Positions 1 through 64,000 of a stretch of 64,000 nucleotides of DNA are shown in pieces. The notes under the pieces were generated by a model. It was not told the origin of the DNA. It saw nothing but the letters and a program-made list of their open reading frames with translations, and did not search any database. The DNA comes from Acidimicrobiia bacterium (GTDB lineage Bacteria; Actinomycetota; Acidimicrobiia; Spongiisociales; UBA5794): positions 23,031 through 87,030 of the forward strand of contig JAUIIM010000003.1 in NCBI GenBank assembly GCA_030431785.1. Direction: 5' to 3'. Each line of letters begins with the position of its first letter. Positions within the stretch are counted from its first letter, which is position 1. The position numbers were made by a program, and so were the translations under genes.

Positions 1-1268
1 CTATCCATGGAGATGTTGATCGTGGTCGAGTCGCCCGGCTCCAGCGTCCCGCCGACATCCCCGACAGCGTACGGGCCGGAACCAATCGATGCCGACCACG
101 ATGTCGGCTGATCACCTTCGTTCGTCAGGAGGATCGCAACGCTCGCCCTGGTCGAACCAAAGTCGATTGACGACTGACTGACCGTCAGATCGGACGGGCC
201 GGGAACCGTAGTCGGAGGGGCCTCTTCCGATGGGTCCTCGGGTGAGGGGGCATCTCCTGGTGCTGGTGGAGCGTTGACGTCGGGGGCGTCCTCTGGATTC
301 GTCGATGTGGTCGAGCCCATCGTCGTCGATGAAGTCAGCGTCACCGGTTCACCGACCGGCGGCTCGGTCTCGTTCGCCGCCGACCAGATGACGCCGCCGA
401 CGAGGAGAGCGACGACTGCGGCGATCGTCGCGATGGCTGCCTTGACGGCCGTCGTCACCCCTGTAGAGGTCGTCGCTGGTGATGCAAGCGAAGCCGTTGC
501 CTTCGCAAGAACCTTGTCGCGCAACGCTTCGGGCGCCGGGATGAAGATGACACTCGGGAGCAGAGCCGCAGGGGAAGCCAAGAGCGCACGGTTCTCCGTG
601 CAGACGTCGCAGGACTCGACGTGCCGTGTCACCTTCGACCGGACATCGAGATCGAAACGGCCGTCCCAACCGTCGAGGAGGCTTGCCAACTCGGCGCAGT
701 CATCCTGACCCCTACGAGCGATGAGGAGCGCACCGAGCGCCTTCTCGACGCGGTCCCGCATCCGAGACAACATCACGTGGAGATGTGACGTCTTGACGCC
801 CATTGCCTCCGCGAGATCGTCGCCGTCGAGCCCCTCGACGAGATGAAGGGTCATGAGGTCTCGGTCTCGATCCTGGAGCCCGGCCACTGCTGACCAGACG
901 AGTTCCTTGAGTTCTTCCTGAGCGAGCCCGTAGGACGGATCCGGGTCGGAGACGAGCTCCTCACTGAGGTCGTCGACCGGCTGTGTCTTCGCTCGTTTTC
1001 GGCCCTCGGCGTTGGCCTCGTTCCGTGCGATCGAGAAGAGCCAGGGCCGGAGCTTCGCCGGATCTCGCAACTGCGAAAGCTTGGTGGCGGCGCGAACGAA
1101 CGTGTCCTGCGTCGCATCGGCCGCGGAGTGGGGGTCACGCAACATGACGAAGCAGTACGAGTGCAGCCGGTCGGCATAGCGGTCGTAGATCGCAGCGAAC
1201 GCGGCGGACTCTCCGGCGAGCGATCGCTCCACCAGCTGGGCATCGGTTTGGGTTGAGTAGTTCTCCAT
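1..1268 (-). CDS. ECF-type RNA polymerase sigma factor fused in-frame to a ZAS-like anti-sigma segment, one TM helix and an extracytoplasmic domain (C-terminus beyond window start)
   Basis: Hand translation of the minus strand from ATG 1268: MENYSTQTDAQLVERSLAGESAAFAAIYDRYADRLHSYCFVMLRDPHSAADATQDTFVRAA (sigma region 2) ... LQDRDRDLMTLHLVEGLDGDDLAEAMGVKTSHLHVMLSRMRDRV (region 4). The frame stays open through HVESCDVC (H-x3-C-x2-C), a hydrophobic AVKAAIATIAAVVALLVGGVIW segment and an S/T/P-rich region to position 1. Absent from the ORF track because there is no stop in the window. Confidence 0.8.
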   Translation of the reverse strand, partial: MENYSTQTDAQLVERSLAGESAAFAAIYDRYADRLHSYCFVMLRDPHSAADATQDTFVRAATKLSQLRDPAKLRPWLFSIARNEANAEGRKRAKTQPVDDLSEELVSDPDPSYGLAQEELKELVWSAVAGLQDRDRDLMTLHLVEGLDGDDLAEAMGVKTSHLHVMLSRMRDRVEKALGALLIARRGQDDCAELASLLDGWDGRFDLDVRSKVTRHVESCDVCTENRALLASPAALLPSVIFIPAPEALRDKVLAKATASLASPATTSTGVTTAVKAAIATIAAVVALLVGGVIWSAANETEPPVGEPVTLTSSTTMGSTTSTNPEDAPDVNAPPAPGDAPSPEDPSEEAPPTTVPGPSDLTVSQSSIDFGSTRASVAILLTNEGDQPTSWSASIGSGPYAVGDVGGTLEPGDSTTINISMD

Positions 1269-1311
1269 ACACATAGGAACGATGCGTCCCACCCCCGATT
1301 CTTACACCCCA
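1269..1311 (-). promoter_or_regulatory. Candidate promoter/operator copy abutting the sigma gene ATG (possible leaderless, ECF-like AAGAAT-N16-CGTT)
   Basis: Minus strand reads TGGGGTGTAAGAATCGGGGGTGGGACGCATCGTTCCTATGTGT followed directly by ATG. Shares three blocks in identical register with 1583-1625. Confidence 0.35.
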
Positions 1312-1319
1312 GCTGGCCA

Positions 1320-1538
1320 GATCACGGATCACAGATCACAGATCACAGATCACAGCCTTGGGCCTTGGGCCTTGAGCCGTGAGCCGTGAGCCGGAGCGGG
1401 TACTGGTCGGAGCTCGGGGATCGGATGGTCGGAGATCGCCGCAGACGCGGATCCATGATCCATCATCGATGATCGGAGAGCGGAGCTCCTGGCTCCTGGC
1501 TCCTCGTCACGAGATCGGAGATCGGAGATCGGAGATCG
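1320..1538. repeat. Array of consecutive 7-nt tandem repeats with changing unit sequence
   Basis: GATCAC(G/A) x5 (1320-1354), GCCTTGG x3 (1355-1375), GCCGTGA x3 (1376-1396), GATCCAT x2 (1450-1463), GCTCCTG x3 (1485-1505), GAGATCG x4 (1511-1538). Degenerate heptamers lie between them. Confidence 0.9.
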
Positions 1539-1582
1539 TCCCCAACCGGTCTGCCGCAGACGGTCCGAAAGAAATCCTGGAG

Positions 1583-1625
1583 TGGGGTGTAAGAGTTCCT
1601 CGGGTGGTGCATCTCTCCTGTGTCC
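1583..1625 (+). promoter_or_regulatory. Second, inverted copy of the candidate promoter/operator, facing the 1663 gene
   Basis: TGGGGTGTAAGAGTTCCTCGGGTGGTGCATCTCTCCTGTGTCC. 28/43 ungapped identity to the minus-strand copy at 1269-1311, with blocks TGGGGTGTAAGA, GCATC and TCCTnTGT at the same spacing. Confidence 0.35.
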
Positions 1626-1662
1626 GGAACACGCCGGACCGAAGTGAAACGGGAGAATCCAC

Positions 1663-2577
1663 ATGACCGACCAGACCCCCCAGACCCCGACCACCAACCG
1701 GTGGCAGTACGCGTTGTTCGCCGCAGGCATCGTCCTCGCAGCCGCTCTCGCTGCGATCGCGATCGCAGCGAACAGCTCAGCAAGCGAGCCCACCCCAACC
1801 GACGAGCCAGTCGCGATCACGTCCACGACGACAACGACCACGGTGGCCCCCGATTCCGATCTCGACATCGAAGACGATGCCCCACTCGGGCCCACACCCA
1901 GCGAAGAAGAGGCAGACTCGCCTGAGGTCGAGGAAGAGCCAGCGCCCGAACCCGAGCCAGAGCCCGAACCGGAACCGGACCCCTCGCCCGCCGAACTGGT
2001 CGTGCCCGAATCCCTCGATCTTGAGGACGATGACACGGCGATCCTCACGATCGCAAACGACGGTGACCTGCCGATGGACATCTTCAGCATCTCGTCCGAT
2101 TTCGCAGGATTCAGTGTCAACGGTCCCGGCAACCTGGTTGAAGGCGGTGCGCATCTCGACTTCGGAGTCTCTGTGGACGACAGCATCCTCCCCTGGGGTG
2201 AGTACACGGTGTATGTGGACGTCTCGACGAGCGCCGGCGACGCAGTTGTCGAGCTGCACGGCTTCAAGGAACTCCAGGTTCTGCTCCTCGACTACGACGT
2301 CGAGGTCGTGACCCCGGCGCTGTTCGTGCCACACGGCTACCCATGGGCGACGATCCAGATCATGAACAACGAGGACTTCGAGGTGAACCTCAACATCGAT
2401 GAGGACCACGCACGCCTCACGAGCCCCGACTACATCACGCTCGACCCCGGCATGAATGAGCTCAAGCTGCCGATCGCGATGTGGGCGGTCGATCCCCTCA
2501 CCGTCATGCAGATGCAGGTCGACCTGTCCTGGCTCATCGGACAGCAGACCGTCACGATCACGAAGATGGGGATGTAG
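1663..2577 (+). CDS. Membrane-anchored hypothetical protein (N-terminal TM, T-rich and PE-repeat linker, beta-rich C-terminal domains)
   Basis: 304 aa ORF with GGGAGA RBS 7 nt upstream. TM YALFAAGIVLAAALAAIAIAA, then (EP)n linker. No family recognised. Confidence 0.7.
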   Translation: MTDQTPQTPTTNRWQYALFAAGIVLAAALAAIAIAANSSASEPTPTDEPVAITSTTTTTTVAPDSDLDIEDDAPLGPTPSEEEADSPEVEEEPAPEPEPEPEPEPDPSPAELVVPESLDLEDDDTAILTIANDGDLPMDIFSISSDFAGFSVNGPGNLVEGGAHLDFGVSVDDSILPWGEYTVYVDVSTSAGDAVVELHGFKELQVLLLDYDVEVVTPALFVPHGYPWATIQIMNNEDFEVNLNIDEDHARLTSPDYITLDPGMNELKLPIAMWAVDPLTVMQMQVDLSWLIGQQTVTITKMGM

Positions 2578-2601
2578 CCCAATCCCGATCGACGGAGCAA
2601 G

Positions 2602-2631
2602 AGAGCCCCGACTCCCCGGAGTCGGGGCTCT
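2602..2631. terminator. Bidirectional hairpin between convergent genes
   Basis: AGAGCCCCGACTCC-CC-GGAGTCGGGGCTCT, perfect 14-bp palindrome arms. Confidence 0.6.
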
Positions 2632-2694
2632 TGCGCGTCAACGACAGCGGTGCGGCGGTCGCTGCGGGACTCCAATCGCTCGGGGAAAAATCGC

Positions 2695-3927
2695 TCAGAT
2701 CGGGTCGCGCAACACGGGACAGGTCATGCAATGCCCACCACCCCGACCGCGACCGAGTTCACCACCCGCGATCTCAAGTACGGTGATGCCAGCCTTGCGC
2801 AACTGCGCGTTCGTCCATTCGTTGCGGCGATAGGCAACGACGACGCCCGGTTCGAGAGCGACGACGTTGTTCCCGTCGTCCCACTGCTCACGCTCCTGCT
2901 GGAAGACGTCCCCACCCGTTTGCACCACCCGGAGCTGGTCGATCCCCATCGCCTTCTGGACGACCGTGAGCCAGTCGTCGGTCTCTTCGACGACCTCGAT
3001 GCCACCATCCCCCGGGTAGTAGCTCACCGGTTTGATCTGATCGATCACCGGTTGGTAGACAGTCACGAGGTCGCGATCACAGAACGTGAACACCGTGTCG
3101 AGGTGCATCGACGCCCGATCGTGAGGCATCTTCGCCGCGATCACACGGGACGCTGCACCCGCATCGAACAGGGTCTGCGCGACCTGGCCAATGGCCTGGT
3201 AGGTCGTCCGCTCACCCATCCCGATGAGGACGACACCATCGCCGACCGGCATGACATCGCCCCCTTCGATCATCGAGTTGCCTCGGTCGATTCCGGGGGG
3301 ATCCCCCCACCAGATCGAGAAGTCACCGTCGCGGAACGCCGGGTGGAACTTGTAGATCGCCGCGAGGTGGAGGGTCTCCTGCCGACGCGCGGGATAGAAC
3401 ATCGGGTTCAACGTGACGCCTCCGTAGATCCAGCAGGAGCTGTCACGCGTGAACAATTGATTCGGGAGCGGAGGGACGACGAACTCGTTCGTCCCCCATG
3501 CCTTCGCCAGGGTCCCACCGAAGTCCGAAGGAAGCTCGCTGACGGTCACTCCGCCGATGAGGTGATCGACGAGGTTGGTCGGATCCATCTCGTCCATCCA
3601 TGCCCGGAGTTCCGTGGCACCGAGAACACCGATTTCATCCGTCGTCAGCTTCCGATCGAGGATGTAGGAGCGGCCCTCGGGTTGCGCCACCACGTCGGCA
3701 AGCAGTTCGTGGACTCGCATGACCTCGATGTCGAAGTCGTCACGCATCAAGTCGACGAATGCGTCGTGCTCCTCACCCGCTCGTCTTGCCCAGATCACGT
3801 CGTCGAAGAGGAGGTCTGATGCATTCGTCGGCGTGAGGCGACGCATCTCGCGCCCGGGACGATGGACGATCACCCGACGGAGCTTGCCAACCTCAGAATG
3901 GACACCGAACTGCGATTCCGTAGACAT
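2695..3927 (-). CDS. arcA: Arginine deiminase
   Basis: 410 aa. N-terminus FGVHSEVGKLRRVIVHRPG and C-terminal GGGHCMTCP catalytic-Cys motif are typical of ADI. Confidence 0.95.
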   Translation of the reverse strand: MSTESQFGVHSEVGKLRRVIVHRPGREMRRLTPTNASDLLFDDVIWARRAGEEHDAFVDLMRDDFDIEVMRVHELLADVVAQPEGRSYILDRKLTTDEIGVLGATELRAWMDEMDPTNLVDHLIGGVTVSELPSDFGGTLAKAWGTNEFVVPPLPNQLFTRDSSCWIYGGVTLNPMFYPARRQETLHLAAIYKFHPAFRDGDFSIWWGDPPGIDRGNSMIEGGDVMPVGDGVVLIGMGERTTYQAIGQVAQTLFDAGAASRVIAAKMPHDRASMHLDTVFTFCDRDLVTVYQPVIDQIKPVSYYPGDGGIEVVEETDDWLTVVQKAMGIDQLRVVQTGGDVFQQEREQWDDGNNVVALEPGVVVAYRRNEWTNAQLRKAGITVLEIAGGELGRGRGGGHCMTCPVLRDPI

Positions 3928-4049
3928 AGCGCAAACTCTAGAGGGAGGTGGTCATGCTGCGTTGGCGAAGTGCTGGAGTGTCGGGCATCGGATGTCGGAC
4001 GGTCGGACTTTCACCCCCTTGGATGCCCGCTGTCTCGTAACCTGCCGTC

Positions 4050-4994
4050 ATGAGAATCGTGGTTGCACTCGGAGGCAATGCACTCCTTCGACGTGGCGAG
4101 ACATTGTCCATCGAGAACCAACGGACGAACGTCCGGCGTGCCTGCGATCACCTCGCGCCGATCGCCGCTGAGCACGAACTCGTCATCTCACATGGGAACG
4201 GACCGCAGGTTGGTCTCCTGGCCATGCAAGCTGCGGCCTTCGCCGGTGCACCACCGGCACCCTTGGATGTCCTCGATGCCCAGACGCAAGGAATGATCGG
4301 CTATCTGATCGAGCAGGAGCTCGGCAACCGGCTCCCGTTCGAAAAGCCACTGGCGACCCTCCTCACGATGATCGAGGTCGACCCGACCGACCCTGCATTT
4401 GCGCATCCGACCAAACCGATCGGACCGTTCTACGCAAAGGAGGCAGCCGAGCAGCTGTCCACCGAGTTCGGCTGGTCATTCGCCGAGATCGAAGGTGACT
4501 TCCGGCGCGTTGTCCCCTCCCCCCGTCCTCGCCGCATCTTCGAACTGGCACAGATCCGCTGGATGCTCGACCACGGGGCCGTCGTGATCTGCGCAGGCGG
4601 TGGCGGGATCCCGACCGCCTATGTCGAGAATGGGCAGCTCGAAGGGGTCGAAGCCGTTATCGACAAAGATTTCGCAACCGGGCTCCTCGCCCACGACCTG
4701 AATGCCGATCGATTCGTGATGGCGACCGATGCAGACGCTGTCTACGAGAACTGGGGTACGGATGTCGCCCGCCCCATCGCCCGAGCCCATCCGGATGCCC
4801 TGTTCGAACGTCGGGACGAGTTCCCCGAGGGCTCGATGCAACCCAAGGTCGTGGCCGCGTGCGAGTTCACCGCAGCGAGCGGTATGCCGTCTGCGATCGG
4901 GGCACTCGAAGACATCGACCGTCTCATCACCGGAGAGGCAGGGACCGTCGTGACGGTCGATGTGGACGGTGTCGTGTACGGACCACAGGCGTGA
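4050..4994 (+). CDS. arcC: Carbamate kinase
   Basis: 314 aa. MRIVVALGGNALL ... HGNGPQVG motifs. Confidence 0.95.
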   Translation: MRIVVALGGNALLRRGETLSIENQRTNVRRACDHLAPIAAEHELVISHGNGPQVGLLAMQAAAFAGAPPAPLDVLDAQTQGMIGYLIEQELGNRLPFEKPLATLLTMIEVDPTDPAFAHPTKPIGPFYAKEAAEQLSTEFGWSFAEIEGDFRRVVPSPRPRRIFELAQIRWMLDHGAVVICAGGGGIPTAYVENGQLEGVEAVIDKDFATGLLAHDLNADRFVMATDADAVYENWGTDVARPIARAHPDALFERRDEFPEGSMQPKVVAACEFTAASGMPSAIGALEDIDRLITGEAGTVVTVDVDGVVYGPQA

Positions 4995-5021
4995 GAACAT
5001 GACGGTGACGAGGAGGATTCC

Positions 5022-6023
5022 ATGACATCACCGCTTTCCGGTCGATCCTTCGTGAAAGAGGTCGATCACACCCCCGACGAGTTGCGCTACCTGCTCGGCC
5101 TGTCCTCGGCGCTGAAGTCTGCGAAGGCGAACGGAACCGAGGAGCGGCACCTCACAGGAAAGAGCGTCGCGCTGCTCTTCGAGAAGACATCAACCCGGAC
5201 TCGGGCTGCGTTCGAGGTTGCGGCCTACGACCAGGGTGCCCACGTCACCTACTTCGATCCTTCCGGTTCCCAGATGGGACACAAGGAATCGATCGCCGAT
5301 ACCGGTCGGGTGCTCGGTCGCATGTATGACGCCATCCAGTATCGGGGGGAACGTCAGGTCGACATCGAAGAGCTCGCCAGGACGGCCGGAGTACCTGTGT
5401 ACAACGGTCTCACGGATGAATGGCATCCGACGCAGATGCTCGCCGACTTCCTCACGATGCATGAGGAGAGTGGCAAGGATTACTCAGACCTGAGCTATGC
5501 GTTCGTTGGTGACTGTCGATTCAACATGGCACGCAGCCACGTCGTCACGGCGGCACTCCTCGGGAGCGATATTCGTCTGGCCTCGCCGGGTTCCTACGCC
5601 CCACCTCCGGAGGTGCTCGAGATGGCGCACGACATCGCCGCCACGACCGGCGCCTCGATCACCGTCACCGAGGATGTCGACGAGGCAGTCAAGGGTGTCG
5701 ATTTCGTCCACACGGACGTGTGGGTATCGATGGGTGAACCGAAGGGCGTCTGGTCGGGCCGGGTCGAGGCGCTCCGTGCGTATCAGGTGAACACGCCGCT
5801 GATGCGGGCGACGGGCAACGATGCTGCCAAGTTCATGCACTGCCTCCCGGCCTTCCACGACGCCAACACGAAGGTCGGCGCCGAGATGATCGCCCATACC
5901 GGCATGACCGACGGTCTGGAGGTCACCGACGAAGTCTTCGAGTCCGACGCCTCCGTCGTCTTCCCCCAAGCCGAAAACCGCCTCCACACCATCAAAGCAA
6001 TCCTGGTCGCAACCCTCACCTAG
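5022..6023 (+). CDS. arcB: Ornithine carbamoyltransferase (catabolic context)
   Basis: 333 aa. FEKTSTRTR carbamoyl-phosphate motif, HPTQ, HCLP. Follows arcC by 27 nt. Confidence 0.95.
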
Positions 6024-6035
6024 TTGCTTCCGCAG

Positions 6036-6200
6036 CCCCGGGTTGAACCCAGGGCTGCCAGTGTTCCTGAGAACACCTGGAGCCCTCAGTTCGTCAGAAA
6101 TCCGACCTTCTCCCGCTGAACGGTGGCAACCCCGGGTTGAACCCAGGGCTGTCAGTGTTCCTGACGACACCTGGAGCCCCGGGTTGAGCCCTGGGTTGCA
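6036..6200. repeat. REP/MITE-like intergenic repeat: two 50-nt copies plus a partial third
   Basis: 6036-6085 and 6130-6179 are 47/50 identical (CCCCGGGTTGAACCCAGGGCTGyCAGTGTTCCTGAsrACACCTGGAGCCC). Each is predicted to fold into two imperfect hairpins. A partial copy starts at 6177. Confidence 0.85.
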
Positions 6201-6238
6201 TCAGCAACGTCCCACCCGGGCTCGCCTACGCTGGCGGG

Positions 6239-7405
6239 ATGCCCAATGTTCGACATGTGCTTCGTGCGGTTTCTGGGGCGTTTGTGGTGCTCGGGATCGG
6301 GATGGCGATCACCGCGGTTGCCTGGCCGTCGATCGCAGAAGACCTCGACCTCCCGATCGCCGACCTCGGGATCCTGACTCTCATGTACGGCGCCGGCTAC
6401 ACCACCGCGACGCTGAGCAGCGGATGGATTGCAGAGCGCCTTCGGAGCGGTCACGCATTCATCGCTGGGGCTGGCGCCGCCGGGTTGGGATGCCTCCTCG
6501 GTGCAGGTGCGCCGTCGTGGTACCTGCTGCTCGTGGCGATGCCAGTCTTCGGGTTCGGAGCGGGCACGTTCGACGCCGCCGCAAACTCATACGTCGCCGT
6601 CCGCGGAAGCCAGAGGGAGATGGGGACGATCCACGGCCTCTTTGGTGTGGGGGCGATCATCGGCCCCCTTCTCGTCACTGGGCTCCTCACGATCGGGCTT
6701 TCCTGGCGCGTGTCGTTCCTCACCGTCGGACTTCTGTTCGTCGGAGCCGCCGTGACGATGGCCGTCGTCGCCAACGATGCGGCGATACCGACGAAGAAAT
6801 CGACCGGGGCTACCGGTCGTCTGCGCGTCACCTCACCGTTCGTGTGGTCGCTCCTCACGTTCTTCTTCTACTCGGGGATCGCTGCCACGACCGGCGTGTG
6901 GGCGTTCACCTACCTGACCGAACAACGGGGTATCGATCCGGGCTTCGGTGGTCTCATCGTTGCGTCGTACTGGGCGGCCTTCGCAGCGAGTCGATTCCTC
7001 CTCGGAACGGTCAGCGAACGGATGGAGCAACGTCGGACACTGCGGTATGCGATGATCCTCACCGTCGTTGGATACTTTGCGTTCTGGCTCTCGCCGTGGC
7101 CCGTCGCATCCGTCCTCGCATTGATCGTTGCCGGGTTCGCCCACGGACCGTTCTTCCCGATCGAACTCCTGGAGACGCGTGAACGGTTCGGGACGGTGCG
7201 GGCCCCCGCGGTCATCGGCTACCAGATCGGTGGCGTGAACATCGGTGGAGCGATCATCCCTGCAGGTGTCGGGCTCCTCGTCAGCGTCTGGGATCTCACC
7301 GTCGTTCCCCCTGTGCTCGCTCTGTTCGCAGTGCTCACGTTCGGAGCTACCGAAAAGCTCAACACGACCCAGCCGCCCGCCACGGTCGAACGCCCGGTCA
7401 GCTGA
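6239..7405 (+). CDS. MFS transporter
   Basis: 388 aa, about 12 hydrophobic segments, MFS-like N-terminal organisation. Confidence 0.85.
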   Translation: MPNVRHVLRAVSGAFVVLGIGMAITAVAWPSIAEDLDLPIADLGILTLMYGAGYTTATLSSGWIAERLRSGHAFIAGAGAAGLGCLLGAGAPSWYLLLVAMPVFGFGAGTFDAAANSYVAVRGSQREMGTIHGLFGVGAIIGPLLVTGLLTIGLSWRVSFLTVGLLFVGAAVTMAVVANDAAIPTKKSTGATGRLRVTSPFVWSLLTFFFYSGIAATTGVWAFTYLTEQRGIDPGFGGLIVASYWAAFAASRFLLGTVSERMEQRRTLRYAMILTVVGYFAFWLSPWPVASVLALIVAGFAHGPFFPIELLETRERFGTVRAPAVIGYQIGGVNIGGAIIPAGVGLLVSVWDLTVVPPVLALFAVLTFGATEKLNTTQPPATVERPVS

Positions 7406-7832
7406 CGCCTTCGAACCAGGCGGCGAAGCTTCCGAGGTTGCGTTGCCAAATCGATCGTAGGATCGGTCGCGCCAGCCGTTCCGTCAACGCACCTCCCACG
7501 ACGAGAGGGAAGTGCAGATCTTCCTCCCATTCGAACTCGGTCCCACCCGGTACGGATCGAAAGCGAAAGCGTCCCGTCCCTTGAACCAAACCGATGTGTA
7601 CGACCTCGATCGTCGACCGCTCCACCCAGTCAGTCACGATCATGATGTCCTCCGTACGGAGCGGACCGACCACGGTCTCGACGAACATCACGGTGCCGAC
7701 GCCGGTGCGTCGTTCACCCTCGAATCGGATCGACTCGGCATCCGCCATCCACTGCTCGTGCGACGCTAGATCGGCGACGGACGCCCACACTTCGTCGATC
7801 GGCGCAGGCACGACGACGGAAACGGTGATCAT
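7398..7832 (-). CDS. SRPBCC (polyketide cyclase/dehydrase-like) family protein
   Basis: Start moved to MITVSVVVPAPIDEVWASVADL, the typical SRPBCC N-terminus. The upstream ORF extension is Arg/Pro-rich. Confidence 0.8.
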   Translation of the reverse strand: MITVSVVVPAPIDEVWASVADLASHEQWMADAESIRFEGERRTGVGTVMFVETVVGPLRTEDIMIVTDWVERSTIEVVHIGLVQGTGRFRFRSVPGGTEFEWEEDLHFPLVVGGALTERLARPILRSIWQRNLGSFAAWFEGVS

Positions 7833-7959
7833 GGTGTGAGGGTATCCGTATCTACTCGGTCGCGGGCGCTCAGGTCCGTGGCGGGCCACAGCGATCCCAG
7901 ACGCGACACGAACCCGGCGCACAAGTCCGGGTCCGAGTCGACTCTTGGACGAGCCAGTG

Positions 7960-8238
7960 TCAGCGGGCGCCCATCTTCTTGATCACGAACGACGATCCCC
8001 ACACGACGATGATCGCACCGATGATGGCGCCGATGATTCCACCGAAGTCGAACTTGTCGGCGTCACCGATCCCGAACACACCGGTGAAGAGCCACCAGCC
8101 GAGCCAGGCACCGGCGAGACCGAGGACGATCGAGACGAGCCACGACACCGGTCCACTCATGTGCGAGAACGCATCATTCGGAACCACTGCACGAGCGATT
8201 GCGCCTGCAACAAGACCGAGCAGGATTGCTCCGATCAT
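7960..8238 (-). CDS. GlsB/YeaQ/YmgE family stress-response membrane protein
   Basis: 92 aa. MIGAILLGLVAGAIA ... GIIGAIIGAIIVV, characteristic of the transglycosylase-associated family. Confidence 0.85.
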   Translation of the reverse strand: MIGAILLGLVAGAIARAVVPNDAFSHMSGPVSWLVSIVLGLAGAWLGWWLFTGVFGIGDADKFDFGGIIGAIIGAIIVVWGSSFVIKKMGAR

Positions 8239-8298
8239 GACAACTCCCTCTCTTCGGAGGCCCCGATCCTATCACCGGGACCTCCAGGATTCCGGGCC

Positions 8299-8781
8299 CT
8301 ACTCGTCCTCTTCGGACGCGGGAGGTCCGTTCGCGGGCTCGACGACGGCGGCGACATCACGCATCCCGAGACCGATCAGGATGAAGATGATGCCCATGAC
8401 GACAGCCATACCAGCGACACCGAATGCCACCACGGAGGTGAACAGTGATGCCTGGAGGAATGCGGACTGCATCGCCGTAGCCCGAAGTGGATCGTCCCGG
8501 TCGAGCTCGGCGTAGTACTTCCCACCCGTCGACTCGAGGGTGTGCTTCTCGATCACTCCGGCTTGGCAGTAGGCGGAGATCGGACCGTCGACTGGTTCGC
8601 CGGCGGCACAGTCCGCGTCGCCAGACACGACGATCTTCTGGTCAGCGAGGGTGTTGCCCACGATGACCCATGTGACGATGCCCGCGATGATGAAGACGAC
8701 TCCGACGACGAGCGTCGTGATCGATGCGGCCTTTCTCATGAGAATCCTTTCCATCGGCCGATTCGCCCACATCGTAGACAA
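8299..8781 (-). CDS. Hypothetical two-TM membrane protein
   Basis: 160 aa ORF with N- and C-terminal TM helices flanking a Cys-containing loop. Start uncertain. Confidence 0.6.
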   Translation of the reverse strand: MSTMWANRPMERILMRKAASITTLVVGVVFIIAGIVTWVIVGNTLADQKIVVSGDADCAAGEPVDGPISAYCQAGVIEKHTLESTGGKYYAELDRDDPLRATAMQSAFLQASLFTSVVAFGVAGMAVVMGIIFILIGLGMRDVAAVVEPANGPPASEEDE

Positions 8782-8822
8782 ACCCTGCGTCCTCAGGTTG
8801 GTCAGGAACCAGGGCCGAGACT

Positions 8823-8850
8823 GGGATCTGAGATCTGGGATCAGCCTTGC
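8823..8850. repeat. Heptamer repeats of the same family as 1320-1538
   Basis: GGGATCT GAGATCT GGGATCA GCCTTGC in tandem, overlapping the stop of the 8841 gene. Confidence 0.7.
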
Positions 8851-9923
8851 GGTTCGTACGAGATGCGTCGGATGGTCACCGGATTGTTGGCGTTCTCGGA
8901 ACCATGGTTGATGTACAGCGCACCGTCCGTACCGACGATGATGGCGTTCGGGCGACCGAATGATGCCTCGCCGCCGCGGCCGTCGACGTCACCGCCTTCA
9001 CCGTTGCCTGCGATGATCTCTACCTCGCCGGTCTCGATGTCGTAGCGGAAGACCACGAACGCACCCCTGCTCGTCACGAACAACGAACCGTCGAGGTAAA
9101 CACCGTGGGAAGTCGGCGCAGGGAACTTGTGCAGTTCTTCGACCTCCGATCCGTCAGCCGACACTGAGAAGATCCCTCCGTCACGGTGGTTGACCACATA
9201 GATCGTCCCGTCGTCGCCACGGGCGATGCCGTTGATGCCGTTGAAACCCGGATGGGTCACCCAGTCGACCACCGTTCCATCGGGCTCGATCCGGTGCAGG
9301 ATGTTCGAGTTGTATCCCTCGACGATGAGTGACCCGTCGTCGTTGACGAGAATCCCGGTGGGGCCGCGCACTGCCCTGATCCCTTCGGCGATCACCGACA
9401 CAGCACCGTCAGGAGCGATCTCGTAGACAGCGTTCGATCCGTAGCTCGATTGGTAGATGGTTCCGTCGTCGAGACGCACGGTCATGGTGAGGCTCTCCAT
9501 GCCGTCGTCGGCGGCCCATTCGGTGATCTCCCCGTCGGGCGTGACCTTCCATACGGTGTTCCCGACGTGCCCGGTGTACCCGAAGTCAGCCTGGTAGAAG
9601 TTGCCTGCGTCATCCATCGCCAAACCGCCCGTGGCGCTGTCGATGTCGGCGATGACCGTCGTCACGACCCAGTCGGTCGACACGGGATAGCCAAGCTCCT
9701 CCAATGGGGTCGGTGGGGCTGTGGTCGTGGTCTCCGGTGGAGAGGTCGTGCTGGTCGCCGGACCAGCCGTGGTCGTTGTGGTGGACGGGTTGGTCGATGT
9801 CGAGGTCTCATCCGTCGGGTCGGCCGACCCAGCACATGCAGCGAACAACAGGGCCGCTGCAGCGAGCAGAAAGATTCTTATCCGGATGTGCGGTGCGGAA
9901 CCGCTTGTTGGGACTCGCGTCAC
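8841..9923 (-). CDS. Secreted/lipoprotein beta-propeller (NHL / SMP-30-like repeats)
   Basis: 360 aa. Signal plus LFAACAGS lipobox, T-rich linker, repeated DGxxY/V..N motifs. Confidence 0.75.
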   Translation of the reverse strand: MTRVPTSGSAPHIRIRIFLLAAAALLFAACAGSADPTDETSTSTNPSTTTTTAGPATSTTSPPETTTTAPPTPLEELGYPVSTDWVVTTVIADIDSATGGLAMDDAGNFYQADFGYTGHVGNTVWKVTPDGEITEWAADDGMESLTMTVRLDDGTIYQSSYGSNAVYEIAPDGAVSVIAEGIRAVRGPTGILVNDDGSLIVEGYNSNILHRIEPDGTVVDWVTHPGFNGINGIARGDDGTIYVVNHRDGGIFSVSADGSEVEELHKFPAPTSHGVYLDGSLFVTSRGAFVVFRYDIETGEVEIIAGNGEGGDVDGRGGEASFGRPNAIIVGTDGALYINHGSENANNPVTIRRISYEPQG

Positions 9924-10231
9924 GTCATGCCTCCTGCGAACGACTCACCCCTAGTAACCGATGAAGGGAAGTCCTACGCGACGAGAGAATCCGCGCACGT
10001 GGACACCGGAACCCGGTGACGGCTGGCCTCGTACTCCTACTCGACGTCCGGTGGTTCGCCCGACTCGAGGATCAGTACGCCGAAAAGGGGTACCGCGTCG
10101 CCGAACTCATCACTGGTTCGGTACTCGCCGCGCCAGACGACTAGAACACGAGCCCCCTCGTCGTCCTTCGGAAGAACGGAGAGTCCCTACCGCACATATC
10201 GGTGGTCTCGTGACTAAGAAGGTCCGCAGCG

Positions 10232-11071
10232 TCAGGCGGTCGCGACAGGCGTGCGGCGCACGTTCACCAGGGACCGGGCGGTCATCGTCAGGAAGAACAA
10301 CACGATGGGCACGATCGCGATCGTGGCAGACGCCGAGGTATCGGCGTGGTAGCTGATGATCAACCCGGCGATCACTGCGAAGACACCGAGGGCCGCTCCT
10401 GTCGCCATGATGGAGGGGACTCTTCGAACGATCAGCGACGCCGTGGCGGGCGGCCCGACGAGCATCGCAAATACGAGCAGGGTCCCCACGGTTTGGAAGG
10501 ACCCGACGATCGACACAGTGATGAGGATCAAGAGGACGACGTGGGTGAGCCGAGGGCGAAGCCCAAGAACTGCTGCCTTCTGCTCGTTGAACGACAACAC
10601 GAGGAACGGGCGGTACAACACGACCGAAACGACCGTGACGACGATGGCCAGAACACCCAGCATGACGACGTCCCCACTGGTCACACCGAGGGCGTCGCCG
10701 AACAGGATCTCCGCGATGTTGCCAGCGTAGGATGTCGTCCTCGAGATCAGGATCACCCCGAGCCCGAGCATCCCAACGAAGAGCAGCCCGATACTGGTGT
10801 CTTCCGAGAACGTCGTTTGACGGTGCACGAGGGAGATGCCAGCGAGCATCACCGCCGCCGCACCAAGCGCACCGAGCACCGGGTTGAAGTCGAGGAGGAC
10901 GGCAAGTGCGATTCCGGGGATGACGCCGTGGACCAAGGCGTCACCGAGGAATGACATTCCCCTGATGACGACCCACGTGCCGACAAGCGACAAGACGATG
11001 GCGGCCAGAGAACCGCCAAGCAGCGCCCTCTGCTGGAACGCAAGCTCGAACGGTTCTACCAGCCAGTCCAT
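10232..11071 (-). CDS. znuB: Metal (zinc/manganese-type) ABC transporter permease, ABC-3 family
   Basis: 279 aa. FQQRALLGGSLAAIVLSLVGTWVVIRGMSFLGDALVHGVIPG is typical of ZnuB/MntB. Confidence 0.85.
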   Translation of the reverse strand: MDWLVEPFELAFQQRALLGGSLAAIVLSLVGTWVVIRGMSFLGDALVHGVIPGIALAVLLDFNPVLGALGAAAVMLAGISLVHRQTTFSEDTSIGLLFVGMLGLGVILISRTTSYAGNIAEILFGDALGVTSGDVVMLGVLAIVVTVVSVVLYRPFLVLSFNEQKAAVLGLRPRLTHVVLLILITVSIVGSFQTVGTLLVFAMLVGPPATASLIVRRVPSIMATGAALGVFAVIAGLIISYHADTSASATIAIVPIVLFFLTMTARSLVNVRRTPVATA

Positions 11072-11105
11072 CCCTTGATCCTACCGGCGCACTGTCGCGC
11101 CGACG

Positions 11106-12166
11106 TCAGCCACCCAACGCATCCGCGACCAGAGATGCATCAGTCTCGAGCATGGCGATCAACGTCGAAGCATCGGAGTCAGGAGCACCGAGTGACCCCG
11201 TGTAGAGCACCACGACCTCGACATCGTCACCTGCCTCTGAAGCAACCGCTTCGGCAAGAACATCGGAGTCCGATGTCTCGGCGAAGATCGCTCCGACACC
11301 TTCATGCTCGATCGTCTCGACCAGGTCGGCCAGTTCGCCCGAACTCGGATCTGCGAGCGTTGACCCACCGGGGATCACGGTCGCGATGACCTCGAAACCA
11401 AAGCGCTCAGCGAAGTACTGAAGTGCTTCGTGGTTGGTCACGAGCTTGCGAGCGTCGTCAGGAACCGCCTCGAGCGTGGCCTCCATCGCATCGGCGGTGT
11501 CCTGGAGTTCCGCCTGGTAGTCGGCGCCACGGGACTCCCAGTCAACGTCGGGGGCGATCTCGTTCAGATGCTCGACCAGTTCGTCAACGGCTTGCGACAC
11601 CATGAGCGGGTCCATCCAGACGTGCGGGTCGCACGAGCCGTGTTCGTGGTCGTGGTCGGCGTGATCCTCGTCCTCATCATGATCAGCGCCCTCGTCACCA
11701 TGATCGGCGTGATTCTCGTCCTCGTGATCATGCTCGAGAGACTCTTCGCACGCCTCCATCGTGGCATCGCCATACGGAAGGATGCCGTCAAGATGCTCGC
11801 CGATCCGCAAGATGGTGGCTCCGGATTCCTCAGCATTCTCGAGGACTGATTCCATCCCCTCTTCCAGTCCGAGACCGTTCGCCACGACCAGATCAGCCGC
11901 CACCATGTCGGCGACATCCGAGGACGACGCCTCAAAGTCGTGGGGATCAGCACCGACAGGCATGAGTGCTTCGACGTCTGCCTCGTCACCGACGACCTGT
12001 GCGACGACATCGCCCCAGATCGTCGTGGTTGCAACGATTCGGAGACGATCCGAGGCTTCATCGGAGGTGCTGCATCCGGCAGCGACGATCGCAAGGACTG
12101 CGAGGAGACTGACTACCGCTGTTTTGCGGTTTCTCAGAATGTGTGATATATTGATAATAGTTCTCA
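11106..12166 (-). CDS. znuA: Metal ABC transporter substrate-binding lipoprotein with His/Asp/Glu-rich loop (ZnuA-like)
   Basis: Lipobox AAGCS. Loop HDHEDENHADHGDEGADHDEDEDHADHDHEHGSCDPHVWMDP. Start set at MRTIINI (12166) and is uncertain. Confidence 0.8.
12152..12166. promoter_or_regulatory. Candidate Zur box in an AT-rich divergent promoter
   Basis: TGATAATAGTTCTCA matches 11/15 of the actinobacterial Zur consensus TGAAAATGATTTTCA as I recall it. The adjacent palindrome ATAGTTC-N9-GAACTAT (12158-12180) lies in the only AT-rich stretch of the locus. Confidence 0.45.
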
Positions 12167-12183
12167 TAATCGGAACTATACCC

Positions 12184-12636
12184 ATGGCGAATACCAACGA
12201 ATCCGCATCCATCCACCGCCAGATCGAGGCTCGCCTGGCTGACCACGACGTGCGCTACACGAAGGGGCGCCAAAGAGTCGCTGCCGAGCTCGCCGACGCC
12301 GACGGTCCGCTCTCCGTCACCGAACTCACGCAGAAGATGAGCGAGTCCGTCCCCCTCTCGTCGGTGTATCGGACGATCGCGGTCTTCGAGGACGCGGGAA
12401 TCGTGTCACAGCACCTGGCGACAAGTGAGATGGCGAGGTACGAACTCGCCGAATGGCTCAGGGGCCATCATCATCACCTCGTCTGTATCGACTGCGGTCG
12501 CGTCGAGGACATCGAGATCCCGGAGGACATAGAACGAACCGTCGAGGACGTGGTCGCATCCCTGGCCTCCGGCACATCCTTCCAACCGACCAACCATGCC
12601 CTCGAGATCGAGGGCCGATGCAAGGAGTGCGGATGA
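12184..12636 (+). CDS. zur: Fur-family metalloregulator, probably Zur
   Basis: 150 aa. HHHHLVCIDCGRVEDI ... GRCKECG (two CxxC pairs). Located between znuA and znuC. Confidence 0.85.
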   Translation: MANTNESASIHRQIEARLADHDVRYTKGRQRVAAELADADGPLSVTELTQKMSESVPLSSVYRTIAVFEDAGIVSQHLATSEMARYELAEWLRGHHHHLVCIDCGRVEDIEIPEDIERTVEDVVASLASGTSFQPTNHALEIEGRCKECG

Positions 12637-13466
12637 CGATCGCCAATGGTTCGGATGTCGTGGTCGCATACGGAGACCATGTGGCGATCGCCCAGTCCTC
12701 CTTCAGCGTGGCACGGGGCGAGATCACCGCGGTGATCGGACCGAATGGATCGGGGAAGTCCACACTGCTCGGAACACTCGCCGGTCTGATCAAGCCGGCT
12801 GACGGTTCTATCGAGATCACCCCGATCGACGGGAAGCCGGCACGCATCTCGTACGTTCTGCAGTCCACAAAGGTGAACGAGGCGCTCCCGATCTCCGTGA
12901 GGGAAGTCGTGACCATGGGTCGCTACACGGGGCACGGGCTGCTGGGTCGGCTCGGCAAGGACGATCGGACAGCGGTGCAGAACGCAATGGAGCGCCTCGA
13001 CATCACGCGGATCGCCGACCGGCCCCTTCACGAGTTGAGCGGTGGTCAACGGCAGCGGGTATTCGTAGCGCAGGGCCTTGCGCAGGACCACGACATCCTC
13101 CTCCTCGACGAACCACTGACCGGAATCGATCTCACTGCAGCGAAAGCGATCGACCGTGTGATCCACGACGAAACGGCGCTTGGCTGCACGGTCGTGATGA
13201 CGACCCACGACTTGTCGGAAGCCCAGGCGGCCGACAACGTGATCCTCATGTCTGGACGCGTCGTTGCATGTGGACGCCCGGACGACGTCATCACACCGGA
13301 CAACCTGAGCGCCGCCTACGGTCCTTCACTCATCCACGCAGGACACAGGGGGGCGCTGATGGTGGATGACCCCGGGCACCAACCCGTAGACGGGCGACAC
13401 ATCCATCGGGAACGATCGATCCACACCGAGCCGTCGAGGACAGACGTCCACGGCGAGGAGATCTAA
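12633..13466 (+). CDS. znuC: Metal ABC transporter ATP-binding protein
   Basis: Walker A GPNGSGKST, signature LSGGQRQR, Walker B ILLLDEP. ATGA overlap with the zur stop. His-rich C-terminal tail. Confidence 0.85.
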   Translation: MTIANGSDVVVAYGDHVAIAQSSFSVARGEITAVIGPNGSGKSTLLGTLAGLIKPADGSIEITPIDGKPARISYVLQSTKVNEALPISVREVVTMGRYTGHGLLGRLGKDDRTAVQNAMERLDITRIADRPLHELSGGQRQRVFVAQGLAQDHDILLLDEPLTGIDLTAAKAIDRVIHDETALGCTVVMTTHDLSEAQAADNVILMSGRVVACGRPDDVITPDNLSAAYGPSLIHAGHRGALMVDDPGHQPVDGRHIHRERSIHTEPSRTDVHGEEI

Positions 13467-13483
13467 AGCCCAACCGGACCAGA

Positions 13484-13858
13484 TCAGATGCCGGAAATCG
13501 GATGGGCCGGGTCTGTGGCCACGGGTTCACCGCAGAACTGGCATTTCGTCTGACCTGCGGGGACTCTGCTCTCACACGAACGGCACTCGGTGCTGGGCAG
13601 GCGACGCTTTCCGTCAACGGTTCCGTCGGACGCATCGATCTCCTCGATTCTTTCCCGGAGTTGATCGTCGGTGTAGCCGGACTCCTCCAACAGCGACCAC
13701 ATTGCATCGACCACGAGAATCAACCGGTCGACGCGGTCGTGGACCTCAAGGAGTTCGTTGGTCGATGAAGCGACGTTCCGAGATGCCTCCGACGCAAGCC
13801 GGGCCGACTGGGCGCCGTGCTGTCCGAGGATGTAGCCAGTGAGAAAGGTGAGACCCAT
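13484..13858 (-). CDS. Hypothetical protein with C-terminal zinc-ribbon (CxxC...CxxC)
   Basis: 124 aa. ECRSCESRVPAGQTKCQFCG. Confidence 0.55.
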   Translation of the reverse strand: MGLTFLTGYILGQHGAQSARLASEASRNVASSTNELLEVHDRVDRLILVVDAMWSLLEESGYTDDQLRERIEEIDASDGTVDGKRRLPSTECRSCESRVPAGQTKCQFCGEPVATDPAHPISGI

Positions 13859-13898
13859 GTCTCATCCATCGGCGCACTCGGAGGGGCGCTTGAGTTGG

Positions 13899-14675
13899 TC
13901 AGGTGGCGATGGTGGCCTCGCGCCGACGTCGGGCGAGCACCCGGTTCGACATCGCGATGCCGACACGCATGTCAGCCGTCCGGTAGCGAGACACGGCTCC
14001 ACCAGCCTCTCGCACGATCACTGGTAGTGGCGCCACATCCCACCAGGCTCCTTCGGCGACGGCCACGTCGGCTTCACCGCTTGCGACACGGACGGCCTCC
14101 CACGAAGCGGAGACCGCTGTCATCCGCCCCCGAGCATCGGTCGTCTCGGAGATCATCCGACGCCCTTGCGAGGACATCGGGTGACCGTCGGGTACGAGGA
14201 TCCGTGCACGATCGGGATCGGACACGACAGACACACGAGCTGCCGAGACCGAGCCGTGGAGCGACAGGCGCGCACCGAGCCCCGTACCCGCCCACCATCG
14301 CAGTCCGAGTGCTGGCGCGGAGACCACCCCGACGATCGGCTGGTCGTCCACCTCGAAGGCGATGAGCGTTGCAAACCTCTGGCTCCCTTCGATGAACTGA
14401 CGGGTTCCATCGATCGGATCCACGACCCATCGACCGAGACCGAGCACGGGAGGGAGTTCTTCCCCGAGGAACCCGGCGAAGCGGTCGTTGGAGGCAACGA
14501 TGTCGCGCAGTGCCTGCTCGACCTTGCGGTCCACCGTCGTCACCGGGCTTCCGTCTTCTTTCGTTCGGACGGAGAAGTCGGAGAAGAAGCCTTCCATCGA
14601 GATCTCGTCCGCAACATCGGCCATCACCAACGCCATCTCGACGAGACCCCGTACATCGCGTCCACCGGTGCGCAT
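13899..14675 (-). CDS. Inositol monophosphatase family protein (possibly histidinol-phosphatase HisN)
   Basis: 258 aa. VVDPIDGTRQF and WDVAPL motifs. Confidence 0.8.
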   Translation of the reverse strand: MRTGGRDVRGLVEMALVMADVADEISMEGFFSDFSVRTKEDGSPVTTVDRKVEQALRDIVASNDRFAGFLGEELPPVLGLGRWVVDPIDGTRQFIEGSQRFATLIAFEVDDQPIVGVVSAPALGLRWWAGTGLGARLSLHGSVSAARVSVVSDPDRARILVPDGHPMSSQGRRMISETTDARGRMTAVSASWEAVRVASGEADVAVAEGAWWDVAPLPVIVREAGGAVSRYRTADMRVGIAMSNRVLARRRREATIAT

Positions 14676-14785
14676 CTGATCCTCCCGTAGGTTGCGACAC
14701 CGACGCTAGGGACCGAAGGTGAACCGAGGGTGTTGTGGTGGTGAAACGGTCATGAAAACGCACCGGACCCCGTCCACTCGAGCAA

Positions 14786-15724
14786 CTACGGTCTCTCCCC
14801 CTCGGTCCTTCGGTCAACGCCCTCGGTCCGGACAACCTCGATCGGGTCCTGAAGGACGGCGCGAGCCGTGGGGTACGCGAGCTCGACCGTCGGATCTGCT
14901 TCGATCCTCGTGAGCATCTCTCGCCAGAACTGGTCTTCGACACCACGCCGGGTTCTTGCAGCGACCAGGAGTCGGCCCGTGAGAAGGACGCCCGAGTCAC
15001 GGGTCGAGACATACACCGTCGGACGCATCTCCTTGAAGGAGATCAGGTAGTCACGTGCTTCGCTCGCCGCTCGTTGTTGCCTGCGAATCTCCTCTTCCCC
15101 CACGGCAAGTGGTTCAAGGACCTCACGCATCATCCGTTCTGCAGCTGCCCAGTCCGACTCGAAGGTGACGAGTACGGGCAACTCATGCCAGATGTGGAAG
15201 AAGCCTTCGGTGAAGTTCGCGGTCGGGTGCTTGAAGAGATATCCGTTGGGGATGTGGACGATGCGACCGGTCGACTGATCGGCGTCGACCCAGCTGCGGA
15301 TCTCCATAAGGGTGAAACGGAACGCCCGGATGTCTATGACGTCGCCAGCCGTATCGGCGATCTCGATCCGGTCACCGACCTTGAACGGTCGGCGGAACAT
15401 GATGAACAACCAACCGGCAAGGTCGAGGAACACGTCGGCGAGTGCGATCGCAAGACCGGCAGAGAGGAGCCCGAGGAACGTCCCGAGATCGTCGAAGAAG
15501 GGCAGCCAGATCCATGTGATCCCGAGGACGAAGAGGATGGTGGCGCCGTACGTCGCACCCTTGCGGGCACGGAAGATCAGATCGGGGTCGGTGATCTTCC
15601 GACTCATCCACCGAGCGACCAGCCACCGACCGATGATGAGCACGACGAGGATCACAACGGTCGCGGTGATGCGGTAGGCGACATCCGCCGAGATCCCGAG
15701 CGTCGTTTCGATCCAGTCCCTCAC
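14786..15724 (-). CDS. Mechanosensitive ion channel (MscS family)
   Basis: FKVGDRIEIADTAGDVIDIRAFRFTLMEI core. Start placed at GTG 15724 because the ORF extension to 15889 runs through the intergenic-type heptamer repeats. Confidence 0.8.
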   Translation of the reverse strand: MRDWIETTLGISADVAYRITATVVILVVLIIGRWLVARWMSRKITDPDLIFRARKGATYGATILFVLGITWIWLPFFDDLGTFLGLLSAGLAIALADVFLDLAGWLFIMFRRPFKVGDRIEIADTAGDVIDIRAFRFTLMEIRSWVDADQSTGRIVHIPNGYLFKHPTANFTEGFFHIWHELPVLVTFESDWAAAERMMREVLEPLAVGEEEIRRQQRAASEARDYLISFKEMRPTVYVSTRDSGVLLTGRLLVAARTRRGVEDQFWREMLTRIEADPTVELAYPTARAVLQDPIEVVRTEGVDRRTEGERP

Positions 15725-15748
15725 ACCACCCAGCGTACCGATTCGGAA

Positions 15749-15905
15749 GCTCCTGGCTCCTGGCTTCTCGCTCCCGGCTACTGCCCAGCCAGAAGCCGAT
15801 CGAAAAACGGAGATCGGACGGCCGCTTCGCTCTTGCTGGATCCTCAGGCCACGCGCCGCCAGTCGCTTCCGAACGCTGGGATCTGGCATCTGAGATCCGG
15901 AATCT
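15749..15905. repeat. Heptamer repeats, same families as 1320-1538
   Basis: GCTCCTG-type x5 (15749-15783, degenerate), GGAGATCGGA (15810-15819), then GGGATCT GGCATCT GAGATCC GGAATCT (15878-15905). Confidence 0.75.
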
Positions 15906-15988
15906 CCGAGCGCAGCTCGGCTAACTAGTCATCTGGAACAATCCGGAATGTGTCTGTGCCTGGCGCGCGGATGGTCGATAGAGGAGTC

Positions 15989-16219
15989 ATGGAACCGACC
16001 GCTACCACCGCGTGCTTCCGATGCGAACGCCCGGCGTTGACTTTCGACGACCGGGAACGACCGCTTTGTGGCCGACATGCGACCATTTTCGTCGCTTTGG
16101 CCCGCCGGGCGAGCGCGAACACGGAGGGCCAGGAGCCCCGGTCGGAGAAGGCATCCAACGCAGACGATCCGGACTCCGCCGCGACGGAGTCCGGATCGCA
16201 CCTGCGGCTGGTCAAATGA
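15989..16219 (+). CDS. Small hypothetical protein with CxxC...CxxH
   Basis: AGAGGAG RBS 3 nt before ATG 15989. MEPTATTACFRCERPALTFDDRERPLCGRH. No family recognised. Confidence 0.35.
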   Translation: MEPTATTACFRCERPALTFDDRERPLCGRHATIFVALARRASANTEGQEPRSEKASNADDPDSAATESGSHLRLVK

Positions 16220-16268
16220 TCAAGCGTCAGGCGACAGACCGTCGCCCGCAGTCCGCCGACCCCCAGCG

Positions 16269-16658
16269 TCATACCCCAGATGGGATCCGCTTCATCTCGA
16301 GATACTCGGCTTTGTCACGCAACTCGGGGACCCGATCGCGAACTTGGGCAAGCGCTGTGGCTGCTGCCTCCGGAGTGATGAGACTCGGCTGAACGAGCGG
16401 AATCTGATCGCCGTCGTAGCGCAGCGTCGCGGCCCCTTCCGCGAGGATGTTCTGGACCCAGTCGGATCGGTCAGCCCCATACATGATGATGAAGAGGAAT
16501 CCGTCCGCAGTCGGGTGTGCATCGAGTGGGGTCTGATACTCCTTGCCGCTCTTCCGGCCACGATGGATCAGTACCGGCCGCTTGCCCTTCTTGATCTCTC
16601 GTGGGTTGAACACCCGTTTGTTCACCTTCGCCATCCAGCGCGGTACCACTGCCATCAC
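16269..16658 (-). CDS. Deazaflavin-dependent nitroreductase-family (DUF385-like) protein
   Basis: 129 aa. RVFNPREIKKGKRPVLIHRGRKSGKEYQTPL ... GADRSDWVQNI pattern. Confidence 0.7.
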   Translation of the reverse strand: MMAVVPRWMAKVNKRVFNPREIKKGKRPVLIHRGRKSGKEYQTPLDAHPTADGFLFIIMYGADRSDWVQNILAEGAATLRYDGDQIPLVQPSLITPEAAATALAQVRDRVPELRDKAEYLEMKRIPSGV

Positions 16659-16897
16659 TTCTTCCCTTCATCGTCAGCCAGTCGGAACACCACGTCGAGG
16701 TCGACTCCGAACACCTCGGCGATCTCGAACGCCATCTCGAGCGATGGCGAGTACTTCCCTTGTTCGATCGCGATCACCGTCTGACGGGACACGCCGAGCA
16801 CCGATGCGAGGTCAGCCTGGGTCATTCCTGCGTGGTCCGCTCTGAGTTCGCGGATCGAGTTTTGTACGCGAGTCGATCGACGACTCTTCCTGCCCAT
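16655..16897 (-). CDS. XRE-family HTH transcriptional regulator (YozG-like)
   Basis: 80 aa. IRELRADHAGMTQADLASVLGVSRQTVIAIEQGKYSPSLEMAFEIAEVFG. Confidence 0.85.
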   Translation of the reverse strand: MGRKSRRSTRVQNSIRELRADHAGMTQADLASVLGVSRQTVIAIEQGKYSPSLEMAFEIAEVFGVDLDVVFRLADDEGKK

Positions 16898-16899
16898 CG

Positions 16900-17319
16900 T
16901 TACAGCCCTCGGCGATATGCGACGACCTTGGTCACTTCCTCGGCGACCTGCCCGAGGACGAGTGCGGCGAGGATGGCCTGAGCGATCCAGAAGGTCTCGG
17001 CATCGACCATCGCAAGAACGAGCGGCACGAGGATGCCAGCTCCGAGGACCGCCCCGCCGACGCTGCTTCCGCGACGATCGATGGACCGGTCCCGCTCGTC
17101 GGTGACGTCCGCCTCCCGAGGGTCGACGACTGCGGCCACGACCGCTGCGACGACCACCATGACGACGAACACCACGATCATGAAGACCATCAGGCCTTGA
17201 TATGCGATCTCGTCCACGGGGGTGTCCGCGGCTGCGGAGAGCACCGTGTAGAAGTAGAAGCCGTACACGATCAGCATCGAACCGAGCGTGGACCAGGCAA
17301 TCTTCTCGTGGAATGACAT
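16900..17319 (-). CDS. DUF2178-like four-TM membrane protein partnered with the HTH regulator
   Basis: MSFHEKIAWSTLGSMLIVYGFYFY... This gene order with a YozG-type HTH downstream is common. Confidence 0.65.
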   Translation of the reverse strand: MSFHEKIAWSTLGSMLIVYGFYFYTVLSAAADTPVDEIAYQGLMVFMIVVFVVMVVVAAVVAAVVDPREADVTDERDRSIDRRGSSVGGAVLGAGILVPLVLAMVDAETFWIAQAILAALVLGQVAEEVTKVVAYRRGL

Positions 17320-17480
17320 ATCGATCTCCAAGTGGGCGATGTACAGTTTTCTTCACATCTGAACCGTAGCGGTACCGACGGAGTGATGTCACTTTTTCTT
17401 TACATTGCGTACCGCACACATGGTCGGCACGTGTCGGCACCCATAAGTAGGCTCGTCCTCACACCGAGAAGGAAGCGACC

Positions 17481-18140
17481 ATGCTAACAACCGTCGATCA
17501 CCGAGGACTGGTGTTCAAAGCGCACGACGCCGGGTCCGTCGACGGCGCCAAGGGTGGTGTCGTCGTGTTGCACGCCTGGTGGGGTCTCGTCGGCGACGTC
17601 GTCGACTTCGCCGATGCACTGGCCGAAGCGGGATACCTCGTCACTGCGCCGGACCTCGTCAGCGGCTCGACCGCCAGAACGGTTGAAGAGGCCGAAGCGC
17701 TGGCGAATGGAGCGGACGAGGACCACGCCGAGGCTGTCGTCGCGGCGTCGATCGATCGGCTGAGTGGCGAGCTTGGTGAGGATGCCACGGTCGCGATCGT
17801 GGGATTTTCGTTCGGGGCTTGGTGGGCGGTCACCGCGGCAGCCGACCGACCCGAAGTGGCTGCATCCGTCGTCTACTACGGCGCTGTCTGGGGCGACTTC
17901 GTGACAGCCTCCACAGCACCGGTGCTCGGCCACTTCGCCGAACACGACGAGTTCGAACCCGACGAGAACGTGGCCGCGTTTGAGCAGGCGTTCATCGATG
18001 CCGGGCGCCAGATCACCGTCCACCGCTACCCCGGCACCGGTCATTGGTTCGCCGAACCCTCGCAGGACGCATATGTCGAAACAGCCGCGGACCTGGCCTT
18101 CCGACGAACGGTCGAATTCCTCGACACGTCGATGGCCTGA
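17481..18140 (+). CDS. Dienelactone hydrolase family protein
   Basis: 219 aa. GFSFGAWW nucleophile elbow and C-terminal HWF. Confidence 0.85.
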   Translation: MLTTVDHRGLVFKAHDAGSVDGAKGGVVVLHAWWGLVGDVVDFADALAEAGYLVTAPDLVSGSTARTVEEAEALANGADEDHAEAVVAASIDRLSGELGEDATVAIVGFSFGAWWAVTAAADRPEVAASVVYYGAVWGDFVTASTAPVLGHFAEHDEFEPDENVAAFEQAFIDAGRQITVHRYPGTGHWFAEPSQDAYVETAADLAFRRTVEFLDTSMA

Positions 18141-18201
18141 TCGATTCGTCGGCCCATGAAGAACCCAGCGACCCGCCGATGCGGCTCGCTACCGTGGGGT
18201 C

Positions 18202-18945
18202 ATGAGAGAGATCGCTGATCGCGTCTACGTCCTCGGAACCCGGGCGCACAACTTCTATCTCGTGCGGAGCGGCGACGAGCTGACCATGGTCGACGCCGGC
18301 TGCTCGAAGGAATGGAAGTACGTAGCGGACGGGGTCGAGAAGATCGGGCTCAACATCGACGCAATCAAGTCGGTGATCGTCACACATGCACATTCGGACC
18401 ACTTCGGACTCGCCACCCGCGCCGAAACGGAGAGCATCGATATCCACGTCCACCACGACGAGGAGACGCGAGCCCTCGGGAGATACCGGGGGCGGTTCTC
18501 GGCGAGCTCCCGGGATATGCCGGTCTGGCGCCCGCACGTTCTGCGTATGTTCGTCCCGATGATGCTTCGCGGCGTGACAGACCTTGCGTTCCCGGATCAT
18601 GTGACCACCTTCGGTGACGAGGAAGAACTTGACGTACCGGGCAGACCTGTCGCGATCCACACGCCGGGTCATACGGAGGGACACGCAATGTTCCATCTCC
18701 CCGATAGAGGAGTCCTGTTCACCGGTGACGGACTTGCAACGATGAACCTTCTCCGCGGCGGCCAGGACGGGCCACAGGTGCTGGACGAAGTCTTCAACCT
18801 CGACCAGGACCAGACATACGCCTCGTTGCAACACATCGAGGAGATCGACGCCGGGACCCTGCTCCCGGGACATGGCCCGAAGTGGACAGGGTCTCCAGCC
18901 GTTGCAGCACAGCACGCCCGGGCGCGAAGGACGGGCGCCAGCTGA
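18202..18945 (+). CDS. MBL-fold metallo-hydrolase
   Basis: THAHSDH motif. Confidence 0.85.
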   Translation: MREIADRVYVLGTRAHNFYLVRSGDELTMVDAGCSKEWKYVADGVEKIGLNIDAIKSVIVTHAHSDHFGLATRAETESIDIHVHHDEETRALGRYRGRFSASSRDMPVWRPHVLRMFVPMMLRGVTDLAFPDHVTTFGDEEELDVPGRPVAIHTPGHTEGHAMFHLPDRGVLFTGDGLATMNLLRGGQDGPQVLDEVFNLDQDQTYASLQHIEEIDAGTLLPGHGPKWTGSPAVAAQHARARRTGAS

Positions 18946-18982
18946 CCGGCACCCGTCCTATCGGTTTCAGATTCCCTGACGT

Positions 18983-19504
18983 TCAGTCGACGGCGACCTC
19001 GACGAACAGTTCGCCGTCCGTGACCTCACCGGTCACACGCACGAGATTGTCGTACCACTGGACCTCCCCCTCCTCGACGAGCGCTAGTACGTTCATCGCC
19101 TCGGGGTTCGAAATGGTCAGGCTCGCTCCACCGCATTGCGGCGGGTATGACTCGGCGATCAGCTCGCACAGCTGGGCACCATTGGCGTCGGAAATGTAGA
19201 AGCCGGAGAAGGTCACAGGACCTGCGCCTTCGTACTCGGCGACATCCTCGATCGGTACGACCGGCAGATCGACGCTCGGGCCATCCGTCGGCTCATCGTC
19301 CGATGCGTTGGGCGGAAGCCCCTCGCCGGGTAGCTCACCGGGCGTGTCATTGCAGTCCACCGTGCCCTCAAGACACGCGCCTGCGATCGCTCCCGTTGTG
19401 GTGTCAGTGGAGTCGCCGTCATCGGTTGCCGTCGCGCAAGCGGCGGTCGCCATGACCAGCACGGCCATGAGCCCGAAGAGCACAAATCGTCTTCCCTTGA
19501 ACAT
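18983..19504 (-). CDS. Hypothetical lipoprotein
   Basis: Start at MFKGRRFVLFGLMAVLVMATAAC (lipobox). Confidence 0.6.
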   Translation of the reverse strand: MFKGRRFVLFGLMAVLVMATAACATATDDGDSTDTTTGAIAGACLEGTVDCNDTPGELPGEGLPPNASDDEPTDGPSVDLPVVPIEDVAEYEGAGPVTFSGFYISDANGAQLCELIAESYPPQCGGASLTISNPEAMNVLALVEEGEVQWYDNLVRVTGEVTDGELFVEVAVD

Positions 19505-19644
19505 TGGTGTGTCCTTCCCTGCAGGATTCTCTCTGAGATCTGACGATCGCCATACCCGATCGGGTTCCGGGAATCTGTCCCCAGATTCTGACGGTCCGCT
19601 GGCGCAACTAGCCTGCTCCACGACACCGAAAGGATGGGATTTCC

Positions 19645-20736
19645 GTGACCGACGTGCAAGTACGAGCCGAGCGCCTCCTCATGGGACCCGGTCCTGTCAA
19701 CGTGTACCCCGTTGCGCTCGAGACAGCGTCGCGCCCGATGATGGGTCACCTGGATCCGCTGTTCCTCGACATCCTCGACGAGACGAACGACCGCCTGCGA
19801 ACCGTGTTCGGAACATCCAATGTCCTCACCTTTCCGATCAGCGGCACCGGCTCGGCAGGCATGCAAGCCGCCTTCGTCAACTGGGTTGCACCGGGCGATG
19901 TCGTCGTGGTGGGCGTGAACGGCGTCTTCGGCGATCGGATGTGTGATGTCGCCGAGCGGCTGGGAGCCGAAGTCGTGCGCGTCGATCACGAATGGGGGCA
20001 ACCGGTCGACCCCGAACGAGTGCTCGGAGCACACCCGTCGCCTGACATCATCGCAGTGGTTCACGCCGAAACCTCGACCGGCGTGCGCTCCGACATCGCC
20101 CCGATCGGTGCGGGCAAGGGCGATGCGCTACTCCTCGTCGATTGCGTGACCTCGATCGGCGGGATCCCGGTGGAAGCCGACGACTGGGGCATCGACATCG
20201 CCTACGCCGGAACACAGAAATGTCTCGGGGCAGCTCCCGGGCTCGCCCCTTTCACAGCGAGCGACCGTGCCCTGGACCGGATGCTCGACCGTCCATCGTC
20301 CTGGTATCTCGACCTCAACCTGATCGCAACCTACGTGCGGGGCGACGGCAGCGGGCGTGCATACCACCACACTGCACCGATCAACGAGATCCGGGCCCTC
20401 CATGCAGTGCTGGGTGCGATGCTCGAAGAAGGTCTCGAGAACGTCCAAGCCAGACACCGTGCGTGCGGCGCAGCGCTCGTCGACGGGCTTACCGGGCTGG
20501 GGTTCACGCCGTATGCAGCAGAAGGGCATCGGCTGCCACACTTGGCGACTGCCTACCTCCCCGACGGCTTCGATGACGCTTCGAACCGTCGCACACTTCT
20601 CGACGACTACGACATCGAAGTCGGAGGAGGGCTCGGGGACGCCGCGGGCAAGATCTGGCGAGTGTCGACGATGGGACACAGTGCCCGGATGACCAATGTC
20701 AACCGCCTACTCGCTGCCCTCGGCAATCTGATCTGA
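19645..20736 (+). CDS. Class V aminotransferase (alanine-glyoxylate / serine-pyruvate type)
   Basis: 363 aa, GTG start. LLMGPGPVNV and TQKCLGAAPG (PLP Lys). Confidence 0.85.
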   Translation: MTDVQVRAERLLMGPGPVNVYPVALETASRPMMGHLDPLFLDILDETNDRLRTVFGTSNVLTFPISGTGSAGMQAAFVNWVAPGDVVVVGVNGVFGDRMCDVAERLGAEVVRVDHEWGQPVDPERVLGAHPSPDIIAVVHAETSTGVRSDIAPIGAGKGDALLLVDCVTSIGGIPVEADDWGIDIAYAGTQKCLGAAPGLAPFTASDRALDRMLDRPSSWYLDLNLIATYVRGDGSGRAYHHTAPINEIRALHAVLGAMLEEGLENVQARHRACGAALVDGLTGLGFTPYAAEGHRLPHLATAYLPDGFDDASNRRTLLDDYDIEVGGGLGDAAGKIWRVSTMGHSARMTNVNRLLAALGNLI

Positions 20737-20758
20737 CGACTCCGAGCCCATCAACCCG

Positions 20759-20953
20759 TTAGCCGTCTGCGTCCGCGGACTGGTGTCGCAGCCGGACGAC
20801 CGGGACGATCGTCACGGCAACCCACACGACCACGATCCATGCGGGTACGTCCGTCACAGCGATCAGGATCAGCAGCGAGAAATTGACCACCATCCAGACG
20901 ATCGGCACAAGTCGCCGAATCCAGTGTTCTGTTGTGGGTGCTTCAGCCGGCAT
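20759..20953 (-). CDS. Small two-TM membrane protein
   Basis: Start moved to MPAEAPTTEHWIRRLVPIVWMVV to limit overlap with the upstream oxidoreductase. Confidence 0.4.
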   Translation of the reverse strand: MPAEAPTTEHWIRRLVPIVWMVVNFSLLILIAVTDVPAWIVVVWVAVTIVPVVRLRHQSADADG

Positions 20954-21980
20954 CCCGGGAACCTCCGATGGTGATGACAGACTTCCCTCGCGCCTTGCCG
21001 TCGACGAGGTGTTGGATCGCTTGCGGGACGTCGGCGAGATGGTATCGGTCACCGATGGCCGGGACGACCTGTCCCTCTTCCATCATGCGACCCAGCTGGT
21101 CCATGAAGGTGTGATCCTCCTTGCTCATGAACATCTTGAGGCTCTGTGAGATGAACGGGGACAACAGCGTCGCGCGAATCTGCCGACCGATCCCACCCGT
21201 CCACCGACCGCCGCCTTCTCCACCGACGATCACCAAGGTGCCGGTCTCGGTCAGCGCACGCCGAATGCGTTTGACCGGATTGCGACCACCCGTATCGATG
21301 ATCACGTCGTAGGTCACCGACCCATCGAGATAGTCCTCGGTCGTGTAGTCGATCACGCGCTCTGCGCCGAGCGAAGCAACGAGGTCCGCCTTCGCCCCGC
21401 TGGCGACTCCGGTGACCCGCCCGCCCACTGCGCGAGCGATTTGGACCGCATACGACCCTACGCCACCAGAGGCGCCGATCACGAGGACGCTCTGGCCAGC
21501 TTCGAGCCCTGCTGCTGAGATTGCCTGCAGCGCGGTGATCCCTGATACGGCAGCGGCACCTGCTTCCTCGAACGAGACAGCGGCCGGTTTGTGGGCGAGC
21601 TTGGACTCGGTCACGACCGCGTACTCGGCGAAGGCGCCCTGCGCGATCCCGAAGACCTCGTCGCCGATGGCGAATCGTGTGACGGCCGCACCGACCGCAA
21701 CCACGACTCCCGAGGCATCGAGGCCGAGAACGGACTGCTTCGGTCCACGGAATCCGAATCCCATCGCGCGCATGACGTACGGCTCGCCGGTCATGAGGTG
21801 CCAGACGCCCTGGTCCACACCGGCGGCGCGGACCTCGATCAGTACCTCGTCGTCTTCGACCGACGGGACGGGCATGTCCCGGAGCTGCAGCGTGTCGACG
21901 CTGCCGTACCGGTCCTGAGTGATCGCCTGCATCGTGCGCTGCTCGACCGCTGGGTCGTGTGTCGTTTTCGTAGAAGACAT
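20943..21980 (-). CDS. Zinc-type/quinone oxidoreductase (MDR superfamily)
   Basis: 345 aa. VLVIGASGGVGSYAVQIA Rossmann motif. Confidence 0.85.
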   Translation of the reverse strand: MSSTKTTHDPAVEQRTMQAITQDRYGSVDTLQLRDMPVPSVEDDEVLIEVRAAGVDQGVWHLMTGEPYVMRAMGFGFRGPKQSVLGLDASGVVVAVGAAVTRFAIGDEVFGIAQGAFAEYAVVTESKLAHKPAAVSFEEAGAAAVSGITALQAISAAGLEAGQSVLVIGASGGVGSYAVQIARAVGGRVTGVASGAKADLVASLGAERVIDYTTEDYLDGSVTYDVIIDTGGRNPVKRIRRALTETGTLVIVGGEGGGRWTGGIGRQIRATLLSPFISQSLKMFMSKEDHTFMDQLGRMMEEGQVVPAIGDRYHLADVPQAIQHLVDGKARGKSVITIGGSRDAG

Positions 21981-22051
21981 TGCTGCTCAGTTCCCTTCGC
22001 CTTCGTACTTAGTACGGTATCGTATGCACAACGTACACGTACTTAGTACGA

Positions 22052-22738
22052 TTGTCAACAACGAATCGGAGGGATCGCATGGCAGATGCCAAGAAGCGAC
22101 GAAAAGCGCTCAGCAAAGAGCGAATACTCGTGGCAGCCGTAGAGCTTGCGGATGAGATCGGGGTGGATGCGCTGACGATCCGGAAGCTGGCTACTGCGCT
22201 CGACACCGCTCCGATGTCGATCTACCACCACCTCGGGTCGAAGGATGAGATCATCGACGGGATGGTCGAGGTGGTCTTCTCCGAGATCGCGCTCCCGCCC
22301 GAGGACCTGCCGTGGCAAGCAGCGATCCGGGTGCGGTGCGAGTCCGCCCGAGACACGATGCGTCGACATCCATGGGCTCCGCCCTTGATGGAATCCAGGG
22401 TGAATCCGGGACCCCAGAATCTCGGGCACCACGAAGCAGTACTCGAGTGTCTGCAGCGTGGCGGTCTCCCGACGCACCTGGTCGCGCACGCCTACGCCAT
22501 CCTCGACGCGTTCATCTACGGGTTCTCGTTCCAGGAAGCAGTCCTGCCGTGGGACTCGACCGAGGAGCTGGAAGCGCTCGCCGACGCCTTTGCCGAGGCC
22601 GACGTGTTCGGCCCGTACCCCAGCCTCGCTCGATTCACTGAGGAACATGTCCTCCAGCCCGGTTACGACTTCGGCGACTCGTTCGGCTTTGGCCTCGACC
22701 TCATCATCGGCGGGATACAGCGAGCTGCGGACGAGTGA
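22052..22738 (+). CDS. TetR-family transcriptional regulator
   Basis: ILVAAVELADEIGVDALTIRKLATALDTAPMSIYHH HTH. Start may be at MADAKK (22079). Confidence 0.85.
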   Translation: MSTTNRRDRMADAKKRRKALSKERILVAAVELADEIGVDALTIRKLATALDTAPMSIYHHLGSKDEIIDGMVEVVFSEIALPPEDLPWQAAIRVRCESARDTMRRHPWAPPLMESRVNPGPQNLGHHEAVLECLQRGGLPTHLVAHAYAILDAFIYGFSFQEAVLPWDSTEELEALADAFAEADVFGPYPSLARFTEEHVLQPGYDFGDSFGFGLDLIIGGIQRAADE

Positions 22739-22821
22739 CCTCCGCATCCGCCGATCCGTGGGAAGAGTCCTTGTCCGCGCAACGTTGGACCTTGTAGCGA
22801 CCACCGTGGACTGGAGCGCAC

Positions 22822-23334
22822 ATGAATGCCATCGACGTCGGCCTCCTCGCCCTTCGGCTCGTCCTTGGGGTGGTGTTCGTCGCACACGGGATCAAGCATG
22901 CGCGAGCTCGACACAAGACCTCGAGATGGTTTGCCAGCATCGGATTCAAGGCTCCCGACTTCCAGTGGCTCATGTCCACGGCGACCGAGATCGGCGCAGG
23001 GGCCCTCCTGATCGCCGGCCTGCTGACGAGCTTCGCTTCCGCTGCCATCGTTGGCATCATGTTCGTCGCGTTCTGGACGGTGCATCGTGCGGCCGGGTTC
23101 TTCATCACTGCCTTCATGAAAGACGGCATCGATGTCGAGGGTTGGGAGTACGTCTTCGTGCTCGCCGTAGTCGCCGCCGCTCTGGTGATCACGGGTCCGG
23201 GTGAGCTATCCGTCGACCATGCCATCGGCTTTGCAGACGCCTTCGACGGGTGGGTTGGTGCGGCTGCTGCACTGTCCGGAGTCGTCGCCGGATCCGGGCT
23301 TCTCGCCGCCTTCTGGCGTCCCGACCGCACCTGA
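22822..23334 (+). CDS. DoxX family membrane protein
   Basis: LALRLVLGVVFVAHGIKH signature. Confidence 0.85.
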   Translation: MNAIDVGLLALRLVLGVVFVAHGIKHARARHKTSRWFASIGFKAPDFQWLMSTATEIGAGALLIAGLLTSFASAAIVGIMFVAFWTVHRAAGFFITAFMKDGIDVEGWEYVFVLAVVAAALVITGPGELSVDHAIGFADAFDGWVGAAAALSGVVAGSGLLAAFWRPDRT

Positions 23335-23360
23335 CCTTCGGTCGAGCTACGCTCGCTACC

Positions 23361-24533
23361 TTGCAGCAGACACACATCCGTACCACCGCCATCGCCGTAG
23401 CCCTCGCACTCGCCATCGTCGGGTGCGCCGGTACCGATACGGCGACGGAAACCTCGACGTCGACCACGGTGGCGTCGACCACCACGACCACCCTTCCGCC
23501 CTACGACTTCGACGCGGTTTCGGACTTGATGTCCGACTTCGTCCAACAGCAGGGTCTCGCCGGTGCCGGTCTCATCGTCCTCGACCGCGATCACGGAACG
23601 GTCCACGAGGAGTACTGGGGCGACTTCACTGCCGATCGTGTGTCACTGATCGCATCGGCGAGCAAGATGCTGAGCGCTGGAGTTCTCCTCCGGCTCTCCG
23701 ACCTCGGGCTCCTCGACCTCGATCTTCCGATTGCGGACCAGGTCGACTGGGTGACAGACAATCCGACGATCACACCGGCGCAGTTGCTGTCCAACAGCTC
23801 GGGCCTCGTCGGTATCTATCAGGATCCCGTGTACTTCCCGTACCTCTGCCAGTACCTCCCCGAGCCGACCATCCAGGAGTGCGGGGAGACCATCTTCACG
23901 ACGACCGACGATGATGCCGACATCATCCCACCGGACACGGCGTTTCGGTATGGCGGCGGCCAGTGGCAGGTCGCCGGTGCCGTCGCCGAGGCGGTCTCCG
24001 GGCTGTCGTGGGCGGCGTTGATCGACGAGACCTACATCGAACCGTGCGGACTCGCACCGGGGAGCCTCGGATACGGCAACTACTTCTCCCAGATGGGGAA
24101 CGGCTATGACTACCCGACCGAGTTCGGGGGCGATCCCACGATGTTCGATCCCACGGAAAACCCGAACATCGAAGCCGGCGCCTATGCGACACCTGACGTG
24201 TTCGAGCAGGTCCTTCTCATGTACCTGCGTGGTGGTGAATGCCGGGGCGGGGAACGAGTGCTGTCGCCCCAAGCGGTCGACCGGGCGGTAACCGACCGGG
24301 TGCGAGAGGTGTACGGCGGAAGCGCAGGTCCCGCGCGCGGCTACGGGCTCGGCATGTGGGTCGAACGCGGGACCGGCTGGACGAACTCGGTCGGAGCATT
24401 CGGGGCGACACCCGCGCTCAACATCGAAGAGGGAATCGCCTACTACCTCGTCATCGAAGCGAACGAAGCGACGTGGAAGTCGATCGACCAGGCGTTGCGT
24501 CTCGCCATAGAAGACGTCATGGGTACCGACTGA
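23361..24533 (+). CDS. Serine hydrolase (beta-lactamase/PBP4* family) lipoprotein
   Basis: SASK (S-x-x-K) motif. TTG start chosen downstream of the doxX stop. Lipobox IVGCAG. Confidence 0.8.
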   Translation: MQQTHIRTTAIAVALALAIVGCAGTDTATETSTSTTVASTTTTTLPPYDFDAVSDLMSDFVQQQGLAGAGLIVLDRDHGTVHEEYWGDFTADRVSLIASASKMLSAGVLLRLSDLGLLDLDLPIADQVDWVTDNPTITPAQLLSNSSGLVGIYQDPVYFPYLCQYLPEPTIQECGETIFTTTDDDADIIPPDTAFRYGGGQWQVAGAVAEAVSGLSWAALIDETYIEPCGLAPGSLGYGNYFSQMGNGYDYPTEFGGDPTMFDPTENPNIEAGAYATPDVFEQVLLMYLRGGECRGGERVLSPQAVDRAVTDRVREVYGGSAGPARGYGLGMWVERGTGWTNSVGAFGATPALNIEEGIAYYLVIEANEATWKSIDQALRLAIEDVMGTD

Positions 24534-24563
24534 AACGTCGACGGCACAGTGGAAGTACGTCCG

Positions 24564-26297
24564 TCACGCGATCGAACGGACCTCAGATGCCTCCTCGTCG
24601 GGCGCGACGACATCGAGGTCTTGGGCGGCCGCTCCTGGAACGGTGACGAAGAAGCACGCTCCCCCGAGGATCTCCGATGTCCGATAGCTAGCCGAGCCGC
24701 CGTGGGCTTCGGCGATCGCTCGGACGATGGCGAGCCCGATACCCGAACCCGGCGTCACGGCATTGAGACGGTTGGGGCCTCGTTCGAAGCGTTCCCACAC
24801 GCGGACCTCGTGACGTCGTGGAACTCCCGGTCCGTCGTCGTGCACCTCGAACGTGACGGAGTCGTCGTCGGTGACGATCTTGAGTCGCGTCGTCGATCCG
24901 CCGTAGCGAGCGGCGTTGGTGAGAAGGTTGACGAGGACTTGCTGCATTCGGGCACGGTCGACCAGCGCAACGAAGTCCGGCTGAGGTTCCAGACCGACGG
25001 CGTCCGGACTCCTACCTGTGGCTTGGATCGCCGCGGTTGCGAGTTCGTCCACGGGGACTGGTTCGACCTCGAGGTTGAGGGATCCATCCGAACCTCGAGC
25101 GAGCATGATCAAATCCGACACGATCGTCGACATGTAGTCGGCCTGCTCACGGATGATGCCCAGCATGCTCAACGCGTCATCGTCGAGCTTCTCGTGGTCC
25201 TCTTCGAGCAGGTCGACGAAACCGACGATCGCCGTCAGTGGTGTCCTCAACTCGTGTGAGATCGTGGTCACGAGGAGGTCGCGTTGCTCCTCGATCGTCG
25301 CACGGTATTCGAGGATGGCCACACCCTGCCGAGCGATGACGAGAACCCCGACGACGATCACTGCCGGCAAGAGGATCGGATCCGACGCCGCCTCCGCACC
25401 GACGATCGTCTCCACGACGAACACGGCCAACATCCCGAAGGCCGGGACGTACGGAGTGACCTGCGTCCAGAGCGGTGGATTGCGATCGGCATACTCGCGA
25501 CCGGCGGTCGGCATGCCAACGACCCACGCTGAAGCGAAGAAGAAGCCCATGGCAGTCAGATTGACCCAATAGGGCGGGTTGGCAGCTTGAAACGAACCCG
25601 ACTGTGCCGCTGCGAAGAAGGCGATATCTCCGAGCACCTGGAAGAAGACGGCGATGGCGAACAGTGCGACGCGGAGGTCGAACCGGTGACGCGACCTCCG
25701 GAGCAACACTGTCATTGCCACGGTGAGGATTGCGAGGTCGAGGAAAGGATAGAAGGCGCCGATCATCCGAGTCATCATCGAGGCATCGGCGAGGTTGGAG
25801 GTCATCTCGCCGAGGAAGAGAACCCACAACAACGCTGCGATCGACACGGCACCGATGAGCCCGTCGAGGACCATCCGAAGCCGCTGCATCGGCGACCCGT
25901 GGACCTGTGGGAGGACGGCGGCACCGATGAGGACCAGGACGTAGGTCGCGAGGAAGAACAGATCGGTCCAGCCGAACGCCGGTGCATCGCCCTGGACCAA
26001 GAAGACGACACCGACGACGAGAACACCGAGTGCGGCGACACACATGCCGGTACCGACCAGCGACCATCCCAGACGCTCTCGACCGTTGAGGGCTCCGGCG
26101 TTCTTGATGAACAGGACACCGGCGAGGGTGGCACCGATCATCACACCGATCGCACCGGCGGAGTCGGCAACATCCTTGGTACCGACGAGGGTCAGCAGCG
26201 CACAGAACGCGAGGAACCCGAACACCGCCTTGGGGAAGGTTCCGAACCGTTTGGTGGTGCTCGTGTTCGTGATGGATGGGCGCGCAAGAAGCCTCAC
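24564..26297 (-). CDS. Sensor histidine kinase with about 10 TM helices and no large extracytoplasmic domain; no cognate response regulator adjacent
   Basis: 577 aa. H-box ISHELRTPLTAIVGF, N-box LLTNAARYG, DDGPGVP, GSGIGLAIV. N-terminal ~330 aa almost entirely hydrophobic helices. Confidence 0.9.
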   Translation of the reverse strand: MRLLARPSITNTSTTKRFGTFPKAVFGFLAFCALLTLVGTKDVADSAGAIGVMIGATLAGVLFIKNAGALNGRERLGWSLVGTGMCVAALGVLVVGVVFLVQGDAPAFGWTDLFFLATYVLVLIGAAVLPQVHGSPMQRLRMVLDGLIGAVSIAALLWVLFLGEMTSNLADASMMTRMIGAFYPFLDLAILTVAMTVLLRRSRHRFDLRVALFAIAVFFQVLGDIAFFAAAQSGSFQAANPPYWVNLTAMGFFFASAWVVGMPTAGREYADRNPPLWTQVTPYVPAFGMLAVFVVETIVGAEAASDPILLPAVIVVGVLVIARQGVAILEYRATIEEQRDLLVTTISHELRTPLTAIVGFVDLLEEDHEKLDDDALSMLGIIREQADYMSTIVSDLIMLARGSDGSLNLEVEPVPVDELATAAIQATGRSPDAVGLEPQPDFVALVDRARMQQVLVNLLTNAARYGGSTTRLKIVTDDDSVTFEVHDDGPGVPRRHEVRVWERFERGPNRLNAVTPGSGIGLAIVRAIAEAHGGSASYRTSEILGGACFFVTVPGAAAQDLDVVAPDEEASEVRSIA

Positions 26298-26356
26298 CCA
26301 TTTGTCATCGGCGGATTCCCGAGGGAATAAAGCGGTTCAGCGGAACCGTCGTGCGG

Positions 26357-27640
26357 TCATTTGAGCTCGATGTGCCACTCGACCGGCGTCACGAGGCCCT
26401 TGATGTTCTTGGTGAGGGCGTCCATGAATCGCTCGAGGTCGCGCTCCGTCTGGAACGCGGTGGTCGTGAACCGGATTCCGTCCATGCCTTTCGGGACCAC
26501 GGGGAAGCCGGACAGATTCACATAGAAGCCGTCGTCCATCATGCGCCGGGTGTACTCCATCGCATTCTCGAGTGTGCCGCAGCGGACGAACCAGAGCGGG
26601 GTCCGCTCCAGCGACAAGGCAGGCAGTTGGGCGTCCACGAGACGGTCACGCACGTAGTCGATCCGGGAAAGGAGTTGCCGCTCACGCTCGTCGCGCTCGG
26701 GAGACAGGTGGAAGTCCGCCGCGGCGACGGCTGCTCCCAGCTCGGCGGGATGAACGGGTCCGGAGAACGTGAACGTTGCACCTGCGAGAAGCACCGCATC
26801 CGCCATCTCCTGCGAGGGGAGGACCACGACGGAACCACCTGCTCCCCACGACTTTGCGAGGGAGCCGATGACGATCATCCGCTCGTGGAACGGCACTTCG
26901 GAGAAGACATGACCGATGCCGTGGCGGCCCTTCCACCCCACGCCGTGGGCGTCGTCGTAGTAGAGGAAGAGGTTGGGGAACTCGTCGAGCAACGGGGCGA
27001 TTCGGCGCACGGGTGCCGAGTCGCCATACATCGAGTAGATCCCGTCGGCGAGGTACCACACCCGCGCGTGTTTCGACGCATCGGCGGTCAGGGCACTGTG
27101 GAGAGCTTCGACATCGTTGTGGGGGATGGTGCGGACGGTGGCCCCGAGCCCACGGAGCACACCGGTCGTGAGTTGCACGGAGGCGTGGACCTGATGGTCG
27201 AGGAGGACGAGATCACCCGGCGCCACGAGAACGGGCAACACCGACAAGTGCCCCAGGGTCGTGGTCGTCGGGATGAGCACGTGACCGGGCGTGAAGATCT
27301 TCTGGAGCCGGTCTTCAAGGTCCGAGTACAAATCGACGGACGTGTACGCAGCCGACGAAGAGTAGACCGGCCCGTAGCGATCGAGCGCAGCCTTGGCTCC
27401 GTCGATGAGCCGCTGATCGGTGTTGAGCCCGAGATAGGCGCAGGATCCGTAGTTGAGCAGATCCTGCCCGTTGACATTGATCGTGCGACTGTCGGATGAT
27501 TGATCGTGGACTCTGAGTCGTATCAGTCCGTTGTCCACGGCAGTGCCCAGCCGCTCTTGGACGACTTTGAGCATCTTCTCTCGATCGGACACCACTTTCG
27601 CATCCACGGTTCCCGGCCTCCACATCCATCTACCGACCAC
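26357..27640 (-). CDS. Alpha-oxoamine synthase family PLP-dependent acyltransferase (BioF/Kbl/Spt/CqsA superfamily)
   Basis: NYGSCAYLGLN, DHQVHASV, YYDDAHGVG, SLAKSWG (PLP Lys). Start ambiguous (27640 GTG / 27625 ATG / 27574 ATG). Confidence 0.85.
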   Translation of the reverse strand: MVGRWMWRPGTVDAKVVSDREKMLKVVQERLGTAVDNGLIRLRVHDQSSDSRTINVNGQDLLNYGSCAYLGLNTDQRLIDGAKAALDRYGPVYSSSAAYTSVDLYSDLEDRLQKIFTPGHVLIPTTTTLGHLSVLPVLVAPGDLVLLDHQVHASVQLTTGVLRGLGATVRTIPHNDVEALHSALTADASKHARVWYLADGIYSMYGDSAPVRRIAPLLDEFPNLFLYYDDAHGVGWKGRHGIGHVFSEVPFHERMIVIGSLAKSWGAGGSVVVLPSQEMADAVLLAGATFTFSGPVHPAELGAAVAAADFHLSPERDERERQLLSRIDYVRDRLVDAQLPALSLERTPLWFVRCGTLENAMEYTRRMMDDGFYVNLSGFPVVPKGMDGIRFTTTAFQTERDLERFMDALTKNIKGLVTPVEWHIELK

Positions 27641-27736
27641 GAAACCGCACCATACCCGCCAAGTGACTAGACAGCGCGAATCTCAACCCGCACGGCTAGC
27701 AGGACGTTCGGCTCGGGATCGCGGAGCACGCCACTC

Positions 27737-27761
27737 GGTGCGCTCCCAACTCCGGAGTGGG
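27737..27761 (-). terminator. Hairpin just downstream of the ABC-2 permease stop
   Basis: CGCTCCCA-ACTCCGGAG-TGGGAGCG, 8-bp stem; loop contains palindrome CTCCGGAG. No U-tract. Confidence 0.4.
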
Positions 27762-27766
27762 AGCGA

Positions 27767-28510
27767 TCACTCCCATCGGAAGACACGGGTTGCGACCACA
27801 CCGAGAACCGCGGCATACACCACCATCACGAGCAGGTGCTGGATCGACGGAACGGAACCGGTGGCTGCGTCGGTCATCGCCTGCACCGCGGCACCCAGCG
27901 GTGTCAGGTTGGCCACCGTGGCCAATCCGTCCGACATGAAGGCTCTGGGCACGTAGACCCCGGCGAAGAACAGCATCGGGAAGAACAATGCGAATCCGAG
28001 TACTTGCGCAACCGAGGTCGAGCGGGCTACCGCCCCGATGAGCAAGCCCAGCGCAAGCATCGACGCCGTGCCCAACACGAACGAGACCGCAAACCAGATC
28101 GGCGACTCCGGAAGGGGAACACCGAACGCAACGGCCCCTGCCACCAGGGTCAGCGCCACACCGGCGATCGCGACCATCGCGATCACGTTGAGGTGCGCAA
28201 CGAGGAGCTTGGCCGGATGCACCGGCGTTGTACGCATCCTGCGGAGGATGCCTTCTTCCCGGTCAGTGACGATCGTCATCGGGAGGGTCATCAGCGAGAG
28301 CATCGCCAGCGCCAGGCCGATCACGGTCGACGGGTATACGTCGATCAACCGAGCACCGTCGAGTTCGGCGAGCGGCTCGTCGAACCCGGGGAACAGGAAG
28401 CCGATCGCAACCAGCAGCAGGGGCGGGAACACGAGGCCGAACGTGAGCCACATCGGCTCGCGGAGGAAGAGCTTGGTGTCGAGTCGGGTGAGTGATGCGA
28501 TCGCGCTCAT
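27767..28510 (-). CDS. ABC-2 type transporter permease
   Basis: 247 aa, 6 TM, overlaps the upstream ATPase stop by 4 nt. Confidence 0.85.
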   Translation of the reverse strand: MSAIASLTRLDTKLFLREPMWLTFGLVFPPLLLVAIGFLFPGFDEPLAELDGARLIDVYPSTVIGLALAMLSLMTLPMTIVTDREEGILRRMRTTPVHPAKLLVAHLNVIAMVAIAGVALTLVAGAVAFGVPLPESPIWFAVSFVLGTASMLALGLLIGAVARSTSVAQVLGFALFFPMLFFAGVYVPRAFMSDGLATVANLTPLGAAVQAMTDAATGSVPSIQHLLVMVVYAAVLGVVATRVFRWE

Positions 28511-29448
28511 TCGCCTGCCTCCGATCCGATAGAGGATCCGCTCGTCTCGCCCGTCAGGGTGAGGTACGCGTCCTCGAGGCTCGACGTATCGACCCGAAGG
28601 TGGTCGGCAGCGATGCCGCGTTCGGCAAGTGACGAGAGGACCGCAAGCACCATGCTTCCGTCGCCTGTCGCTCTGACCAGGTCACCGTCGACCTCTGCCT
28701 CGGCCACGCCCGGGATCGCTCGGATCTCCTCGACGGGGAGCGGCGTAGAGGGTCGGAAGGACATCACCTGTGCGGCACCGGCAGCCCTCATCAGGCCATT
28801 CGGGGTGTCGATGGCGGCGATGCGGCCACCGTCGAGGACCATGACGCGATCGCACAAGCGCTCGACCTCGTCCATGAAGTGCGTGACGAGGATGACAGTC
28901 ACGCCAGCGTTCCGAATCTTCTCGACGGCATCCCAGGTCGACCGCCGAGCACGCGGATCGAGTCCTGTCGTCAGCTCGTCGAGGATCACGACCTCGGGTG
29001 ACCCGACGAGAGCCAGAGCTATGGACAGGCGCTGCTTCATGCCTCCCGACAGGCTCGCATATGAGGCATCCAGCTTGTCGGTCAAGCCGAACCGCTCGGC
29101 CAATTCGGCCCAATCTGCTGGCGCCTCGTAGAACGTCGAGAAGGTCTGCAGGATCTCACCCACCCGGGCTCGCTTCTGGAGGCGCGACTCTTGGAGTTGG
29201 ATGCCGAGGCGTTGTGTCAAGTCGGCGCGATCGCGGATCGGCTCGCGACCGAGCACGGTGATCGAGCCACCATCGGGTTCGCGCAGTCCACCGATGGACT
29301 CCACGAGTGTGGTCTTGCCGGCACCGTTCGGGCCGACGATGCCGAAGATCTCGCCGCCATCGATCGAGAACGTGACGTCGTCGAGCACACTGACGGACCC
29401 GTAGGACTTGGCGAGTTCCCGGACGTCGATGACGGTCGCGGCGCTCAC
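28507..29448 (-). CDS. ABC transporter ATP-binding protein (DrrA-like exporter ATPase)
   Basis: GPNGAGKTT, LSGGMKQRL, VVILDELTTGLD. GTG start. Confidence 0.9.
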   Translation of the reverse strand: MSAATVIDVRELAKSYGSVSVLDDVTFSIDGGEIFGIVGPNGAGKTTLVESIGGLREPDGGSITVLGREPIRDRADLTQRLGIQLQESRLQKRARVGEILQTFSTFYEAPADWAELAERFGLTDKLDASYASLSGGMKQRLSIALALVGSPEVVILDELTTGLDPRARRSTWDAVEKIRNAGVTVILVTHFMDEVERLCDRVMVLDGGRIAAIDTPNGLMRAAGAAQVMSFRPSTPLPVEEIRAIPGVAEAEVDGDLVRATGDGSMVLAVLSSLAERGIAADHLRVDTSSLEDAYLTLTGETSGSSIGSEAGE

Positions 29449-29862
29449 GCTGCTGCCCTACGCAATGAACTCTTGGTGTCGGGGACCGTGGGCGACACGC
29501 CGTCGTGTGCCCCGACGAGCGCTGCAAGGACGGTACTTGTCGGTCCGAGGGCGCCAAACCCTCCCAGTCTTTGTGTCAGATGCATGACAAATGCCTCTCT
29601 CATTGCTGTCCCTCACTCGAGGGCTGACACCAGCATGTCCTAGATCCGTGCTGGGCACATCAGGCTGAAGGCTAGAGCGACGTGGTCCGGCGGTCGATTC
29701 GCGCGTCGTACTTTCGGTGGATGACCGAGGTCGGATCGCCGTTCCACCCGTGGTTGGCCGAGATGCGCGCAATGGTGCCTACATGAGCTCATGCAGTCGT
29801 CGACGAAACGCAGCGATGCCAAGGGCTGCCCATTGACAAGGTAGAAGGATGATCCCGGAACC

Positions 29863-29912
29863 AGTGGCACGCCCGGAGGGACTCGAACCCCCAACCTTCT
29901 GATCCGTAGTCA
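29863..29912 (-). repeat. Duplicated 3' half of tRNA-Arg (distal att site of the island)
   Basis: 50 nt identical to 33414-33463. Covers the tRNA from the anticodon loop to CCA plus 2 nt. The 5' half is absent. Confidence 0.9.
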
Positions 29913-30033
29913 TGGGCGCGCCTCTCGTGACGACAGCGACGATCCAGGCTGCCCTCAGGCATTCCCCACTGCGCATCGCCACGTCACGCCTGCCGATAGG
30001 GGCGCCGTCGGGGCACGTTGCCAAGGCCCTGGG

Positions 30034-30052
30034 GCAGGCACGATATGCCTGC
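30034..30052. promoter_or_regulatory. Inverted repeat upstream of the island cassette (candidate operator)
   Basis: GCAGGCA-CGATA-TGCCTGC. Also a 9-nt direct repeat TGTGAAGTA at 30105-30113 and 30117-30125, the second copy reaching the A of the ATG at 30125. Confidence 0.3.
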
Positions 30053-30124
30053 TCCTCTCAGGTCAAGAGCTCGGATTCAAGTCAACGCCGCAGTTCGCCG
30101 CGAATGTGAAGTAGAGTGTGAAGT

Positions 30125-30937
30125 ATGAGTTGGACCCACTCCCCCCCGACACCCTTCGGTGACCCGTGCGAGCGAGTACCTCTTCCTGACGCGCCACTCG
30201 CGCTCGTCCTCGCGCAGGTTCGGTTCACGCCGATCGTCAGCATCGCCAACGCCGACTACATCGCCAGCTTCCAAGAGTCAATCCGCCAGAACTACCCGAT
30301 CCTGACACGCGAACTCCAGCAGCAGATTCAGCTCGGGCCACAGGGCCTGCAGACCACACCACCGCCAACTCCAGGGGTCATATGGCGCTTCGTGGACCAG
30401 GATCAGAATTGGCGCTTGTCGCTGGCTCAGGACTTCATCGCAGTCGAGACAAGTAACTACACGCACCGCGACGACTTCCATAAACGACTCGCCCAAGCGC
30501 TCACGGCACTCGAGGACCACTTGCGTCCGGGACTTACCACGCGCATTGGCGTTCGATACATGGACAGGATCGCAGGCGACATGACTACGAGGCTTGAGGA
30601 CTACGTGCGTCCTGAGTTGCTCAGCCTTGAAGCTACCGACCTTGGCTCAGCGAGACTGGATAGCGGAGTCACCGAAGCGCACTTCGCCGTGGACGATGTC
30701 GCCCTGAAGGCTCGGTGGGGTTCTCTACCGATCGGCGTTGTCCACGACCCCATCGTTCAACCGCTCGCCGACCAGAGAACCTGGGTGCTGGACCTGGACG
30801 CGTCAACAACCGATGCAGGACCGTTCGATGCCTCGGCCATTGCAGAGAGCGCCAAGAAGTTCGGTGAGGTGATCTATCGATTCTTCCGTTGGGCAGTTTC
30901 GGATGAATTCCTGAGGGAGTTCGGAGGGGACGTATGA
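30125..30937 (+). CDS. Island cassette gene 1: TIGR04255-like uncharacterised protein
   Basis: 270 aa. N-terminal PLPDAPLALVLAQVRF and the overall length resemble the TIGR04255 family as I recall it. Not verified by search. Confidence 0.65.
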   Translation: MSWTHSPPTPFGDPCERVPLPDAPLALVLAQVRFTPIVSIANADYIASFQESIRQNYPILTRELQQQIQLGPQGLQTTPPPTPGVIWRFVDQDQNWRLSLAQDFIAVETSNYTHRDDFHKRLAQALTALEDHLRPGLTTRIGVRYMDRIAGDMTTRLEDYVRPELLSLEATDLGSARLDSGVTEAHFAVDDVALKARWGSLPIGVVHDPIVQPLADQRTWVLDLDASTTDAGPFDASAIAESAKKFGEVIYRFFRWAVSDEFLREFGGDV

Positions 30938-31605
30938 CAACATTGAGCCAAGAGAAGAGCAGCACGTCATCTCTCGACCTGCATCCCATCAGCATCATCT
31001 ACAAAGGCACAGCAGCCGAACCCGACGGGACTGCGATGGTCGAGGCGACCACTTACGTTGTCGCTGGAGGCGTGGCGAAGGTCATCCACCATGAGGTCAG
31101 CGGCTGGGGCCGGATAGTGAAGGACACCTTGTCCAAGCTCTCCAGTAGCTCAGCCGGGTTCAGTGCTGATGAGCTTGTCATTGCCGTGGACAATGAGGAG
31201 CATCCCCTTCCCCATGCTGCGACTCGGGTTCGTGCTCTCTATGGGCAGTCCGGCCTGACCTGGAACCAGGTCGCGAGGATGTTCGGAGTGAGCCGACGAT
31301 CCGTCCATGCATGGGCGCGTGGCGGTCGCATGAACGCGCGGAACTCCGAGCGCCTCGCAACGATTGAGTCTGCCGTAGAAGCGAATCGAAGAGAGTCACC
31401 TAGTGCAACACGCGAGGCCCTCTTGAACGCGAGCAATGGCCCCTCTGTCTTCCAGCGCCTGACGAGCAATGCGAGAGCGCAAGCAGATCACAAGGACGAC
31501 GTGCACCGACTCCTCGCTTCGACCGCCGGCGGCGCGAGCGCACGGGGGGCGGACACATCATTCGAGAACGTTGACTGGCCGGCCACGAGCGGTGATGAGT
31601 ACTAG
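30934..31605 (+). CDS. Island cassette gene 2: protein with Xre/antitoxin-like HTH
   Basis: 223 aa. ATGA overlap with gene 1. LTWNQVARMFGVSRRSVHAWARGGRMNARNSERL. Confidence 0.65.
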   Translation: MTTLSQEKSSTSSLDLHPISIIYKGTAAEPDGTAMVEATTYVVAGGVAKVIHHEVSGWGRIVKDTLSKLSSSSAGFSADELVIAVDNEEHPLPHAATRVRALYGQSGLTWNQVARMFGVSRRSVHAWARGGRMNARNSERLATIESAVEANRRESPSATREALLNASNGPSVFQRLTSNARAQADHKDDVHRLLASTAGGASARGADTSFENVDWPATSGDEY

Positions 31606-32587
31606 GAGCAATGAAGAACCAGCTGCGCCTCTGTCTCCACTTGCGTCATGGAGGCAGGGCGATGTGGCCAAGCCTGGAGGTTTCCAGTGGTTGGCAAATG
31701 CGAACAGACCGTCTAGCGATGCGGCAGCTGAGTCGGTCGAAAGCGGCGCGGAGAACACCTTCACTGTCTGGGAGCGCTTCGAGGGCCTCGTAGTCCTCAC
31801 GCCGACCTGTGACATTCACCCGAGGGACAAAAAGGATCGGCCCTTCGTCACGGTGTGCCCGCTCGTCGAGCTTCCGGATGAAGTTGACGTAGGCAAGGCC
31901 AAGGACGGCTACCACATCCGATACGTACACGTGCCTGGAGCGTCCGATCCAGCTGCGTTTGCCGATCTTGATCGAACACAGACCATCGAAACCGGCCTCC
32001 TCGAGGAATGCGAAAGGATTCCCGGGCTACATACCGACGAAGAGCAAGCTGACTTCGCTAGAGCGGTGGCCCGCAAGTTCAATCGTTTCGCCTTCCCAGA
32101 CGCGCTGCAGAGGGCAATCAGCAAATGGCGGAACAAGGTCGTAGACAGCCACTCCAAGCCGAACAGCGCGGAGGGTCAGCTCTTTCGCGATGCACTCACC
32201 ATCCGTGCAGCCGCGGAGCCGTCCTGGAGCGAGAACAGCATCGAAGTCACCATCTACGTGATCATGCCCGACGGGTGGCTACCGGAATCCAGTCCGGCGG
32301 GTACGCGCACCGTCGGAGTCGTGGATGAGCTGGCCAGAATGCGAACCTCCGAAATCGCCAAACGCCTCGTGACCGAGTCCGATGACCAAGTTCGGCTCGA
32401 TCTCGTCGAAGCTCTCCAAGTGGGCTGGACTCGAAGGTGTAGACCGGCTGATGAGATCAGCGATGTCTCATTCGTTCTCATCGGTGCGAACGAGTTCACC
32501 TATGCAGACGTTGAGGCAAGCCAGTCGCTCGACCTGGACTTCGTTTCCGGAGAAGATGACGAAGACATCGACGATGAGGGCGACTAG
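31595..32587 (+). CDS. Island cassette gene 3: orphan protein with poly-acidic C-terminus
   Basis: 330 aa from ATG 31595 (11-nt overlap with gene 2). Ends SGEDDEDIDDEGD. No family recognised. Confidence 0.6.
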   Translation: MSTRSNEEPAAPLSPLASWRQGDVAKPGGFQWLANANRPSSDAAAESVESGAENTFTVWERFEGLVVLTPTCDIHPRDKKDRPFVTVCPLVELPDEVDVGKAKDGYHIRYVHVPGASDPAAFADLDRTQTIETGLLEECERIPGLHTDEEQADFARAVARKFNRFAFPDALQRAISKWRNKVVDSHSKPNSAEGQLFRDALTIRAAAEPSWSENSIEVTIYVIMPDGWLPESSPAGTRTVGVVDELARMRTSEIAKRLVTESDDQVRLDLVEALQVGWTRRCRPADEISDVSFVLIGANEFTYADVEASQSLDLDFVSGEDDEDIDDEGD

Positions 32588-32766
32588 TCGAGGACCTGCA
32601 AGCCAGGGTGCTGACGGGGAATCCGAAGGTCGGGCAATGGTTCGGCGGGGGCGAACTCCCTCAACCACAAGGATCACGGGTGAACTCGACTCGCCGTCAG
32701 ATGCACTCTGGGGGCGCGGGAGGGGCATAGCAGTTGATCTCGCCGCTCATCCTGGGCGATCGAGCT

Positions 32767-33117
32767 TCAGGCTGAGTCGTTCCTCGGAAGCGTTGGGAGG
32801 GCGGAGATGTGATCGATCCGTCCATCCCGATGAACGCCCGCGACCTGAACAATGCCGGACGCGCCGTTCACGACTTTGCCGAGATCATCCAGTGCTGATG
32901 CATCTGCGCTCACGGCAGCCATGATCGAGTTGGAGAGCTTGTCGATGGTGGCGTGTCCCTTGTAGGTGTTCATCGTGACGGTGATGTCGTCGTGCCCCGC
33001 CATGTCTCGGACATCACTGATCGGAACCCCCTTGTCGATCCAGATGTCCACGAAAGTCGCGCGCAGGGAGTGTGGCGTGCAGTGATCAAGGCCATTTGAC
33101 GCACCTACCCGTCTCAC
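32767..33117 (-). pseudogene. Tyrosine recombinase/integrase, C-terminal catalytic fragment only
   Basis: TPHSLRATFV (HxxR), MAGHDDITVTMNTY (H...Y). The frame is closed by a stop 11 codons upstream of the first listed residue. Only ~300 nt separate it from the tRNA. Confidence 0.75.
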
Positions 33118-33415
33118 GACACGTTTCGAGTCAGACTCGATGCGCGATCACGCCAGCTGAGGGTTACGTCCCGGGAGCTACCGGGCGCTACCGGTAGCTC
33201 CCGGTAGCTCCGCTCACGATACGACGATGCCCTCCCATGCACTCCTAGGGGCGCTGTATGGGCGCGCGACGCAAGTATGGAGTGTGGAGTCGCAAAGCCC
33301 ACGGTTGAGCCGATTGGAGCATCACCAGTTGCAATCCCTTGACAGATATCAAGAGAACACAGTGATGCCAAGGGTTTGACAGTTGTCAGGGGGACGGATT
33401 AGACCCTTGAAGGAG

Positions 33416-33492
33416 TGGCACGCCCGGAGGGACTCGAACCCCCAACCTTCTGATCCGTAGTCAGACACTCTATCCAATTGAGCTACGGGCGC
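33416..33492 (-). tRNA. tRNA-Arg (anticodon ACG)
   Basis: Minus strand GCGCCCGTAGCTCAATTGGATAGAGTGTCTGACTACGGATCAGAAGGTTGGGGGTTCGAGTCCCTCCGGGCGTGCCA folds as a cloverleaf with loop CTACGGA. Confidence 0.95.
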
Positions 33493-33614
33493 TTGGTGTG
33501 CGGTGAAGCTTACCGATGTCGGTGGGATTCCGGCCATGGCCTACCGTCGCAGGGGTACTGGAGCAACTCTGATCGTCGTGTAGCGTGGTGTCTTCACGCC
33601 ATCGAAGGACCGCC

Positions 33615-34400
33615 ATGCGCAAGACACTGATCGTCGGACTCCTCCTCGTCCTCACCACCCTGCTTGCCTCATGCAACAACACGCCGGGGACGAGCACGAC
33701 CGCCGGGGGTGAGGGGGGCGAAGCCACCACCACCGCCCCGTCGGACACGACTGCGCCCGACACCACACAGGCTCCCGACACCACCGAGGCCACGGACACC
33801 ACGCAGCCGTCCGACACGACCGTCGCCCCCGAGGACGAAGAGGACTCCGGGATCAGCCCGACAGTCTTCCTGGTGATCATCGGCATCGTCGTCCTGCTGA
33901 TCGTGCTCGGTTGGCTTCTCGGTCGGTCACGCAAACCACCGGTACCGGTGGCGGCCGCGCCTACCTCACAGACCTGGCAGGACCACCTGCGCGCTGGCTA
34001 TCAGGACGCACGGTGGCTCTACGACGGCATGAACGAGGACGTCGCCATCTGGCGAGGCAACACCATGGCCGACCCGAATGCGGCCGGCGCAAGCACGGAC
34101 CTTGCCGACCGATGGAACCAGGTCGATCCTCGGATGAACCGCGCCAGGGACAACCTCTACAGCGCGGAGGCGAGCGCACCGGACCAGCACACTGCGGACA
34201 CCATTCGCGGGGTCATCACCTCTTTGAACGGGCTCCGCTCGGCCGTCGACGCCCGGGCCAATGCACGGTTCCAGTCGGCGCAGACGCCTGACGATCCGGG
34301 AGCGACGGAACGCGAACGGATCGCCTCAACCAACCTCGCCCAGGCCAAAGCGAACTTCGGCGCCAGCCTCACAGCTGCGAGTGCTCTGATCGGCGGCTGA
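33615..34400 (+). CDS. Hypothetical lipoprotein with T/P-rich linker and an additional TM helix
   Basis: MRKTLIVGLLLVLTTLLASC lipobox. TM VFLVIIGIVVLLIVLGWLL. Confidence 0.6.
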   Translation: MRKTLIVGLLLVLTTLLASCNNTPGTSTTAGGEGGEATTTAPSDTTAPDTTQAPDTTEATDTTQPSDTTVAPEDEEDSGISPTVFLVIIGIVVLLIVLGWLLGRSRKPPVPVAAAPTSQTWQDHLRAGYQDARWLYDGMNEDVAIWRGNTMADPNAAGASTDLADRWNQVDPRMNRARDNLYSAEASAPDQHTADTIRGVITSLNGLRSAVDARANARFQSAQTPDDPGATERERIASTNLAQAKANFGASLTAASALIGG

Positions 34401-34448
34401 ACGCCTTGAAGAGTGGGGTCGCCACGCGGCGACCCCACTCCCGTTCGA

Positions 34449-35645
34449 CTAGCCAGTGCGCAATGCCTCCGTCGGAGACATCCGGGACGCACGAACTGCC
34501 GGGTACAAACCGGCAAGGCTGCCGATGATCAGTGCGGCGCCAAGGCCACCGAAGACGGCGAGCTGCGAGACGAGCACGTCCCATTCCCGGTAGCTCGACC
34601 AGATCGCCGTGATGAGATAACCGAGGCCGACACCGACGACGCCTCCGAGGATCGACAACAGCAATGCCTCCCCGAGGAACTGGACGGCGATGTGGCGTTT
34701 CGTCGCCCCGATCGCCCGACGCAGACCGATCTCGGCACGGCGCTCCAGCACCGAGATCACCATGACATTGGCGATCCCGACACCTCCGACGAACAGCGCC
34801 ACGGCACCGAGACCGAGGAACAACGCGGTCAGCGTGTCGTCGGCAGCTTCTCGTGCTTCGAGGGCATCCGTCGGTCGACTGACCTCCACCTCTTCAGGGT
34901 TGATCGGATTGGCCGTCGCTGCGAGGACACCCATCACTTCGTCGGTGTACTCGGGATCAGCGCGCACGTAGACCGTCGATGGGACACCATCCGAGTCGAA
35001 GTACTGCTCCGCAGCACCGAATCCGATGAGGGCTGCGCGATCGAGGTCGGGGCTGAGCTCGAACTCATCGAGGATGCCGATCACAGTGACCCACTCGTCA
35101 CCGAGCCATACATCACCACCGGCTTCATCGATCCCGAGACGCTCCGCCGCAACCGAGCCCAGCACGACCGTTGGGAAACTCGCACTGGCTTCGTCGAACC
35201 ATCGTCCATCGGCCACGGTTCCGGCCAACGCGTCGAGGAGTGTGATGTCGACCGCCTGCACGCTGAGCCCATTCGTCCTGTCTTCCGGCATGAGATCGGT
35301 TCGGTAGACGTTCGCATCGACACTGGCGACCGCCGCCGTCTGCTCCACCGGCCCGATCCGCGAGATCATCGGTGCCGCGGTGTCAGGAAGCTCACCAGAC
35401 CCACGACCGATTCCCTCTCCGGCCTGGACCGCGATCAGGTTGGTACCCAAACGATCCAGGGTTGCCAACAACTCCGACTTGGAGGACTCGCTGAGTCCCA
35501 GCACTGCCACCATCGCAGCGATACCAATGGCGATCCCGACTGCCGAGAGGAACGCCCTTGTCTTGCGCGATCGAAGCCCGACGGCCGCCGTCCGACCTAC
35601 GTCCGCGGCGTGCAGCTTGCTTGCGACCAGCTTCTGATCGCTCAT
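34449..35645 (-). CDS. ABC transporter permease, FtsX/MacB type
   Basis: 398 aa. N-terminal TM, large periplasmic domain, C-terminal FtsX-like 3 TM. Confidence 0.85.
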   Translation of the reverse strand: MSDQKLVASKLHAADVGRTAAVGLRSRKTRAFLSAVGIAIGIAAMVAVLGLSESSKSELLATLDRLGTNLIAVQAGEGIGRGSGELPDTAAPMISRIGPVEQTAAVASVDANVYRTDLMPEDRTNGLSVQAVDITLLDALAGTVADGRWFDEASASFPTVVLGSVAAERLGIDEAGGDVWLGDEWVTVIGILDEFELSPDLDRAALIGFGAAEQYFDSDGVPSTVYVRADPEYTDEVMGVLAATANPINPEEVEVSRPTDALEAREAADDTLTALFLGLGAVALFVGGVGIANVMVISVLERRAEIGLRRAIGATKRHIAVQFLGEALLLSILGGVVGVGLGYLITAIWSSYREWDVLVSQLAVFGGLGAALIIGSLAGLYPAVRASRMSPTEALRTG

Positions 35646-36346
35646 ATCGCTGCCCCGGCGGCCACAGTCTCGCGTTCGATCTTCCCGTCACGGATCGCGA
35701 TCGTCCGAGGCAACCCATCTGCGATCTCGCGGTCGTGTGTGATGACGATCACCGTCGTCCCCATGTCGACCAGTTCACGCAGGAGAGCCATCACCGAGTC
35801 CCCGGTGGCAGTGTCCAGGTTCCCGGTCGGTTCATCGGCGAGGACGATCTCAGGCGACCCGATGATCGCTCGCGCAACCGCGACCCGTTGGCGTTCCCCA
35901 CCCGAGAGCTTCGTGGCAAGGTGGTCCAAACGGTGCCCCATACCGACGCGGTCGAGTGCGACCGCTGCGTGGAACCGTCGCTCATCCAGTGGCAACCCGG
36001 TGTAGAGCAAGCCATCGGCGACGTTGTCGAGCGCCGTGTACCCGGACAGCAAGTGGAACTGCTGGAAGACGAAACCGATGTGACGCGACCGCAGCGATGA
36101 CAGCTTTCGATCCGACAGCTTGCTGACGTCGTAGCCGACGACCTCCACGAGACCCGAGCTTGCACGGTCCAAGGTGCCCATCACATGCAAGAGTGTGGAC
36201 TTCCCCGACCCGGACGGACCGACCACGCCGAGGAGCTCGCCTTCCTCGACGGTGAACGAGATCCCATCCACCGCACGCACGGGTGGCGTGCTGTCGTACA
36301 CCTTGACGACGTCTTCCAGCCTCAGGACGGTGCGTGATGCGCTCAT
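35642..36346 (-). CDS. ABC transporter ATP-binding protein (MacB/LolD-like)
   Basis: GPSGSGKSTL, LSGGERQRVAVARA, IVLADEPTGNLD. Confidence 0.9.
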   Translation of the reverse strand: MSASRTVLRLEDVVKVYDSTPPVRAVDGISFTVEEGELLGVVGPSGSGKSTLLHVMGTLDRASSGLVEVVGYDVSKLSDRKLSSLRSRHIGFVFQQFHLLSGYTALDNVADGLLYTGLPLDERRFHAAVALDRVGMGHRLDHLATKLSGGERQRVAVARAIIGSPEIVLADEPTGNLDTATGDSVMALLRELVDMGTTVIVITHDREIADGLPRTIAIRDGKIERETVAAGAAI

Positions 36347-37491
36347 GGCACCACGACCTGGTCGCCCGGAGCGATGTCGCCAATGACCTCGATCAAGCCA
36401 CTGGCATAGAAGCCGGTCTCGACAGGGACCAACTGTGTCCCGGAACCGATGGCGACCTCGACCGCGTATCCGCCCTCGGAGAGGGCCAGCAGGGCCTCGA
36501 CCGGCACGGCGACGACATCAGTCACACGATCGGTGATCACGGAAATCGTCACCGGCGCCTCGTCGATGCCTTCGGCGACCGACGGATCGTCCAAAGACAC
36601 GACGACGTCGAGCGTTGCCTGACCTGCTCCCGCGGTGGAGGTTGCGATGGTGGAGATCTCCTCTACGGTGCCAGTCGTGACCGTGAGGTCCGGCATGGTC
36701 ACTTCGACTTGATCGCCGACGGCGAGGCTGTCCTGTTGCGTCGTCGGCAGGTCGAACTCGATCTCCAACTCCCCGGCGGATGTGGTGAACACGGCGGTGC
36801 CGTCGTTGATGACATCGCCGACCTCGACGAGCAGCGTGTCAACGACCACGGGTTCGGCTGAGAACACGACCTCACCGAGATTGACGATCTCATCGACCGG
36901 CGCCCCGATGGCTTCTTGCCACAGTTCGACAACTGACTCCGTGATGTAGGTGAACTCTTCGTCGAGGGTCATGTCCCCGTCCTCGTCGAACCCGAGGGCG
37001 ACAAGTGCAGTCTCCAATTGGAAGATGTCGGGACCGATGTCGTCATCGCGCATCGTGCGCCAAACGGGCACATCGCCGTAGAGCAACACGACGGGTTCGT
37101 TGTCGATCCAGACGATCACGTCGCCTTGGCCGATCGTGTCACCCACCTCGGGCAAGGCCGTCACCGTCCCCGACATGCGCACGGCCATCGGATCGCCTTC
37201 CAACTGGCCGATGGTTCCTTCGTACTCCGACACCTCCTCGAGGTCTGTTCGCACGGCTTCTTCGAACTCCAATGGTTCGGCGACCGTTTCCTCATCGGCC
37301 GATTCGGTGGAGGAACCCTGTAGGGCGAACCAGATCGCCGCCGCTCCTCCGAGTACGAGTATCAGACCGACGACCCACGGGGTCTTCGACTTCCTAGGCC
37401 TCTGGTAGACAGGGGCCTTGGTCGAAGCTCCGCTGTCCGTCTTCGTCTGCGTCACCGAGTAGTCCTCCTCGTCGACAATCCGTGTGTTCAC
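36343..37491 (-). CDS. Periplasmic adaptor (HlyD/MacA-like) with peptidoglycan-binding-like segment
   Basis: GTG start in GTGA overlap with the upstream stop. N-terminal TM, then beta-barrel-type repeats. LETALVALGFDEDGD. Confidence 0.75.
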   Translation of the reverse strand: MNTRIVDEEDYSVTQTKTDSGASTKAPVYQRPRKSKTPWVVGLILVLGGAAAIWFALQGSSTESADEETVAEPLEFEEAVRTDLEEVSEYEGTIGQLEGDPMAVRMSGTVTALPEVGDTIGQGDVIVWIDNEPVVLLYGDVPVWRTMRDDDIGPDIFQLETALVALGFDEDGDMTLDEEFTYITESVVELWQEAIGAPVDEIVNLGEVVFSAEPVVVDTLLVEVGDVINDGTAVFTTSAGELEIEFDLPTTQQDSLAVGDQVEVTMPDLTVTTGTVEEISTIATSTAGAGQATLDVVVSLDDPSVAEGIDEAPVTISVITDRVTDVVAVPVEALLALSEGGYAVEVAIGSGTQLVPVETGFYASGLIEVIGDIAPGDQVVVP

Positions 37492-38111
37492 GCGTTCCCC
37501 CCGCCGGCTCGTCCCCCGCCGCCCCCGCCCGGTCCGCCGCCACCAAAGCCGCGACCGACGTTCGGCAGGAGGTCCTCGCATTGGTCGAGTGCTGCTTCGA
37601 CCTCGGGATCCTGGAAGTCGATGCCAAATGGACCGCCTTCGCCTGGCGTTCCACCCGGTCCGAGGTCTGAGAGGTCCGGATCGGCGACGTCGACACCCTG
37701 GTCACGAAGACACGCTGCAAGTTCGATGAGCTGATCCTGGAGTTCGGTCTGATCGATCTGACCGAATCCGAACGCTGCACCATCGAGGAACTCACCACAC
37801 GCCTCGAACGCTCCCTGGATCTCCTCACGGGCTCCGTCGTCTGCCTGCCCCTCGCCGGGCTCGGGGAGGTTCAGCGGACGGCCAGGGGTGACGTTGCCGT
37901 CGGCATCCACCGTTGGATCCTCCATGTCGACACCGTTCTCACGCATACAGGCGGTGAAGGCGATGGCTGCCTCTTCGGCGCTCATCTCCTCGGTCACGTC
38001 GGTGGCTCCCGGCTCTGCGACTTCAAGGCTGGCTACGCCCTCACCGGCATCGGCAGTCCCGCTACATGCGGTGACGAAAAGTGCCACGGCTATGAGCAAT
38101 CGGAATTTCAT
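37488..38111 (-). CDS. Hypothetical lipoprotein with internal duplication and Gly-rich tail
   Basis: MKFRLLIAVALFVTAC. Duplicated ACxRxxGVDxxDP motif. Tail GGGGPGGGGGGRAGGGNA. Confidence 0.6.
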   Translation of the reverse strand: MKFRLLIAVALFVTACSGTADAGEGVASLEVAEPGATDVTEEMSAEEAAIAFTACMRENGVDMEDPTVDADGNVTPGRPLNLPEPGEGQADDGAREEIQGAFEACGEFLDGAAFGFGQIDQTELQDQLIELAACLRDQGVDVADPDLSDLGPGGTPGEGGPFGIDFQDPEVEAALDQCEDLLPNVGRGFGGGGPGGGGGGRAGGGNA

Positions 38112-38195
38112 CGGGTACTCCTTTCCCCGATGAGTGTGCAGCGTCCGCCTCAAGCAGACCTCAACCGAACCTGTGAATTCGCTCAGAGTCCGAGG

Positions 38196-39611
38196 TCAGG
38201 AGGAAGGGGCCGCGAGCGGCAACGTGATCGTGAAGACGGCACCGGAGTCGTTCTCGACACTGAGCGAACCGCCGTGTGCGTCGACGATGGCGTCGGCGAT
38301 CGCAAGCCCCAGACCCGACCCTCCCGACTTGCGGGAGCGGGAGTCGTCTGCCCGGTAGAAACGTTCGAACACGTGGTCGAGCGCATCGGCGGGGAGTCCG
38401 GGTCCGTCGTCCTTCACGACGACCCGTGCCCGGTCCTCGACCGTGTCAACCCGGATCTCGACGGCGGTACCAGGCGGGGTATGCGTTCGCACGTTCGACA
38501 AGAGACTGGAAACCACCTGATGGAGGCGTTCGGAATCGACCATCGCGTGCACAGCTTCGTCACCAACCACCGTTACTCGACGCTCCTGATCGATCGCCTC
38601 ATGGTCGTCGACAGCGTCGCGGATGATGGTGATGATGTCCGAGTTTGCGATGTCGAGCGAACCCGGCTGGTCCAAGCGTGCCAGAGCCAAGAGATCCTCG
38701 ACGAGGTTCCCCATCCTCCGGCTCTCGGCACCGATGCGTTGCCATGCCCTTTCCTCGGCATCGGGGTCCTGCAGTCCGCCTTGGTCATGGAGCTGGGCGT
38801 ATCCGGAAACCGCTGCGATGGGAGTCCGCAGCTCGTGGGATGCATCTGCGACGAACCGACGAAGCGTCTCCTGTCCTTCCCGCTCATGCTCGACGGCGGT
38901 CTCGATCGTCAGCATCATGTCGTTCAGCGAGACACCAAGGCGCCCGATCTCGGTGTTGGGATCAGCGCCCTCGATTCGTCGAGTGAGATCCCCAGCGGCG
39001 ATGGCCTCCGCCGTGTCAACCATCTCCGCAACGGGTCGCATCGATCGGTCGACCATGAACCAGGTCGCCGTACCACCGATCAGCAACACACCGAGGCCAG
39101 TAAGCGCGAGAACGACCAGCATCGATGTGTTGGCTTCGGCAACGTCGGTCAGAGGTACCGCGACGACGAGCGTTCCCGGGATTCTGCCCCCCTCGATCGT
39201 TGTCGCCCGGTACTCAAGCGAACCATCCACCGATGGGATGGTCACCGGACCTTCACCAGGTGCGATGAGGGAGACGTCGGGGAGGGGGTCGGGATCGTCC
39301 ACGAAACCGGAGGCTCGCACCGAGAGGACCTCGCCAGTCTCCGAGATCCAGATCTCCGCTGCATCCCTACGCACCGGAAGCTCGTCCTCATCGGCCGTCG
39401 ATTGGTCCGGGTCGTTGTCACCTGGCTCGCCGGGTCGGACGCCGGGCCCAGGGATGAATCCGGACGCACGATCACGGAACCCGACGAGAAGCTTGTCGAT
39501 CTGGTCGATGAGGATCGTGTCGACGGAACGTGACGCAACGATGCCGAACCCGGTGATCACCAAGAGCAACAGCACCGAGAAGGAGAGCACCAGCTTCGTG
39601 CGAAGGGCCAT
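38196..39611 (-). CDS. Sensor histidine kinase (2 TM, HAMP, HisKA, HATPase)
   Basis: ASHELRTPIAAVSGY, LLSNVRTH, DDGPGLP, GSGLGLAI. Confidence 0.9.
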   Translation of the reverse strand: MALRTKLVLSFSVLLLLVITGFGIVASRSVDTILIDQIDKLLVGFRDRASGFIPGPGVRPGEPGDNDPDQSTADEDELPVRRDAAEIWISETGEVLSVRASGFVDDPDPLPDVSLIAPGEGPVTIPSVDGSLEYRATTIEGGRIPGTLVVAVPLTDVAEANTSMLVVLALTGLGVLLIGGTATWFMVDRSMRPVAEMVDTAEAIAAGDLTRRIEGADPNTEIGRLGVSLNDMMLTIETAVEHEREGQETLRRFVADASHELRTPIAAVSGYAQLHDQGGLQDPDAEERAWQRIGAESRRMGNLVEDLLALARLDQPGSLDIANSDIITIIRDAVDDHEAIDQERRVTVVGDEAVHAMVDSERLHQVVSSLLSNVRTHTPPGTAVEIRVDTVEDRARVVVKDDGPGLPADALDHVFERFYRADDSRSRKSGGSGLGLAIADAIVDAHGGSLSVENDSGAVFTITLPLAAPSS

Positions 39612-39612
39612 C

Positions 39613-40314
39613 TCAGGCGCCTGATCCGCGGATCACATATCCCACGCCGCGGACGGTCTGGACGACCGACCCGTTCGTGTCGCCGAGCTTCTTGCGGAGG
39701 TACGAGATGTACGTCTCGACGATGCCGTAGTTCCCATCGAAGTCGTACTCCCAGACGTAGTCGACGATCTGGGACTTCGCCATCACGCGTCCGCTGTTGA
39801 CGAGCAGAAACCGCAGGAGCCGGAACTCCGTGGGCGACAGGTCGATCTCGTCGTCGCCGACCCATACCTGATGGGCGTCGTCGTCGAGCGTGATGTCCCC
39901 TACCGACATGCGGGCAGACACGGAACCCGGTCCGACCCTTCTGAGCAGAGCCTCGATCCTCAGACCGAGCTCCTCGAGGCTGAACGGTTTGGTCAGGTAG
40001 TCGTCGCCCCCTTGGCGGAATCCGGCCCGCTTGTCGTCGATGTCGTCGCGGGCGGTGAGGAAGATGACCGGGACGTCGAGTCCATCGCGCCTGATCCTGC
40101 GACACACCTCGAACCCGTCGAGCTCAGGCATGTTGACGTCGAGTACGACGAGATCGGGAGTGGATGCCTTGATCGAACGGAGCGCATCGAAGCCGTCCGA
40201 CGCCGTCGATACGGAGTAGCCGGCGAAACGCAACGCGCTCGACACGAGATCGGTGAGTGACTCTTCGTCGTCGACGACGAGGATGGAGGCTTTGGTGTCT
40301 ACGGTGGTCATCAC
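39613..40314 (-). CDS. OmpR/PhoB-family response regulator
   Basis: ILVVDDE ... DLVVLDVNMP receiver and winged-helix C-terminus GVGYVI. Confidence 0.9.
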   Translation of the reverse strand: MMTTVDTKASILVVDDEESLTDLVSSALRFAGYSVSTASDGFDALRSIKASTPDLVVLDVNMPELDGFEVCRRIRRDGLDVPVIFLTARDDIDDKRAGFRQGGDDYLTKPFSLEELGLRIEALLRRVGPGSVSARMSVGDITLDDDAHQVWVGDDEIDLSPTEFRLLRFLLVNSGRVMAKSQIVDYVWEYDFDGNYGIVETYISYLRKKLGDTNGSVVQTVRGVGYVIRGSGA

Positions 40315-40404
40315 GCCTCAGAGGTTACGGAGTCAACCTGTGAGAACCCTGAGAGTCGGCTGGGGACACGATGAGCGTCGGTGTCCGCGGTGGCGATGCT
40401 GGCG

Positions 40405-41883
40405 TCAGACCGTTCGATCCGTCTTCTGGTTGAGGTCGAGTAGACGAGCCGCGACGTCCGGGGACGGGGCGCTTTCCATTCGCCATTCCCAGTTCCCCTT
40501 TGGAGTTCCGGGGTGGTTCATCCTTGCTTCCGAACCGAGACCCAGCAGGTCCTGCATGGGCGCGATCGCGATGACACCGGGGGACCGCCACGCTCCCTCG
40601 ACAAATCGACGTGCGATCTCGACCTGCGCCGTCTCCGTGCCAGTGCCGAGGAGCCGGTCAGCCGACGCACGGTAGACGTCGGTACCCGATGTGTAGCTCC
40701 CAGCCGCCGTGTCGTTGTCATGGGTCCCGGTGTAGACGACCTGGTCCGATCCGATGTCGCCGAGGTCACCCTCCGCTGCAACGACGTCCTGGAGAAGCGT
40801 CATCCCCGGGTAGCCGAGTTCCACGCGAAGCTGCTCGACGGGTGGCGTCAGATGACCGAGATCCTCCACCACGAGGTCCATCGCTCCGAGCTGGCGTTCC
40901 AACGCCTCGAAGAACGCGATGCCGGGGCCTGGGAGCCACTCGCCGACGACCGCGTCGGGACGGTGGGCTTCGATCGAGTAGTAGGTCACGAGCCCGATGA
41001 AGTGGTCGATGCGGAGGACGTCTGCGTGACGGAAGAAGGAACGGAGGCGTTCTGCCCACCACACATATCCGGTTTCGGCGTGGCGGTCCCACTGGTACAG
41101 CGGTGTACCCCACACCTGCCCGGTGTCACTGAACTCGTCGGGAGGCACGCCGGCGATGTGAGTCGGTCGACCGATCTCGTCGAGTGTGAACAAGTCGGGG
41201 TGCGTCCAGACGTCGACGCTGTCGCCGGCGACATACAACGGAACGTCTCCGAGGAGCACCACACCCTGCTCGGCTGCATGGGAACGCAGGGCGGCGAGCT
41301 GTCGTTCGAAGACGAACTGTGTGAAGGCGTGGTACTCGAGGGTCTCCGAAAGGTCTTCACCGGCTCTCGCCAGTGCTTCCGGGTCCCTCTGTCGCAATGA
41401 TGCAGGCCATTCAAACCATCGTTCCCCACCGCGTGACTCGGAGATGGCCATGAACAGCGAATACTCCACGACCGCCGGGTCGGTCCGGAACGAATCGAAC
41501 TCAGTGCGGAGGGGACCGGCAAGCCCGCCGAGCGCCTCTTCGAGCCATGTGCGTTTGCGGTCCCTGACAAGCTTGAAGTCCACGCGGCCCTGTTCCCCGA
41601 TCGGTTCCAGTCGGTCGCTATCGAGGAGCCCGTCCTCGACGAGCCCCTCGGGAGAGATCAAGTCGACACTTCCCGCCTGGGACGACGTCGATGAGTAGGG
41701 CGAGTTGCCCAAACCGGGCGGCCCCAACGGGAGAATCTGCCAGTACTTCGATCCGGAGTCTGCAAGCCACTCGACCCATCGATGTGCTGCCGGTCCGAGG
41801 TCACCGATACCGAACGGGCCAGGCAGGCTGCTGACATGGAGCAGCACGCCGGAGGAGCGTTCAAGCCGGGGAGGGGTCGTCAC
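40405..41883 (-). CDS. malQ: 4-alpha-glucanotransferase (amylomaltase, GH77)
   Basis: 492 aa. SGVLLHVSSLPGPFGIGDLG ... WQILPLGP ... SPYSS. Confidence 0.9.
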   Translation of the reverse strand: MTTPPRLERSSGVLLHVSSLPGPFGIGDLGPAAHRWVEWLADSGSKYWQILPLGPPGLGNSPYSSTSSQAGSVDLISPEGLVEDGLLDSDRLEPIGEQGRVDFKLVRDRKRTWLEEALGGLAGPLRTEFDSFRTDPAVVEYSLFMAISESRGGERWFEWPASLRQRDPEALARAGEDLSETLEYHAFTQFVFERQLAALRSHAAEQGVVLLGDVPLYVAGDSVDVWTHPDLFTLDEIGRPTHIAGVPPDEFSDTGQVWGTPLYQWDRHAETGYVWWAERLRSFFRHADVLRIDHFIGLVTYYSIEAHRPDAVVGEWLPGPGIAFFEALERQLGAMDLVVEDLGHLTPPVEQLRVELGYPGMTLLQDVVAAEGDLGDIGSDQVVYTGTHDNDTAAGSYTSGTDVYRASADRLLGTGTETAQVEIARRFVEGAWRSPGVIAIAPMQDLLGLGSEARMNHPGTPKGNWEWRMESAPSPDVAARLLDLNQKTDRTV

Positions 41884-42893
41884 GACCCGTTCCGTTCGTC
41901 CGTGGTGATCCGTGCCACCAGCTCGTGTTCGAGGATTCGGTCTTCACCCCACGGCTGCCCGTCGGCAGCGTCGAGCAGCGCTTGCATCGCGGCCTCCCCC
42001 TGTTCCGCTACCGGTTGGCGGACCGTCGAAAGACCCATGGCTCCGGCGAACTCATGGTCATCGAAGCCGACGATCGCGAGGTCACCCGGTACGGCCAGCC
42101 CGAGTTCTCGTGCCGCCTGCATCGCACCGGCGGCCATCTCATCCGAGATTGCAAACAGAGCCGTCGGGGGTTCGTCGAGGGCGAGGAGCTGGCGCGCGGT
42201 ATCGCACCCACCCGCGATCGAGAAGTTCCCGTTCACGATCAGTTCTTCGTCGACGGGTATCCCGGCGGACTCCAGCGCTGCGATGTAGCCGTTCTCGCGT
42301 TCGCCCGGGATCGACAGCTCGGTGCGCCCGTCTGGCATCCCCCCGATGAGCCCGATGCGGCGATGGCCAAGGTCGACGAGGTGTGTCGTCGCTTCGAACG
42401 CGGCACCGTAGTTGTCGATGCGCACGGTGACGATGCCGTCGACATGTTGACCCACGGCGACCAGGTGGAGACCTCGCTCGGTGAGCTGGTGCACTTCACC
42501 CTGATCGATCGGGATGTCGACGAGGATTACGCCGTCCACCCGTCGCGCCTGTGGCAGGACGACTTCCAGGAGGTGCCGACGCTGGTCGTCATCGCCGGCG
42601 ACGTGCAGCCGCATGTCGTACCCGGCGGCGGTTGCGACCGCTTCCACTGACGACACGAGCTGTGCGTAGTACCACTGCCCGGTGAACGGAATCGCAACGA
42701 TGATCGTGTCGTTCGTCGCGGACGAAAGATTGGATGCGTACGGATCTGGCACGTATCGCAGTTCCCTCGCCACCGTCTCAACCTTCTCCCGGGTTGCGGG
42801 TGCGACGGATGGGAGACCGCGTAGGGCGCGACTCACCGTGGCAACCGAGACTCCGGCCGCTGCGGCAACATCGCGAATGGTCACTTTCGTCAC
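41880..42893 (-). CDS. LacI-family transcriptional regulator
   Basis: GTG start (GTGA overlap with the GH57 stop). VTIRDVAAAAGVSVATVSRAL HTH. Confidence 0.9.
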   Translation of the reverse strand: MTKVTIRDVAAAAGVSVATVSRALRGLPSVAPATREKVETVARELRYVPDPYASNLSSATNDTIIVAIPFTGQWYYAQLVSSVEAVATAAGYDMRLHVAGDDDQRRHLLEVVLPQARRVDGVILVDIPIDQGEVHQLTERGLHLVAVGQHVDGIVTVRIDNYGAAFEATTHLVDLGHRRIGLIGGMPDGRTELSIPGERENGYIAALESAGIPVDEELIVNGNFSIAGGCDTARQLLALDEPPTALFAISDEMAAGAMQAARELGLAVPGDLAIVGFDDHEFAGAMGLSTVRQPVAEQGEAAMQALLDAADGQPWGEDRILEHELVARITTDERNGS

Positions 42894-45800
42894 TGTGCAC
42901 CCATCATGAAGATCGATCCGAACTCGTCGGGGGCGAGGCCATCGACAGTACCGGACGTCACCGCTGTGTACTCGGAGAGGGCCGCCTCGGCACCGGGCGG
43001 GCCGATCATGTCGAAGATCCGCGTGTGGTTGATGTCGCCGGGCGCTCCTCCGCCCCGCCACTGCGACGCAGCGGCATCGATGTCGCGCACACGGCGCACG
43101 CCGGGTGACGGGAACCCCTCTTGGCTGAGGACCACGGCACCGAAGGTCCAACTGGTCGGGTCACCGTCACCGAGAAGTGAACGCGGCACCCGGATCACGA
43201 TTCTGCCTTGGTCGCCGAACACCGCTACGGACAGCGACGGCTCGGTCTCGACCGTCGATCCGTCCGGCTCGGCGACGAACAGAGCGGGCTGCCATCCTTC
43301 GATGGTCACGGCGTACTCCCATCCCATCCCATCGGGCAGAGAGGCGTTGCGACCATCGATCAGCGTGCGGGCGCCCGAATCGACAGCGGAGTCGGTGTCG
43401 ATGTAGATGTCGAACGTCTGGATCGAGAGACCCGAGGGCGACCCCCAGGGATTGCCGATCGGCGCCGCGACATCGAGCGAGAAGACGACGTCGTCGCCCT
43501 CGGTACCCACCGTGAAGGCTGTCAGGTCGTAGCTCCCAGCTGCGAACACGCCATCTGTCGGATAGGTATAGGTACCGGGTCCGTTGTCGTCCCCCAGCGG
43601 ATCCTCGAACTCCAGGAACACTTCGACGTCGGAGATGTCCGGTACTTGGAGCCCGAGGGGCCCGTCGCCGGGGACGAGTTCACCGTCGACCGCCGCCTTC
43701 ACCAGGACGACATCGCCGGCGGCCAGGGCACCGAGCTCCTCCAGCGGGATGGCGATCTCGGTGATGTCGCCGGTCGCCGCGTTGAGGGCGATGCATCGTT
43801 CAGGATCAACGTCAAGGAGCGGGTTGCACAAGAGATACTGCCCGTCGCGAACGGCGATGAGGTGCGTTGCCCCGAAACCGAGGACCGCATCGTCGATGGC
43901 CGTCGACGTGCGACGACCCTGGGGAGCGCCGAGGTAGATCTCGGTCAGGGAGGACGGATCTCCGTCGTGCCGCAGGTACAGATTCTCTTTGTCGAACGCC
44001 CACGCCATCGCGGCACCCGCATACGCCCCGCCGCTCGACCATGCCGCTTCCGCCGCACCGTCCACCTCGATGGTCACAAGCTCGGACTGGGATCGATCGG
44101 CGACGACCGGCGTTTGCGGGATGATGGGCACGTCCACGAATGCGGGCCGTTCGTCGCCCAGCGCGTCGTAGACCTGGCCGAGAAGTTCGCGGAAGGCTGC
44201 GTCGAAATAGCCGTCGTCGCCGGAATCTTGGTCAGATCCGTACCACCAGAACCAATCGGACCCCTCGGCGAACAGCATCGCCTCGTAGGCGGATGCGATC
44301 GAGTCGTCGGAGTAGTCACCGCTCTGTTCGGCTCTGCGCAGGTCCTGACGGGTGTCATAGAGGTAGTCCCACGCCATCGCCTCTTCCTGCTCTCCGATCC
44401 ACGTGGCGAAGTTGGGTTGGAACCAGGACGCCGGGAACACGTCGCTGATGGGTTCCGGGTTCGGATGGGCTGCGAGGTAGGCCGATGGCGTCGTCGTCTC
44501 GATCCACGGTGTGGCGGCGAGCCGTTCGTAGAGCTCATTGAGGAAGTCGATCCCGTCGTTCGGATAGTGCTCCCATGCGTTCTCGCCGTCGAGGATCACG
44601 GACACGATGGGTGGTTGGCCACCTTGGGACGACGTGTCGACGGAGTCATAGATCGCTCGGAGTCTTCCCATGAAGTCATCCACGGCGGCCTGTGCGGAGA
44701 GCCCTGAGTACTCGAAACCGACCTGGTCCGAGATGCGGTTGTCCCGGAAGAACATCGCAACGGGTTCACGCTGGTTGACCTCGGCTGAGTACGCCGCGTA
44801 GAGCGTCGTGGCTTCAACGACGTTGTCGGATGCATCCCGTTCGAACGACCCGATTCCGCGCGTCATGGCGAGCACGTCCTCGCCGGTTCCCACCCATGCA
44901 ACCCCATTCTTCGAGAAGAGGTTCATGATCTCCTGTGCCACGGAACCCTCGCCGGGCCACATGCCGGTCGGTCGCTGACCGAGCAATCGCTCGGCTGTGC
45001 TGAGACCACGGATGACCTGCTGATCGGCATCTGCGATCTCGCGGAAGCGGTCGTTCGGGAGGATGGCCGCGGGGTCCCCCTCGACAGCGAGGTTCGTGTC
45101 TCCGACCAGCGGCAGAATCGGGTGTGCCAGCGGCGTGGTCGTCACCTCGATCACCCCTTCTTCCCACAACCGGGCGTGCAGCGGAATCACCTCGCGGATG
45201 ATCTCGAGATGTGCGTCGAGGACGACTGCCTTGTCCTCCTCGGCGAAGCTCTCCCCCTTTGCCACGAGCGAGGCGAGTGGCTCCTCTGCGAGGAAACCCG
45301 GGTCGGTCCAAGCGAGGTTGAACAAGACCTGCAGGTCGCGGAAATCATCGTCCGACCACGCAGCGACGAGCTCCTCAGGCGATCGACCGGTCCGGAAGTC
45401 AGCGAGTTCCTGGAAGCGTGGAAAGCGCTCGATGATCGTGGCGTTGACATCGAAGAAGCGCTCGACGATGAACATCCGGTCCTCCGTCGTGAGGTCCGTA
45501 GCCGCGATCTCTGTCTTGACCCAGTAGATGTCCTTGGCGCCATTTGCGAGGTCTTCGAGTTGGAGAAGGAGAACAGGTGTCAGGTTGAACGTCGCCGTCA
45601 CGCCCGGATGGTCCTCCACCATCTTCGCCATGTCCCAATAGTCCTTCGTGGCGTGCACGCGAACCCACGGTCGGGTGTAGACGCCATCTTCATCCTTCGG
45701 GTAGAACGGCTGATGCTGATGCCACATGAGGTTGAGATGCATCGGGTTCTCGTCCCCGGGAGCGGCTACGTCCTCCGTAGGTGTGGTTGTCGTGGTGGTG

Positions 45801-45898
45801 GCAGGGGGATCATCGACCGAAGGTGTGCCGGTGCCTTCCCCGGACACCAACGCAACCGCGAGAGAGCACACGACCAAGAGAGCTACGAACCACTTCAT
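42890..45898 (-). CDS. Secreted GH57-family alpha-glucan hydrolase with long C-terminal beta-rich domains
   Basis: Signal MKWFVALLVVCSLAVALV. WHQHQPFY GH57 region I. About 1000 aa. Confidence 0.85.
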   Translation of the reverse strand: MKWFVALLVVCSLAVALVSGEGTGTPSVDDPPATTTTTTPTEDVAAPGDENPMHLNLMWHQHQPFYPKDEDGVYTRPWVRVHATKDYWDMAKMVEDHPGVTATFNLTPVLLLQLEDLANGAKDIYWVKTEIAATDLTTEDRMFIVERFFDVNATIIERFPRFQELADFRTGRSPEELVAAWSDDDFRDLQVLFNLAWTDPGFLAEEPLASLVAKGESFAEEDKAVVLDAHLEIIREVIPLHARLWEEGVIEVTTTPLAHPILPLVGDTNLAVEGDPAAILPNDRFREIADADQQVIRGLSTAERLLGQRPTGMWPGEGSVAQEIMNLFSKNGVAWVGTGEDVLAMTRGIGSFERDASDNVVEATTLYAAYSAEVNQREPVAMFFRDNRISDQVGFEYSGLSAQAAVDDFMGRLRAIYDSVDTSSQGGQPPIVSVILDGENAWEHYPNDGIDFLNELYERLAATPWIETTTPSAYLAAHPNPEPISDVFPASWFQPNFATWIGEQEEAMAWDYLYDTRQDLRRAEQSGDYSDDSIASAYEAMLFAEGSDWFWWYGSDQDSGDDGYFDAAFRELLGQVYDALGDERPAFVDVPIIPQTPVVADRSQSELVTIEVDGAAEAAWSSGGAYAGAAMAWAFDKENLYLRHDGDPSSLTEIYLGAPQGRRTSTAIDDAVLGFGATHLIAVRDGQYLLCNPLLDVDPERCIALNAATGDITEIAIPLEELGALAAGDVVLVKAAVDGELVPGDGPLGLQVPDISDVEVFLEFEDPLGDDNGPGTYTYPTDGVFAAGSYDLTAFTVGTEGDDVVFSLDVAAPIGNPWGSPSGLSIQTFDIYIDTDSAVDSGARTLIDGRNASLPDGMGWEYAVTIEGWQPALFVAEPDGSTVETEPSLSVAVFGDQGRIVIRVPRSLLGDGDPTSWTFGAVVLSQEGFPSPGVRRVRDIDAAASQWRGGGAPGDINHTRIFDMIGPPGAEAALSEYTAVTSGTVDGLAPDEFGSIFMMGAQ

Positions 45899-47751
45899 CG
45901 GCCGACAACCGCCGCCGATCGGGCGGGAACCGTGACGGTTCCCGCAGTGAGGGTCGCCGTACCCCAAAGGACGTCTGCGGAGTCTCCGATATCCAACGTG
46001 CCCGGTTCGGACCCACGGTTCAGCACCGTCACCAGACGTTCACCGGCGTCTCCGAACCGCTCGTACGCGACCATGTCGGCGGACGCAGCGACCGGACGCC
46101 ACTCACCACGGACGAGCGCCGGATGGGAACGGCGAAGCGACGTCAGGTCCCGCATCGTGCGGTACACGTCGTGCTGCTCGGGATCCTGATCCCATGGGAA
46201 CGCAACCCGCATTCCGGGATCGTGACCACCTTCGACCTCCATCTCGTCGGCATACAGCACGCCAGGCGCACCGGGGAACGTGAGCTGGGTGACGGTGGCA
46301 AGGGCCAGGCGCCACACGTCGCCGCCGGCTTCGGTGAGGAATCGCGGCGTGTCATGGCTTCCGATGAGGTTCTGGCTTGCAAGCGTCACCGGCCAGGCAT
46401 ACTGCGCCCACGACCGGGACAGGCCGTCGAGCATGCCGTGGCCGTCGATCTCATCGGTCGCAAAGAACCGGACACACAGATCACGGAACGTGTAGTTCAT
46501 CGTCGCATCGAACCGGTCGCCCTGAAGCCAGGTCGATGCATCACCCATGATCTCGCACAGGAGGAAGGCGTCCGGTCGCGCAGCCCGTGCCGCATCACGA
46601 AAGTCACCCCAGAAGTCAGCGTCGACGTATCGGACGACGTCCATCCTCCAGCCGTCCATGTTCCGGTCGCCGACCCAATGGGCGGTCACGTCGAGCATGT
46701 ACGCGCGGGCATCCGGGTTCGCGATGTTGATCCTCGGCAGACTCGGTACCCCGTACCACGAGTCATACGTGGGTTGGACCCACTGCCACCCGGACTCGGT
46801 CGTTTCGAACTCGACACCGAGGTCCGCCTTCCAGAGGTCGAGCCACTTCGTGAGCCCCGGATCGTCTGCCAGAGCGTCTTCGCGGTACCGGACCTTGATC
46901 GGCCACTCGTGGATGATGAACCAATCCCAGTAGTCCGAATCGGGGCCATGCTCCACCACGTCCCTGAAAGCGAAGAACTGCGTGTAGACGTGGTTGAACG
47001 ATGTGTCGATGATCACGCGGAGTCCCTTTGCGTGGGCAGCGGTGATCAGTTCGTCGAACGCTTCGTTTCCTCCGAGCAGCGGGTCCACGGTGAGATAGTC
47101 GATCGTGTCGTAGCGGTGATTCGAAGGCGCAGCGAAGACCGGGTTGAGGTAGACGATGTCCGCTCCGACATCGACGAGGTAGTCCAACCGGTCGACGATG
47201 CCCCCGAGATTCCCTCCCTTGAACCCGAGTGCTGTTGGGTCGGCGTCCCACTCCTCGAGGGCGACGTCGGTGTCGTCCTCGCGACGGGCAAACCGATCGG
47301 GAAAGATCTGATAGATCACGGCGCCGGTGGCCCATGGCGGGATGTCCATCGGTTCGGGCTTGGACAGCGTCCACCGATCGAGGCGCTCGACCGCGTTCGT
47401 GACCCCGTCGGGGACGAAGTACACGCCATGACCGTTCGGTGTCTTGAACGCAAAGGAGTAGCCGATCCCGTCGTCCACATCGGCGACCACCTCCCAAAAG
47501 GAGAACCGCTGTGTCCGTGCGACGAGCACCAGCTCGTAGGACGCAACGGTGTCACCGGCGCGGGTGACGAACAGTCCGTCGAAGAGCTCCGGGTCGGTCC
47601 AGATACGGATGCGGACCGAACCATCAGGGTCCGTGTCGAGATGTGCGCGATCCGCCGGATCGAATCGGATGTCCCATGGGGTCAAGTCCCCTGGGTTTCC
47701 GTAGACGGCCAGATCGTCGTCGAGTGGTCGGGGTTCAGCCTTTGACAGCAC
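45895..47751 (-). CDS. GH13 alpha-amylase family enzyme (neopullulanase/cyclomaltodextrinase-like)
   Basis: DTSFNHV, DGWRMDVV, LLCEIMG, GSHDTPR conserved regions. Confidence 0.9.
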   Translation of the reverse strand: MLSKAEPRPLDDDLAVYGNPGDLTPWDIRFDPADRAHLDTDPDGSVRIRIWTDPELFDGLFVTRAGDTVASYELVLVARTQRFSFWEVVADVDDGIGYSFAFKTPNGHGVYFVPDGVTNAVERLDRWTLSKPEPMDIPPWATGAVIYQIFPDRFARREDDTDVALEEWDADPTALGFKGGNLGGIVDRLDYLVDVGADIVYLNPVFAAPSNHRYDTIDYLTVDPLLGGNEAFDELITAAHAKGLRVIIDTSFNHVYTQFFAFRDVVEHGPDSDYWDWFIIHEWPIKVRYREDALADDPGLTKWLDLWKADLGVEFETTESGWQWVQPTYDSWYGVPSLPRINIANPDARAYMLDVTAHWVGDRNMDGWRMDVVRYVDADFWGDFRDAARAARPDAFLLCEIMGDASTWLQGDRFDATMNYTFRDLCVRFFATDEIDGHGMLDGLSRSWAQYAWPVTLASQNLIGSHDTPRFLTEAGGDVWRLALATVTQLTFPGAPGVLYADEMEVEGGHDPGMRVAFPWDQDPEQHDVYRTMRDLTSLRRSHPALVRGEWRPVAASADMVAYERFGDAGERLVTVLNRGSEPGTLDIGDSADVLWGTATLTAGTVTVPARSAAVVGR

Positions 47752-48643
47752 CTTGGGTCAATCCTGAGACGATGTACTTCTGGAGGAAGAGGAACAAGAT
47801 CACGACCGGGACGCCTGCCATCAGCGAGCCCGCTGCGAACATGCCCCACCGTTGGTTGAACTGGTCGTTGAGGAATCGGAAGAGCCCGACCGAGAGGGTG
47901 TAGTCCTCTGGGCTGCCCTGTCCGAGCACGGCATCGGCCAGCACGAAGTCGTTGATGAGGAAGATGAACGACAACAGGAACACCACAGCGAGGATCGGAG
48001 CTACGAGCGGAAGGATGATGCGGAAGAACACCTGATGGTGGCTCGCGCCGTCCACCATTGCGGACTCGTCGAGATCCTTGGGCACCGTGTCGAAGAAGCC
48101 CTTCATCAGCCACGTGTTCACGCCGAGCGCACCACCGAGGTAGACGAGCGAGAGTCCCAGACGTGTGCCCAACCCGATCGACGGGAACACACCCTTGATC
48201 TGCACCATGAGCAGGAAGATCGCTACGAATGCGAGGACTTGCGGGAACATCTGGATCAGGAGCACCGACATCAGCCCGACCCGTCGACCACGGAACCTCA
48301 TGCGCGAGAACGCATACGCAGCGAGCGCCGACATGAAGGTCATCAGGATCGACGCCCCGCCTGCGATGAGCAGCGTGTTGATGTACCAGTTCGTGTACGG
48401 GACGTCCCCGAACAACAACTCGCGGTAGTTCTCGAGCGTGAACTCGTCAGGGATCAATGTCTGCGAGGTCAGCGTCTGGAGCGGGTTGAGTGAAGCGCTG
48501 ATGATCCATATCACCGGGAACAGGGCAAAGGCGAGCGCGACCCAGCCGACGAGGTGTCGCCATCCTTTGTCACGGAACCACTTGCCGAAGGAACGGCGTG
48601 GAACCGGCGGGGCGACGGGGCGGGGTTCGCTGGTGGTGGTCAT
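47735..48643 (-). CDS. malG: Sugar ABC transporter permease (MalG-like)
   Basis: 302 aa, EAA-type loop DESAMVDGASHHQVFFRIILP. Confidence 0.9.
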   Translation of the reverse strand: MTTTSEPRPVAPPVPRRSFGKWFRDKGWRHLVGWVALAFALFPVIWIISASLNPLQTLTSQTLIPDEFTLENYRELLFGDVPYTNWYINTLLIAGGASILMTFMSALAAYAFSRMRFRGRRVGLMSVLLIQMFPQVLAFVAIFLLMVQIKGVFPSIGLGTRLGLSLVYLGGALGVNTWLMKGFFDTVPKDLDESAMVDGASHHQVFFRIILPLVAPILAVVFLLSFIFLINDFVLADAVLGQGSPEDYTLSVGLFRFLNDQFNQRWGMFAAGSLMAGVPVVILFLFLQKYIVSGLTQGAVKG

Positions 48644-50262
48644 CAGACGATCTCCTCCAGTGCACGGGTTCTACGGAAACTGATCGCGGACACGGATGCC
48701 ACCATCAGGAAGATGAGCACCGCGATCGCCGATGCGAATCCCCATTGCGCACCCGATCCCGACTCGAACGCAAGCCGATAGGTGTAGCTGATCAGGATGT
48801 CGGTGTGCCCGGCAGGCGTCGCCGCACCCTCAATCGGCGGTCCGCCCTGATTGAGTAGGTAGATGACGTTGAAGTTGTTGAAGTTGAACGCAAACGATGC
48901 GATGAGAAGAGGTGCGACGGCGATCATCAGCATCGGCATGACGATCCGACGGAAGGTTTGACGAGGCGAGGCGCCATCTACGTACGACGCTTCCTTCATC
49001 TCATCCGGGATCGCCTGGAGTGCACCGGTGCAGACGAGGAACATGTAGGGGAAGCCGAGCCACGTGTTGACCATCAGCACGGAGACTTTGGCAAGGGTGG
49101 GATCACGCAGCCACGGGATGTCCGCACCGAGCAGTTTGTTGATGACACCGAACTCCTGGTTGAGCATGCCGGCCCATACCAGCGCGGTCATGAACGAAGG
49201 GAGCGCATACGGGATCACCAACAGGGCTCGATAGATCTTCTGACCACGCATTCCCGGATGGTTGAGCGCGATCGCGAGCGCAAGCCCGACGCCGAACGTC
49301 AGGGCGACGGATCCGATGGCGAACACGTAGTTCCAAATGAGCACCTGGAGGAACGGTCCTCGGATGGCGTCGTTCGTGAACACGCGTACGTAGTTGTCGA
49401 AGCCGATGAAGATCTGCCATCCCGGATCGAGCGTCGAGCCGTCCGCCGCGGTGAACTGCCCTTCGATTGGCTCGTACACGACCCCCGTGTCGTTGTTCGT
49501 GAGCAGGCCGGTCGCCTCGTCGTAGCTGTAGAGCGACTCGTACACCGCAGCAGACGAGAAGGTGGTCGCCCGGATCGCACCGTCATCAGTGGGAACCTCG
49601 AGCGCAAGCACCTCGTCTTGTCGGTCGGCCAGATCTCCAAGCCCGAGTACCACAAAATCATCGACGGCGATGACGTCGCCATCGGCATCGGTCTCGACCC
49701 GGTCGTCCGTCAGTGGTTCCAGTCCCTCGGTCGTCCCGAGGAAGTCCTCATCGGTGTCGTCGATGAGGTAGAACGCGAGTTCTCCGTCATCATCGAGGAT
49801 CGCGAGTTGGTAGAGCGTCGTGCCGGGAACGTTCGAGACCCGGCTCGTGAGGTTGTCGATCGCCTGCTGTTCGCTGAGGCGGTGGCTGATCGACGAGTTG
49901 GTGAGCGATATGTACCCCGAATAGACCACCGGGACGACCTGGAACGCCAGGGCAAAGATGGTTCCCGGTACGAGGTACTTCGCCGGGATGTTCTTCTTCG
50001 TGAGGTATGCCCAGTCGAGAAGGATGACTGCCATGGCAGCAACGGCAAGGCCTGTCCACCATTGGTTCTCGAGCATGGTGGGGAGGCCGGCGAGGAACGC
50101 GCCGTTCACCGCAGCGAGGACGAGCAGCTTGAGGACCAGTCCCCAGGTCGGCATCCCTGCGGACGCGCGAGAGGGTCGGGGGGTTTGATCCCCCCGACCC
50201 TCTGCAGTGCTCACGGAATCCGTGCTGGCGTCGTCGCCATCAGCTGGATTCCGGTCGGACAT
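48643..50262 (-). CDS. malF: Sugar ABC transporter permease (MalF-like, large periplasmic loop)
   Basis: 539 aa. EASYVDGASPRQTFRRIVMP loop. Confidence 0.85.
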   Translation of the reverse strand: MSDRNPADGDDASTDSVSTAEGRGDQTPRPSRASAGMPTWGLVLKLLVLAAVNGAFLAGLPTMLENQWWTGLAVAAMAVILLDWAYLTKKNIPAKYLVPGTIFALAFQVVPVVYSGYISLTNSSISHRLSEQQAIDNLTSRVSNVPGTTLYQLAILDDDGELAFYLIDDTDEDFLGTTEGLEPLTDDRVETDADGDVIAVDDFVVLGLGDLADRQDEVLALEVPTDDGAIRATTFSSAAVYESLYSYDEATGLLTNNDTGVVYEPIEGQFTAADGSTLDPGWQIFIGFDNYVRVFTNDAIRGPFLQVLIWNYVFAIGSVALTFGVGLALAIALNHPGMRGQKIYRALLVIPYALPSFMTALVWAGMLNQEFGVINKLLGADIPWLRDPTLAKVSVLMVNTWLGFPYMFLVCTGALQAIPDEMKEASYVDGASPRQTFRRIVMPMLMIAVAPLLIASFAFNFNNFNVIYLLNQGGPPIEGAATPAGHTDILISYTYRLAFESGSGAQWGFASAIAVLIFLMVASVSAISFRRTRALEEIV

Positions 50263-50270
50263 GGGTCGGA

Positions 50271-51617
50271 TCAGCCTTCAGCGATGAGCGTGCGGATCTG
50301 GTCCGCTGCGTCGGTGAATGCTTGAGCCGGGTCGGTGCCGGTGAAGATCAATGCGTATGCATCGGTCCACGCCTGCCACACGGAGCCCATCTCTGGGATC
50401 GCCGGCATCGGGTAGCCGTTCTGTCCGGCTTCGCCGAAGCCCTTGACGTTGGGGTTGTCCGCGGCCACGGCGTCGAACGCTGCCGTGTGTGCCGGGGGAC
50501 GACCGCCGGCTTCGAAGAGCGCAGCCTGCGCCTCTTCGGTTGCCATGAAGTCGAGGACAAACGTCGATGCGAACAGCGGGTTCTCGGCGAACGAGGAGAC
50601 CATGAATCCCTGGACGCCGATGAATGGACGAGGGTCGCCACCGTTCACGGATGGGATCGGCTCGACGACGTAGTTCACCCCGGCCTCGTCGAAGGCGTTG
50701 AGTGCCCACGGGCCGGTGATGGCGTACGGGCTCTGACCCGTGCTGAAGCTCTCGATCATCACGTCGTAGAGCGTATCGATGGAGATGACCCCTTGGTCGC
50801 TCAACTCACCGAAGTACTCGGCAGCAGCGAGGCCACCATCGCTGTCGATGCCGATGTCCTCTGGGTTGTAGCTTCCGTCAGCGTTCGTGCCGAACACGTA
50901 ACCACCGAAGGCGGTCACGATCGGGTAGTTGTGGAACGGGTCGCCGTTGCCGTTCTCCTGGAGAGCGAGCGGCAGCGTGATGGTGCCGTCAGCCTGGAGG
51001 GCAAGCGCGTTGTCGACCAGATCCTCGAACGTCGCTGGGCTGTCCGGGGCGAGATCGGTGTTGCGAACGAGTGCGATGTTCTCGACTGCATATGGCAGAC
51101 CGTAGATCGCGCCTTCGTAGTTGAACGCCTGGACGGCTGCTTCGGAGAAGTTGCCTTCGACCGAGCTGAGGTCGAGTGGCGCAACGACACCTGCGGACAC
51201 GAGCTGACCGAGCCAGTCGTGGGCGCCGATGATGATGTCCGGACCTTCACCGGCCGGGCCCGCCGTCACGAGACGGTCACGGATGTCCTGGAACCCGAGT
51301 TCCTGGACCGCCACCGTGATGCCGTTCTCCTCGGCGAAGCGGTCGGCGAAGACCTGGATCACGGGGGTGCGGGTGTCATCCGCCCAGATCACCAGATCGG
51401 CGTCGGCGCGAACGACCGGGACGGTCGTCGTCGTCGTGTCGCCGCCCGCAGCGGTCGTCGTTGTTTCCATCGCTTCGGTCGTAGTGGTCTCTGCGGCCAC
51501 CGTCGTGGTGGTGTCACCCTCGGTCGTGGTGGTGTCACCACTGTCCGACGAGCACGCAGCGACGACCATGGCGAGCGCCATGAAGAGCGCAAACCATGCA
51601 ATTCGCTTAGATCTCAC
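50271..51617 (-). CDS. malE: Maltose/maltodextrin-type ABC substrate-binding lipoprotein
   Basis: GTG start 51617 with AGGAGGA RBS. Lipobox VVAACSS and T-rich linker. Confidence 0.85.
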   Translation of the reverse strand: MRSKRIAWFALFMALAMVVAACSSDSGDTTTTEGDTTTTVAAETTTTEAMETTTTAAGGDTTTTTVPVVRADADLVIWADDTRTPVIQVFADRFAEENGITVAVQELGFQDIRDRLVTAGPAGEGPDIIIGAHDWLGQLVSAGVVAPLDLSSVEGNFSEAAVQAFNYEGAIYGLPYAVENIALVRNTDLAPDSPATFEDLVDNALALQADGTITLPLALQENGNGDPFHNYPIVTAFGGYVFGTNADGSYNPEDIGIDSDGGLAAAEYFGELSDQGVISIDTLYDVMIESFSTGQSPYAITGPWALNAFDEAGVNYVVEPIPSVNGGDPRPFIGVQGFMVSSFAENPLFASTFVLDFMATEEAQAALFEAGGRPPAHTAAFDAVAADNPNVKGFGEAGQNGYPMPAIPEMGSVWQAWTDAYALIFTGTDPAQAFTDAADQIRTLIAEG

Positions 51618-51691
51618 TGGATCCTCCTGTGTGTTCTCGTTGTGAACGGCCACCCGTGTCTGCACACGACCGAGCCGCAGAACGACCCGGT

Positions 51692-51728
51692 GTAACCGTT
51701 TACATTTCACCAATGTAACCGTTTACAT
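51692..51728. promoter_or_regulatory. Two tandem LacI-type palindromic operators
   Basis: TGTAACCGTTTACA at 51692-51705 and again at 51715-51728 (23-nt period). A third half-site, TTTGTAAATGG, follows. Confidence 0.6.
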
Positions 51729-51839
51729 CTGATTTGTAAATGGAAAGTGTTGGGAAGGATCCGGATTCCATCGGCGCACACCGGTGGTCGGTCGTGCGGT
51801 GTGGAGTCGCAGGCGTGGACGCCGACGTACTATTGCCCG

Positions 51840-52163
51840 ATGGGCAGTCTGAGCTTCGGAGAGATCCTGACGATCGTCGTCGTCATCCTCATCATCTTCG
51901 GTCCCGATCGCCTTCCCGAGTTTGCGAGGAAGGTCGGTGAGTGGATCGCATGGGGTAGGCGCTCGCTCCAGGAGTTCACCGACAACATGCAACGCGACTA
52001 CGGGGATGACGGTCAGTCGATCGCCGACCTCCGCAACGAGTACGCGGCGACGAAGGACGAAGTGACGCGTGCGCTCGACACGATGGTGAACCCGGATCCG
52101 AACCGCAGCCCCACACCGACGAACTCTTCGGAGGACGACGAGTCGGAGAGCGACGACGGATGA
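51840..52163 (+). CDS. tatB: Twin-arginine translocase subunit TatB
   Basis: MGSLSFGEILTIVVVILIIFGPDRLPEFARKVG, long acidic C-terminus. Confidence 0.8.
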   Translation: MGSLSFGEILTIVVVILIIFGPDRLPEFARKVGEWIAWGRRSLQEFTDNMQRDYGDDGQSIADLRNEYAATKDEVTRALDTMVNPDPNRSPTPTNSSEDDESESDDG

Positions 52164-52873
52164 CCGCTGCCACCGCACCGATGAGCGAGCACATCGGAGA
52201 GCTCCGCAACCGCGTGATCAAGTGTGCGGTCGCCGTACTCATCGGGTCGATCATCGGCTACGCCATCAACGAGTGGGTCCTCGAGCTTCTGATCGCGCCG
52301 TACGCGGAAGCGGTCGACGACGCCTCCCTCGTCTTCTTCCGCCCAGGCGAAGGCTTCAGCGTCGTGATGAAGGTTTCGTTGTGTACGGGCACCGTCCTGG
52401 CCTCCCCGATCATCCTGTATCAGACATGGCGATTCGTCTCCCCGGCCCTCACCCGTCGAGAGAAGAAGTGGGCGATCCCCGTCACTGTCGTGTTCGTCGC
52501 GCTGTTCCTCGCCGGCATCACCGTCGGCTATCTGGCGCTCCGGCAGGGTCTCGTGTTCCTGCTCGAGTTCGGCGGTGATTCCCTCGATCCGCTCATCGGG
52601 GCCGACGACTACCTCAAGTTCGCGATGCGCTTCCTTCTTGCCTTTGGCCTTTCGTTCGAGTTCCCGATCTTCCTGTTCGTGCTTGCAGCGTTCGGTGTGG
52701 TCAGCTCGAAGTGGCTTGCGTCCGGTCGCCGATGGGCTGTCGTCGTCATCTTGATCGCCGCTGCCCTGATCACCCCAACGGGCGATCCGTTGACACTCCT
52801 GATGCTTTCCGTTCCCCTGTACCTCATGTACGAGATCACCATCGTGTTGATCAAACTGATCCTGAAGAAGTGA
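52160..52873 (+). CDS. tatC: Twin-arginine translocase subunit TatC
   Basis: 237 aa, 6 TM. HIGELRNRVIKCAVAVLIG N-terminus. Confidence 0.9.
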   Translation: MTAATAPMSEHIGELRNRVIKCAVAVLIGSIIGYAINEWVLELLIAPYAEAVDDASLVFFRPGEGFSVVMKVSLCTGTVLASPIILYQTWRFVSPALTRREKKWAIPVTVVFVALFLAGITVGYLALRQGLVFLLEFGGDSLDPLIGADDYLKFAMRFLLAFGLSFEFPIFLFVLAAFGVVSSKWLASGRRWAVVVILIAAALITPTGDPLTLLMLSVPLYLMYEITIVLIKLILKK

Positions 52874-53550
52874 TGCCGATGAATAGCGATGCCATGCACG
52901 GAGCAACCGCCACGATGATCGAAAGCGGATTCGTGCCTGTGTACCACCACGACGATCCGGCGACCGCCGTTGCGATCACGGCGGCACTTCTCGACGGCGG
53001 GGCGACCGCCCTCGAGTTCACCGACCGGTCACCCGGCGCACTCGATGCGTTCCGCTCGATCGCCCGCGAGCTCGCCGGAAGCCGTGCCGACGTGCACCTC
53101 GGTGTCGGCTCGATCATCGACCCGGAGACTGCGCTCCGCTACATAGAAGCAGGAGCCTCGTTCGTCGTCGGTCCCGGGATCGACGAAGCAACCGCGGCGA
53201 GTTGTGCGCACGCAGACATCCCGTACATCCCGGGCACCGGCACGGTCACCGAGGTGATGCGGGCACGGCAACTCGGGGCCGAGATCATCAAGGTGTTCCC
53301 TGGTGGAGCAGTAGGTGGCCCCGACTACGTGCGGGCAGTACTCGCCCCGTGCCCGTGGGCCCGTTTGATGCCCACCGGAGGTGTGGACGTCACGGAGGAA
53401 TCACTGCGAACGTGGTTCGAGGCGGGGGTTGCCTGCGTGGGGTTGGGTTCGAAGCTCGTTTCGAGTGATATCGTTGAAGCAAAGGCATGGAACCAGCTCA
53501 CCGAGCGGGTACGGTCGGTCGCATCGACCGTCGCTTCCATTCGGAGCTGA
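52873..53550 (+). CDS. eda: KDPG/KHG aldolase
   Basis: Start in TGATG overlap with tatC. LEFTDRSPGA, PGTGTVTEVMRARQLGAEIIKVFPG, MPTGGV. Confidence 0.85.
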   Translation: MPMNSDAMHGATATMIESGFVPVYHHDDPATAVAITAALLDGGATALEFTDRSPGALDAFRSIARELAGSRADVHLGVGSIIDPETALRYIEAGASFVVGPGIDEATAASCAHADIPYIPGTGTVTEVMRARQLGAEIIKVFPGGAVGGPDYVRAVLAPCPWARLMPTGGVDVTEESLRTWFEAGVACVGLGSKLVSSDIVEAKAWNQLTERVRSVASTVASIRS

Positions 53551-53565
53551 CAGAGGAGCCAACAC

Positions 53566-53760
53566 ATGTTCAGGAACTTCGGAGGATGGGAGATCATCCT
53601 CATCATCGTCGTCGTACTGCTCCTGTTCGGTGCCACACGATTGCCCAAGCTCGCACGCTCGATCGGCGAGTCCGCAAAGGAACTCCGCGAAGGCCTTCGC
53701 GACGGGATGAGTGACGAAGAAGACGAGTCCGAGTCACCGGCCGAGAACGGCACCGACTGA
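53566..53760 (+). CDS. tatA: Twin-arginine translocase subunit TatA
   Basis: MFRNFGGWEIILIIVVVLLLFGATRLPKLARSIGES. Confidence 0.9.
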   Translation: MFRNFGGWEIILIIVVVLLLFGATRLPKLARSIGESAKELREGLRDGMSDEEDESESPAENGTD

Positions 53761-53768
53761 CGTCGTAG

Positions 53769-54059
53769 CTACCGCGTCGCTTTCCACGCTTCGTACGCGG
53801 CGGGGTACTTCTCTGGGTGTCCGCTTCGCACGTGCGCCGCTACTCCCGCCATCCCCTTCGACGTGGTACCGCAGAACGGGCAGGTGATCGGAGGCTTCGG
53901 CGCACTCCGTCCGTCCATCTTCTTCGGAGGTCGTGCAGTGGCCCGGCTCGAGCCATCGAGCGCTTCGAGCGCTTCGATCGCATCCTTGAGCCGTTCCTGC
54001 TCAGCGGTGAGCCTCGCCCGCTCGGCGTAGAGCTCCTTCAATGCCTTGTCGATACTCAT
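53769..54059 (-). CDS. Small coiled-coil protein with a classical C2H2 zinc-finger pattern
   Basis: 96 aa. CPFC-x12-H-x4-H (CPFCGTTSKGMAGVAAHVRSGH). Confidence 0.55.
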   Translation of the reverse strand: MSIDKALKELYAERARLTAEQERLKDAIEALEALDGSSRATARPPKKMDGRSAPKPPITCPFCGTTSKGMAGVAAHVRSGHPEKYPAAYEAWKATR

Positions 54060-54115
54060 ACCGCCAGAGTATCAGCTGCCCTTTGGGGAATCCGAATCGC
54101 CCCTTTCGTTCGCAT

Positions 54116-54141
54116 GTTTAGCGCACGATCGTCGCGGGTAG
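54116..54141 (+). promoter_or_regulatory. SigB/SigF-type promoter P1
   Basis: GTTTA-N15-GGGTAG, 30 nt upstream of the mini-ORF ATG. Confidence 0.55.
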
Positions 54142-54171
54142 AGGTGCGACACGCCAACGAAAGGAACACCC

Positions 54172-54240
54172 ATGGTCATCCGCATTGGATCCGTAGTCGG
54201 AATCATCCTGATCGTCCTGCTACTCATCTGGATCTTCTGA
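54172..54240 (+). CDS. 22-aa hydrophobic mini-protein
   Basis: MVIRIGSVVGIILIVLLLIWIF. AAAGGAA RBS. The leader ACGAAAGGAAC is almost identical to the hemerythrin leader. Confidence 0.35.
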   Translation: MVIRIGSVVGIILIVLLLIWIF

Positions 54241-54260
54241 TGATCCGAGGACATCAACGC

Positions 54261-55013
54261 TCAGTCATTGGGCGGTTCGTCGTGTCCGAGGACACCCACT
54301 CGCACCGTCTCGACGGCGGAGCGGATCAACCGAGAGACATGGACCTGGGAGACCCCGATGTGCTCGGCGATCTCCTGTTGGGTTCTGCCTTCGAAGAATC
54401 GGAGGTAGAGCACCGTCTGATCCCGCTCGGCGAGATTGGCGAGCTCCGGCTCGATCGCAGCCCACTCGGGCGCGTTTTGCAGTCTTCGATCACGTTCTCC
54501 CACGAAGTCCACCATCTCGGCAGCCGAACCATCAGACGACCCCACGGGCCGGTCGAGGCTCGCTGCCCTCATCTCCCCTCCTGCTTCCATCGCCGCCAAC
54601 ACCTCGTCCGTCCCAACGTCGAGGTGTTCGGCAAGCTCGCGCACGGTGGGACTCCGTCCGAGCGACTGGGTGAGCTCCTCGTTGGCATCGGAGGTCCGCA
54701 TCCACAGATTCTGGAGGGACCGCGGAACCCGCAGGGACCAAGCGTGCGCCCGAAAGTGGTGCTTGATCTCACCGACGATCGTGCGACCTGCGTACGTCGA
54801 GAACTTCACACCCCGATCTGGGTCGTAGCGGTCGATGGCATTCACCAATCCGAACCGAGCGGCCTGGACCAGATCGTCGAGTTCGGTTCCGCGTCCGGAG
54901 AACCGACGCGCAAGGTGCTGTGCGAGATAGTCATATCGCTCGACCAGTTCCGCACGGGCGTCCGGATCATCCCGACGGGCGAAGAGCTCTCGCTCGTCGG
55001 ATCTCGATGTCAT
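54261..55013 (-). CDS. Group 3 sigma factor of the SigB/SigF/SigG family
   Basis: 250 aa. DDLVQAARFGLVNAIDRYDP (region 2), STYAGRTIVGEIKHHF, QQEIAEHIGVSQVHVSRL (region 4). Confidence 0.9.
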   Translation of the reverse strand: MTSRSDERELFARRDDPDARAELVERYDYLAQHLARRFSGRGTELDDLVQAARFGLVNAIDRYDPDRGVKFSTYAGRTIVGEIKHHFRAHAWSLRVPRSLQNLWMRTSDANEELTQSLGRSPTVRELAEHLDVGTDEVLAAMEAGGEMRAASLDRPVGSSDGSAAEMVDFVGERDRRLQNAPEWAAIEPELANLAERDQTVLYLRFFEGRTQQEIAEHIGVSQVHVSRLIRSAVETVRVGVLGHDEPPND

Positions 55014-55426
55014 CTCACGGGAGCTCTCGGAACGGAGATGGTGGCCACAGCATCTTCGAACCTGACGTCAGGGAACAGCCCGAAGACGACATCCCACGAA
55101 GATGTGTCGTCATCGTCAAGGTGCGCGTCCGGATCCGCGACGGGACCGACCTTGACCACGGCGTGCTCACGGAAGACCTCGATTCGTGCCTCGAGGGGTA
55201 CGTCATCTCCGCCCTCCGTCACCGCGGCGAGCTCCGAAACCGCAAGCCGCAGATCGTCGGAAGTATCCGGGTCGACTCCGATACCGGACGACACCGACGC
55301 CACGAAGCTGCGTACCCACGGCGCAGGATCGACATCCCTCGGAGAACGGAAGCTGTGTGTCTCTGGTCGGGTGTCCACGATGCCCAAGTGTACTATCGCC
55401 GAATGATGGCTCCCGGAACCGTACAT
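55010..55426 (-). CDS. Probable anti-sigma factor (RsbW/UsfX-like, degenerate N-box)
   Basis: 4-nt overlap with the sigma gene start. DDLRLAVSELAAVT resembles the RsbW helix but lacks the Asn. Start uncertain (55426 ATG or 55378 GTG). Confidence 0.55.
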   Translation of the reverse strand: MYGSGSHHSAIVHLGIVDTRPETHSFRSPRDVDPAPWVRSFVASVSSGIGVDPDTSDDLRLAVSELAAVTEGGDDVPLEARIEVFREHAVVKVGPVADPDAHLDDDDTSSWDVVFGLFPDVRFEDAVATISVPRAPVR

Positions 55427-55768
55427 ATCGAGACGACGGGCGATCCGGCCATGGCTGGCATGTTGCGGGCAGTCGCGCGGTCCGTTGCAGCCGACACCGA
55501 CCTCGGTCTGGATCGGGTCGAGGACATCGCCCTCGCCACTTCCGAGGCGTTCGCTCTCATCACCTCGGGAAACCCGGGCGAGCGAGTGATCGCCGAGATC
55601 ACACCCACACCCCGCACTGTCACCGTCTCACTCGTGAACCCCGCCGAACCAGATGTGGAGACCGAGCGGCGCGACATCCTCGGGGCGAGGGTCATCCACA
55701 CCCTGTCGGACGCTTCACAGATCCACCCCGGTCAGTCTGTCGAGTTCAGCGTTGGTTACGAAACCTAG
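55403..55768 (+). CDS. Second RsbW-like anti-sigma-type protein, divergent
   Basis: 121 aa. LRAVARSVAADTDLGLDRVEDIALATSEAFALIT. TACTAT (55391-55396) lies 6 nt before the ATG, suggesting a leaderless mRNA. Confidence 0.5.
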   Translation: MMAPGTVHIETTGDPAMAGMLRAVARSVAADTDLGLDRVEDIALATSEAFALITSGNPGERVIAEITPTPRTVTVSLVNPAEPDVETERRDILGARVIHTLSDASQIHPGQSVEFSVGYET

Positions 55769-55793
55769 GTTTGGCCGAGGCAGGTACGGGTAA
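55769..55793 (+). promoter_or_regulatory. SigB/SigF-type promoter P2
   Basis: GTTTG-N14-GGGTAA, 29 nt upstream of ATG 55823. Confidence 0.45.
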
Positions 55794-55822
55794 GTACCGT
55801 CACCGCTGCTCGAGGAGTACAC

Positions 55823-56308
55823 ATGACCCAGCACGAGAACGAGGCCGGGCACGACGAACATGGCAACGTCGATGATGCCTTCCGAGCCATCATGGAGGGA
55901 CTCCGAACCACCCTTCCCGGTGTCCAGGTGCTGTTCGCCTTCCTACTCACGCTTCCCTTTCAGCAGTCGTTCTCATCTCTCTCCGGCGTCAACAAGGGCG
56001 CGTACCTCGTGGCCTTCTTCGGCTCGGCGATCGCCTCGATCCTCCTGATCGCACCGAGTGCCCATCAACGGATTCGGGCACCGTTCTCGGGGGTACGACG
56101 GCGCTCGCGGAGCGATCTGGCCTTCACCGTTGGGATGACGATCGCCGGTACGACCGTGTTCGCCGTAGCGCTCGGTGCGGCCGTGTACCTCGTGACCTCG
56201 ATCATCCTCGACATCCCCGCCGCTGCCTTTGCGACGGCCGCTCTTGCAACGCTCGTCGCATGGGCATGGTTCTACGTTCCCATCGTGACCTTCGAACGGA
56301 CCGACTGA
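55823..56308 (+). CDS. DUF6328-like membrane protein
   Basis: 161 aa. EGLRTTLPGVQVLFAFLLTLPF pattern and 4 TM. Confidence 0.65.
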   Translation: MTQHENEAGHDEHGNVDDAFRAIMEGLRTTLPGVQVLFAFLLTLPFQQSFSSLSGVNKGAYLVAFFGSAIASILLIAPSAHQRIRAPFSGVRRRSRSDLAFTVGMTIAGTTVFAVALGAAVYLVTSIILDIPAAAFATAALATLVAWAWFYVPIVTFERTD

Positions 56309-56324
56309 TCCGGATCGCGACCAT

Positions 56325-56350
56325 GTTTAGCGACACGTCAAACCGGGTAG
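56325..56350 (+). promoter_or_regulatory. SigB/SigF-type promoter P3
   Basis: GTTTA-N15-GGGTAG, 33 nt upstream of ATG 56384. Confidence 0.55.
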
Positions 56351-56383
56351 GGGAGAAGACGTACGCAACAGAGGGAGCAACAC

Positions 56384-56749
56384 ATGACCTCTCAGACGAT
56401 GAACCGTCGCACACTGAGTGCATCGACGCTGACCGGCGACACTGTCCGCAACACCGAAGGTCAGGAGCTCGGCACCATCACCGAGACGATGATCGATGTC
56501 CCCTCGGGTCGTATCGCATACGCAGTCTTGGACATGGGCGGGTTCCTCGGAATCGGGAACAAACTGTTCGCCCTGCCATGGCAGGCACTGGATCTCGATG
56601 CCGAGAACCACGAGTTCGTGCTCGACGTTCCGAAGGAGAAGCTCGAATCCGCACCGGGATTCCCGAAGGACGAATGGCCGGACTTCTCCAACCCTGAGTG
56701 GAGTACCAGAATCCACGACTTCTACGGGATCGCACCACTTCAGGTCTGA
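56384..56749 (+). CDS. PRC-barrel domain protein
   Basis: GTITETMIDVPSGRIAYAVLDMGGFLGIGNKLFALPW. Confidence 0.85.
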   Translation: MTSQTMNRRTLSASTLTGDTVRNTEGQELGTITETMIDVPSGRIAYAVLDMGGFLGIGNKLFALPWQALDLDAENHEFVLDVPKEKLESAPGFPKDEWPDFSNPEWSTRIHDFYGIAPLQV

Positions 56750-56818
56750 CACCCATCAACCAGACGAGCAGCCCCGGCATCCTCTGCACCGCAGGCGGGC
56801 CGGGGTTGCTCGCGTCGT

Positions 56819-56844
56819 GTTTAGCGGTGCCCACATCGGGGTAG
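56819..56844 (+). promoter_or_regulatory. SigB/SigF-type promoter P4
   Basis: GTTTA-N15-GGGTAG, 32 nt upstream of ATG 56877. Confidence 0.55.
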
Positions 56845-56876
56845 GGGTCAAGCACAGCCCACGAAAGGAACCCAAC

Positions 56877-57383
56877 ATGGCAGGCGATGTCGTAGACCTG
56901 ATCCTCGCTGATCACCGCAAGTTCGAAGCCCTACTGCGCGACGTGCGCGATGTGGAGAAGGACCGCAAGGCAGCACTCGAGGAACTCTCCGCGCTCCTCG
57001 TGGCCCACGCCGAAGCCGAGGAAGCAGATGTGTATCCACGCCTTCGACGCAAGGACGCTATCGACGAACACGAAGCCGAGCACTCGAAGGAGGAGCACGC
57101 TGAGGGTCACGAAGCCCTCCTTGAAGTCCTAGAGGTCGACGATCTCGACAGCGAAGCGTTCGGCGAAGCGATCGAGAAGCTGACGAAGGAACTCGCCCAT
57201 CACATGGACGAGGAAGAGCGGACGGTACTCAACCCGGCCAAGACAGAGGTACCGGAAGATGTCCGACAGAGACTCGGGGTCGAGTTCATGCGCAACCGTC
57301 AGAAACACCTCGACAACGACTGTGGGTCGATCGAGAACGTACGCCGTCTCGTCGAAGAGGCCAAGCAGGACAACCTCATCTGA
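56877..57383 (+). CDS. Hemerythrin-domain protein
   Basis: DLILADHRKFEALL ... HAEAEEADVYP ... EHSKEEHAEGH ... HHMDEEE. Confidence 0.85.
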   Translation: MAGDVVDLILADHRKFEALLRDVRDVEKDRKAALEELSALLVAHAEAEEADVYPRLRRKDAIDEHEAEHSKEEHAEGHEALLEVLEVDDLDSEAFGEAIEKLTKELAHHMDEEERTVLNPAKTEVPEDVRQRLGVEFMRNRQKHLDNDCGSIENVRRLVEEAKQDNLI

Positions 57384-57427
57384 GCCCGGAGAGCGTCCAG
57401 TCCGCACGATTCGACCAAGGAGAACAC

Positions 57428-57628
57428 ATGGGAAAGAGAAAGAGAAGGAAGATGGCGAAGAAGGTTGAGGACTTCATCGTCGATCGCGAGATCGACCCCG
57501 ACGACGTCGTGATGGCGGGCCTCGGAACGTTGGCGAAGGCGACGACGAAGGGCAAGAAACATTTCAAGAAGGCCGTCAACGCGGGCGCAAGGTCGCAGGG
57601 ATCGCACGCGAGAGCACCGCTGAGATGA
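57428..57628 (+). CDS. Small highly basic hypothetical protein
   Basis: AAGGAGA RBS. MGKRKRRKMAKK... Confidence 0.45.
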   Translation: MGKRKRRKMAKKVEDFIVDREIDPDDVVMAGLGTLAKATTKGKKHFKKAVNAGARSQGSHARAPLR

Positions 57629-57969
57629 TGACCGCTCTCACCGCCGACGATCCCGATGAGATCACCCCCAAGAACCCGGTCATCGCCTATCGCCCGACCG
57701 CCGGAGGCTGGTACGACATCGAGATCGAGGGCACGGTCGTCGAGACCATCCAGGGGGAAGAGGGCGCTGCGAAACGTGCCGGCGACCTCCTCGCTGCATT
57801 CGCTGCACTCGAACCCGAGGAGCAGGAACGCATGCACACGGGGATCGTCGACCACGGCGGGGGTTGGTACCTCGTCTCGATCGCCGGAGTCCCGGTGGAT
57901 CGCGTCAGGGGCAAGGAGACAGCAGAGGAGCGCTTCGCCGAGGTCTGTGCAGGACGACAGGCTGCGTAG
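57625..57969 (+). CDS. Hypothetical protein with an internal GGWY-beta repeat
   Basis: ATGA overlap with the previous ORF. GGWYDIEIEGTVVETIQGEEGAAKRA and GGWYLVSIAGVPVDRVRGKETAEERF. Confidence 0.55.
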   Translation: MMTALTADDPDEITPKNPVIAYRPTAGGWYDIEIEGTVVETIQGEEGAAKRAGDLLAAFAALEPEEQERMHTGIVDHGGGWYLVSIAGVPVDRVRGKETAEERFAEVCAGRQAA

Positions 57970-58056
57970 CCCAACCGACAAGGCGCATCCCCTTGGATAC
58001 GATGGGGATGCGCCTTTGACGCGTGATCAGCACCATCGAGAGACAGGAACCCCGCC

Positions 58057-59730
58057 GTGAACGCAGAGCTGAACAGCCTCGCCGATGAGTATTGGGAGTA
58101 CCACCTTCGCACCCACCCCTCCACCGCACACATGCAGGGGGACTACCGGTTCATCGACCAGGTCGAGGACGGCTCACGCGAGGCTGAAGATGCCGACATC
58201 GCCGCGAGACGAGCGTTCGCCGCGAGAGCTCGTGCGATAGACCCATCCAAGTTGGATGCCGCGGGAAAGATCACCCGAGAGACGTTGATATTCGAGACCG
58301 AGAGCCCTGCGGATGTAAACGAGATGCGGCAGGCAGAGTTCGGTATCGACCCCATCTTCGGTCTGCAGGCAGTGTTCCAGGTCGCGATCCCGCAGATGAC
58401 CGTCGAGACGACCGAACACGCCGAGATGATGCTCGACAAGTATCGAGGCATCGCCACCATGATTGACCAATCGTCACAACGCCTGCGCGAGGGCTTGGCG
58501 TCGGGAAGGGTCAACGCAGAGTTCGCCGTTTCGAAGACGATCGAACAGATCGATGCGATCCTCGACACTCCCGCAGACCAGTCCGTGTTCGTACATGCAC
58601 AGACTCCGGAATCGTTCTCCGAGGACGAGAAGGCAGCATGGCAGGACAAGGCTGCAGCGGTCGTCTCGGAGTCGATCTTCCCGGCCTTCGAGCGGTACCG
58701 GGATCTCCTGCGTGACGAGATCGCCCCCGTGGCGCGATCGAACGACGAAGCGGGCCTCAAATACCTACCCGATGGCGACCTCGTCTACACGCGGCTCCTC
58801 CAGCGCTACACGACGCTCCCGATGCAAGCAGAGGAGATCCACCAGATCGGTCTGGCCCAGATCGCCAGGCTCGATGACGAGTATCGCGAGATCGCTGGTC
58901 CGATCCTGGGCACGACGGACCTTGCTGAGATCTACAAGGCATTGCGGGAGGACCCGGACCTTCACCACACGACAGGCGAAGGAGTCGTCAAGCAGTCCGA
59001 GGACGCGTTCGCCGCTGCACGCGCGGCGATGGGCGACTGGTTCGGGATCCTGCCGAAGTCCGACTGCTACGTGCAGGAAACCAAGCACGGTGCCGTGGCG
59101 TTCTACTACCCGCCAGCCGAGGACGGTTCCCGCGAAGGCACCTTCTTCATGAACACGGCGGATCCCACGTCGTGGGGCACGTACGAGGTCCAGGCGACCG
59201 CGTTCCATGAAGGGATCCCTGGACACCATCTCCAGCTCGCCATCGCGATGGAGCTCGGAGACAAGGTTCCGTCGTTCCAGCGGCATGCATTGATCTCTGC
59301 ATATGCAGAGGGTTGGGGGCTCTACACGGAGCGGCTCGCCGACGAGATGGGCTTGTACTCGTCGGAACTCGATCGCGTCGGGATGCTCAGCGCAGATTCG
59401 ATGCGGGCTTGTCGTCTCGTCGTCGACACCGGGATGCATGCGCTCGGATGGAGTCGCGACAAGGGGATCGAGTACATGCTGTCGAACTCACCGATGGCTC
59501 GTCATGCCGTCGAGGAGGAGATCGACCGGTATCTGTCGTTCCCAGGCCAAGCGGTCAGCTACATGATCGGCCGCATCGAGATCCAGCGGATGCGAGCGGA
59601 GGCAGAGGCACGCCTCGGACCGCTGTTCGACATCAAGGGTTTCCACGACACGGTGCTCGGCTCCGGTCTGGTGACGCTTCCCACCCTCGACCGGATGGTC
59701 TCGGAGTGGGTGGAAGCGACGATGCCGTAG
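58057..59730 (+). CDS. DUF885 family protein (metallopeptidase-like HExxH-type site)
   Basis: 557 aa, GTG start. AFHEGIPGHHLQ. Confidence 0.85.
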   Translation: MNAELNSLADEYWEYHLRTHPSTAHMQGDYRFIDQVEDGSREAEDADIAARRAFAARARAIDPSKLDAAGKITRETLIFETESPADVNEMRQAEFGIDPIFGLQAVFQVAIPQMTVETTEHAEMMLDKYRGIATMIDQSSQRLREGLASGRVNAEFAVSKTIEQIDAILDTPADQSVFVHAQTPESFSEDEKAAWQDKAAAVVSESIFPAFERYRDLLRDEIAPVARSNDEAGLKYLPDGDLVYTRLLQRYTTLPMQAEEIHQIGLAQIARLDDEYREIAGPILGTTDLAEIYKALREDPDLHHTTGEGVVKQSEDAFAAARAAMGDWFGILPKSDCYVQETKHGAVAFYYPPAEDGSREGTFFMNTADPTSWGTYEVQATAFHEGIPGHHLQLAIAMELGDKVPSFQRHALISAYAEGWGLYTERLADEMGLYSSELDRVGMLSADSMRACRLVVDTGMHALGWSRDKGIEYMLSNSPMARHAVEEEIDRYLSFPGQAVSYMIGRIEIQRMRAEAEARLGPLFDIKGFHDTVLGSGLVTLPTLDRMVSEWVEATMP

Positions 59731-59731
59731 G

Positions 59732-59774
59732 CCGAGCCGAAGGCTCGGGATCTCAACCCGAGCCTTCGGCTCGG
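59732..59774. terminator. Perfect 18-bp stem hairpin after the DUF885 gene
   Basis: CCGAGCCGAAGGCTCGGG-ATCTCAA-CCCGAGCCTTCGGCTCGG. Confidence 0.7.
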
Positions 59775-59844
59775 AGATCTCAGATTTCAGATCTCAGATT
59801 CCGGCAAGATGCCACGACGCAAGGGCCAGGAGCCAGGGAGCCAG
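59774..59844. repeat. Heptamer repeats, same families as 1320-1538
   Basis: GAGATCT CAGATTT CAGATCT CAGATTC (59774-59801), then GGGCCAG GAGCCAG GGAGCCAG (59823-59844), the reverse complement of the GCTCCTG family. Confidence 0.75.
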
Positions 59845-59957
59845 GTGGACCCCTGCGTCGGTGTGGGTCGACTTCGTGGTCGCGAGCTCCTGCGCCCCCC
59901 TAGCAATAGCGGACGGTGGGAATGAGTCGTGGAAGCCGCACGGATCTTGAACGCGAT

Positions 59958-59997
59958 GCGAGCCTTGAGCCGGGTGGACCCGTGCATCAAGGCTCGC
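59958..59997 (-). terminator. Hairpin immediately 3' of tRNA-Ser
   Basis: GCGAGCCTTGA-N18-TCAAGGCTCGC, 11-bp stem. Confidence 0.5.
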
Positions 59998-60002
59998 TGT
60001 AG

Positions 60003-60092
60003 CGGAGAGGGAGGGATTTGAACCCTCGAGGAGGTTCAACACCCCCTACTCGCTTAGCAGGCGAGCGCCTTCGGCCACTCGGCCACCTCTCC
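60003..60092 (-). tRNA. tRNA-Ser (anticodon GCU)
   Basis: Minus strand GGAGAGGTGGCCGAGTGGCCGAAGGCGCTCGCCTGCTAAGCGAG...GGTTCAAATCCCTCCCTCTCCG with long variable arm. CCA not encoded. Confidence 0.95.
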
Positions 60093-60132
60093 GGGACTCG
60101 GTGAGGATATCAGGCGCTCCCGCCAGTCACGC

Positions 60133-60558
60133 TCAGGATGCGGACGCTGCGATTGCCTCTCGCTTGTGTCCTTCGATCGTGATCTTCTGCGGCTTGGCTT
60201 CTTCCTTTACCGGGATCGTGATCGTGAGGGTGCCCTCGTTGTAGTCGGCGGCGATGCTGCCGACGTCCAGACTGTCCCCGAGCCGAACCTGTCGGCTGTG
60301 CACACCTGTAGCACGCTCGCGCAGCATCCAGTTCGCACCGACCGTGTCCTCCATCGAACGCTCCGCTTTCACCGACAGGACGCGGTCCTCGACGGTTACG
60401 TCGATCTTGTCGCGTTCGACGCCCGGCACGTCGAAGCGAAGAACGTACTCGCCATCCTTCTCGTACGCATCGAGCGGCATGACTCCCCCGCGCCAACGGT
60501 TGCCGACGGTGGCGAGCATGCGATCCATCTCTTCGAACGGGTCTACGAATCGGGCCAT
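60133..60558 (-). CDS. Hsp20/alpha-crystallin small heat-shock protein
   Basis: Start at MARFVDPFEEMDRM, preceded by GGAAGGAG. The upstream ATG at 60573 overlaps the RBS. Alpha-crystallin core GTLTITIP. Confidence 0.9.
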   Translation of the reverse strand: MARFVDPFEEMDRMLATVGNRWRGGVMPLDAYEKDGEYVLRFDVPGVERDKIDVTVEDRVLSVKAERSMEDTVGANWMLRERATGVHSRQVRLGDSLDVGSIAADYNEGTLTITIPVKEEAKPQKITIEGHKREAIAASAS

Positions 60559-60578
60559 ATCAGCTCCTTCCATCGACG

Positions 60579-60620
60579 GGGCACCACGTTGTAGGTGCCC
60601 ACATTCCGTGTCAAATTATA
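60579..60620 (-). promoter_or_regulatory. Extended -10 promoter (TGcTATAAT) plus leader hairpin for hsp20
   Basis: Minus strand TGCTATAAT (TATAAT = 60615-60620) in an unusually AT-rich stretch. GGGCACC-N8-GGTGCCC at 60579-60600. Confidence 0.45.
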
Positions 60621-60666
60621 GCAGGCACAACAGATAACTTGATACGACATGGCTCAGATATGGGCC

Positions 60667-62349
60667 CTATTCGCCCGGGACCTGCCAGATCTCGACGTTC
60701 CAGGTGTTCTGCGAGGAGGTTCCGTTCGGGATGACCCCGTCGACCCGGTTGCTGGCCGTCACGACGTGGATCGTGCGATGGAAGAGGGGGATGAGCGGGA
60801 GCTGATCGGCGAGTATCTCCTCTGCTTCTTCTATGAGATCCCAGAACTCCGCCGGGTCGACGACGGAACGGGCGAGGTCGGCGATCTCCGAGAACCGCTC
60901 CGACGCCTCGTTGGCTGTCGGTCCATCGACCCCCCACGAAGAGAAGGATCCGGGTTCCCCGGTGGGAGAGAAGTAGTCGAGCATCCCGAGCACGGATCCG
61001 TAGCTCCCGTCGTTGATCCACGCCCACATGCCGATGTCGAACACGCCGTCCGGGAGGGCAGTCTGATAGAAGAGGACGCTGTCCTGGAGGTCTTCACTCG
61101 CATCGATATCGAGAGCGTCCCAGGCGTCGGTCAACTCGGCAGCGATCGCCGGACGCTCGGATGCATTAGCAGTCGACGCAAGGACCGCAGCAGGCGTCTC
61201 TTCGAGTGTCGACAGCAGTTGCCGGGCAAGTGACTCATTGAGCGGGTAACGGTCCCAGGCCGATGCGCCGACGGGGATGAGGACACCGGGCATCGCCGGG
61301 TCCCACGGAACACCGGATGCCTCGAGGATCGCCACGCGGTCGATCGAATGAGCGATGGCCCGGCGATAGTCGGGCACGTCGTTGTTCGATGTCTCGTTCA
61401 CGACAGAGCGCCCTTCACTGAACCCGAACGTCAAGTGTTCGAGGATGGGTGTCGGTACGGCTTCGACGACCAGCTGCGTACCCGACGTCACGAGGAATGA
61501 CGGGTCGCCGATCTCGCTGACATCGACCGCCGAGGCCGAGATCGCCTCGGCCGGATCGCCGATCGGGATGAACTCGAGTGCGTCGATGTAGGGGAGCCTG
61601 TTCCCGGCTGCATCGGTCTTCCAGTAGAAGTCGTTCCGTTCGAACCGAAGCGGATCGTTCGGGTCGGCCTGGAACGGGCCACCGGACGGCCAGCCCGCTA
61701 CGTCGCCGGCCGGGTCAGCGTCACCGATGGCGTGGCTCGGGAGAATGAATCGCAGTGCGTCCTCGAACGCGAGGGATGGTTCGGCGAAAGTGATCCAGGC
61801 AACCTTCTCCAACGAGTCCGTCTCCGACACCGATGCCATCACGTCGGGCACGACCGGGTTGCCCGCCAACGCTTCATCGCGCATGGCCTCGGCGGTGAAC
61901 GCCAGATCTGCGCCCGAGATCGGGATGCCGTCGCTCCAGCGAGCATCAGGATGCACTTGGTACTGCACCGTGATGCTGCCGTCATCGTTGACTTCGATAG
62001 CACCGGCCGTCTGCGTCGGAAGACCGATGACGGAGTCGGGGACCTTCTCGAACGTCATCGGGTCGATGTCGTAGACCATGGCCCACACGGCGTTGCCGAT
62101 GGCGATCCCGCCTGAACCCTCGGCTGAAGGATCGAGTGGGTTGAGCACCGATGGCACCTCGGCCTGGAGTCCGACTCGCACGGTGCCGCCATACCCGTCA
62201 GGGGGCGCTGTGGTCGTGGTCGCCGCGGCGACGGTCGTGGTCGTGTCCCGATCCGTGCCCTCGACGGAGGTCGTCGCACCGCCGTCATCCGGCGTACACG
62301 CTGCGACCAACAATGCAACGGCGAGAAGTGTGGGCGCGAATCGATTCAT
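60667..62349 (-). CDS. ABC transporter substrate-binding lipoprotein, family 5 (peptide/nickel type)
   Basis: Start at MNRFAPTLLAVALLVAAC. About 560 aa, typical family-5 length. Confidence 0.85.
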   Translation of the reverse strand: MNRFAPTLLAVALLVAACTPDDGGATTSVEGTDRDTTTTVAAATTTTAPPDGYGGTVRVGLQAEVPSVLNPLDPSAEGSGGIAIGNAVWAMVYDIDPMTFEKVPDSVIGLPTQTAGAIEVNDDGSITVQYQVHPDARWSDGIPISGADLAFTAEAMRDEALAGNPVVPDVMASVSETDSLEKVAWITFAEPSLAFEDALRFILPSHAIGDADPAGDVAGWPSGGPFQADPNDPLRFERNDFYWKTDAAGNRLPYIDALEFIPIGDPAEAISASAVDVSEIGDPSFLVTSGTQLVVEAVPTPILEHLTFGFSEGRSVVNETSNNDVPDYRRAIAHSIDRVAILEASGVPWDPAMPGVLIPVGASAWDRYPLNESLARQLLSTLEETPAAVLASTANASERPAIAAELTDAWDALDIDASEDLQDSVLFYQTALPDGVFDIGMWAWINDGSYGSVLGMLDYFSPTGEPGSFSSWGVDGPTANEASERFSEIADLARSVVDPAEFWDLIEEAEEILADQLPLIPLFHRTIHVVTASNRVDGVIPNGTSSQNTWNVEIWQVPGE

Positions 62350-62431
62350 CCCGACGACGATAGTTCGCGGTGGTGCCCACAACCCTCCGATTCGAGCTGC
62401 GCACCTATTCGTTCGGTCGTAGGCTCGTTCC

Positions 62432-63877
62432 ATGAACAAATCTGCATCGACTGACGGCTTCGCCGCGGCACTCTCACAAGCGGGACAACGTATCGACTCG
62501 ATCATCGGAGAGGAGCCGATCGACGCCTACTCCCAGCACGCCGAGTGGTCCGACCTCGCCGAGCCCCTGCCGACGACCGGGGTCGGTATCGAGGCGACGC
62601 TCAAGGAACTCCACGAGCGGGTCGCTCCGTACGGAACCAACCAGTCCGACCCCGGATTCCTCGGATGGATCACGAGCGGACCGACGGTGGCACCTGTCAT
62701 CGCTGCAACCACAGCGTCGGTCCTCTCACCCCAGAAGTATGGGCTCACGGCGTTCAACTTCCTCGAGGAACTATCGCTCGAATGGCTCGCTGAGCTCTGC
62801 TCGCTGGACTCCGGGATGAAGGGGGTCTACTCGACCGGCGGCTCGGTCGCCAACCTCGTAGCCCTCGGAGCGGCACGACAGTTCGCCTTCACGAACGCTG
62901 GCCTCGATCCATCGGCTGTCGGTGTCGACGGAAGACCCGTCGCGGTCTACACATCGACGGAGGCTCACCACACCATCGCTCGCTCCGCGGCCGTCCTCGG
63001 TCTCGGTCGACGGTCGATCCGATCCGTTGCGATCGACGAACGGCAACGCATGATCCCTGCGGCGTTGGAGGACATGATCGCCAAAGACATCGCATCCGGA
63101 GTGCTCCCCATCGCGATCGCTGCTGCTGCCGGCACCACCAACACGGGAGCGATCGATCCGCTGCGCGAGATCGGAACGATCGCATCGAAGCACGGGATCT
63201 GGTTCCACGTCGATGGTGCGTACGGTCTCGTCGGTTCACTCGATGAACGCGTGACCGACCGCTACGACGGGCTCAAGCTGGCGGACTCCGCCATCGTCGA
63301 TCCACACAAGTGGCTCGGCGCACCGGTGGGGGTGGCCGCGACCTTCGTGCGGGACCGCGCCCTGCTGTTCGATACGTTCACCCAGGAACCCGCCGACTAT
63401 CTCGAGGGATCGCTTGCTGCCGATGGGACGGCGCAGTCCACCTTCGAGGCGATGGGCACCCCATACTCAGAGTTCGGTGTGGAACTGTCTTCCCCGCCCC
63501 GTGGTGTCCAGGTTTGGGCGATCCTGAAAGAGCTCGGTATCGAAGGCGTCCGCCATCGTGTGAAGACCGACAACGACTTCGCACGGCGAGCGACCAGGTT
63601 CGCAGCCGAGCACCCGAAGTTGGAGCCGCTGACTGAACCTGAGCTTTCGATTGCCACCTTTCGCTACCTCGCACCGGGCATCGACGATTTGGATGCCTTC
63701 AACCACGAGCTCATGCTGCGAGCCAGACGGACGAGTAGATACACCGTCAGTTCGACGGTCGTCAACGGAGTGTTCGGTATTCGCCCCTGCTTCATCAACG
63801 TGCGGACGAAGACAGAGCATGTCGACGAGTTCATGAACCACCTCGTGGCCACCGGCGATGAGATGTTGGAAGCATGA
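62432..63877 (+). CDS. Group II pyridoxal-dependent decarboxylase
   Basis: 481 aa. HVDGAYG and SAIVDPHKWLGAPVG (PLP Lys). Confidence 0.85.
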   Translation: MNKSASTDGFAAALSQAGQRIDSIIGEEPIDAYSQHAEWSDLAEPLPTTGVGIEATLKELHERVAPYGTNQSDPGFLGWITSGPTVAPVIAATTASVLSPQKYGLTAFNFLEELSLEWLAELCSLDSGMKGVYSTGGSVANLVALGAARQFAFTNAGLDPSAVGVDGRPVAVYTSTEAHHTIARSAAVLGLGRRSIRSVAIDERQRMIPAALEDMIAKDIASGVLPIAIAAAAGTTNTGAIDPLREIGTIASKHGIWFHVDGAYGLVGSLDERVTDRYDGLKLADSAIVDPHKWLGAPVGVAATFVRDRALLFDTFTQEPADYLEGSLAADGTAQSTFEAMGTPYSEFGVELSSPPRGVQVWAILKELGIEGVRHRVKTDNDFARRATRFAAEHPKLEPLTEPELSIATFRYLAPGIDDLDAFNHELMLRARRTSRYTVSSTVVNGVFGIRPCFINVRTKTEHVDEFMNHLVATGDEMLEA

Positions 63878-63921
63878 CACCTTCGCAGCGACCCTGATGC
63901 AGGGGGCGTAGTCTCCGGGGG

Positions 63922-64000
63922 ATGACGACACCACCAGCCAACCGCGGCCGTTTGCTGTCGACGACGAGCGGCACGAATCTGGATGCGTTCGGATGGTCCG
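63922..64000 (+). CDS. 5' end of an ORF running off the window
   Basis: ATG 63922, MTTPPANRGRLLSTTSGTNLDAFGWS. No identification possible. Confidence 0.3.
   Translation, partial: MTTPPANRGRLLSTTSGTNLDAFGWS

What the first reader, a model, noticed from the sequence alone, without database searches (positions are those of the whole stretch)
24564..27640. Alpha-oxoamine-synthase-family enzyme directly upstream of an orphan ~10-TM sensor kinase: CqsA/CqsS-like architecture in a high-GC genome
**Seen in the sequence**
- A PLP-dependent AOS-family acyltransferase (YLGL, DDAHG, SLAKSWG motifs) lies 59 nt upstream of a histidine kinase on the same strand.
- The kinase's whole sensor region is about 10 membrane helices with no sizeable periplasmic domain.
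- No response regulator is adjacent.
- An ABC-2 exporter pair lies immediately upstream on the same strand, separated by a hairpin at 27737-27761.

**Established knowledge**
- In Vibrio (CqsA/CqsS) and Legionella (LqsA/LqsS), an AOS-family enzyme makes alpha-hydroxyketone or amino-ketone autoinducers.
- These are sensed within the membrane by a polytopic kinase encoded next to it.
- To my knowledge such modules are described in Proteobacteria and a few other Gram-negative lineages, not in Actinobacteria.

**Inference**
- This pair may be a small-lipid signal synthase/receptor module, possibly with its own exporter.
- The enzyme motifs alone cannot distinguish CqsA-like from BioF/Kbl/Spt-like activity.
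Basis: partly seen in the sequence, partly recalled or inferred. Interest (0 to 1): 0.75.

Follow-up and report, generated by a model that had tools for sequence, protein, structure and literature searches.

The report
Conserved aminoketone-synthase / membrane-kinase gene pair
An uncultured Acidimicrobiia bacterium carries a two-gene cassette, a divergent alpha-oxoamine synthase followed by a histidine kinase whose sensor is ten membrane helices; the pair is kept together in nearly every relative examined and looks like an undescribed small-molecule synthase/receptor unit, though neither protein belongs to the Vibrio CqsA/CqsS families.

Summary
**Observation.** The description holds. An AOS-family PLP enzyme (26357-27607, minus strand) lies 59 nt upstream of a 577-aa HisKA/HATPase kinase (24564-26297). 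The kinase's first ~335 residues form 10 membrane helices. No response regulator is adjacent.

**New evidence.**
- The adjacency is the only conserved feature of the locus.
- A homologous kinase follows the enzyme in 77 of 80 related loci, down to 44% enzyme identity. One of the other three is truncated and two lack it.
- The flanking genes change from clade to clade.
- The ABC-2 exporter is not conserved with the pair.

**Family placement.**
- The enzyme is not CqsA. It scores 65 bits against a 428-bit cut-off for the CqsA family model.
- It is also not BioF, Kbl, SPT or ALAS.
- It forms its own clade, sister to the PRK07505/Alb29 group.
- The sensor has no Pfam family and no structural neighbour in the PDB.
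- The sensor belongs to a large unnamed 10-TM input-domain superfamily that is also fused to GGDEF-EAL and PAS outputs.

**Reading.** The most likely reading is an analogue, not a homologue, of CqsA/CqsS: the enzyme makes a lipophilic aminoketone-type product that the kinase senses in the membrane. This is inferred from genomic context only.

The parts
26357..27607 (-). Alpha-oxoamine-synthase-family PLP enzyme, 416 aa from the GTG at 27607 (the open frame runs up to 27640). It belongs to an Acidimicrobiia-specific clade sister to PRK07505/Alb29.
   Evidence: Family: Pfam PF00155. NCBIfam best hit is NF005697 (PRK07505) at 267 bits, below its 342 cut-off; bioF 184, Kbl 147, SPT 146, CqsA-type 65.5. 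Catalytic residues are retained: His (DHQVHAS), Asp/His (DDAHG), Lys (SLAKS) and Arg (GIRF). Clade monophyly 40/40 bootstraps.
24564..26297 (-). Orphan sensor histidine kinase, 577 aa. Sensor domain: residues 1-338 (25284-26297). HisKA: 25089-25283. HATPase_c: 24636-24959.
   Evidence: Pfam HisKA and HATPase_c. H-box SHELRTPLT and the N, G1 and G2 boxes are invariant in 23 homologues. A homologue lies directly downstream of the enzyme in 77/80 loci.
25284..26297 (-). Ten-helix membrane sensor domain with no periplasmic domain. Conserved membrane Asp residues: D112, D145, D187, D224. Conserved YPFLD motif. Subfamily-specific loops: LLRRSxxRFDxR and REYADRNPPLW.
   Evidence: AF2 model with ten helices. 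No Pfam family even at E<=10. No PDB structural neighbour (best E 0.08, TM<=0.4). Profile search finds 3826 representatives, including GGDEF-EAL, PAS-HK and hybrid-HK proteins.
26298..26356 (-). 59-nt gap between the enzyme and kinase genes. It carries a bipartite promoter-like motif: CTTTAT (26332-26327), 15 nt, CCGATG (26311-26306). The kinase GTG lies 14 nt after the first C of the second element.
   Evidence: The relaxed form (CCGAY followed by an in-frame start) was assigned in 76 of 78 sequences, i.e. 77 loci plus the window; the full consensus is CT(T/A)CA(C/T)-N15-18-CCGAT(A/G). The start codon lies 14 nt after it in 40 of 76. The strict pattern occurs 33 times in the gap, 5 times elsewhere in 1.0 Mb, and about 2 times by shuffling. 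The gap is not significantly structured as RNA (z = -0.75).
27608..27766 (-). Upstream region of the enzyme gene. It contains hairpins after the ABC-2 stop codon (about 27775-27715), a -10-like TATGGT (27654-27649) and a GGAGG ribosome-binding site (27621-27617).
   Evidence: Hairpin fold -31.4 kcal/mol, z = -2.97. A GTATGGTCG / TAGGGT box is conserved upstream of the enzyme in the seven closest relatives. Sequence read.
27767..29448 (-). ABC-2 permease (27767-28510) and ABC ATPase (28507-29448). These are neighbours only, not part of the conserved unit.
   Evidence: Pfam ABC2_membrane and ABC_tran; NCBIfam DrrA/DrrB-like. Homologues lie near the pair only in L006, on the opposite strand.

Best explanation
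**Proposal.** This is a two-gene signalling cassette of Acidimicrobiia that works like CqsA/CqsS without being homologous to it below the superfamily level.

**Enzyme step.** The cytoplasmic PLP enzyme condenses an amino acid with an acyl-CoA or acyl-ACP thioester, with loss of CO2. The product is an alpha-aminoketone, or a derivative such as a hydroxyketone, amino-alcohol or pyrazine. The chemistry is inferred from the fully retained AOS catalytic set.

**Sensing step.** The amphiphilic product partitions into the membrane. It is sensed inside the bilayer, or at the cytoplasmic face, by the ten-helix domain of the kinase encoded 59 nt downstream. This step is inferred.

**Output step.** Ligand occupancy changes autophosphorylation at the H-box histidine. 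The signal passes to a response regulator encoded elsewhere, since the kinase is an orphan in almost all genomes.

**Transcription.** The kinase gene has its own conserved promoter-like element in the gap, placed as for a leaderless mRNA. Receptor and synthase can therefore be expressed separately.

**Open point.** The data do not say whether the signal acts between cells (quorum sensing) or only on the producing cell.
For: **Linkage**
- A homologous 10-TM kinase lies directly downstream of the enzyme, on the same strand, in 77/80 loci from different species-level genomes. Enzyme identity there runs down to 44% and sensor identity down to 31%.
- ORF gaps are 8-72 nt in 54 of 57 scored pairs.
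- No other gene is conserved with the pair. The flanks include ClpB, a class-I Trp/Tyr tRNA synthetase, LeuA, a DEAD helicase, SPFH/NfeD/PadR, Pirin/AlaDH and MMPL, according to clade.
- Starting from a distant kinase (41% identity) recovers the enzyme upstream.

**The enzyme is active and not housekeeping**
- All catalytic residues are retained.
- It fails the bioF, Kbl, SPT and ALAS equivalog cut-offs by wide margins.
- No BioB, BioC, BioD or adjacent Tdh homologue lies within 8 kb in any of the 80 loci or in the window.
- It forms a separate clade with 40/40 bootstrap support.

**The membrane domain is a genuine input module**
- The same fold is fused to GGDEF-EAL, PAS-HisKA_2 and hybrid-kinase outputs in distant relatives.
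- More distant kinases with this domain are not next to an AOS gene, so the link is subfamily-specific.

**Precedent (own knowledge)**
- AOS enzymes next to polytopic kinases are the CqsA/CqsS, LqsA/LqsS and JqsA/JqsS quorum-sensing systems.
Against: - There is no experimental or expression evidence; everything rests on gene context.
- The pair appears vertically inherited and sits among housekeeping genes. That suits a core physiological role, such as the envelope or lipids, at least as well as an accessory quorum-sensing system.
- No exporter, response regulator or modifying enzyme is conserved with the pair.
- The four membrane Asp residues are shared by the whole 10-TM superfamily, so they say nothing about a specific ligand.
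- The motifs specific to the AOS-linked subfamily lie in loops predicted to be cytoplasmic. This could mean protein-protein contact rather than ligand binding.
- One lineage (L051, L079) keeps the enzyme without an adjacent kinase.
- The kinase has its own promoter-like motif. That motif also occurs before non-AOS-linked paralogues, so co-regulation is not shown.
Confidence: 0.4

Rival explanations
1. Lipid or envelope homeostasis unit. The enzyme makes the first committed intermediate of a membrane aminolipid or sphingoid-like base, as serine palmitoyltransferase does. The polytopic kinase monitors membrane state and, through an unlinked regulator, adjusts synthesis. The coupling would be regulatory feedback, not ligand and receptor.
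For: - The family profile matches bacterial SPT (3a2b) as strongly as anything in the PDB (167.7 bits).
- The pair looks vertically inherited among housekeeping genes.
- An MMPL lipid-transporter-family gene lies next to the pair in about seven loci: L018, L019, L021, L024, L040 and L048 by gene clustering, and possibly L020.
- A phospholipid-methyltransferase-like gene is nearby in the ClpB clade.
- An all-membrane sensor suits bilayer sensing.
Against: - SPT equivalog models score 108-146 bits against cut-offs of 500-670.
- In the tree the clade separates from SPT (40/40).
- No ceramide-synthase, reductase, ACP or acyl-ACP-synthetase genes accompany the enzyme in any clade.
- MMPL adjacency is confined to a minority of loci.
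Confidence: 0.25
2. The two genes are coupled in some other way. For example, the kinase pathway may control expression of the enzyme for making or breaking down a metabolite that the kinase does not sense. Alternatively, the soluble enzyme may dock on the kinase's cytoplasmic loops and modulate it as a protein partner.
For: - The motifs specific to the AOS-linked kinase subfamily, RRSxxRFDxR and REYADRNPPLW, lie in the TM6-7 and TM8-9 loops. These are cytoplasmic by the positive-inside rule (topology is my inference).
- Linkage is tight but no exporter is conserved.
Against: - There is no direct evidence for contact between the two proteins.
- Enzyme-kinase co-divergence is no more than shared descent would give (Pearson 0.85, Spearman 0.42).
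Confidence: 0.2
3. Ordinary housekeeping enzyme (BioF, Kbl or ALAS) that merely happens to sit beside an unrelated kinase.
For: - JGI annotates family members as '7-keto-8-aminopelargonate synthetase-like enzyme'.
- bioF is the second-best NCBIfam model, at 184 bits.
Against: - The bioF score is 184 bits against a cut-off of 426; Kbl 147 against 460; ALAS 101 against 338.
- The clade is distinct, with 40/40 bootstrap support.
- It has TTTTLGH in place of the SGFxAN loop and lacks the loop Arg.
- No bio or tdh genes lie nearby in the 80 loci.
- Adjacency in 77/80 loci despite complete turnover of the flanks is not what chance gives.
Confidence: 0.07

Closest known systems
CqsA/CqsS (Vibrio), LqsA/LqsS (Legionella), JqsA/JqsS (Janthinobacterium) alpha-hydroxyketone quorum sensing
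   Same: - An AOS-superfamily PLP enzyme is encoded next to a histidine kinase whose sensor is entirely membrane-embedded.
- No periplasmic ligand-binding domain.
- For CqsS, no adjacent response regulator.
   Different: - The enzyme lies in a different AOS clade: 65.5 bits on the CqsA family model against a cut-off of 428, and CqsA structures rank near the bottom of the PDB hits.
- The sensor has 10 helices rather than 6 and shares no detectable family.
- The kinase is not a hybrid; it has no receiver domain.
- The host is Acidimicrobiia, not Proteobacteria.
- The product and the signalling role are unknown.
Alb29 / NCBIfam NF005697 (PRK07505) alpha-oxoamine synthases
   Same: - This is the nearest characterised enzyme group. 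PRK07505 is the best NCBIfam model for the window enzyme (267 bits).
- The two clades group together against BioF, Kbl and SPT (40/40).
- Both share the motif styles K(S/G)(W/F)G(A)(G/S)GG and GFYV..(F)P.V..G..G(I/L)R.
- Alb29 condenses L-glutamate with acyl-CoAs (PMC11906848).
   Different: - Identity to Alb29 is only 31%.
- The score is below the family cut-off of 342, whereas Alb29 itself scores 444.7.
- True PRK07505 genes in Chromobacterium and Nocardia sit in clusters of an MFS transporter, the AOS gene and acyl-CoA carboxylase subunits, with no kinase.
Bacterial serine palmitoyltransferase (e.g. Sphingobacterium multivorum, PDB 3A2B)
   Same: - Same fold and the same catalytic residues.
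- It is the top PDB match to the family profile (167.7 bits).
   Different: - The window enzyme falls far below the SPT equivalog cut-offs.
- It separates from SPT in the tree.
- No sphingolipid pathway genes are nearby.
Membrane-embedded input domains of the MASE type (own knowledge)
   Same: A polytopic N-terminal module found in front of several output types: histidine kinase, GGDEF-EAL and PAS-kinase.
   Different: - No match to any Pfam model, MASE families included, even at E<=10.
- It has its own signature: four membrane Asp residues, YPxxD, and a terminal RQ.

Membership tests
Alpha-oxoamine synthase (AOS) superfamily, fold-type I PLP enzymes | Significant match to Aminotran_1_2 and to solved AOS enzymes | tested here: met
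   PF00155 at 82.8 bits. The PDB hits are overwhelmingly AOS-family enzymes, at E down to 7e-33 for the single sequence and 3e-48 for the profile.
Alpha-oxoamine synthase (AOS) superfamily, fold-type I PLP enzymes | Catalytic set: Schiff-base Lys, PLP-stacking His, Asp-x-x-His, and a C-terminal Arg that binds the substrate carboxylate | tested here: met
   SLAKS (K252), DHQVHAS (H141), DDAHG (D218/D219/H221) and GIRF (R379) are invariant in 26 family members and align with the corresponding residues of SPT, BioF, Kbl and Alb29.
CqsA/LqsA alpha-hydroxyketone autoinducer synthases (NCBIfam NF005526) | Score above the curated family cut-off | tested here: not met
   65.5 bits against a cut-off of 428. 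Three other family members score 59-71 bits. CqsA structures 2WK8 and 3HQT score 53.8 bits against the family profile, ranking about 50th of 54.
CqsA/LqsA alpha-hydroxyketone autoinducer synthases (NCBIfam NF005526) | Produces an alpha-hydroxyketone or amino-ketone autoinducer | not testable with these tools
   Needs enzyme assays and LC-MS.
CqsS/LqsS receptor kinases | Six-helix membrane sensor; CqsS also has a C-terminal receiver domain (hybrid kinase) | tested here: not met
   Ten helices in the AF2 model. Only HisKA and HATPase_c are found, with no Response_reg. No CqsS-type model appears among the NCBIfam hits listed. The six-helix definition is from my own knowledge.
BioF (8-amino-7-oxononanoate synthase, TIGR00858) | Score above the equivalog cut-off, and a biotin-gene context | tested here: not met
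   183.7 bits against 426.45. It separates from E. coli BioF in the tree. No BioB, BioC or BioD within 8 kb in the 80 loci or the window; only a 26%-identical class-III aminotransferase 4-5 kb away in one clade.
Kbl (glycine C-acetyltransferase) | Score above the equivalog cut-off, and an adjacent tdh | tested here: not met
   147 bits against 460, and 115 against 493. No adjacent Tdh homologue: one weak hit about 4 kb away in L041 only.
Serine palmitoyltransferase (NF047599, NF047600, NF047603) | Score above the equivalog cut-off | tested here: not met
   146, 125 and 108 bits against cut-offs of 500, 640 and 670.
PRK07505 / Alb29 subfamily (NF005697) | Score above the subfamily cut-off of 342 | tested here: not met
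   266.9 bits for the window enzyme; 221-258 bits for three other members; Alb29 itself 444.7. It is a sister clade, not a member.
Two-component sensor histidine kinase (HisKA class) | H-box His plus the N, G1 and G2 boxes of the ATPase domain | tested here: met
   HisKA 63 bits and HATPase_c 76.9 bits. SHELRTPLT, NLLTNAARYG, DDGPG and GSGIGL are conserved in 23 homologues.

The most novel reading that the evidence does not exclude
The pair is a previously unrecognised cell-cell (or autocrine) signalling system of Acidimicrobiia. A new AOS clade makes an aminoketone-type lipid signal. The signal is read by the first ligand-assigned member of a very large, unnamed superfamily of ten-helix, four-aspartate membrane input domains. 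That superfamily also drives c-di-GMP enzymes and PAS kinases in many other bacteria.
Probability: 0.3. Interest if true: 0.8.

Novelty: new variant of a known kind. Interest (0 to 1): 0.62.

Why it matters
**Known signalling in the phylum.** As far as I know, small-molecule signalling in Actinobacteria means gamma-butyrolactones, butenolides and furans read by cytoplasmic TetR-type receptors. A membrane-kinase system fed by an AOS enzyme would be a new signalling type for the phylum. It would also be new for a class that is abundant in oceans, soils and wastewater but almost entirely uncultured.

**A handle on a large orphan family.** The result gives a concrete way into a big family of membrane sensor domains: about 3800 representatives at 50% clustering, with no Pfam model. 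A candidate ligand source is encoded next door.

**A new enzyme clade.** It also defines a new AOS clade whose substrates are unknown. That is of interest for aminoketone biocatalysis.

**If the lipid reading is right instead.** The pair would then point to an unknown aminolipid pathway in Acidimicrobiia.

Tried and rejected
1. **Own exporter.** Rejected. The ABC-2 pair recurs in 1 of 80 loci, on the opposite strand. Hairpins and a conserved -10-like box separate it from the enzyme gene.
2. **Adjacent response regulator.** A stand-alone receiver lies convergent to the kinase in only five loci of one clade. There is none elsewhere and none in the window.
3. **Riboswitch or known RNA in the leader or the gap.** No Rfam match in the window at 24000-30000, or upstream of the enzyme in 12 loci.
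4. **Structural neighbour for the sensor.** Foldseek against the PDB gave only generic helical-bundle matches: MFS transporters and rhodopsins, E>=0.08, TM<=0.4 normalised to the query.
5. **Pfam family for the sensor.** None, even at E<=10.
6. **Literature.**
   - Nothing on PRK07505.
   - Nothing on Acidimicrobiia autoinducer synthases.
   - Nothing on AOS-kinase pairs in Actinobacteria.
   - The primary Alb29 papers are not in the library.
7. **Co-divergence of enzyme and sensor.** The correlation is no more than shared descent gives, so it is not used as evidence.
8. **First tree.** My first tree included a wrongly picked ORF from L058. I removed it and repeated the tree.
9. **CqsA, LqsA and HemA in the tree.** I had no full sequences for them. 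Their distance rests on HMM and PDB scores only.


Full report
**1. What is in the window**

On the minus strand lie four consecutive genes:
- an ABC ATPase, 29448-28507;
- an ABC-2 permease, 28510-27767;
- an alpha-oxoamine-synthase (AOS) family PLP enzyme, with an open frame at 27640-26357;
- a histidine kinase, 26297-24564.

The database copy of the protein (P0001) and all homologues are about 416 aa. They begin at the GTG at 27607, which has a GGAGG 9 nt upstream.

The kinase is 577 aa. HisKA covers residues 339-403 and HATPase_c residues 447-554. It starts 59 nt after the enzyme's stop codon.

An AlphaFold2 model of residues 1-338 was built on 17 homologues (mean pLDDT 78, pTM 0.77). It shows ten long helices joined by short loops. 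By the positive-inside rule the N-terminus is cytoplasmic. That fits an even helix count in front of a cytoplasmic kinase core; the topology is my inference.

The only receiver domain in the 64-kb window is at 39613-40314, next to another kinase.

**2. The adjacency is the conserved feature**

A scan of one genome per species with a family alignment found 321 relatives of the enzyme. The best 80 loci are almost all labelled as Acidimicrobiia MAGs.

tblastn with the window proteins gave these results:
- A homologue of the whole kinase, sensor domain included (31-74% identity), lies directly downstream on the same strand in 77 of the 80 loci.
- One locus ends at the enzyme gene.
- Two closely related loci (L051, L079) instead have a DNA methylase nearby.

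ORF-to-ORF gaps are 8-72 nt in 54 of 57 scored pairs.

Clustering every ORF of the 80 loci shows that nothing else travels with the pair. The flanks differ by clade:
- ClpB with a PEMT-like gene and DUF427;
- SPFH/NfeD/PadR;
- LeuA, a GNAT acetyltransferase and a DEAD helicase with a class-I Trp/Tyr tRNA synthetase;
- Pirin and alanine dehydrogenase;
- MMPL with a stand-alone receiver.

Starting from a distant kinase (P0185, 41% identity) again finds the enzyme immediately upstream.

The ABC-2 pair of the window recurs in only one locus, on the other strand. It is followed by stable hairpins (z = -2.97). It is a neighbour, not a component.

**3. What the enzyme is**

NCBIfam ranks the models as follows:

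| Model | Score (bits) | Cut-off (bits) |
|---|---|---|
| NF005697 (PRK07505) | 267 | 342 |
| bioF | 184 | 426 |
| Kbl | 147 | 460 |
| SPT | 146 | 500 |
| ALAS | 101 | 338 |
| CqsA-type NF005526 | 65.5 | 428 |

Against the PDB, the family profile matches bacterial SPT (3A2B) and the 8XHA group about equally, at 167 bits. CqsA structures score 54 bits and rank near the bottom.

8XHA is Alb29 of Streptomyces albogriseolus, which condenses L-glutamate with acyl-CoAs (PMC11906848). Alb29 itself scores 444.7 bits on PRK07505, so it is a true member. The window enzyme is 31% identical to it.

A neighbour-joining tree with 40 bootstraps gave three splits, each at 40/40:
- the Acidimicrobiia clade is monophyletic;
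- PRK07505 plus Alb29 is monophyletic;
- the two together separate from E. coli BioF, E. coli Kbl and SPT.

All catalytic residues are retained. The clade differs in having TTTTLGH where other AOS enzymes have S(G/C)FxAN. It also lacks the Arg of the glycine-rich N-terminal loop.

No BioB, BioC, BioD or adjacent Tdh homologue lies within 8 kb of the enzyme in any locus. True PRK07505 genes in Chromobacterium and Nocardia sit in clusters of an MFS transporter, the AOS gene and acyl-CoA carboxylase subunits, without a kinase.

So this is a new AOS clade with a context of its own. Its amino-acid and acyl substrates cannot be read from the sequence.

**4. What the sensor is**

The first 338 residues match no Pfam family even at E<=10. 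They have no significant structural neighbour in the PDB.

A word-index search found 67 close relatives. All that carry a taxon label come from Acidimicrobiia or other actinobacterial MAGs, apart from one bin labelled Armatimonadetes. All full-length ones have the same kinase architecture.

An exhaustive profile search found many more representatives:

| E-value threshold | Representatives |
|---|---|
| <=1e-3 | 3826 |
| <=1e-10 | 948 |
| <=1e-30 | 73 |

Distant members carry the full domain in front of GGDEF-EAL, PAS-GGDEF-EAL, PAS-HisKA_2 or hybrid-kinase outputs. It is therefore a modular input domain.

Across this superfamily the conserved positions are four Asp residues inside helices (D112, D145, D187, D224 in the window protein), a YPxxD motif and a terminal RQ. 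These features belong to the fold in general, not to this subfamily's ligand.

The AOS-linked subfamily adds three motifs:
- GDAPAFGW;
- LLRRSxxRFDxR, in the TM6-7 loop;
- REYADRNPPLW, in the TM8-9 loop.

The last two lie on the predicted cytoplasmic side.

Three more distant kinases with this domain (E between 1e-25 and 1e-32) are not next to an AOS gene. The link is therefore a property of one subfamily.

**5. Regulatory DNA**

In the relaxed search, 76 of 78 sequences (77 loci plus the window) have a CCGAY followed by an in-frame start in the enzyme-kinase gap. Aligning on it gives the consensus CT(T/A)CA(C/T)-N15-18-(G)CCGAT(A/G). The kinase start codon lies at a nearly fixed distance, 14 nt from the first C in 40 of 76 cases.

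The strict pattern occurs 33 times in the gap. It occurs 5 times elsewhere in 1.0 Mb of flanks, and about 2 times are expected by chance.

The geometry is that of a -35/-10 promoter giving a leaderless or nearly leaderless kinase mRNA. From my own knowledge, a CGAT-type -10 element recalls ECF-sigma promoters.

The same element precedes non-AOS-linked paralogues (L085, L086). It therefore belongs to the kinase gene family.

The window copy is slightly degenerate: CTTTAT-N15-CCGATG at 26332-26306.

Upstream of the enzyme, the closest relatives share a TATGGT/TAGGGT box. More distant clades have their own conserved leaders.

Enzyme and kinase may therefore be read both together and separately. 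The gap RNA is not significantly structured, and no Rfam family matches it.

**6. Interpretation**

Shown by the analysis:
- an active-looking AOS enzyme of a new clade;
- an active-looking orphan kinase with a ten-helix sensor;
- a linkage between them that has survived complete turnover of the neighbourhood across a bacterial class.

Inferred, not shown:
- that the enzyme's product is what the kinase senses.

This is the most economical reading. The only known AOS-plus-membrane-kinase pairs (CqsA/CqsS, LqsA/LqsS, JqsA/JqsS) work that way, and AOS products are amphiphilic aminoketones that would reach a membrane-embedded site.

I put this reading at about 0.4. Three things hold it down:
- the vertical, housekeeping-like inheritance of the pair;
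- the occasional MMPL neighbour;
- the equal similarity to SPT.

These keep a lipid-synthesis-with-feedback model alive at about 0.25. The cytoplasmic position of the subfamily-specific loops leaves room for other couplings at about 0.2. A housekeeping BioF or Kbl role with accidental adjacency is unlikely, at about 0.07.

**7. Comparison and novelty**

The pair works like CqsA/CqsS in architecture, but it fails every testable membership criterion for those families.

I found nothing in the searchable literature describing an AOS-kinase pair in Actinobacteria, this AOS clade or this sensor superfamily. All family members come from uncultured MAGs.

I rate it a new variant of a known kind. Interest is moderately high, limited by the absence of any functional evidence.

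Noticed in passing
window 26306-26332 (minus strand); AOS-kinase gaps of L001-L080; L085, L086, L087: A bipartite motif, CT(T/A)CA(C/T)-N15-18-CCGAT(A/G), sits about 8 nt before the kinase start codon. It was assigned in 76 of 78 sequences (77 loci plus the window) and also occurs before non-AOS-linked paralogous kinases. The geometry suggests a dedicated, possibly ECF-type, promoter giving a leaderless mRNA. The factor that reads it is unknown.
   Followed up: partly
window 25284-26297 (kinase residues 1-338); proteins P0188-P0336: The ten-helix sensor belongs to a very large family with no Pfam model: 3826 representatives at E<=1e-3. Four membrane Asp residues, YPxxD and a terminal RQ are conserved across it. 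The domain is fused to kinase, GGDEF-EAL and PAS outputs. It appears to be an undescribed MASE-like input domain.
   Followed up: partly
L090 (Chromobacterium violaceum) 6001-12010; L091 (Nocardia) 4782-10861: True PRK07505/Alb29-type AOS genes sit in the same four-gene cluster in a betaproteobacterium and an actinomycete. The cluster comprises an MFS transporter, the AOS gene, an acyl-CoA carboxyltransferase and a biotin carboxylase/BCCP. This suggests a conserved, exported small-molecule pathway.
   Followed up: no
L018, L019, L020, L021, L024 (also L040, L048): In one clade an MMPL-family transporter lies divergently upstream of the pair in L018, L019, L021 and L024. A 128-aa stand-alone receiver protein lies convergently downstream in all five loci. 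In L040 and L048 the MMPL gene lies downstream instead. This is the only clade with a candidate phospho-partner or exporter next to the pair.
   Followed up: partly
L051 1526-2875; L079 7890-9251: One lineage keeps the AOS gene but has no kinase within the held flanks. A DNA N6/N4 methyltransferase lies nearby instead.
   Followed up: partly
L035, L042, L049, L050, L068, L074, L077, upstream of the AOS gene: The AOS leader in the ClpB-flanked clade is highly conserved: GCTAACTTATCCACAGGGCATAACGGGCGGTTGTAC..GCAACCGAAC..GGTAGG, with a possible GGTTG/CAACC hairpin. The one member of this clade that was scanned (L035) gave no Rfam match. Other clades have different conserved leaders.
   Followed up: partly
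window 30000-33000: A stretch of lower G+C (0.606-0.613, against about 0.63 elsewhere). Its ORFs have no Pfam family, apart from one weak HTH protein at 30934-31605. It may be a small foreign insert.
   Followed up: no
window 34449-37581 and 38196-40314 (minus strand): Reading the ORF translations only, 34449-37581 looks like a MacB-like ABC permease, an ABC ATPase and a periplasmic adaptor-like gene; no family search was run on these. Next to them is a canonical kinase / OmpR-family regulator pair at 38196-40314. That regulator carries the only receiver domain in the window.
   Followed up: no
L002, L003, L050, L070, L076 record titles: Several loci with typical Acidimicrobiia-type pairs carry record titles naming other phyla: Armatimonadetes, Gammaproteobacteria, Saprospiraceae, Acidobacteria and Kiloniellales. 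Mis-binned or mislabelled MAG contigs are more likely than horizontal transfer.
   Followed up: no

Follow-up and report, generated by a model that had tools for sequence, protein, structure and literature searches.

The window analysed here, a 64,000-nucleotide stretch of an Acidimicrobiia bacterium contig (GCA_030431785.1 JAUIIM010000003.1:23031-87030), contains an intact tRNA-Arg(ACG) gene on the minus strand (33416-33492), called by ARAGORN and matched by Rfam RF00005 at 64.7 bits. The 3' 48 nt of this tRNA and 2 nt beyond its 3' end (33414-33463; the proximal attachment-site repeat) recur with full 50-nt identity at 29863-29912, also on the minus strand, where neither ARAGORN nor Rfam calls a tRNA; as the distal attachment-site repeat, this copy represents the original 3' half of the tRNA-Arg(ACG) gene, now displaced. 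In a repeat scan the pair stretches to 62 nt at 92% identity, and beyond the tRNA 3' end the flanks of the two copies are ~70% similar for another ~60 nt. Because the next-longest repeats in the scanned 9.5 kb are at most 31 nt and imperfect, the 50-nt pair is not attributable to chance.

A tyrosine recombinase remnant lies in a minus-strand ORF at 32767-33117, in which only the part at about 32959-33114 is recombinase-like. It matches Phage_integrase PF00589 (E 6.6e-8; just profile positions 115-166 of 172) and the PHROG_1 integrase (3.9e-12), and its HSLR, GH, and Y motifs are still recognizable. A stop codon comes before the remnant; what survives is the last ~60 catalytic residues. No further recombinase-like sequence was found in the ~300 nt between the remnant and the tRNA, which indicates that at least two-thirds of the recombinase, from its N-terminal side, has been deleted. 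At 0.602, the G+C content of the island is the lowest of any 3.5-kb stretch of the window (mean 0.629, sd 0.009), and GC3 is 0.67-0.70 in its three genes versus 0.74-0.83 in seven flanking genes; the GC3 values bear out the initial annotation, in which a greater use of A/T-ending codons had been judged by eye. Searches for promoter and terminator consensus sites gave no hit, and the tRNA was the only Rfam family detected. A search of metagenome contigs for an empty site, using an exact-junction pattern, gave no match; the flanking ABC gene has its closest relative (75% identity) on a contig of 1.5 kb, which ends before the tRNA, and remoter relatives are without the synteny.

The element is thus flanked by a direct repeat that stems from the 3' part of the tRNA, and a tyrosine recombinase, in remnant form, adjoins the intact tRNA, which are the features expected of a tRNA-integrated island. 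We conclude that 29863-33463 is the relic of an element that once used the 3' half of tRNA-Arg(ACG) as its integration site, and that it is now fixed in place, as its recombinase has been cut down to about 60 residues. The decayed tRNA-Arg island described in the initial annotation is therefore confirmed by the tRNA call, by the perfect 50-nt repeat, and by a recombinase of which only the C-terminal part persists behind a stop. The relic resembles tRNA-targeting defence islands in its tRNA-3' direct repeat, the tyrosine recombinase beside the intact tRNA, the lower G+C content, and the small cargo, but differs from them in that its recombinase comprises only ~60 residues and its cargo is one operon of no known function. 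That operon, the island's sole cargo, comprises genes 1 to 3, all on the plus strand; it is self-contained and horizontally mobile, and the same unit is found again in different bacterial phyla.

Gene 1 (30125-30937; 270 aa) encodes a TIGR04255 family protein, which substantiates a family membership initially suggested by resemblance: the NCBIfam profile is matched at E 1.8e-47 and 162.3 bits (cut-off 30) over positions 2-252 of 252. The AlphaFold2 model (pLDDT 95, pTM 0.90) predicts a duplicated TBP-like alpha/beta fold. A fold search of this model against PDB gave no convincing match (TM <= 0.39); AdoMetDC, guanidino kinases, and TBP appeared among the low-TM matches and were not taken as functional assignments. 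Its best viral fold match is an unnamed phage protein, with TBP-like proteins also present at low TM. Three residues (R144, D223, and D225) are invariant and four more (Q31, R33, R140, and Y145) are conserved, all on predicted beta-strands. Neither a comparison of the gene 1 profile with PDB sequences nor PADLOC-DB 2.0.0 yielded a match, and no paper on TIGR04255 or CHP04255 came up in the literature searches.

Gene 2 (30934-31605; 223 aa) encodes a probable Xre-type HTH protein, recognized by HTH matches and by a motif common to its homologues. Residues 96-140 match HTH_23 (21.6 bits versus a cut-off of 24.6), HTH_17, and HTH_3 (19.3 versus 23), all under the Pfam cut-off; a homologue in another locus (L042) exceeds the HTH_3 cut-off (24.3 versus 23), in agreement with the regulator-type HTH read from the sequence at the outset. 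Conservation across the 72 homologues found is concentrated at about residues 98-180, with the motif SGLTWxQLAxLFGVSRRSxHxWAxG, and the N-terminus is variable. The sole match in PADLOC-DB 2.0.0 is a 23-residue HTH alignment to mad1 (E 0.0015). A membrane segment was considered and rejected, with hydropathy >1.6 in just 3 of 60 homologues.

Gene 3 (31595-32587; 330 aa), the candidate effector, was initially regarded as an orphan matching nothing recognizable. An exhaustive homologue search instead places it in a large unnamed family, which forms 1,942 clusters when grouped at 50% identity (a word-indexed search gave 23 matches). It has no match in Pfam, NCBIfam, PADLOC-DB 2.0.0, or PHROG, and its profile has none among PDB sequences. 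Conserved across the family is the motif W-RQGD (residues 19-23), which lies upstream of the start in the public gene call (a 307-aa product); the start at 31595 used here, as in the initial annotation, is therefore the better one. The poly-Asp/Glu tail noted earlier is present, but is confined to the protein's own lineage, and the conserved element is an LDLDxLS motif just before it.

The AlphaFold2 model of gene 3 (pLDDT 86) predicts a MazF/CcdB-like barrel at about residues 15-162 followed by a conserved alpha/beta C-terminal domain, and the order of strands and helices fits a barrel and then a long helix. In a Foldseek search against PDB, the top 50 matches were all MazF/PemK-type toxins (MazF, PemK, MoxT, and YdcE), the best with E 4.6e-4 and probability 1.00; matches of at least 100 columns had TM 0.50-0.62 on target, with rmsd of up to 7 Å. 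The profile-profile comparison (hhalign) of the family with MazF/Kid/ChpBK, represented by five MazF, Kid, and ChpBK sequences, gave a probability of 0.3%, and Pfam PemK_toxin and CcdB matched neither the window protein nor sets of 23 and 89 family members. Membership of the MazF/Kid/ChpBK family by sequence is accordingly not claimed: the N-terminal domain is predicted to match MazF/PemK toxins by fold alone, without sequence-profile similarity, and the weak likeness to MazF/CcdB-type SH3 folds remarked upon initially thus holds for the predicted fold and fails for the sequence profile. MazF has a catalytic Arg/Thr pair and CcdB a gyrase-binding C-terminus; the invariant residues of gene 3 (Q21, D23, C72, and R164) appear to differ from the MazF pair.

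The three genes are translationally coupled, as first noted, with both overlaps present: 4 nt (ATGA, 30934-30937) between genes 1 and 2, and 11 nt (31595-31605) between genes 2 and 3. This arrangement is conserved elsewhere: genes 1 and 2 share a 4-nt overlap in 81 of 84 loci, and the gene 2/gene 3 spacing lies between -20 and +7 nt in all loci measured. Co-localization in other genomes, on which the proposal of a cassette depended, was found from both directions. All nine distinct contexts of gene 3 homologues hold the trio in the same order; among 80 genome loci reached via gene 1, gene 2 follows in 78, and the third position is occupied by gene 3 in 49 and by a variant third gene in 25 more. 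The variant shares its N-terminal domain with gene 3 (hhalign probability 87%, E 3.9e-6) and has a different C-terminal domain. Even one TIGR04255 protein that shares as little as 32% identity with gene 1 has homologues of genes 2 and 3 downstream. Gene 3 is disrupted in at least seven loci, by an internal deletion, an in-frame stop, a 1.6-kb insertion, frameshifts, an IS insertion, or reduction to a 38-aa remnant, and genes 1 and 2 are intact in most of these; it is gene 3, not gene 2, that is repeatedly broken, gene 1 loss being invisible in a set of loci reached through gene 1.

The trio has a patchy distribution over more than 10 bacterial phyla, including Actinomycetota, Cyanobacteria, Myxococcota, Acidobacteriota, and Pseudomonadota. 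Two loci are within integrative conjugative elements, where FtsK, RepSA, Xis, and Int genes are present, one adjoins a TrwC relaxase, and others are on plasmids of Rhizobium, Chroococcidiopsis, and Kocuria; conjugative plasmids are among the carriers, and the trio also occurs at chromosomal sites without transfer genes. A tRNA gene lies within 6 kb of the trio in 15 of 60 loci and is again tRNA-Arg(ACG) in 3 of the 15. Neighbouring genes include type I and type III restriction-modification, Septu PtuA, BrxC, SoFic/Fic, PIN, HigB, RadC, and integrases, in a raw list compiled from crude ORF calls without a genome-wide background, with housekeeping genes mixed in. Homologues of the trio sit on mobile elements and beside defence genes, and none of the three proteins matches a housekeeping family, as would be expected of the horizontally acquired cassette originally envisaged.

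A TIGR04255-like gene also heads a three-gene cassette in Burkholderia P2-like phages, located between the integrase and portal genes with a HigB/HigA-like pair alongside. Next to this cassette is the cos-proximal region, which is reported to be a hotspot for anti-phage genes in P2-like phages (Rousset et al., 2022; PMC9122126). The cassette is comparable to the window trio in its leading gene, but its two partner genes are different, being unrelated to genes 2 and 3; Pfam was uninformative on these partners, and our literature searches found no test of this cassette.

A compact, co-oriented, coupled operon that is kept as a unit and spread horizontally, as found here, is characteristic of type II and tripartite toxin-antitoxin systems. 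Similar to MazEF, PemIK (Kis-Kid), and CcdAB, the trio rides plasmids and integrative elements, and gene 3, predicted to form a MazF/CcdB-type barrel and then a helix, is coupled to, and directly downstream of, a gene for a DNA-binding protein. However, gene 3 has neither MazF/Kid/ChpBK profile similarity nor a PemK or CcdB Pfam match, has other invariant residues (a cysteine among them), and at 330 aa with a conserved C-terminal domain is unlike the small single-domain MazF-type toxins (about 100-120 aa); moreover, the upstream partner is a ~220-aa Xre-type HTH protein, not an AbrB or RHH antitoxin, and TIGR04255 is an obligatory third gene. In tripartite toxin-antitoxin systems, a toxin and a DNA-binding partner are co-transcribed with a third component, examples being HigB-HigA with a SecB-like chaperone ('TAC'), PaaR-PaaA-ParE, and omega-epsilon-zeta. 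The trio is similar in that three genes are coupled and a third component stands beside a putative toxin/DNA-binding-partner pair, but that component is a TIGR04255 protein of predicted TBP-like fold, not a chaperone or separate repressor, it is encoded by the first gene of the operon, and the protein families of those systems include none of the three.

Taken together, the trio operon carried by the tRNA-island relic is, by a modest balance of probability, a tripartite toxin-antitoxin-like conflict module. None of the named anti-phage systems in PADLOC-DB 2.0.0 fits the trio, which appears to resemble most closely an undescribed toxin-antitoxin or anti-phage/abortive-infection module. Gene 3 would be the effector and arrest growth; this assignment is based on fold matches to toxins only (MazF/PemK), on the order of barrel and helix, and on the repeated disruption of gene 3. 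Gene 2 would bind an operator and probably neutralize gene 3, in the manner of an upstream antitoxin and autoregulator, and gene 1 may be an accessory sensor or modulator that governs release of the effector, its conserved Arg, Asp, and Tyr residues on predicted TBP-like strands possibly binding a ligand or nucleic acid. Translational coupling would set the stoichiometry of the three products, and the benefit could be phage defence of the abortive-infection type, stabilization of the carrier element, or both.

A more specific version, which we put forward tentatively and consider possible rather than probable, is that the TIGR04255, HTH, and MazF-fold proteins form an undescribed, widespread tripartite abortive-infection system. 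The TBP-like TIGR04255 protein would sense phage nucleic acid or protein and free the effector, which would be a MazF-fold protein of a new class acting through its conserved Cys/Asp site; TIGR04255 might in that case act as a sensor module of general use, serving other effectors as well, for example in the Burkholderia P2-like phages.

The trio might alternatively be a non-toxic regulatory or sensory module of mobile elements, with a role in transfer, exclusion, or stress response and without toxin-antitoxin logic. An HTH protein encoded by the middle gene would suit such a module, TBP-like and SH3-like barrels are nucleic-acid-binding folds too, no catalytic motif was identified, and PADLOC gave no match to a defence model. 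We consider this unlikely: the carriers are many and unrelated, and the trio also occupies chromosomal sites without transfer genes, so that it does not belong to the machinery of a single element, and the selective decay of gene 3 and the toxin and restriction genes in its company are better suited to a costly conflict gene.

It is quite unlikely that the roles within a conflict module are exchanged, with gene 1 as an enzymatic effector, gene 3 as a sensor, adaptor, or regulator, and gene 2 as a transcriptional regulator only. The invariant charged residues of gene 1 are placed on predicted beta-strands as in an active or ligand site, its predicted fold weakly resembles guanidino kinases and AdoMetDC, TIGR04255 is retained in the Burkholderia phages while its partners vary, and the variants of the third gene differ in their C-terminal domain, a kind of exchange often seen in sensors. 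However, gene 1 has no convincing enzyme match (TM <= 0.39), the sole toxin-like fold of the operon is predicted for gene 3, and the recurrently broken gene is gene 3, not gene 2 (gene 1 loss cannot be scored in loci reached via gene 1).

The very improbable reading of the trio as spurious ORFs or as ordinary genes of the core or housekeeping kind, and of the repeat as a local duplication of the tRNA region (given that the weak similarity of the repeat flanks runs past the tRNA), is already contradicted by the recombinase remnant adjoining the intact tRNA, by G+C and GC3 below those of the flanks, by many homologues with conserved motifs for all three genes and confident models for genes 1 and 3, and by a patchy occurrence across phyla that extends to plasmids.

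The preferred reading, a toxin-antitoxin-like conflict module, is directly testable by cloning, as the cassette is just 2.5 kb. Wider literature searches found no description of an operon of TIGR04255, HTH, and gene 3 proteins. TIGR04255 is a common genome annotation without known function; here it heads an operon of three genes that is strictly conserved, and the third member of this operon defines a large family (about 1,900 clusters) without a database model. The operon, which crosses phyla via tRNA islands, plasmids, and conjugative elements, is found amid restriction and toxin genes. Should it prove to be a toxin-antitoxin or anti-phage system, it would represent a novel architecture of three components, with a new branch of MazF-fold effectors, and would provide a function for thousands of proteins now annotated as hypothetical.

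The island at tRNA-Arg(ACG) (29863-33463) was shown to be a fixed tRNA island, its sole cargo an operon of three genes, deeply conserved and horizontally mobile, comprising gene 1 (30125-30937, 270 aa), gene 2 (30934-31605, 223 aa), and gene 3 (31595-32587, 330 aa), all on the plus strand. The tRNA gene itself is intact (33416-33492, minus strand; ARAGORN; Rfam, 64.7 bits). The top repeat family found by a repeat finder in the 9.5 kb scanned pairs 29851-29912 with 33402-33463, and the last 50 nt of this pair (29863-29912 and 33414-33463) have no mismatch, which confirms the perfect duplication of the 3' part of the tRNA reported in the initial annotation. All remaining repeats in the scanned 9.5 kb are imperfect and at most 31 nt long, and thus a chance origin of the 50-nt pair is excluded. 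Pairwise alignment of the attachment-site flanks (29780-29862 versus 33330-33413) gave ~70% similarity for ~60 nt past the tRNA 3' end; on this basis, the element apparently brought along a related tRNA-downstream segment of its own, acquired from a related earlier host.

An ORF between the operon and the tRNA (32767-33117, minus strand) aligns with the Phage_integrase profile (172 positions) at positions 115-166 alone, and also matches the PHROG_1 integrase. No further recombinase sequence was detected in 32588-33415 by six-frame translation, or by tblastn with five neighbor ORFs from related loci that were taken as candidate recombinases, and the gap between this remnant and the tRNA is only ~300 nt. 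The proposal that only the C-terminal part of a recombinase persists next to the tRNA, in an immobilized element, is therefore borne out: judged from the sequence, the recombinase gene is mostly deleted, and the island would be unable to excise by itself. A near-perfect palindrome (33174-33211; 19-nt arms, 95% complementary, no spacer) lies between the remnant and the tRNA, and might represent the scar of a deletion, a terminator, or a site where a protein binds. No other 3.5-kb stretch of the window has a G+C as low as that of the island (~3 standard deviations under the mean), and the operon has a GC3 of 0.67-0.70 versus 0.74-0.83 in seven flanking genes, in agreement with the A/T-ending codon bias initially noticed by eye. 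On either side of the island lie ordinary ABC-transporter and aminotransferase genes. The window holds a second tRNA gene, tRNA-Ser(GCT) (60002-60092, minus strand).

The 4-nt and 11-nt ORF overlaps first noted within the operon are present, and such coupling is widely conserved. In all nine distinct contexts of gene-3 homologs, the three genes occur in unchanged order, with the homology of each checked by alignment (for a distant Streptomyces copy, by hhalign, probability 100%); co-localization of the cassette in other genomes was thereby established. A scan of 185,579 genomes (one per species) with two gene-1 peptide patterns yielded 225 confirmed loci. Among the best 80 of these, gene 2 follows gene 1 in 78 and gene 3 follows gene 2 in 49, while a further 25, all from Acidimicrobiia or Actinomycetes, encode a variant third gene of ~255 aa. 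This variant has the N-terminal domain in common with gene 3 (RQGDI, THDCQLD, and SPLV motifs; hhalign probability 87%, E 3.9e-6), including the conserved N-terminal cysteine, but has an unrelated C-terminal domain. In the variant operons (L024, L025, L031, L042, L052, L063, L072, L086, and 17 more loci, from Acidimicrobiia and Actinomycetes MAGs; L-numbers denote loci in other genomes), gene 2 is longer (~264 aa), and in several (e.g., L034, L042, L051, L063) DNA-methylase genes of restriction-modification type directly follow the operon. Genes 1 and 2 overlap by 4 nt in 81 of 84 loci, and the spacing of genes 2 and 3 ranges from -20 to +7 nt in every locus, the commonest class (-11 nt) being that of the window. 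Homologs of genes 2 and 3 are still encoded downstream of a TIGR04255 protein with a mere 32% identity to gene 1, as well as of an Acinetobacter copy. Hosts include Acidimicrobiia, Streptomyces, Cyanobacteria, Myxococcota, Acidobacteriota, Gemmatimonadota, Planctomycetota, Deinococcota, Rokubacteria, and Alpha- and Gammaproteobacteria.

The operon is found on diverse mobile elements. Two loci lie within actinomycete-type integrative conjugative elements (FtsK/SpoIIIE, RepSA, HTH_17 excisionase, integrase), one adjoins a TrwC relaxase, and another a UvrD helicase and Mrr-like nuclease. Plasmid copies were identified in Rhizobium etli, Chroococcidiopsis (adjoining an integrase), and Kocuria (adjoining a relaxase), annotated only as TIGR04255 family, hypothetical or transcriptional regulator, and hypothetical. 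In 15 of 60 loci a tRNA gene lies no more than 6 kb away; in L009 the neighboring tRNA is, like that of the window, a tRNA-Arg(ACG) (5770-5844, opposite strand), 220 nt from the end of the operon, with a HigB/HTH-M78 pair on the other side. In the L009 lineage, gene 3 is ~33% identical and there is no room for a recombinase before the tRNA. Just downstream of the operon in L013, a 125-nt repeat pair (8518-8642 and 9393-9517, 85% identity) includes tRNA-Thr(CGT), pointing to a further small element that integrated in tandem at this tRNA. Among the families recurrent in the 272 immediate neighbors are type I restriction-modification methylase and specificity subunits, type III methylases, Septu PtuA, BrxC, SoFic/Fic, PIN, RadC, and integrases, intermixed with housekeeping genes; as this census was based on crude ORF calls with no background set, the accompaniment by defense, toxin, and integrase genes is treated as suggestive.

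Gene 3 has no match in Pfam, NCBIfam, PADLOC, or PHROGs, and had initially been regarded as an orphan. This view did not hold: a word-indexed search gave 23 relatives, and an exhaustive HMMER search 1,942 clusters at 50% identity (766 with E < 1e-30), which places gene 3, by homology, in a large unnamed family. Four residues do not vary (Q21, D23, C72, R164); they fall in the motifs W-RQGD, TQTCD, and RFAFPD. The model (pLDDT 86) predicts an N-terminal barrel, then a long helix (~residues 15-162), then an alpha/beta C-terminal domain. The top 50 Foldseek matches in the PDB are all MazF, PemK, MoxT, or YdcE toxins (best E 4.6e-4, probability 1.00; TM 0.50-0.62, normalized to the toxin, for matches of at least 100 columns). 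However, a Pfam scan of 89 family members gave nothing consistent, and an hhalign comparison with five sequences of MazF, Kid, and ChpBK gave a probability of 0.3%. The initial remark on a loose MazF/CcdB likeness is thus supported at the level of predicted fold and not of sequence profile, and we do not claim gene 3 as a MazF family member.

The HTH initially ascribed to gene 2 stands in part: matches at residues 96-140 are all sub-threshold in the window protein, although one homolog reaches the HTH_3 cut-off. Across 60 homologs, the conserved core (residues 98-180) combines SGLTWxQLAxLFGVSRRSxHxWAxG with a helical extension, the N-terminus varies except for a small GTS/TTS motif, and no convincing membrane segment was found. 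In two loci from sponge-associated Acidimicrobiia (L044, 6741-7172; L054, 6726-7172), gene 2 is replaced by a ~145-aa ORF that has no match to gene 2 or its HTH; in L054 this ORF has the GTS motif, and gene 3 is full length.

The proposed resemblance of gene 1 to NCBIfam TIGR04255 is borne out (162 bits versus a cut-off of 30, whole model covered); a Pfam search assigned no family. R144, D223, and D225 are invariant, and Q31, R33, R140, and Y145 nearly so. The AlphaFold2 model (pLDDT 95, pTM 0.90; 55 homologs in the input) predicts two similar beta-alpha-beta units. PDB fold matches are weak (AdoMetDC, TM 0.26; guanidino kinases, 0.32-0.39; TBP); among viral models, an unnamed phage protein ranks first (E 2e-8, TM 0.51/0.65), ahead of TBP-like proteins and the large subunits of poxvirus-type early transcription factor (VETF). 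We read the predicted structure as a duplicated TBP-like fold, which gives no functional assignment. In Burkholderia P2-like phages, the stretch from integrase to portal gene includes a TIGR04255-like gene (E 2.3e-31) whose two coupled partners are unrelated ones; this supports TIGR04255 as a reusable component. In phage vB_FKKS3 (L181; record positions 6113-8143) and six similar phages, it is the first gene of the cassette; the partners (175 and 236 aa) are unrelated to genes 2 and 3 and have no Pfam match, and a toxin/antidote pair lies between the cassette and the portal gene. The cassette adjoins the cos-proximal region of P2-like phages, reported as an anti-phage hotspot (PMC9122126).

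Among loci located via gene 1, such that gene-1 loss is invisible, at least seven have a damaged gene 3, with genes 1 and 2 intact in most. Gene 3 has lost an internal segment in L028, carries an in-frame stop in L037 and a 1.6-kb insertion in L060, is frameshifted in L061, reduced to 38 residues in L088, interrupted by an IS element after residue 30 in L046, and truncated in L044 and the Kocuria plasmid; by locus number, the affected set is L028, L037, L044, L046, L060, L061, L088, and L094. Such preferential loss of the third gene is as expected of a toxic effector. We infer, with moderate confidence, that the operon is a tripartite toxin-antitoxin-like conflict module in which gene 3 would act as effector, gene 2 as DNA-binding partner and, probably, antitoxin, and gene 1 as sensor or modulator. 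A non-toxic regulatory module is unlikely, and swapped roles, with gene 1 as effector, are slightly more so. That these are housekeeping genes or an artefact is highly improbable.

No PADLOC model fits the proteins of the proposed conflict module, RefSeq names for the plasmid copies give nothing beyond the family label, and no mention of TIGR04255 or CHP04255 was found in the literature searched. Compact conflict modules on mobile islands are familiar as a general kind, to which this operon would belong; its build from three components, and two of the protein families involved, are undescribed. The benefit of such a module would be abortive-infection defense, stabilization of the element, or both.
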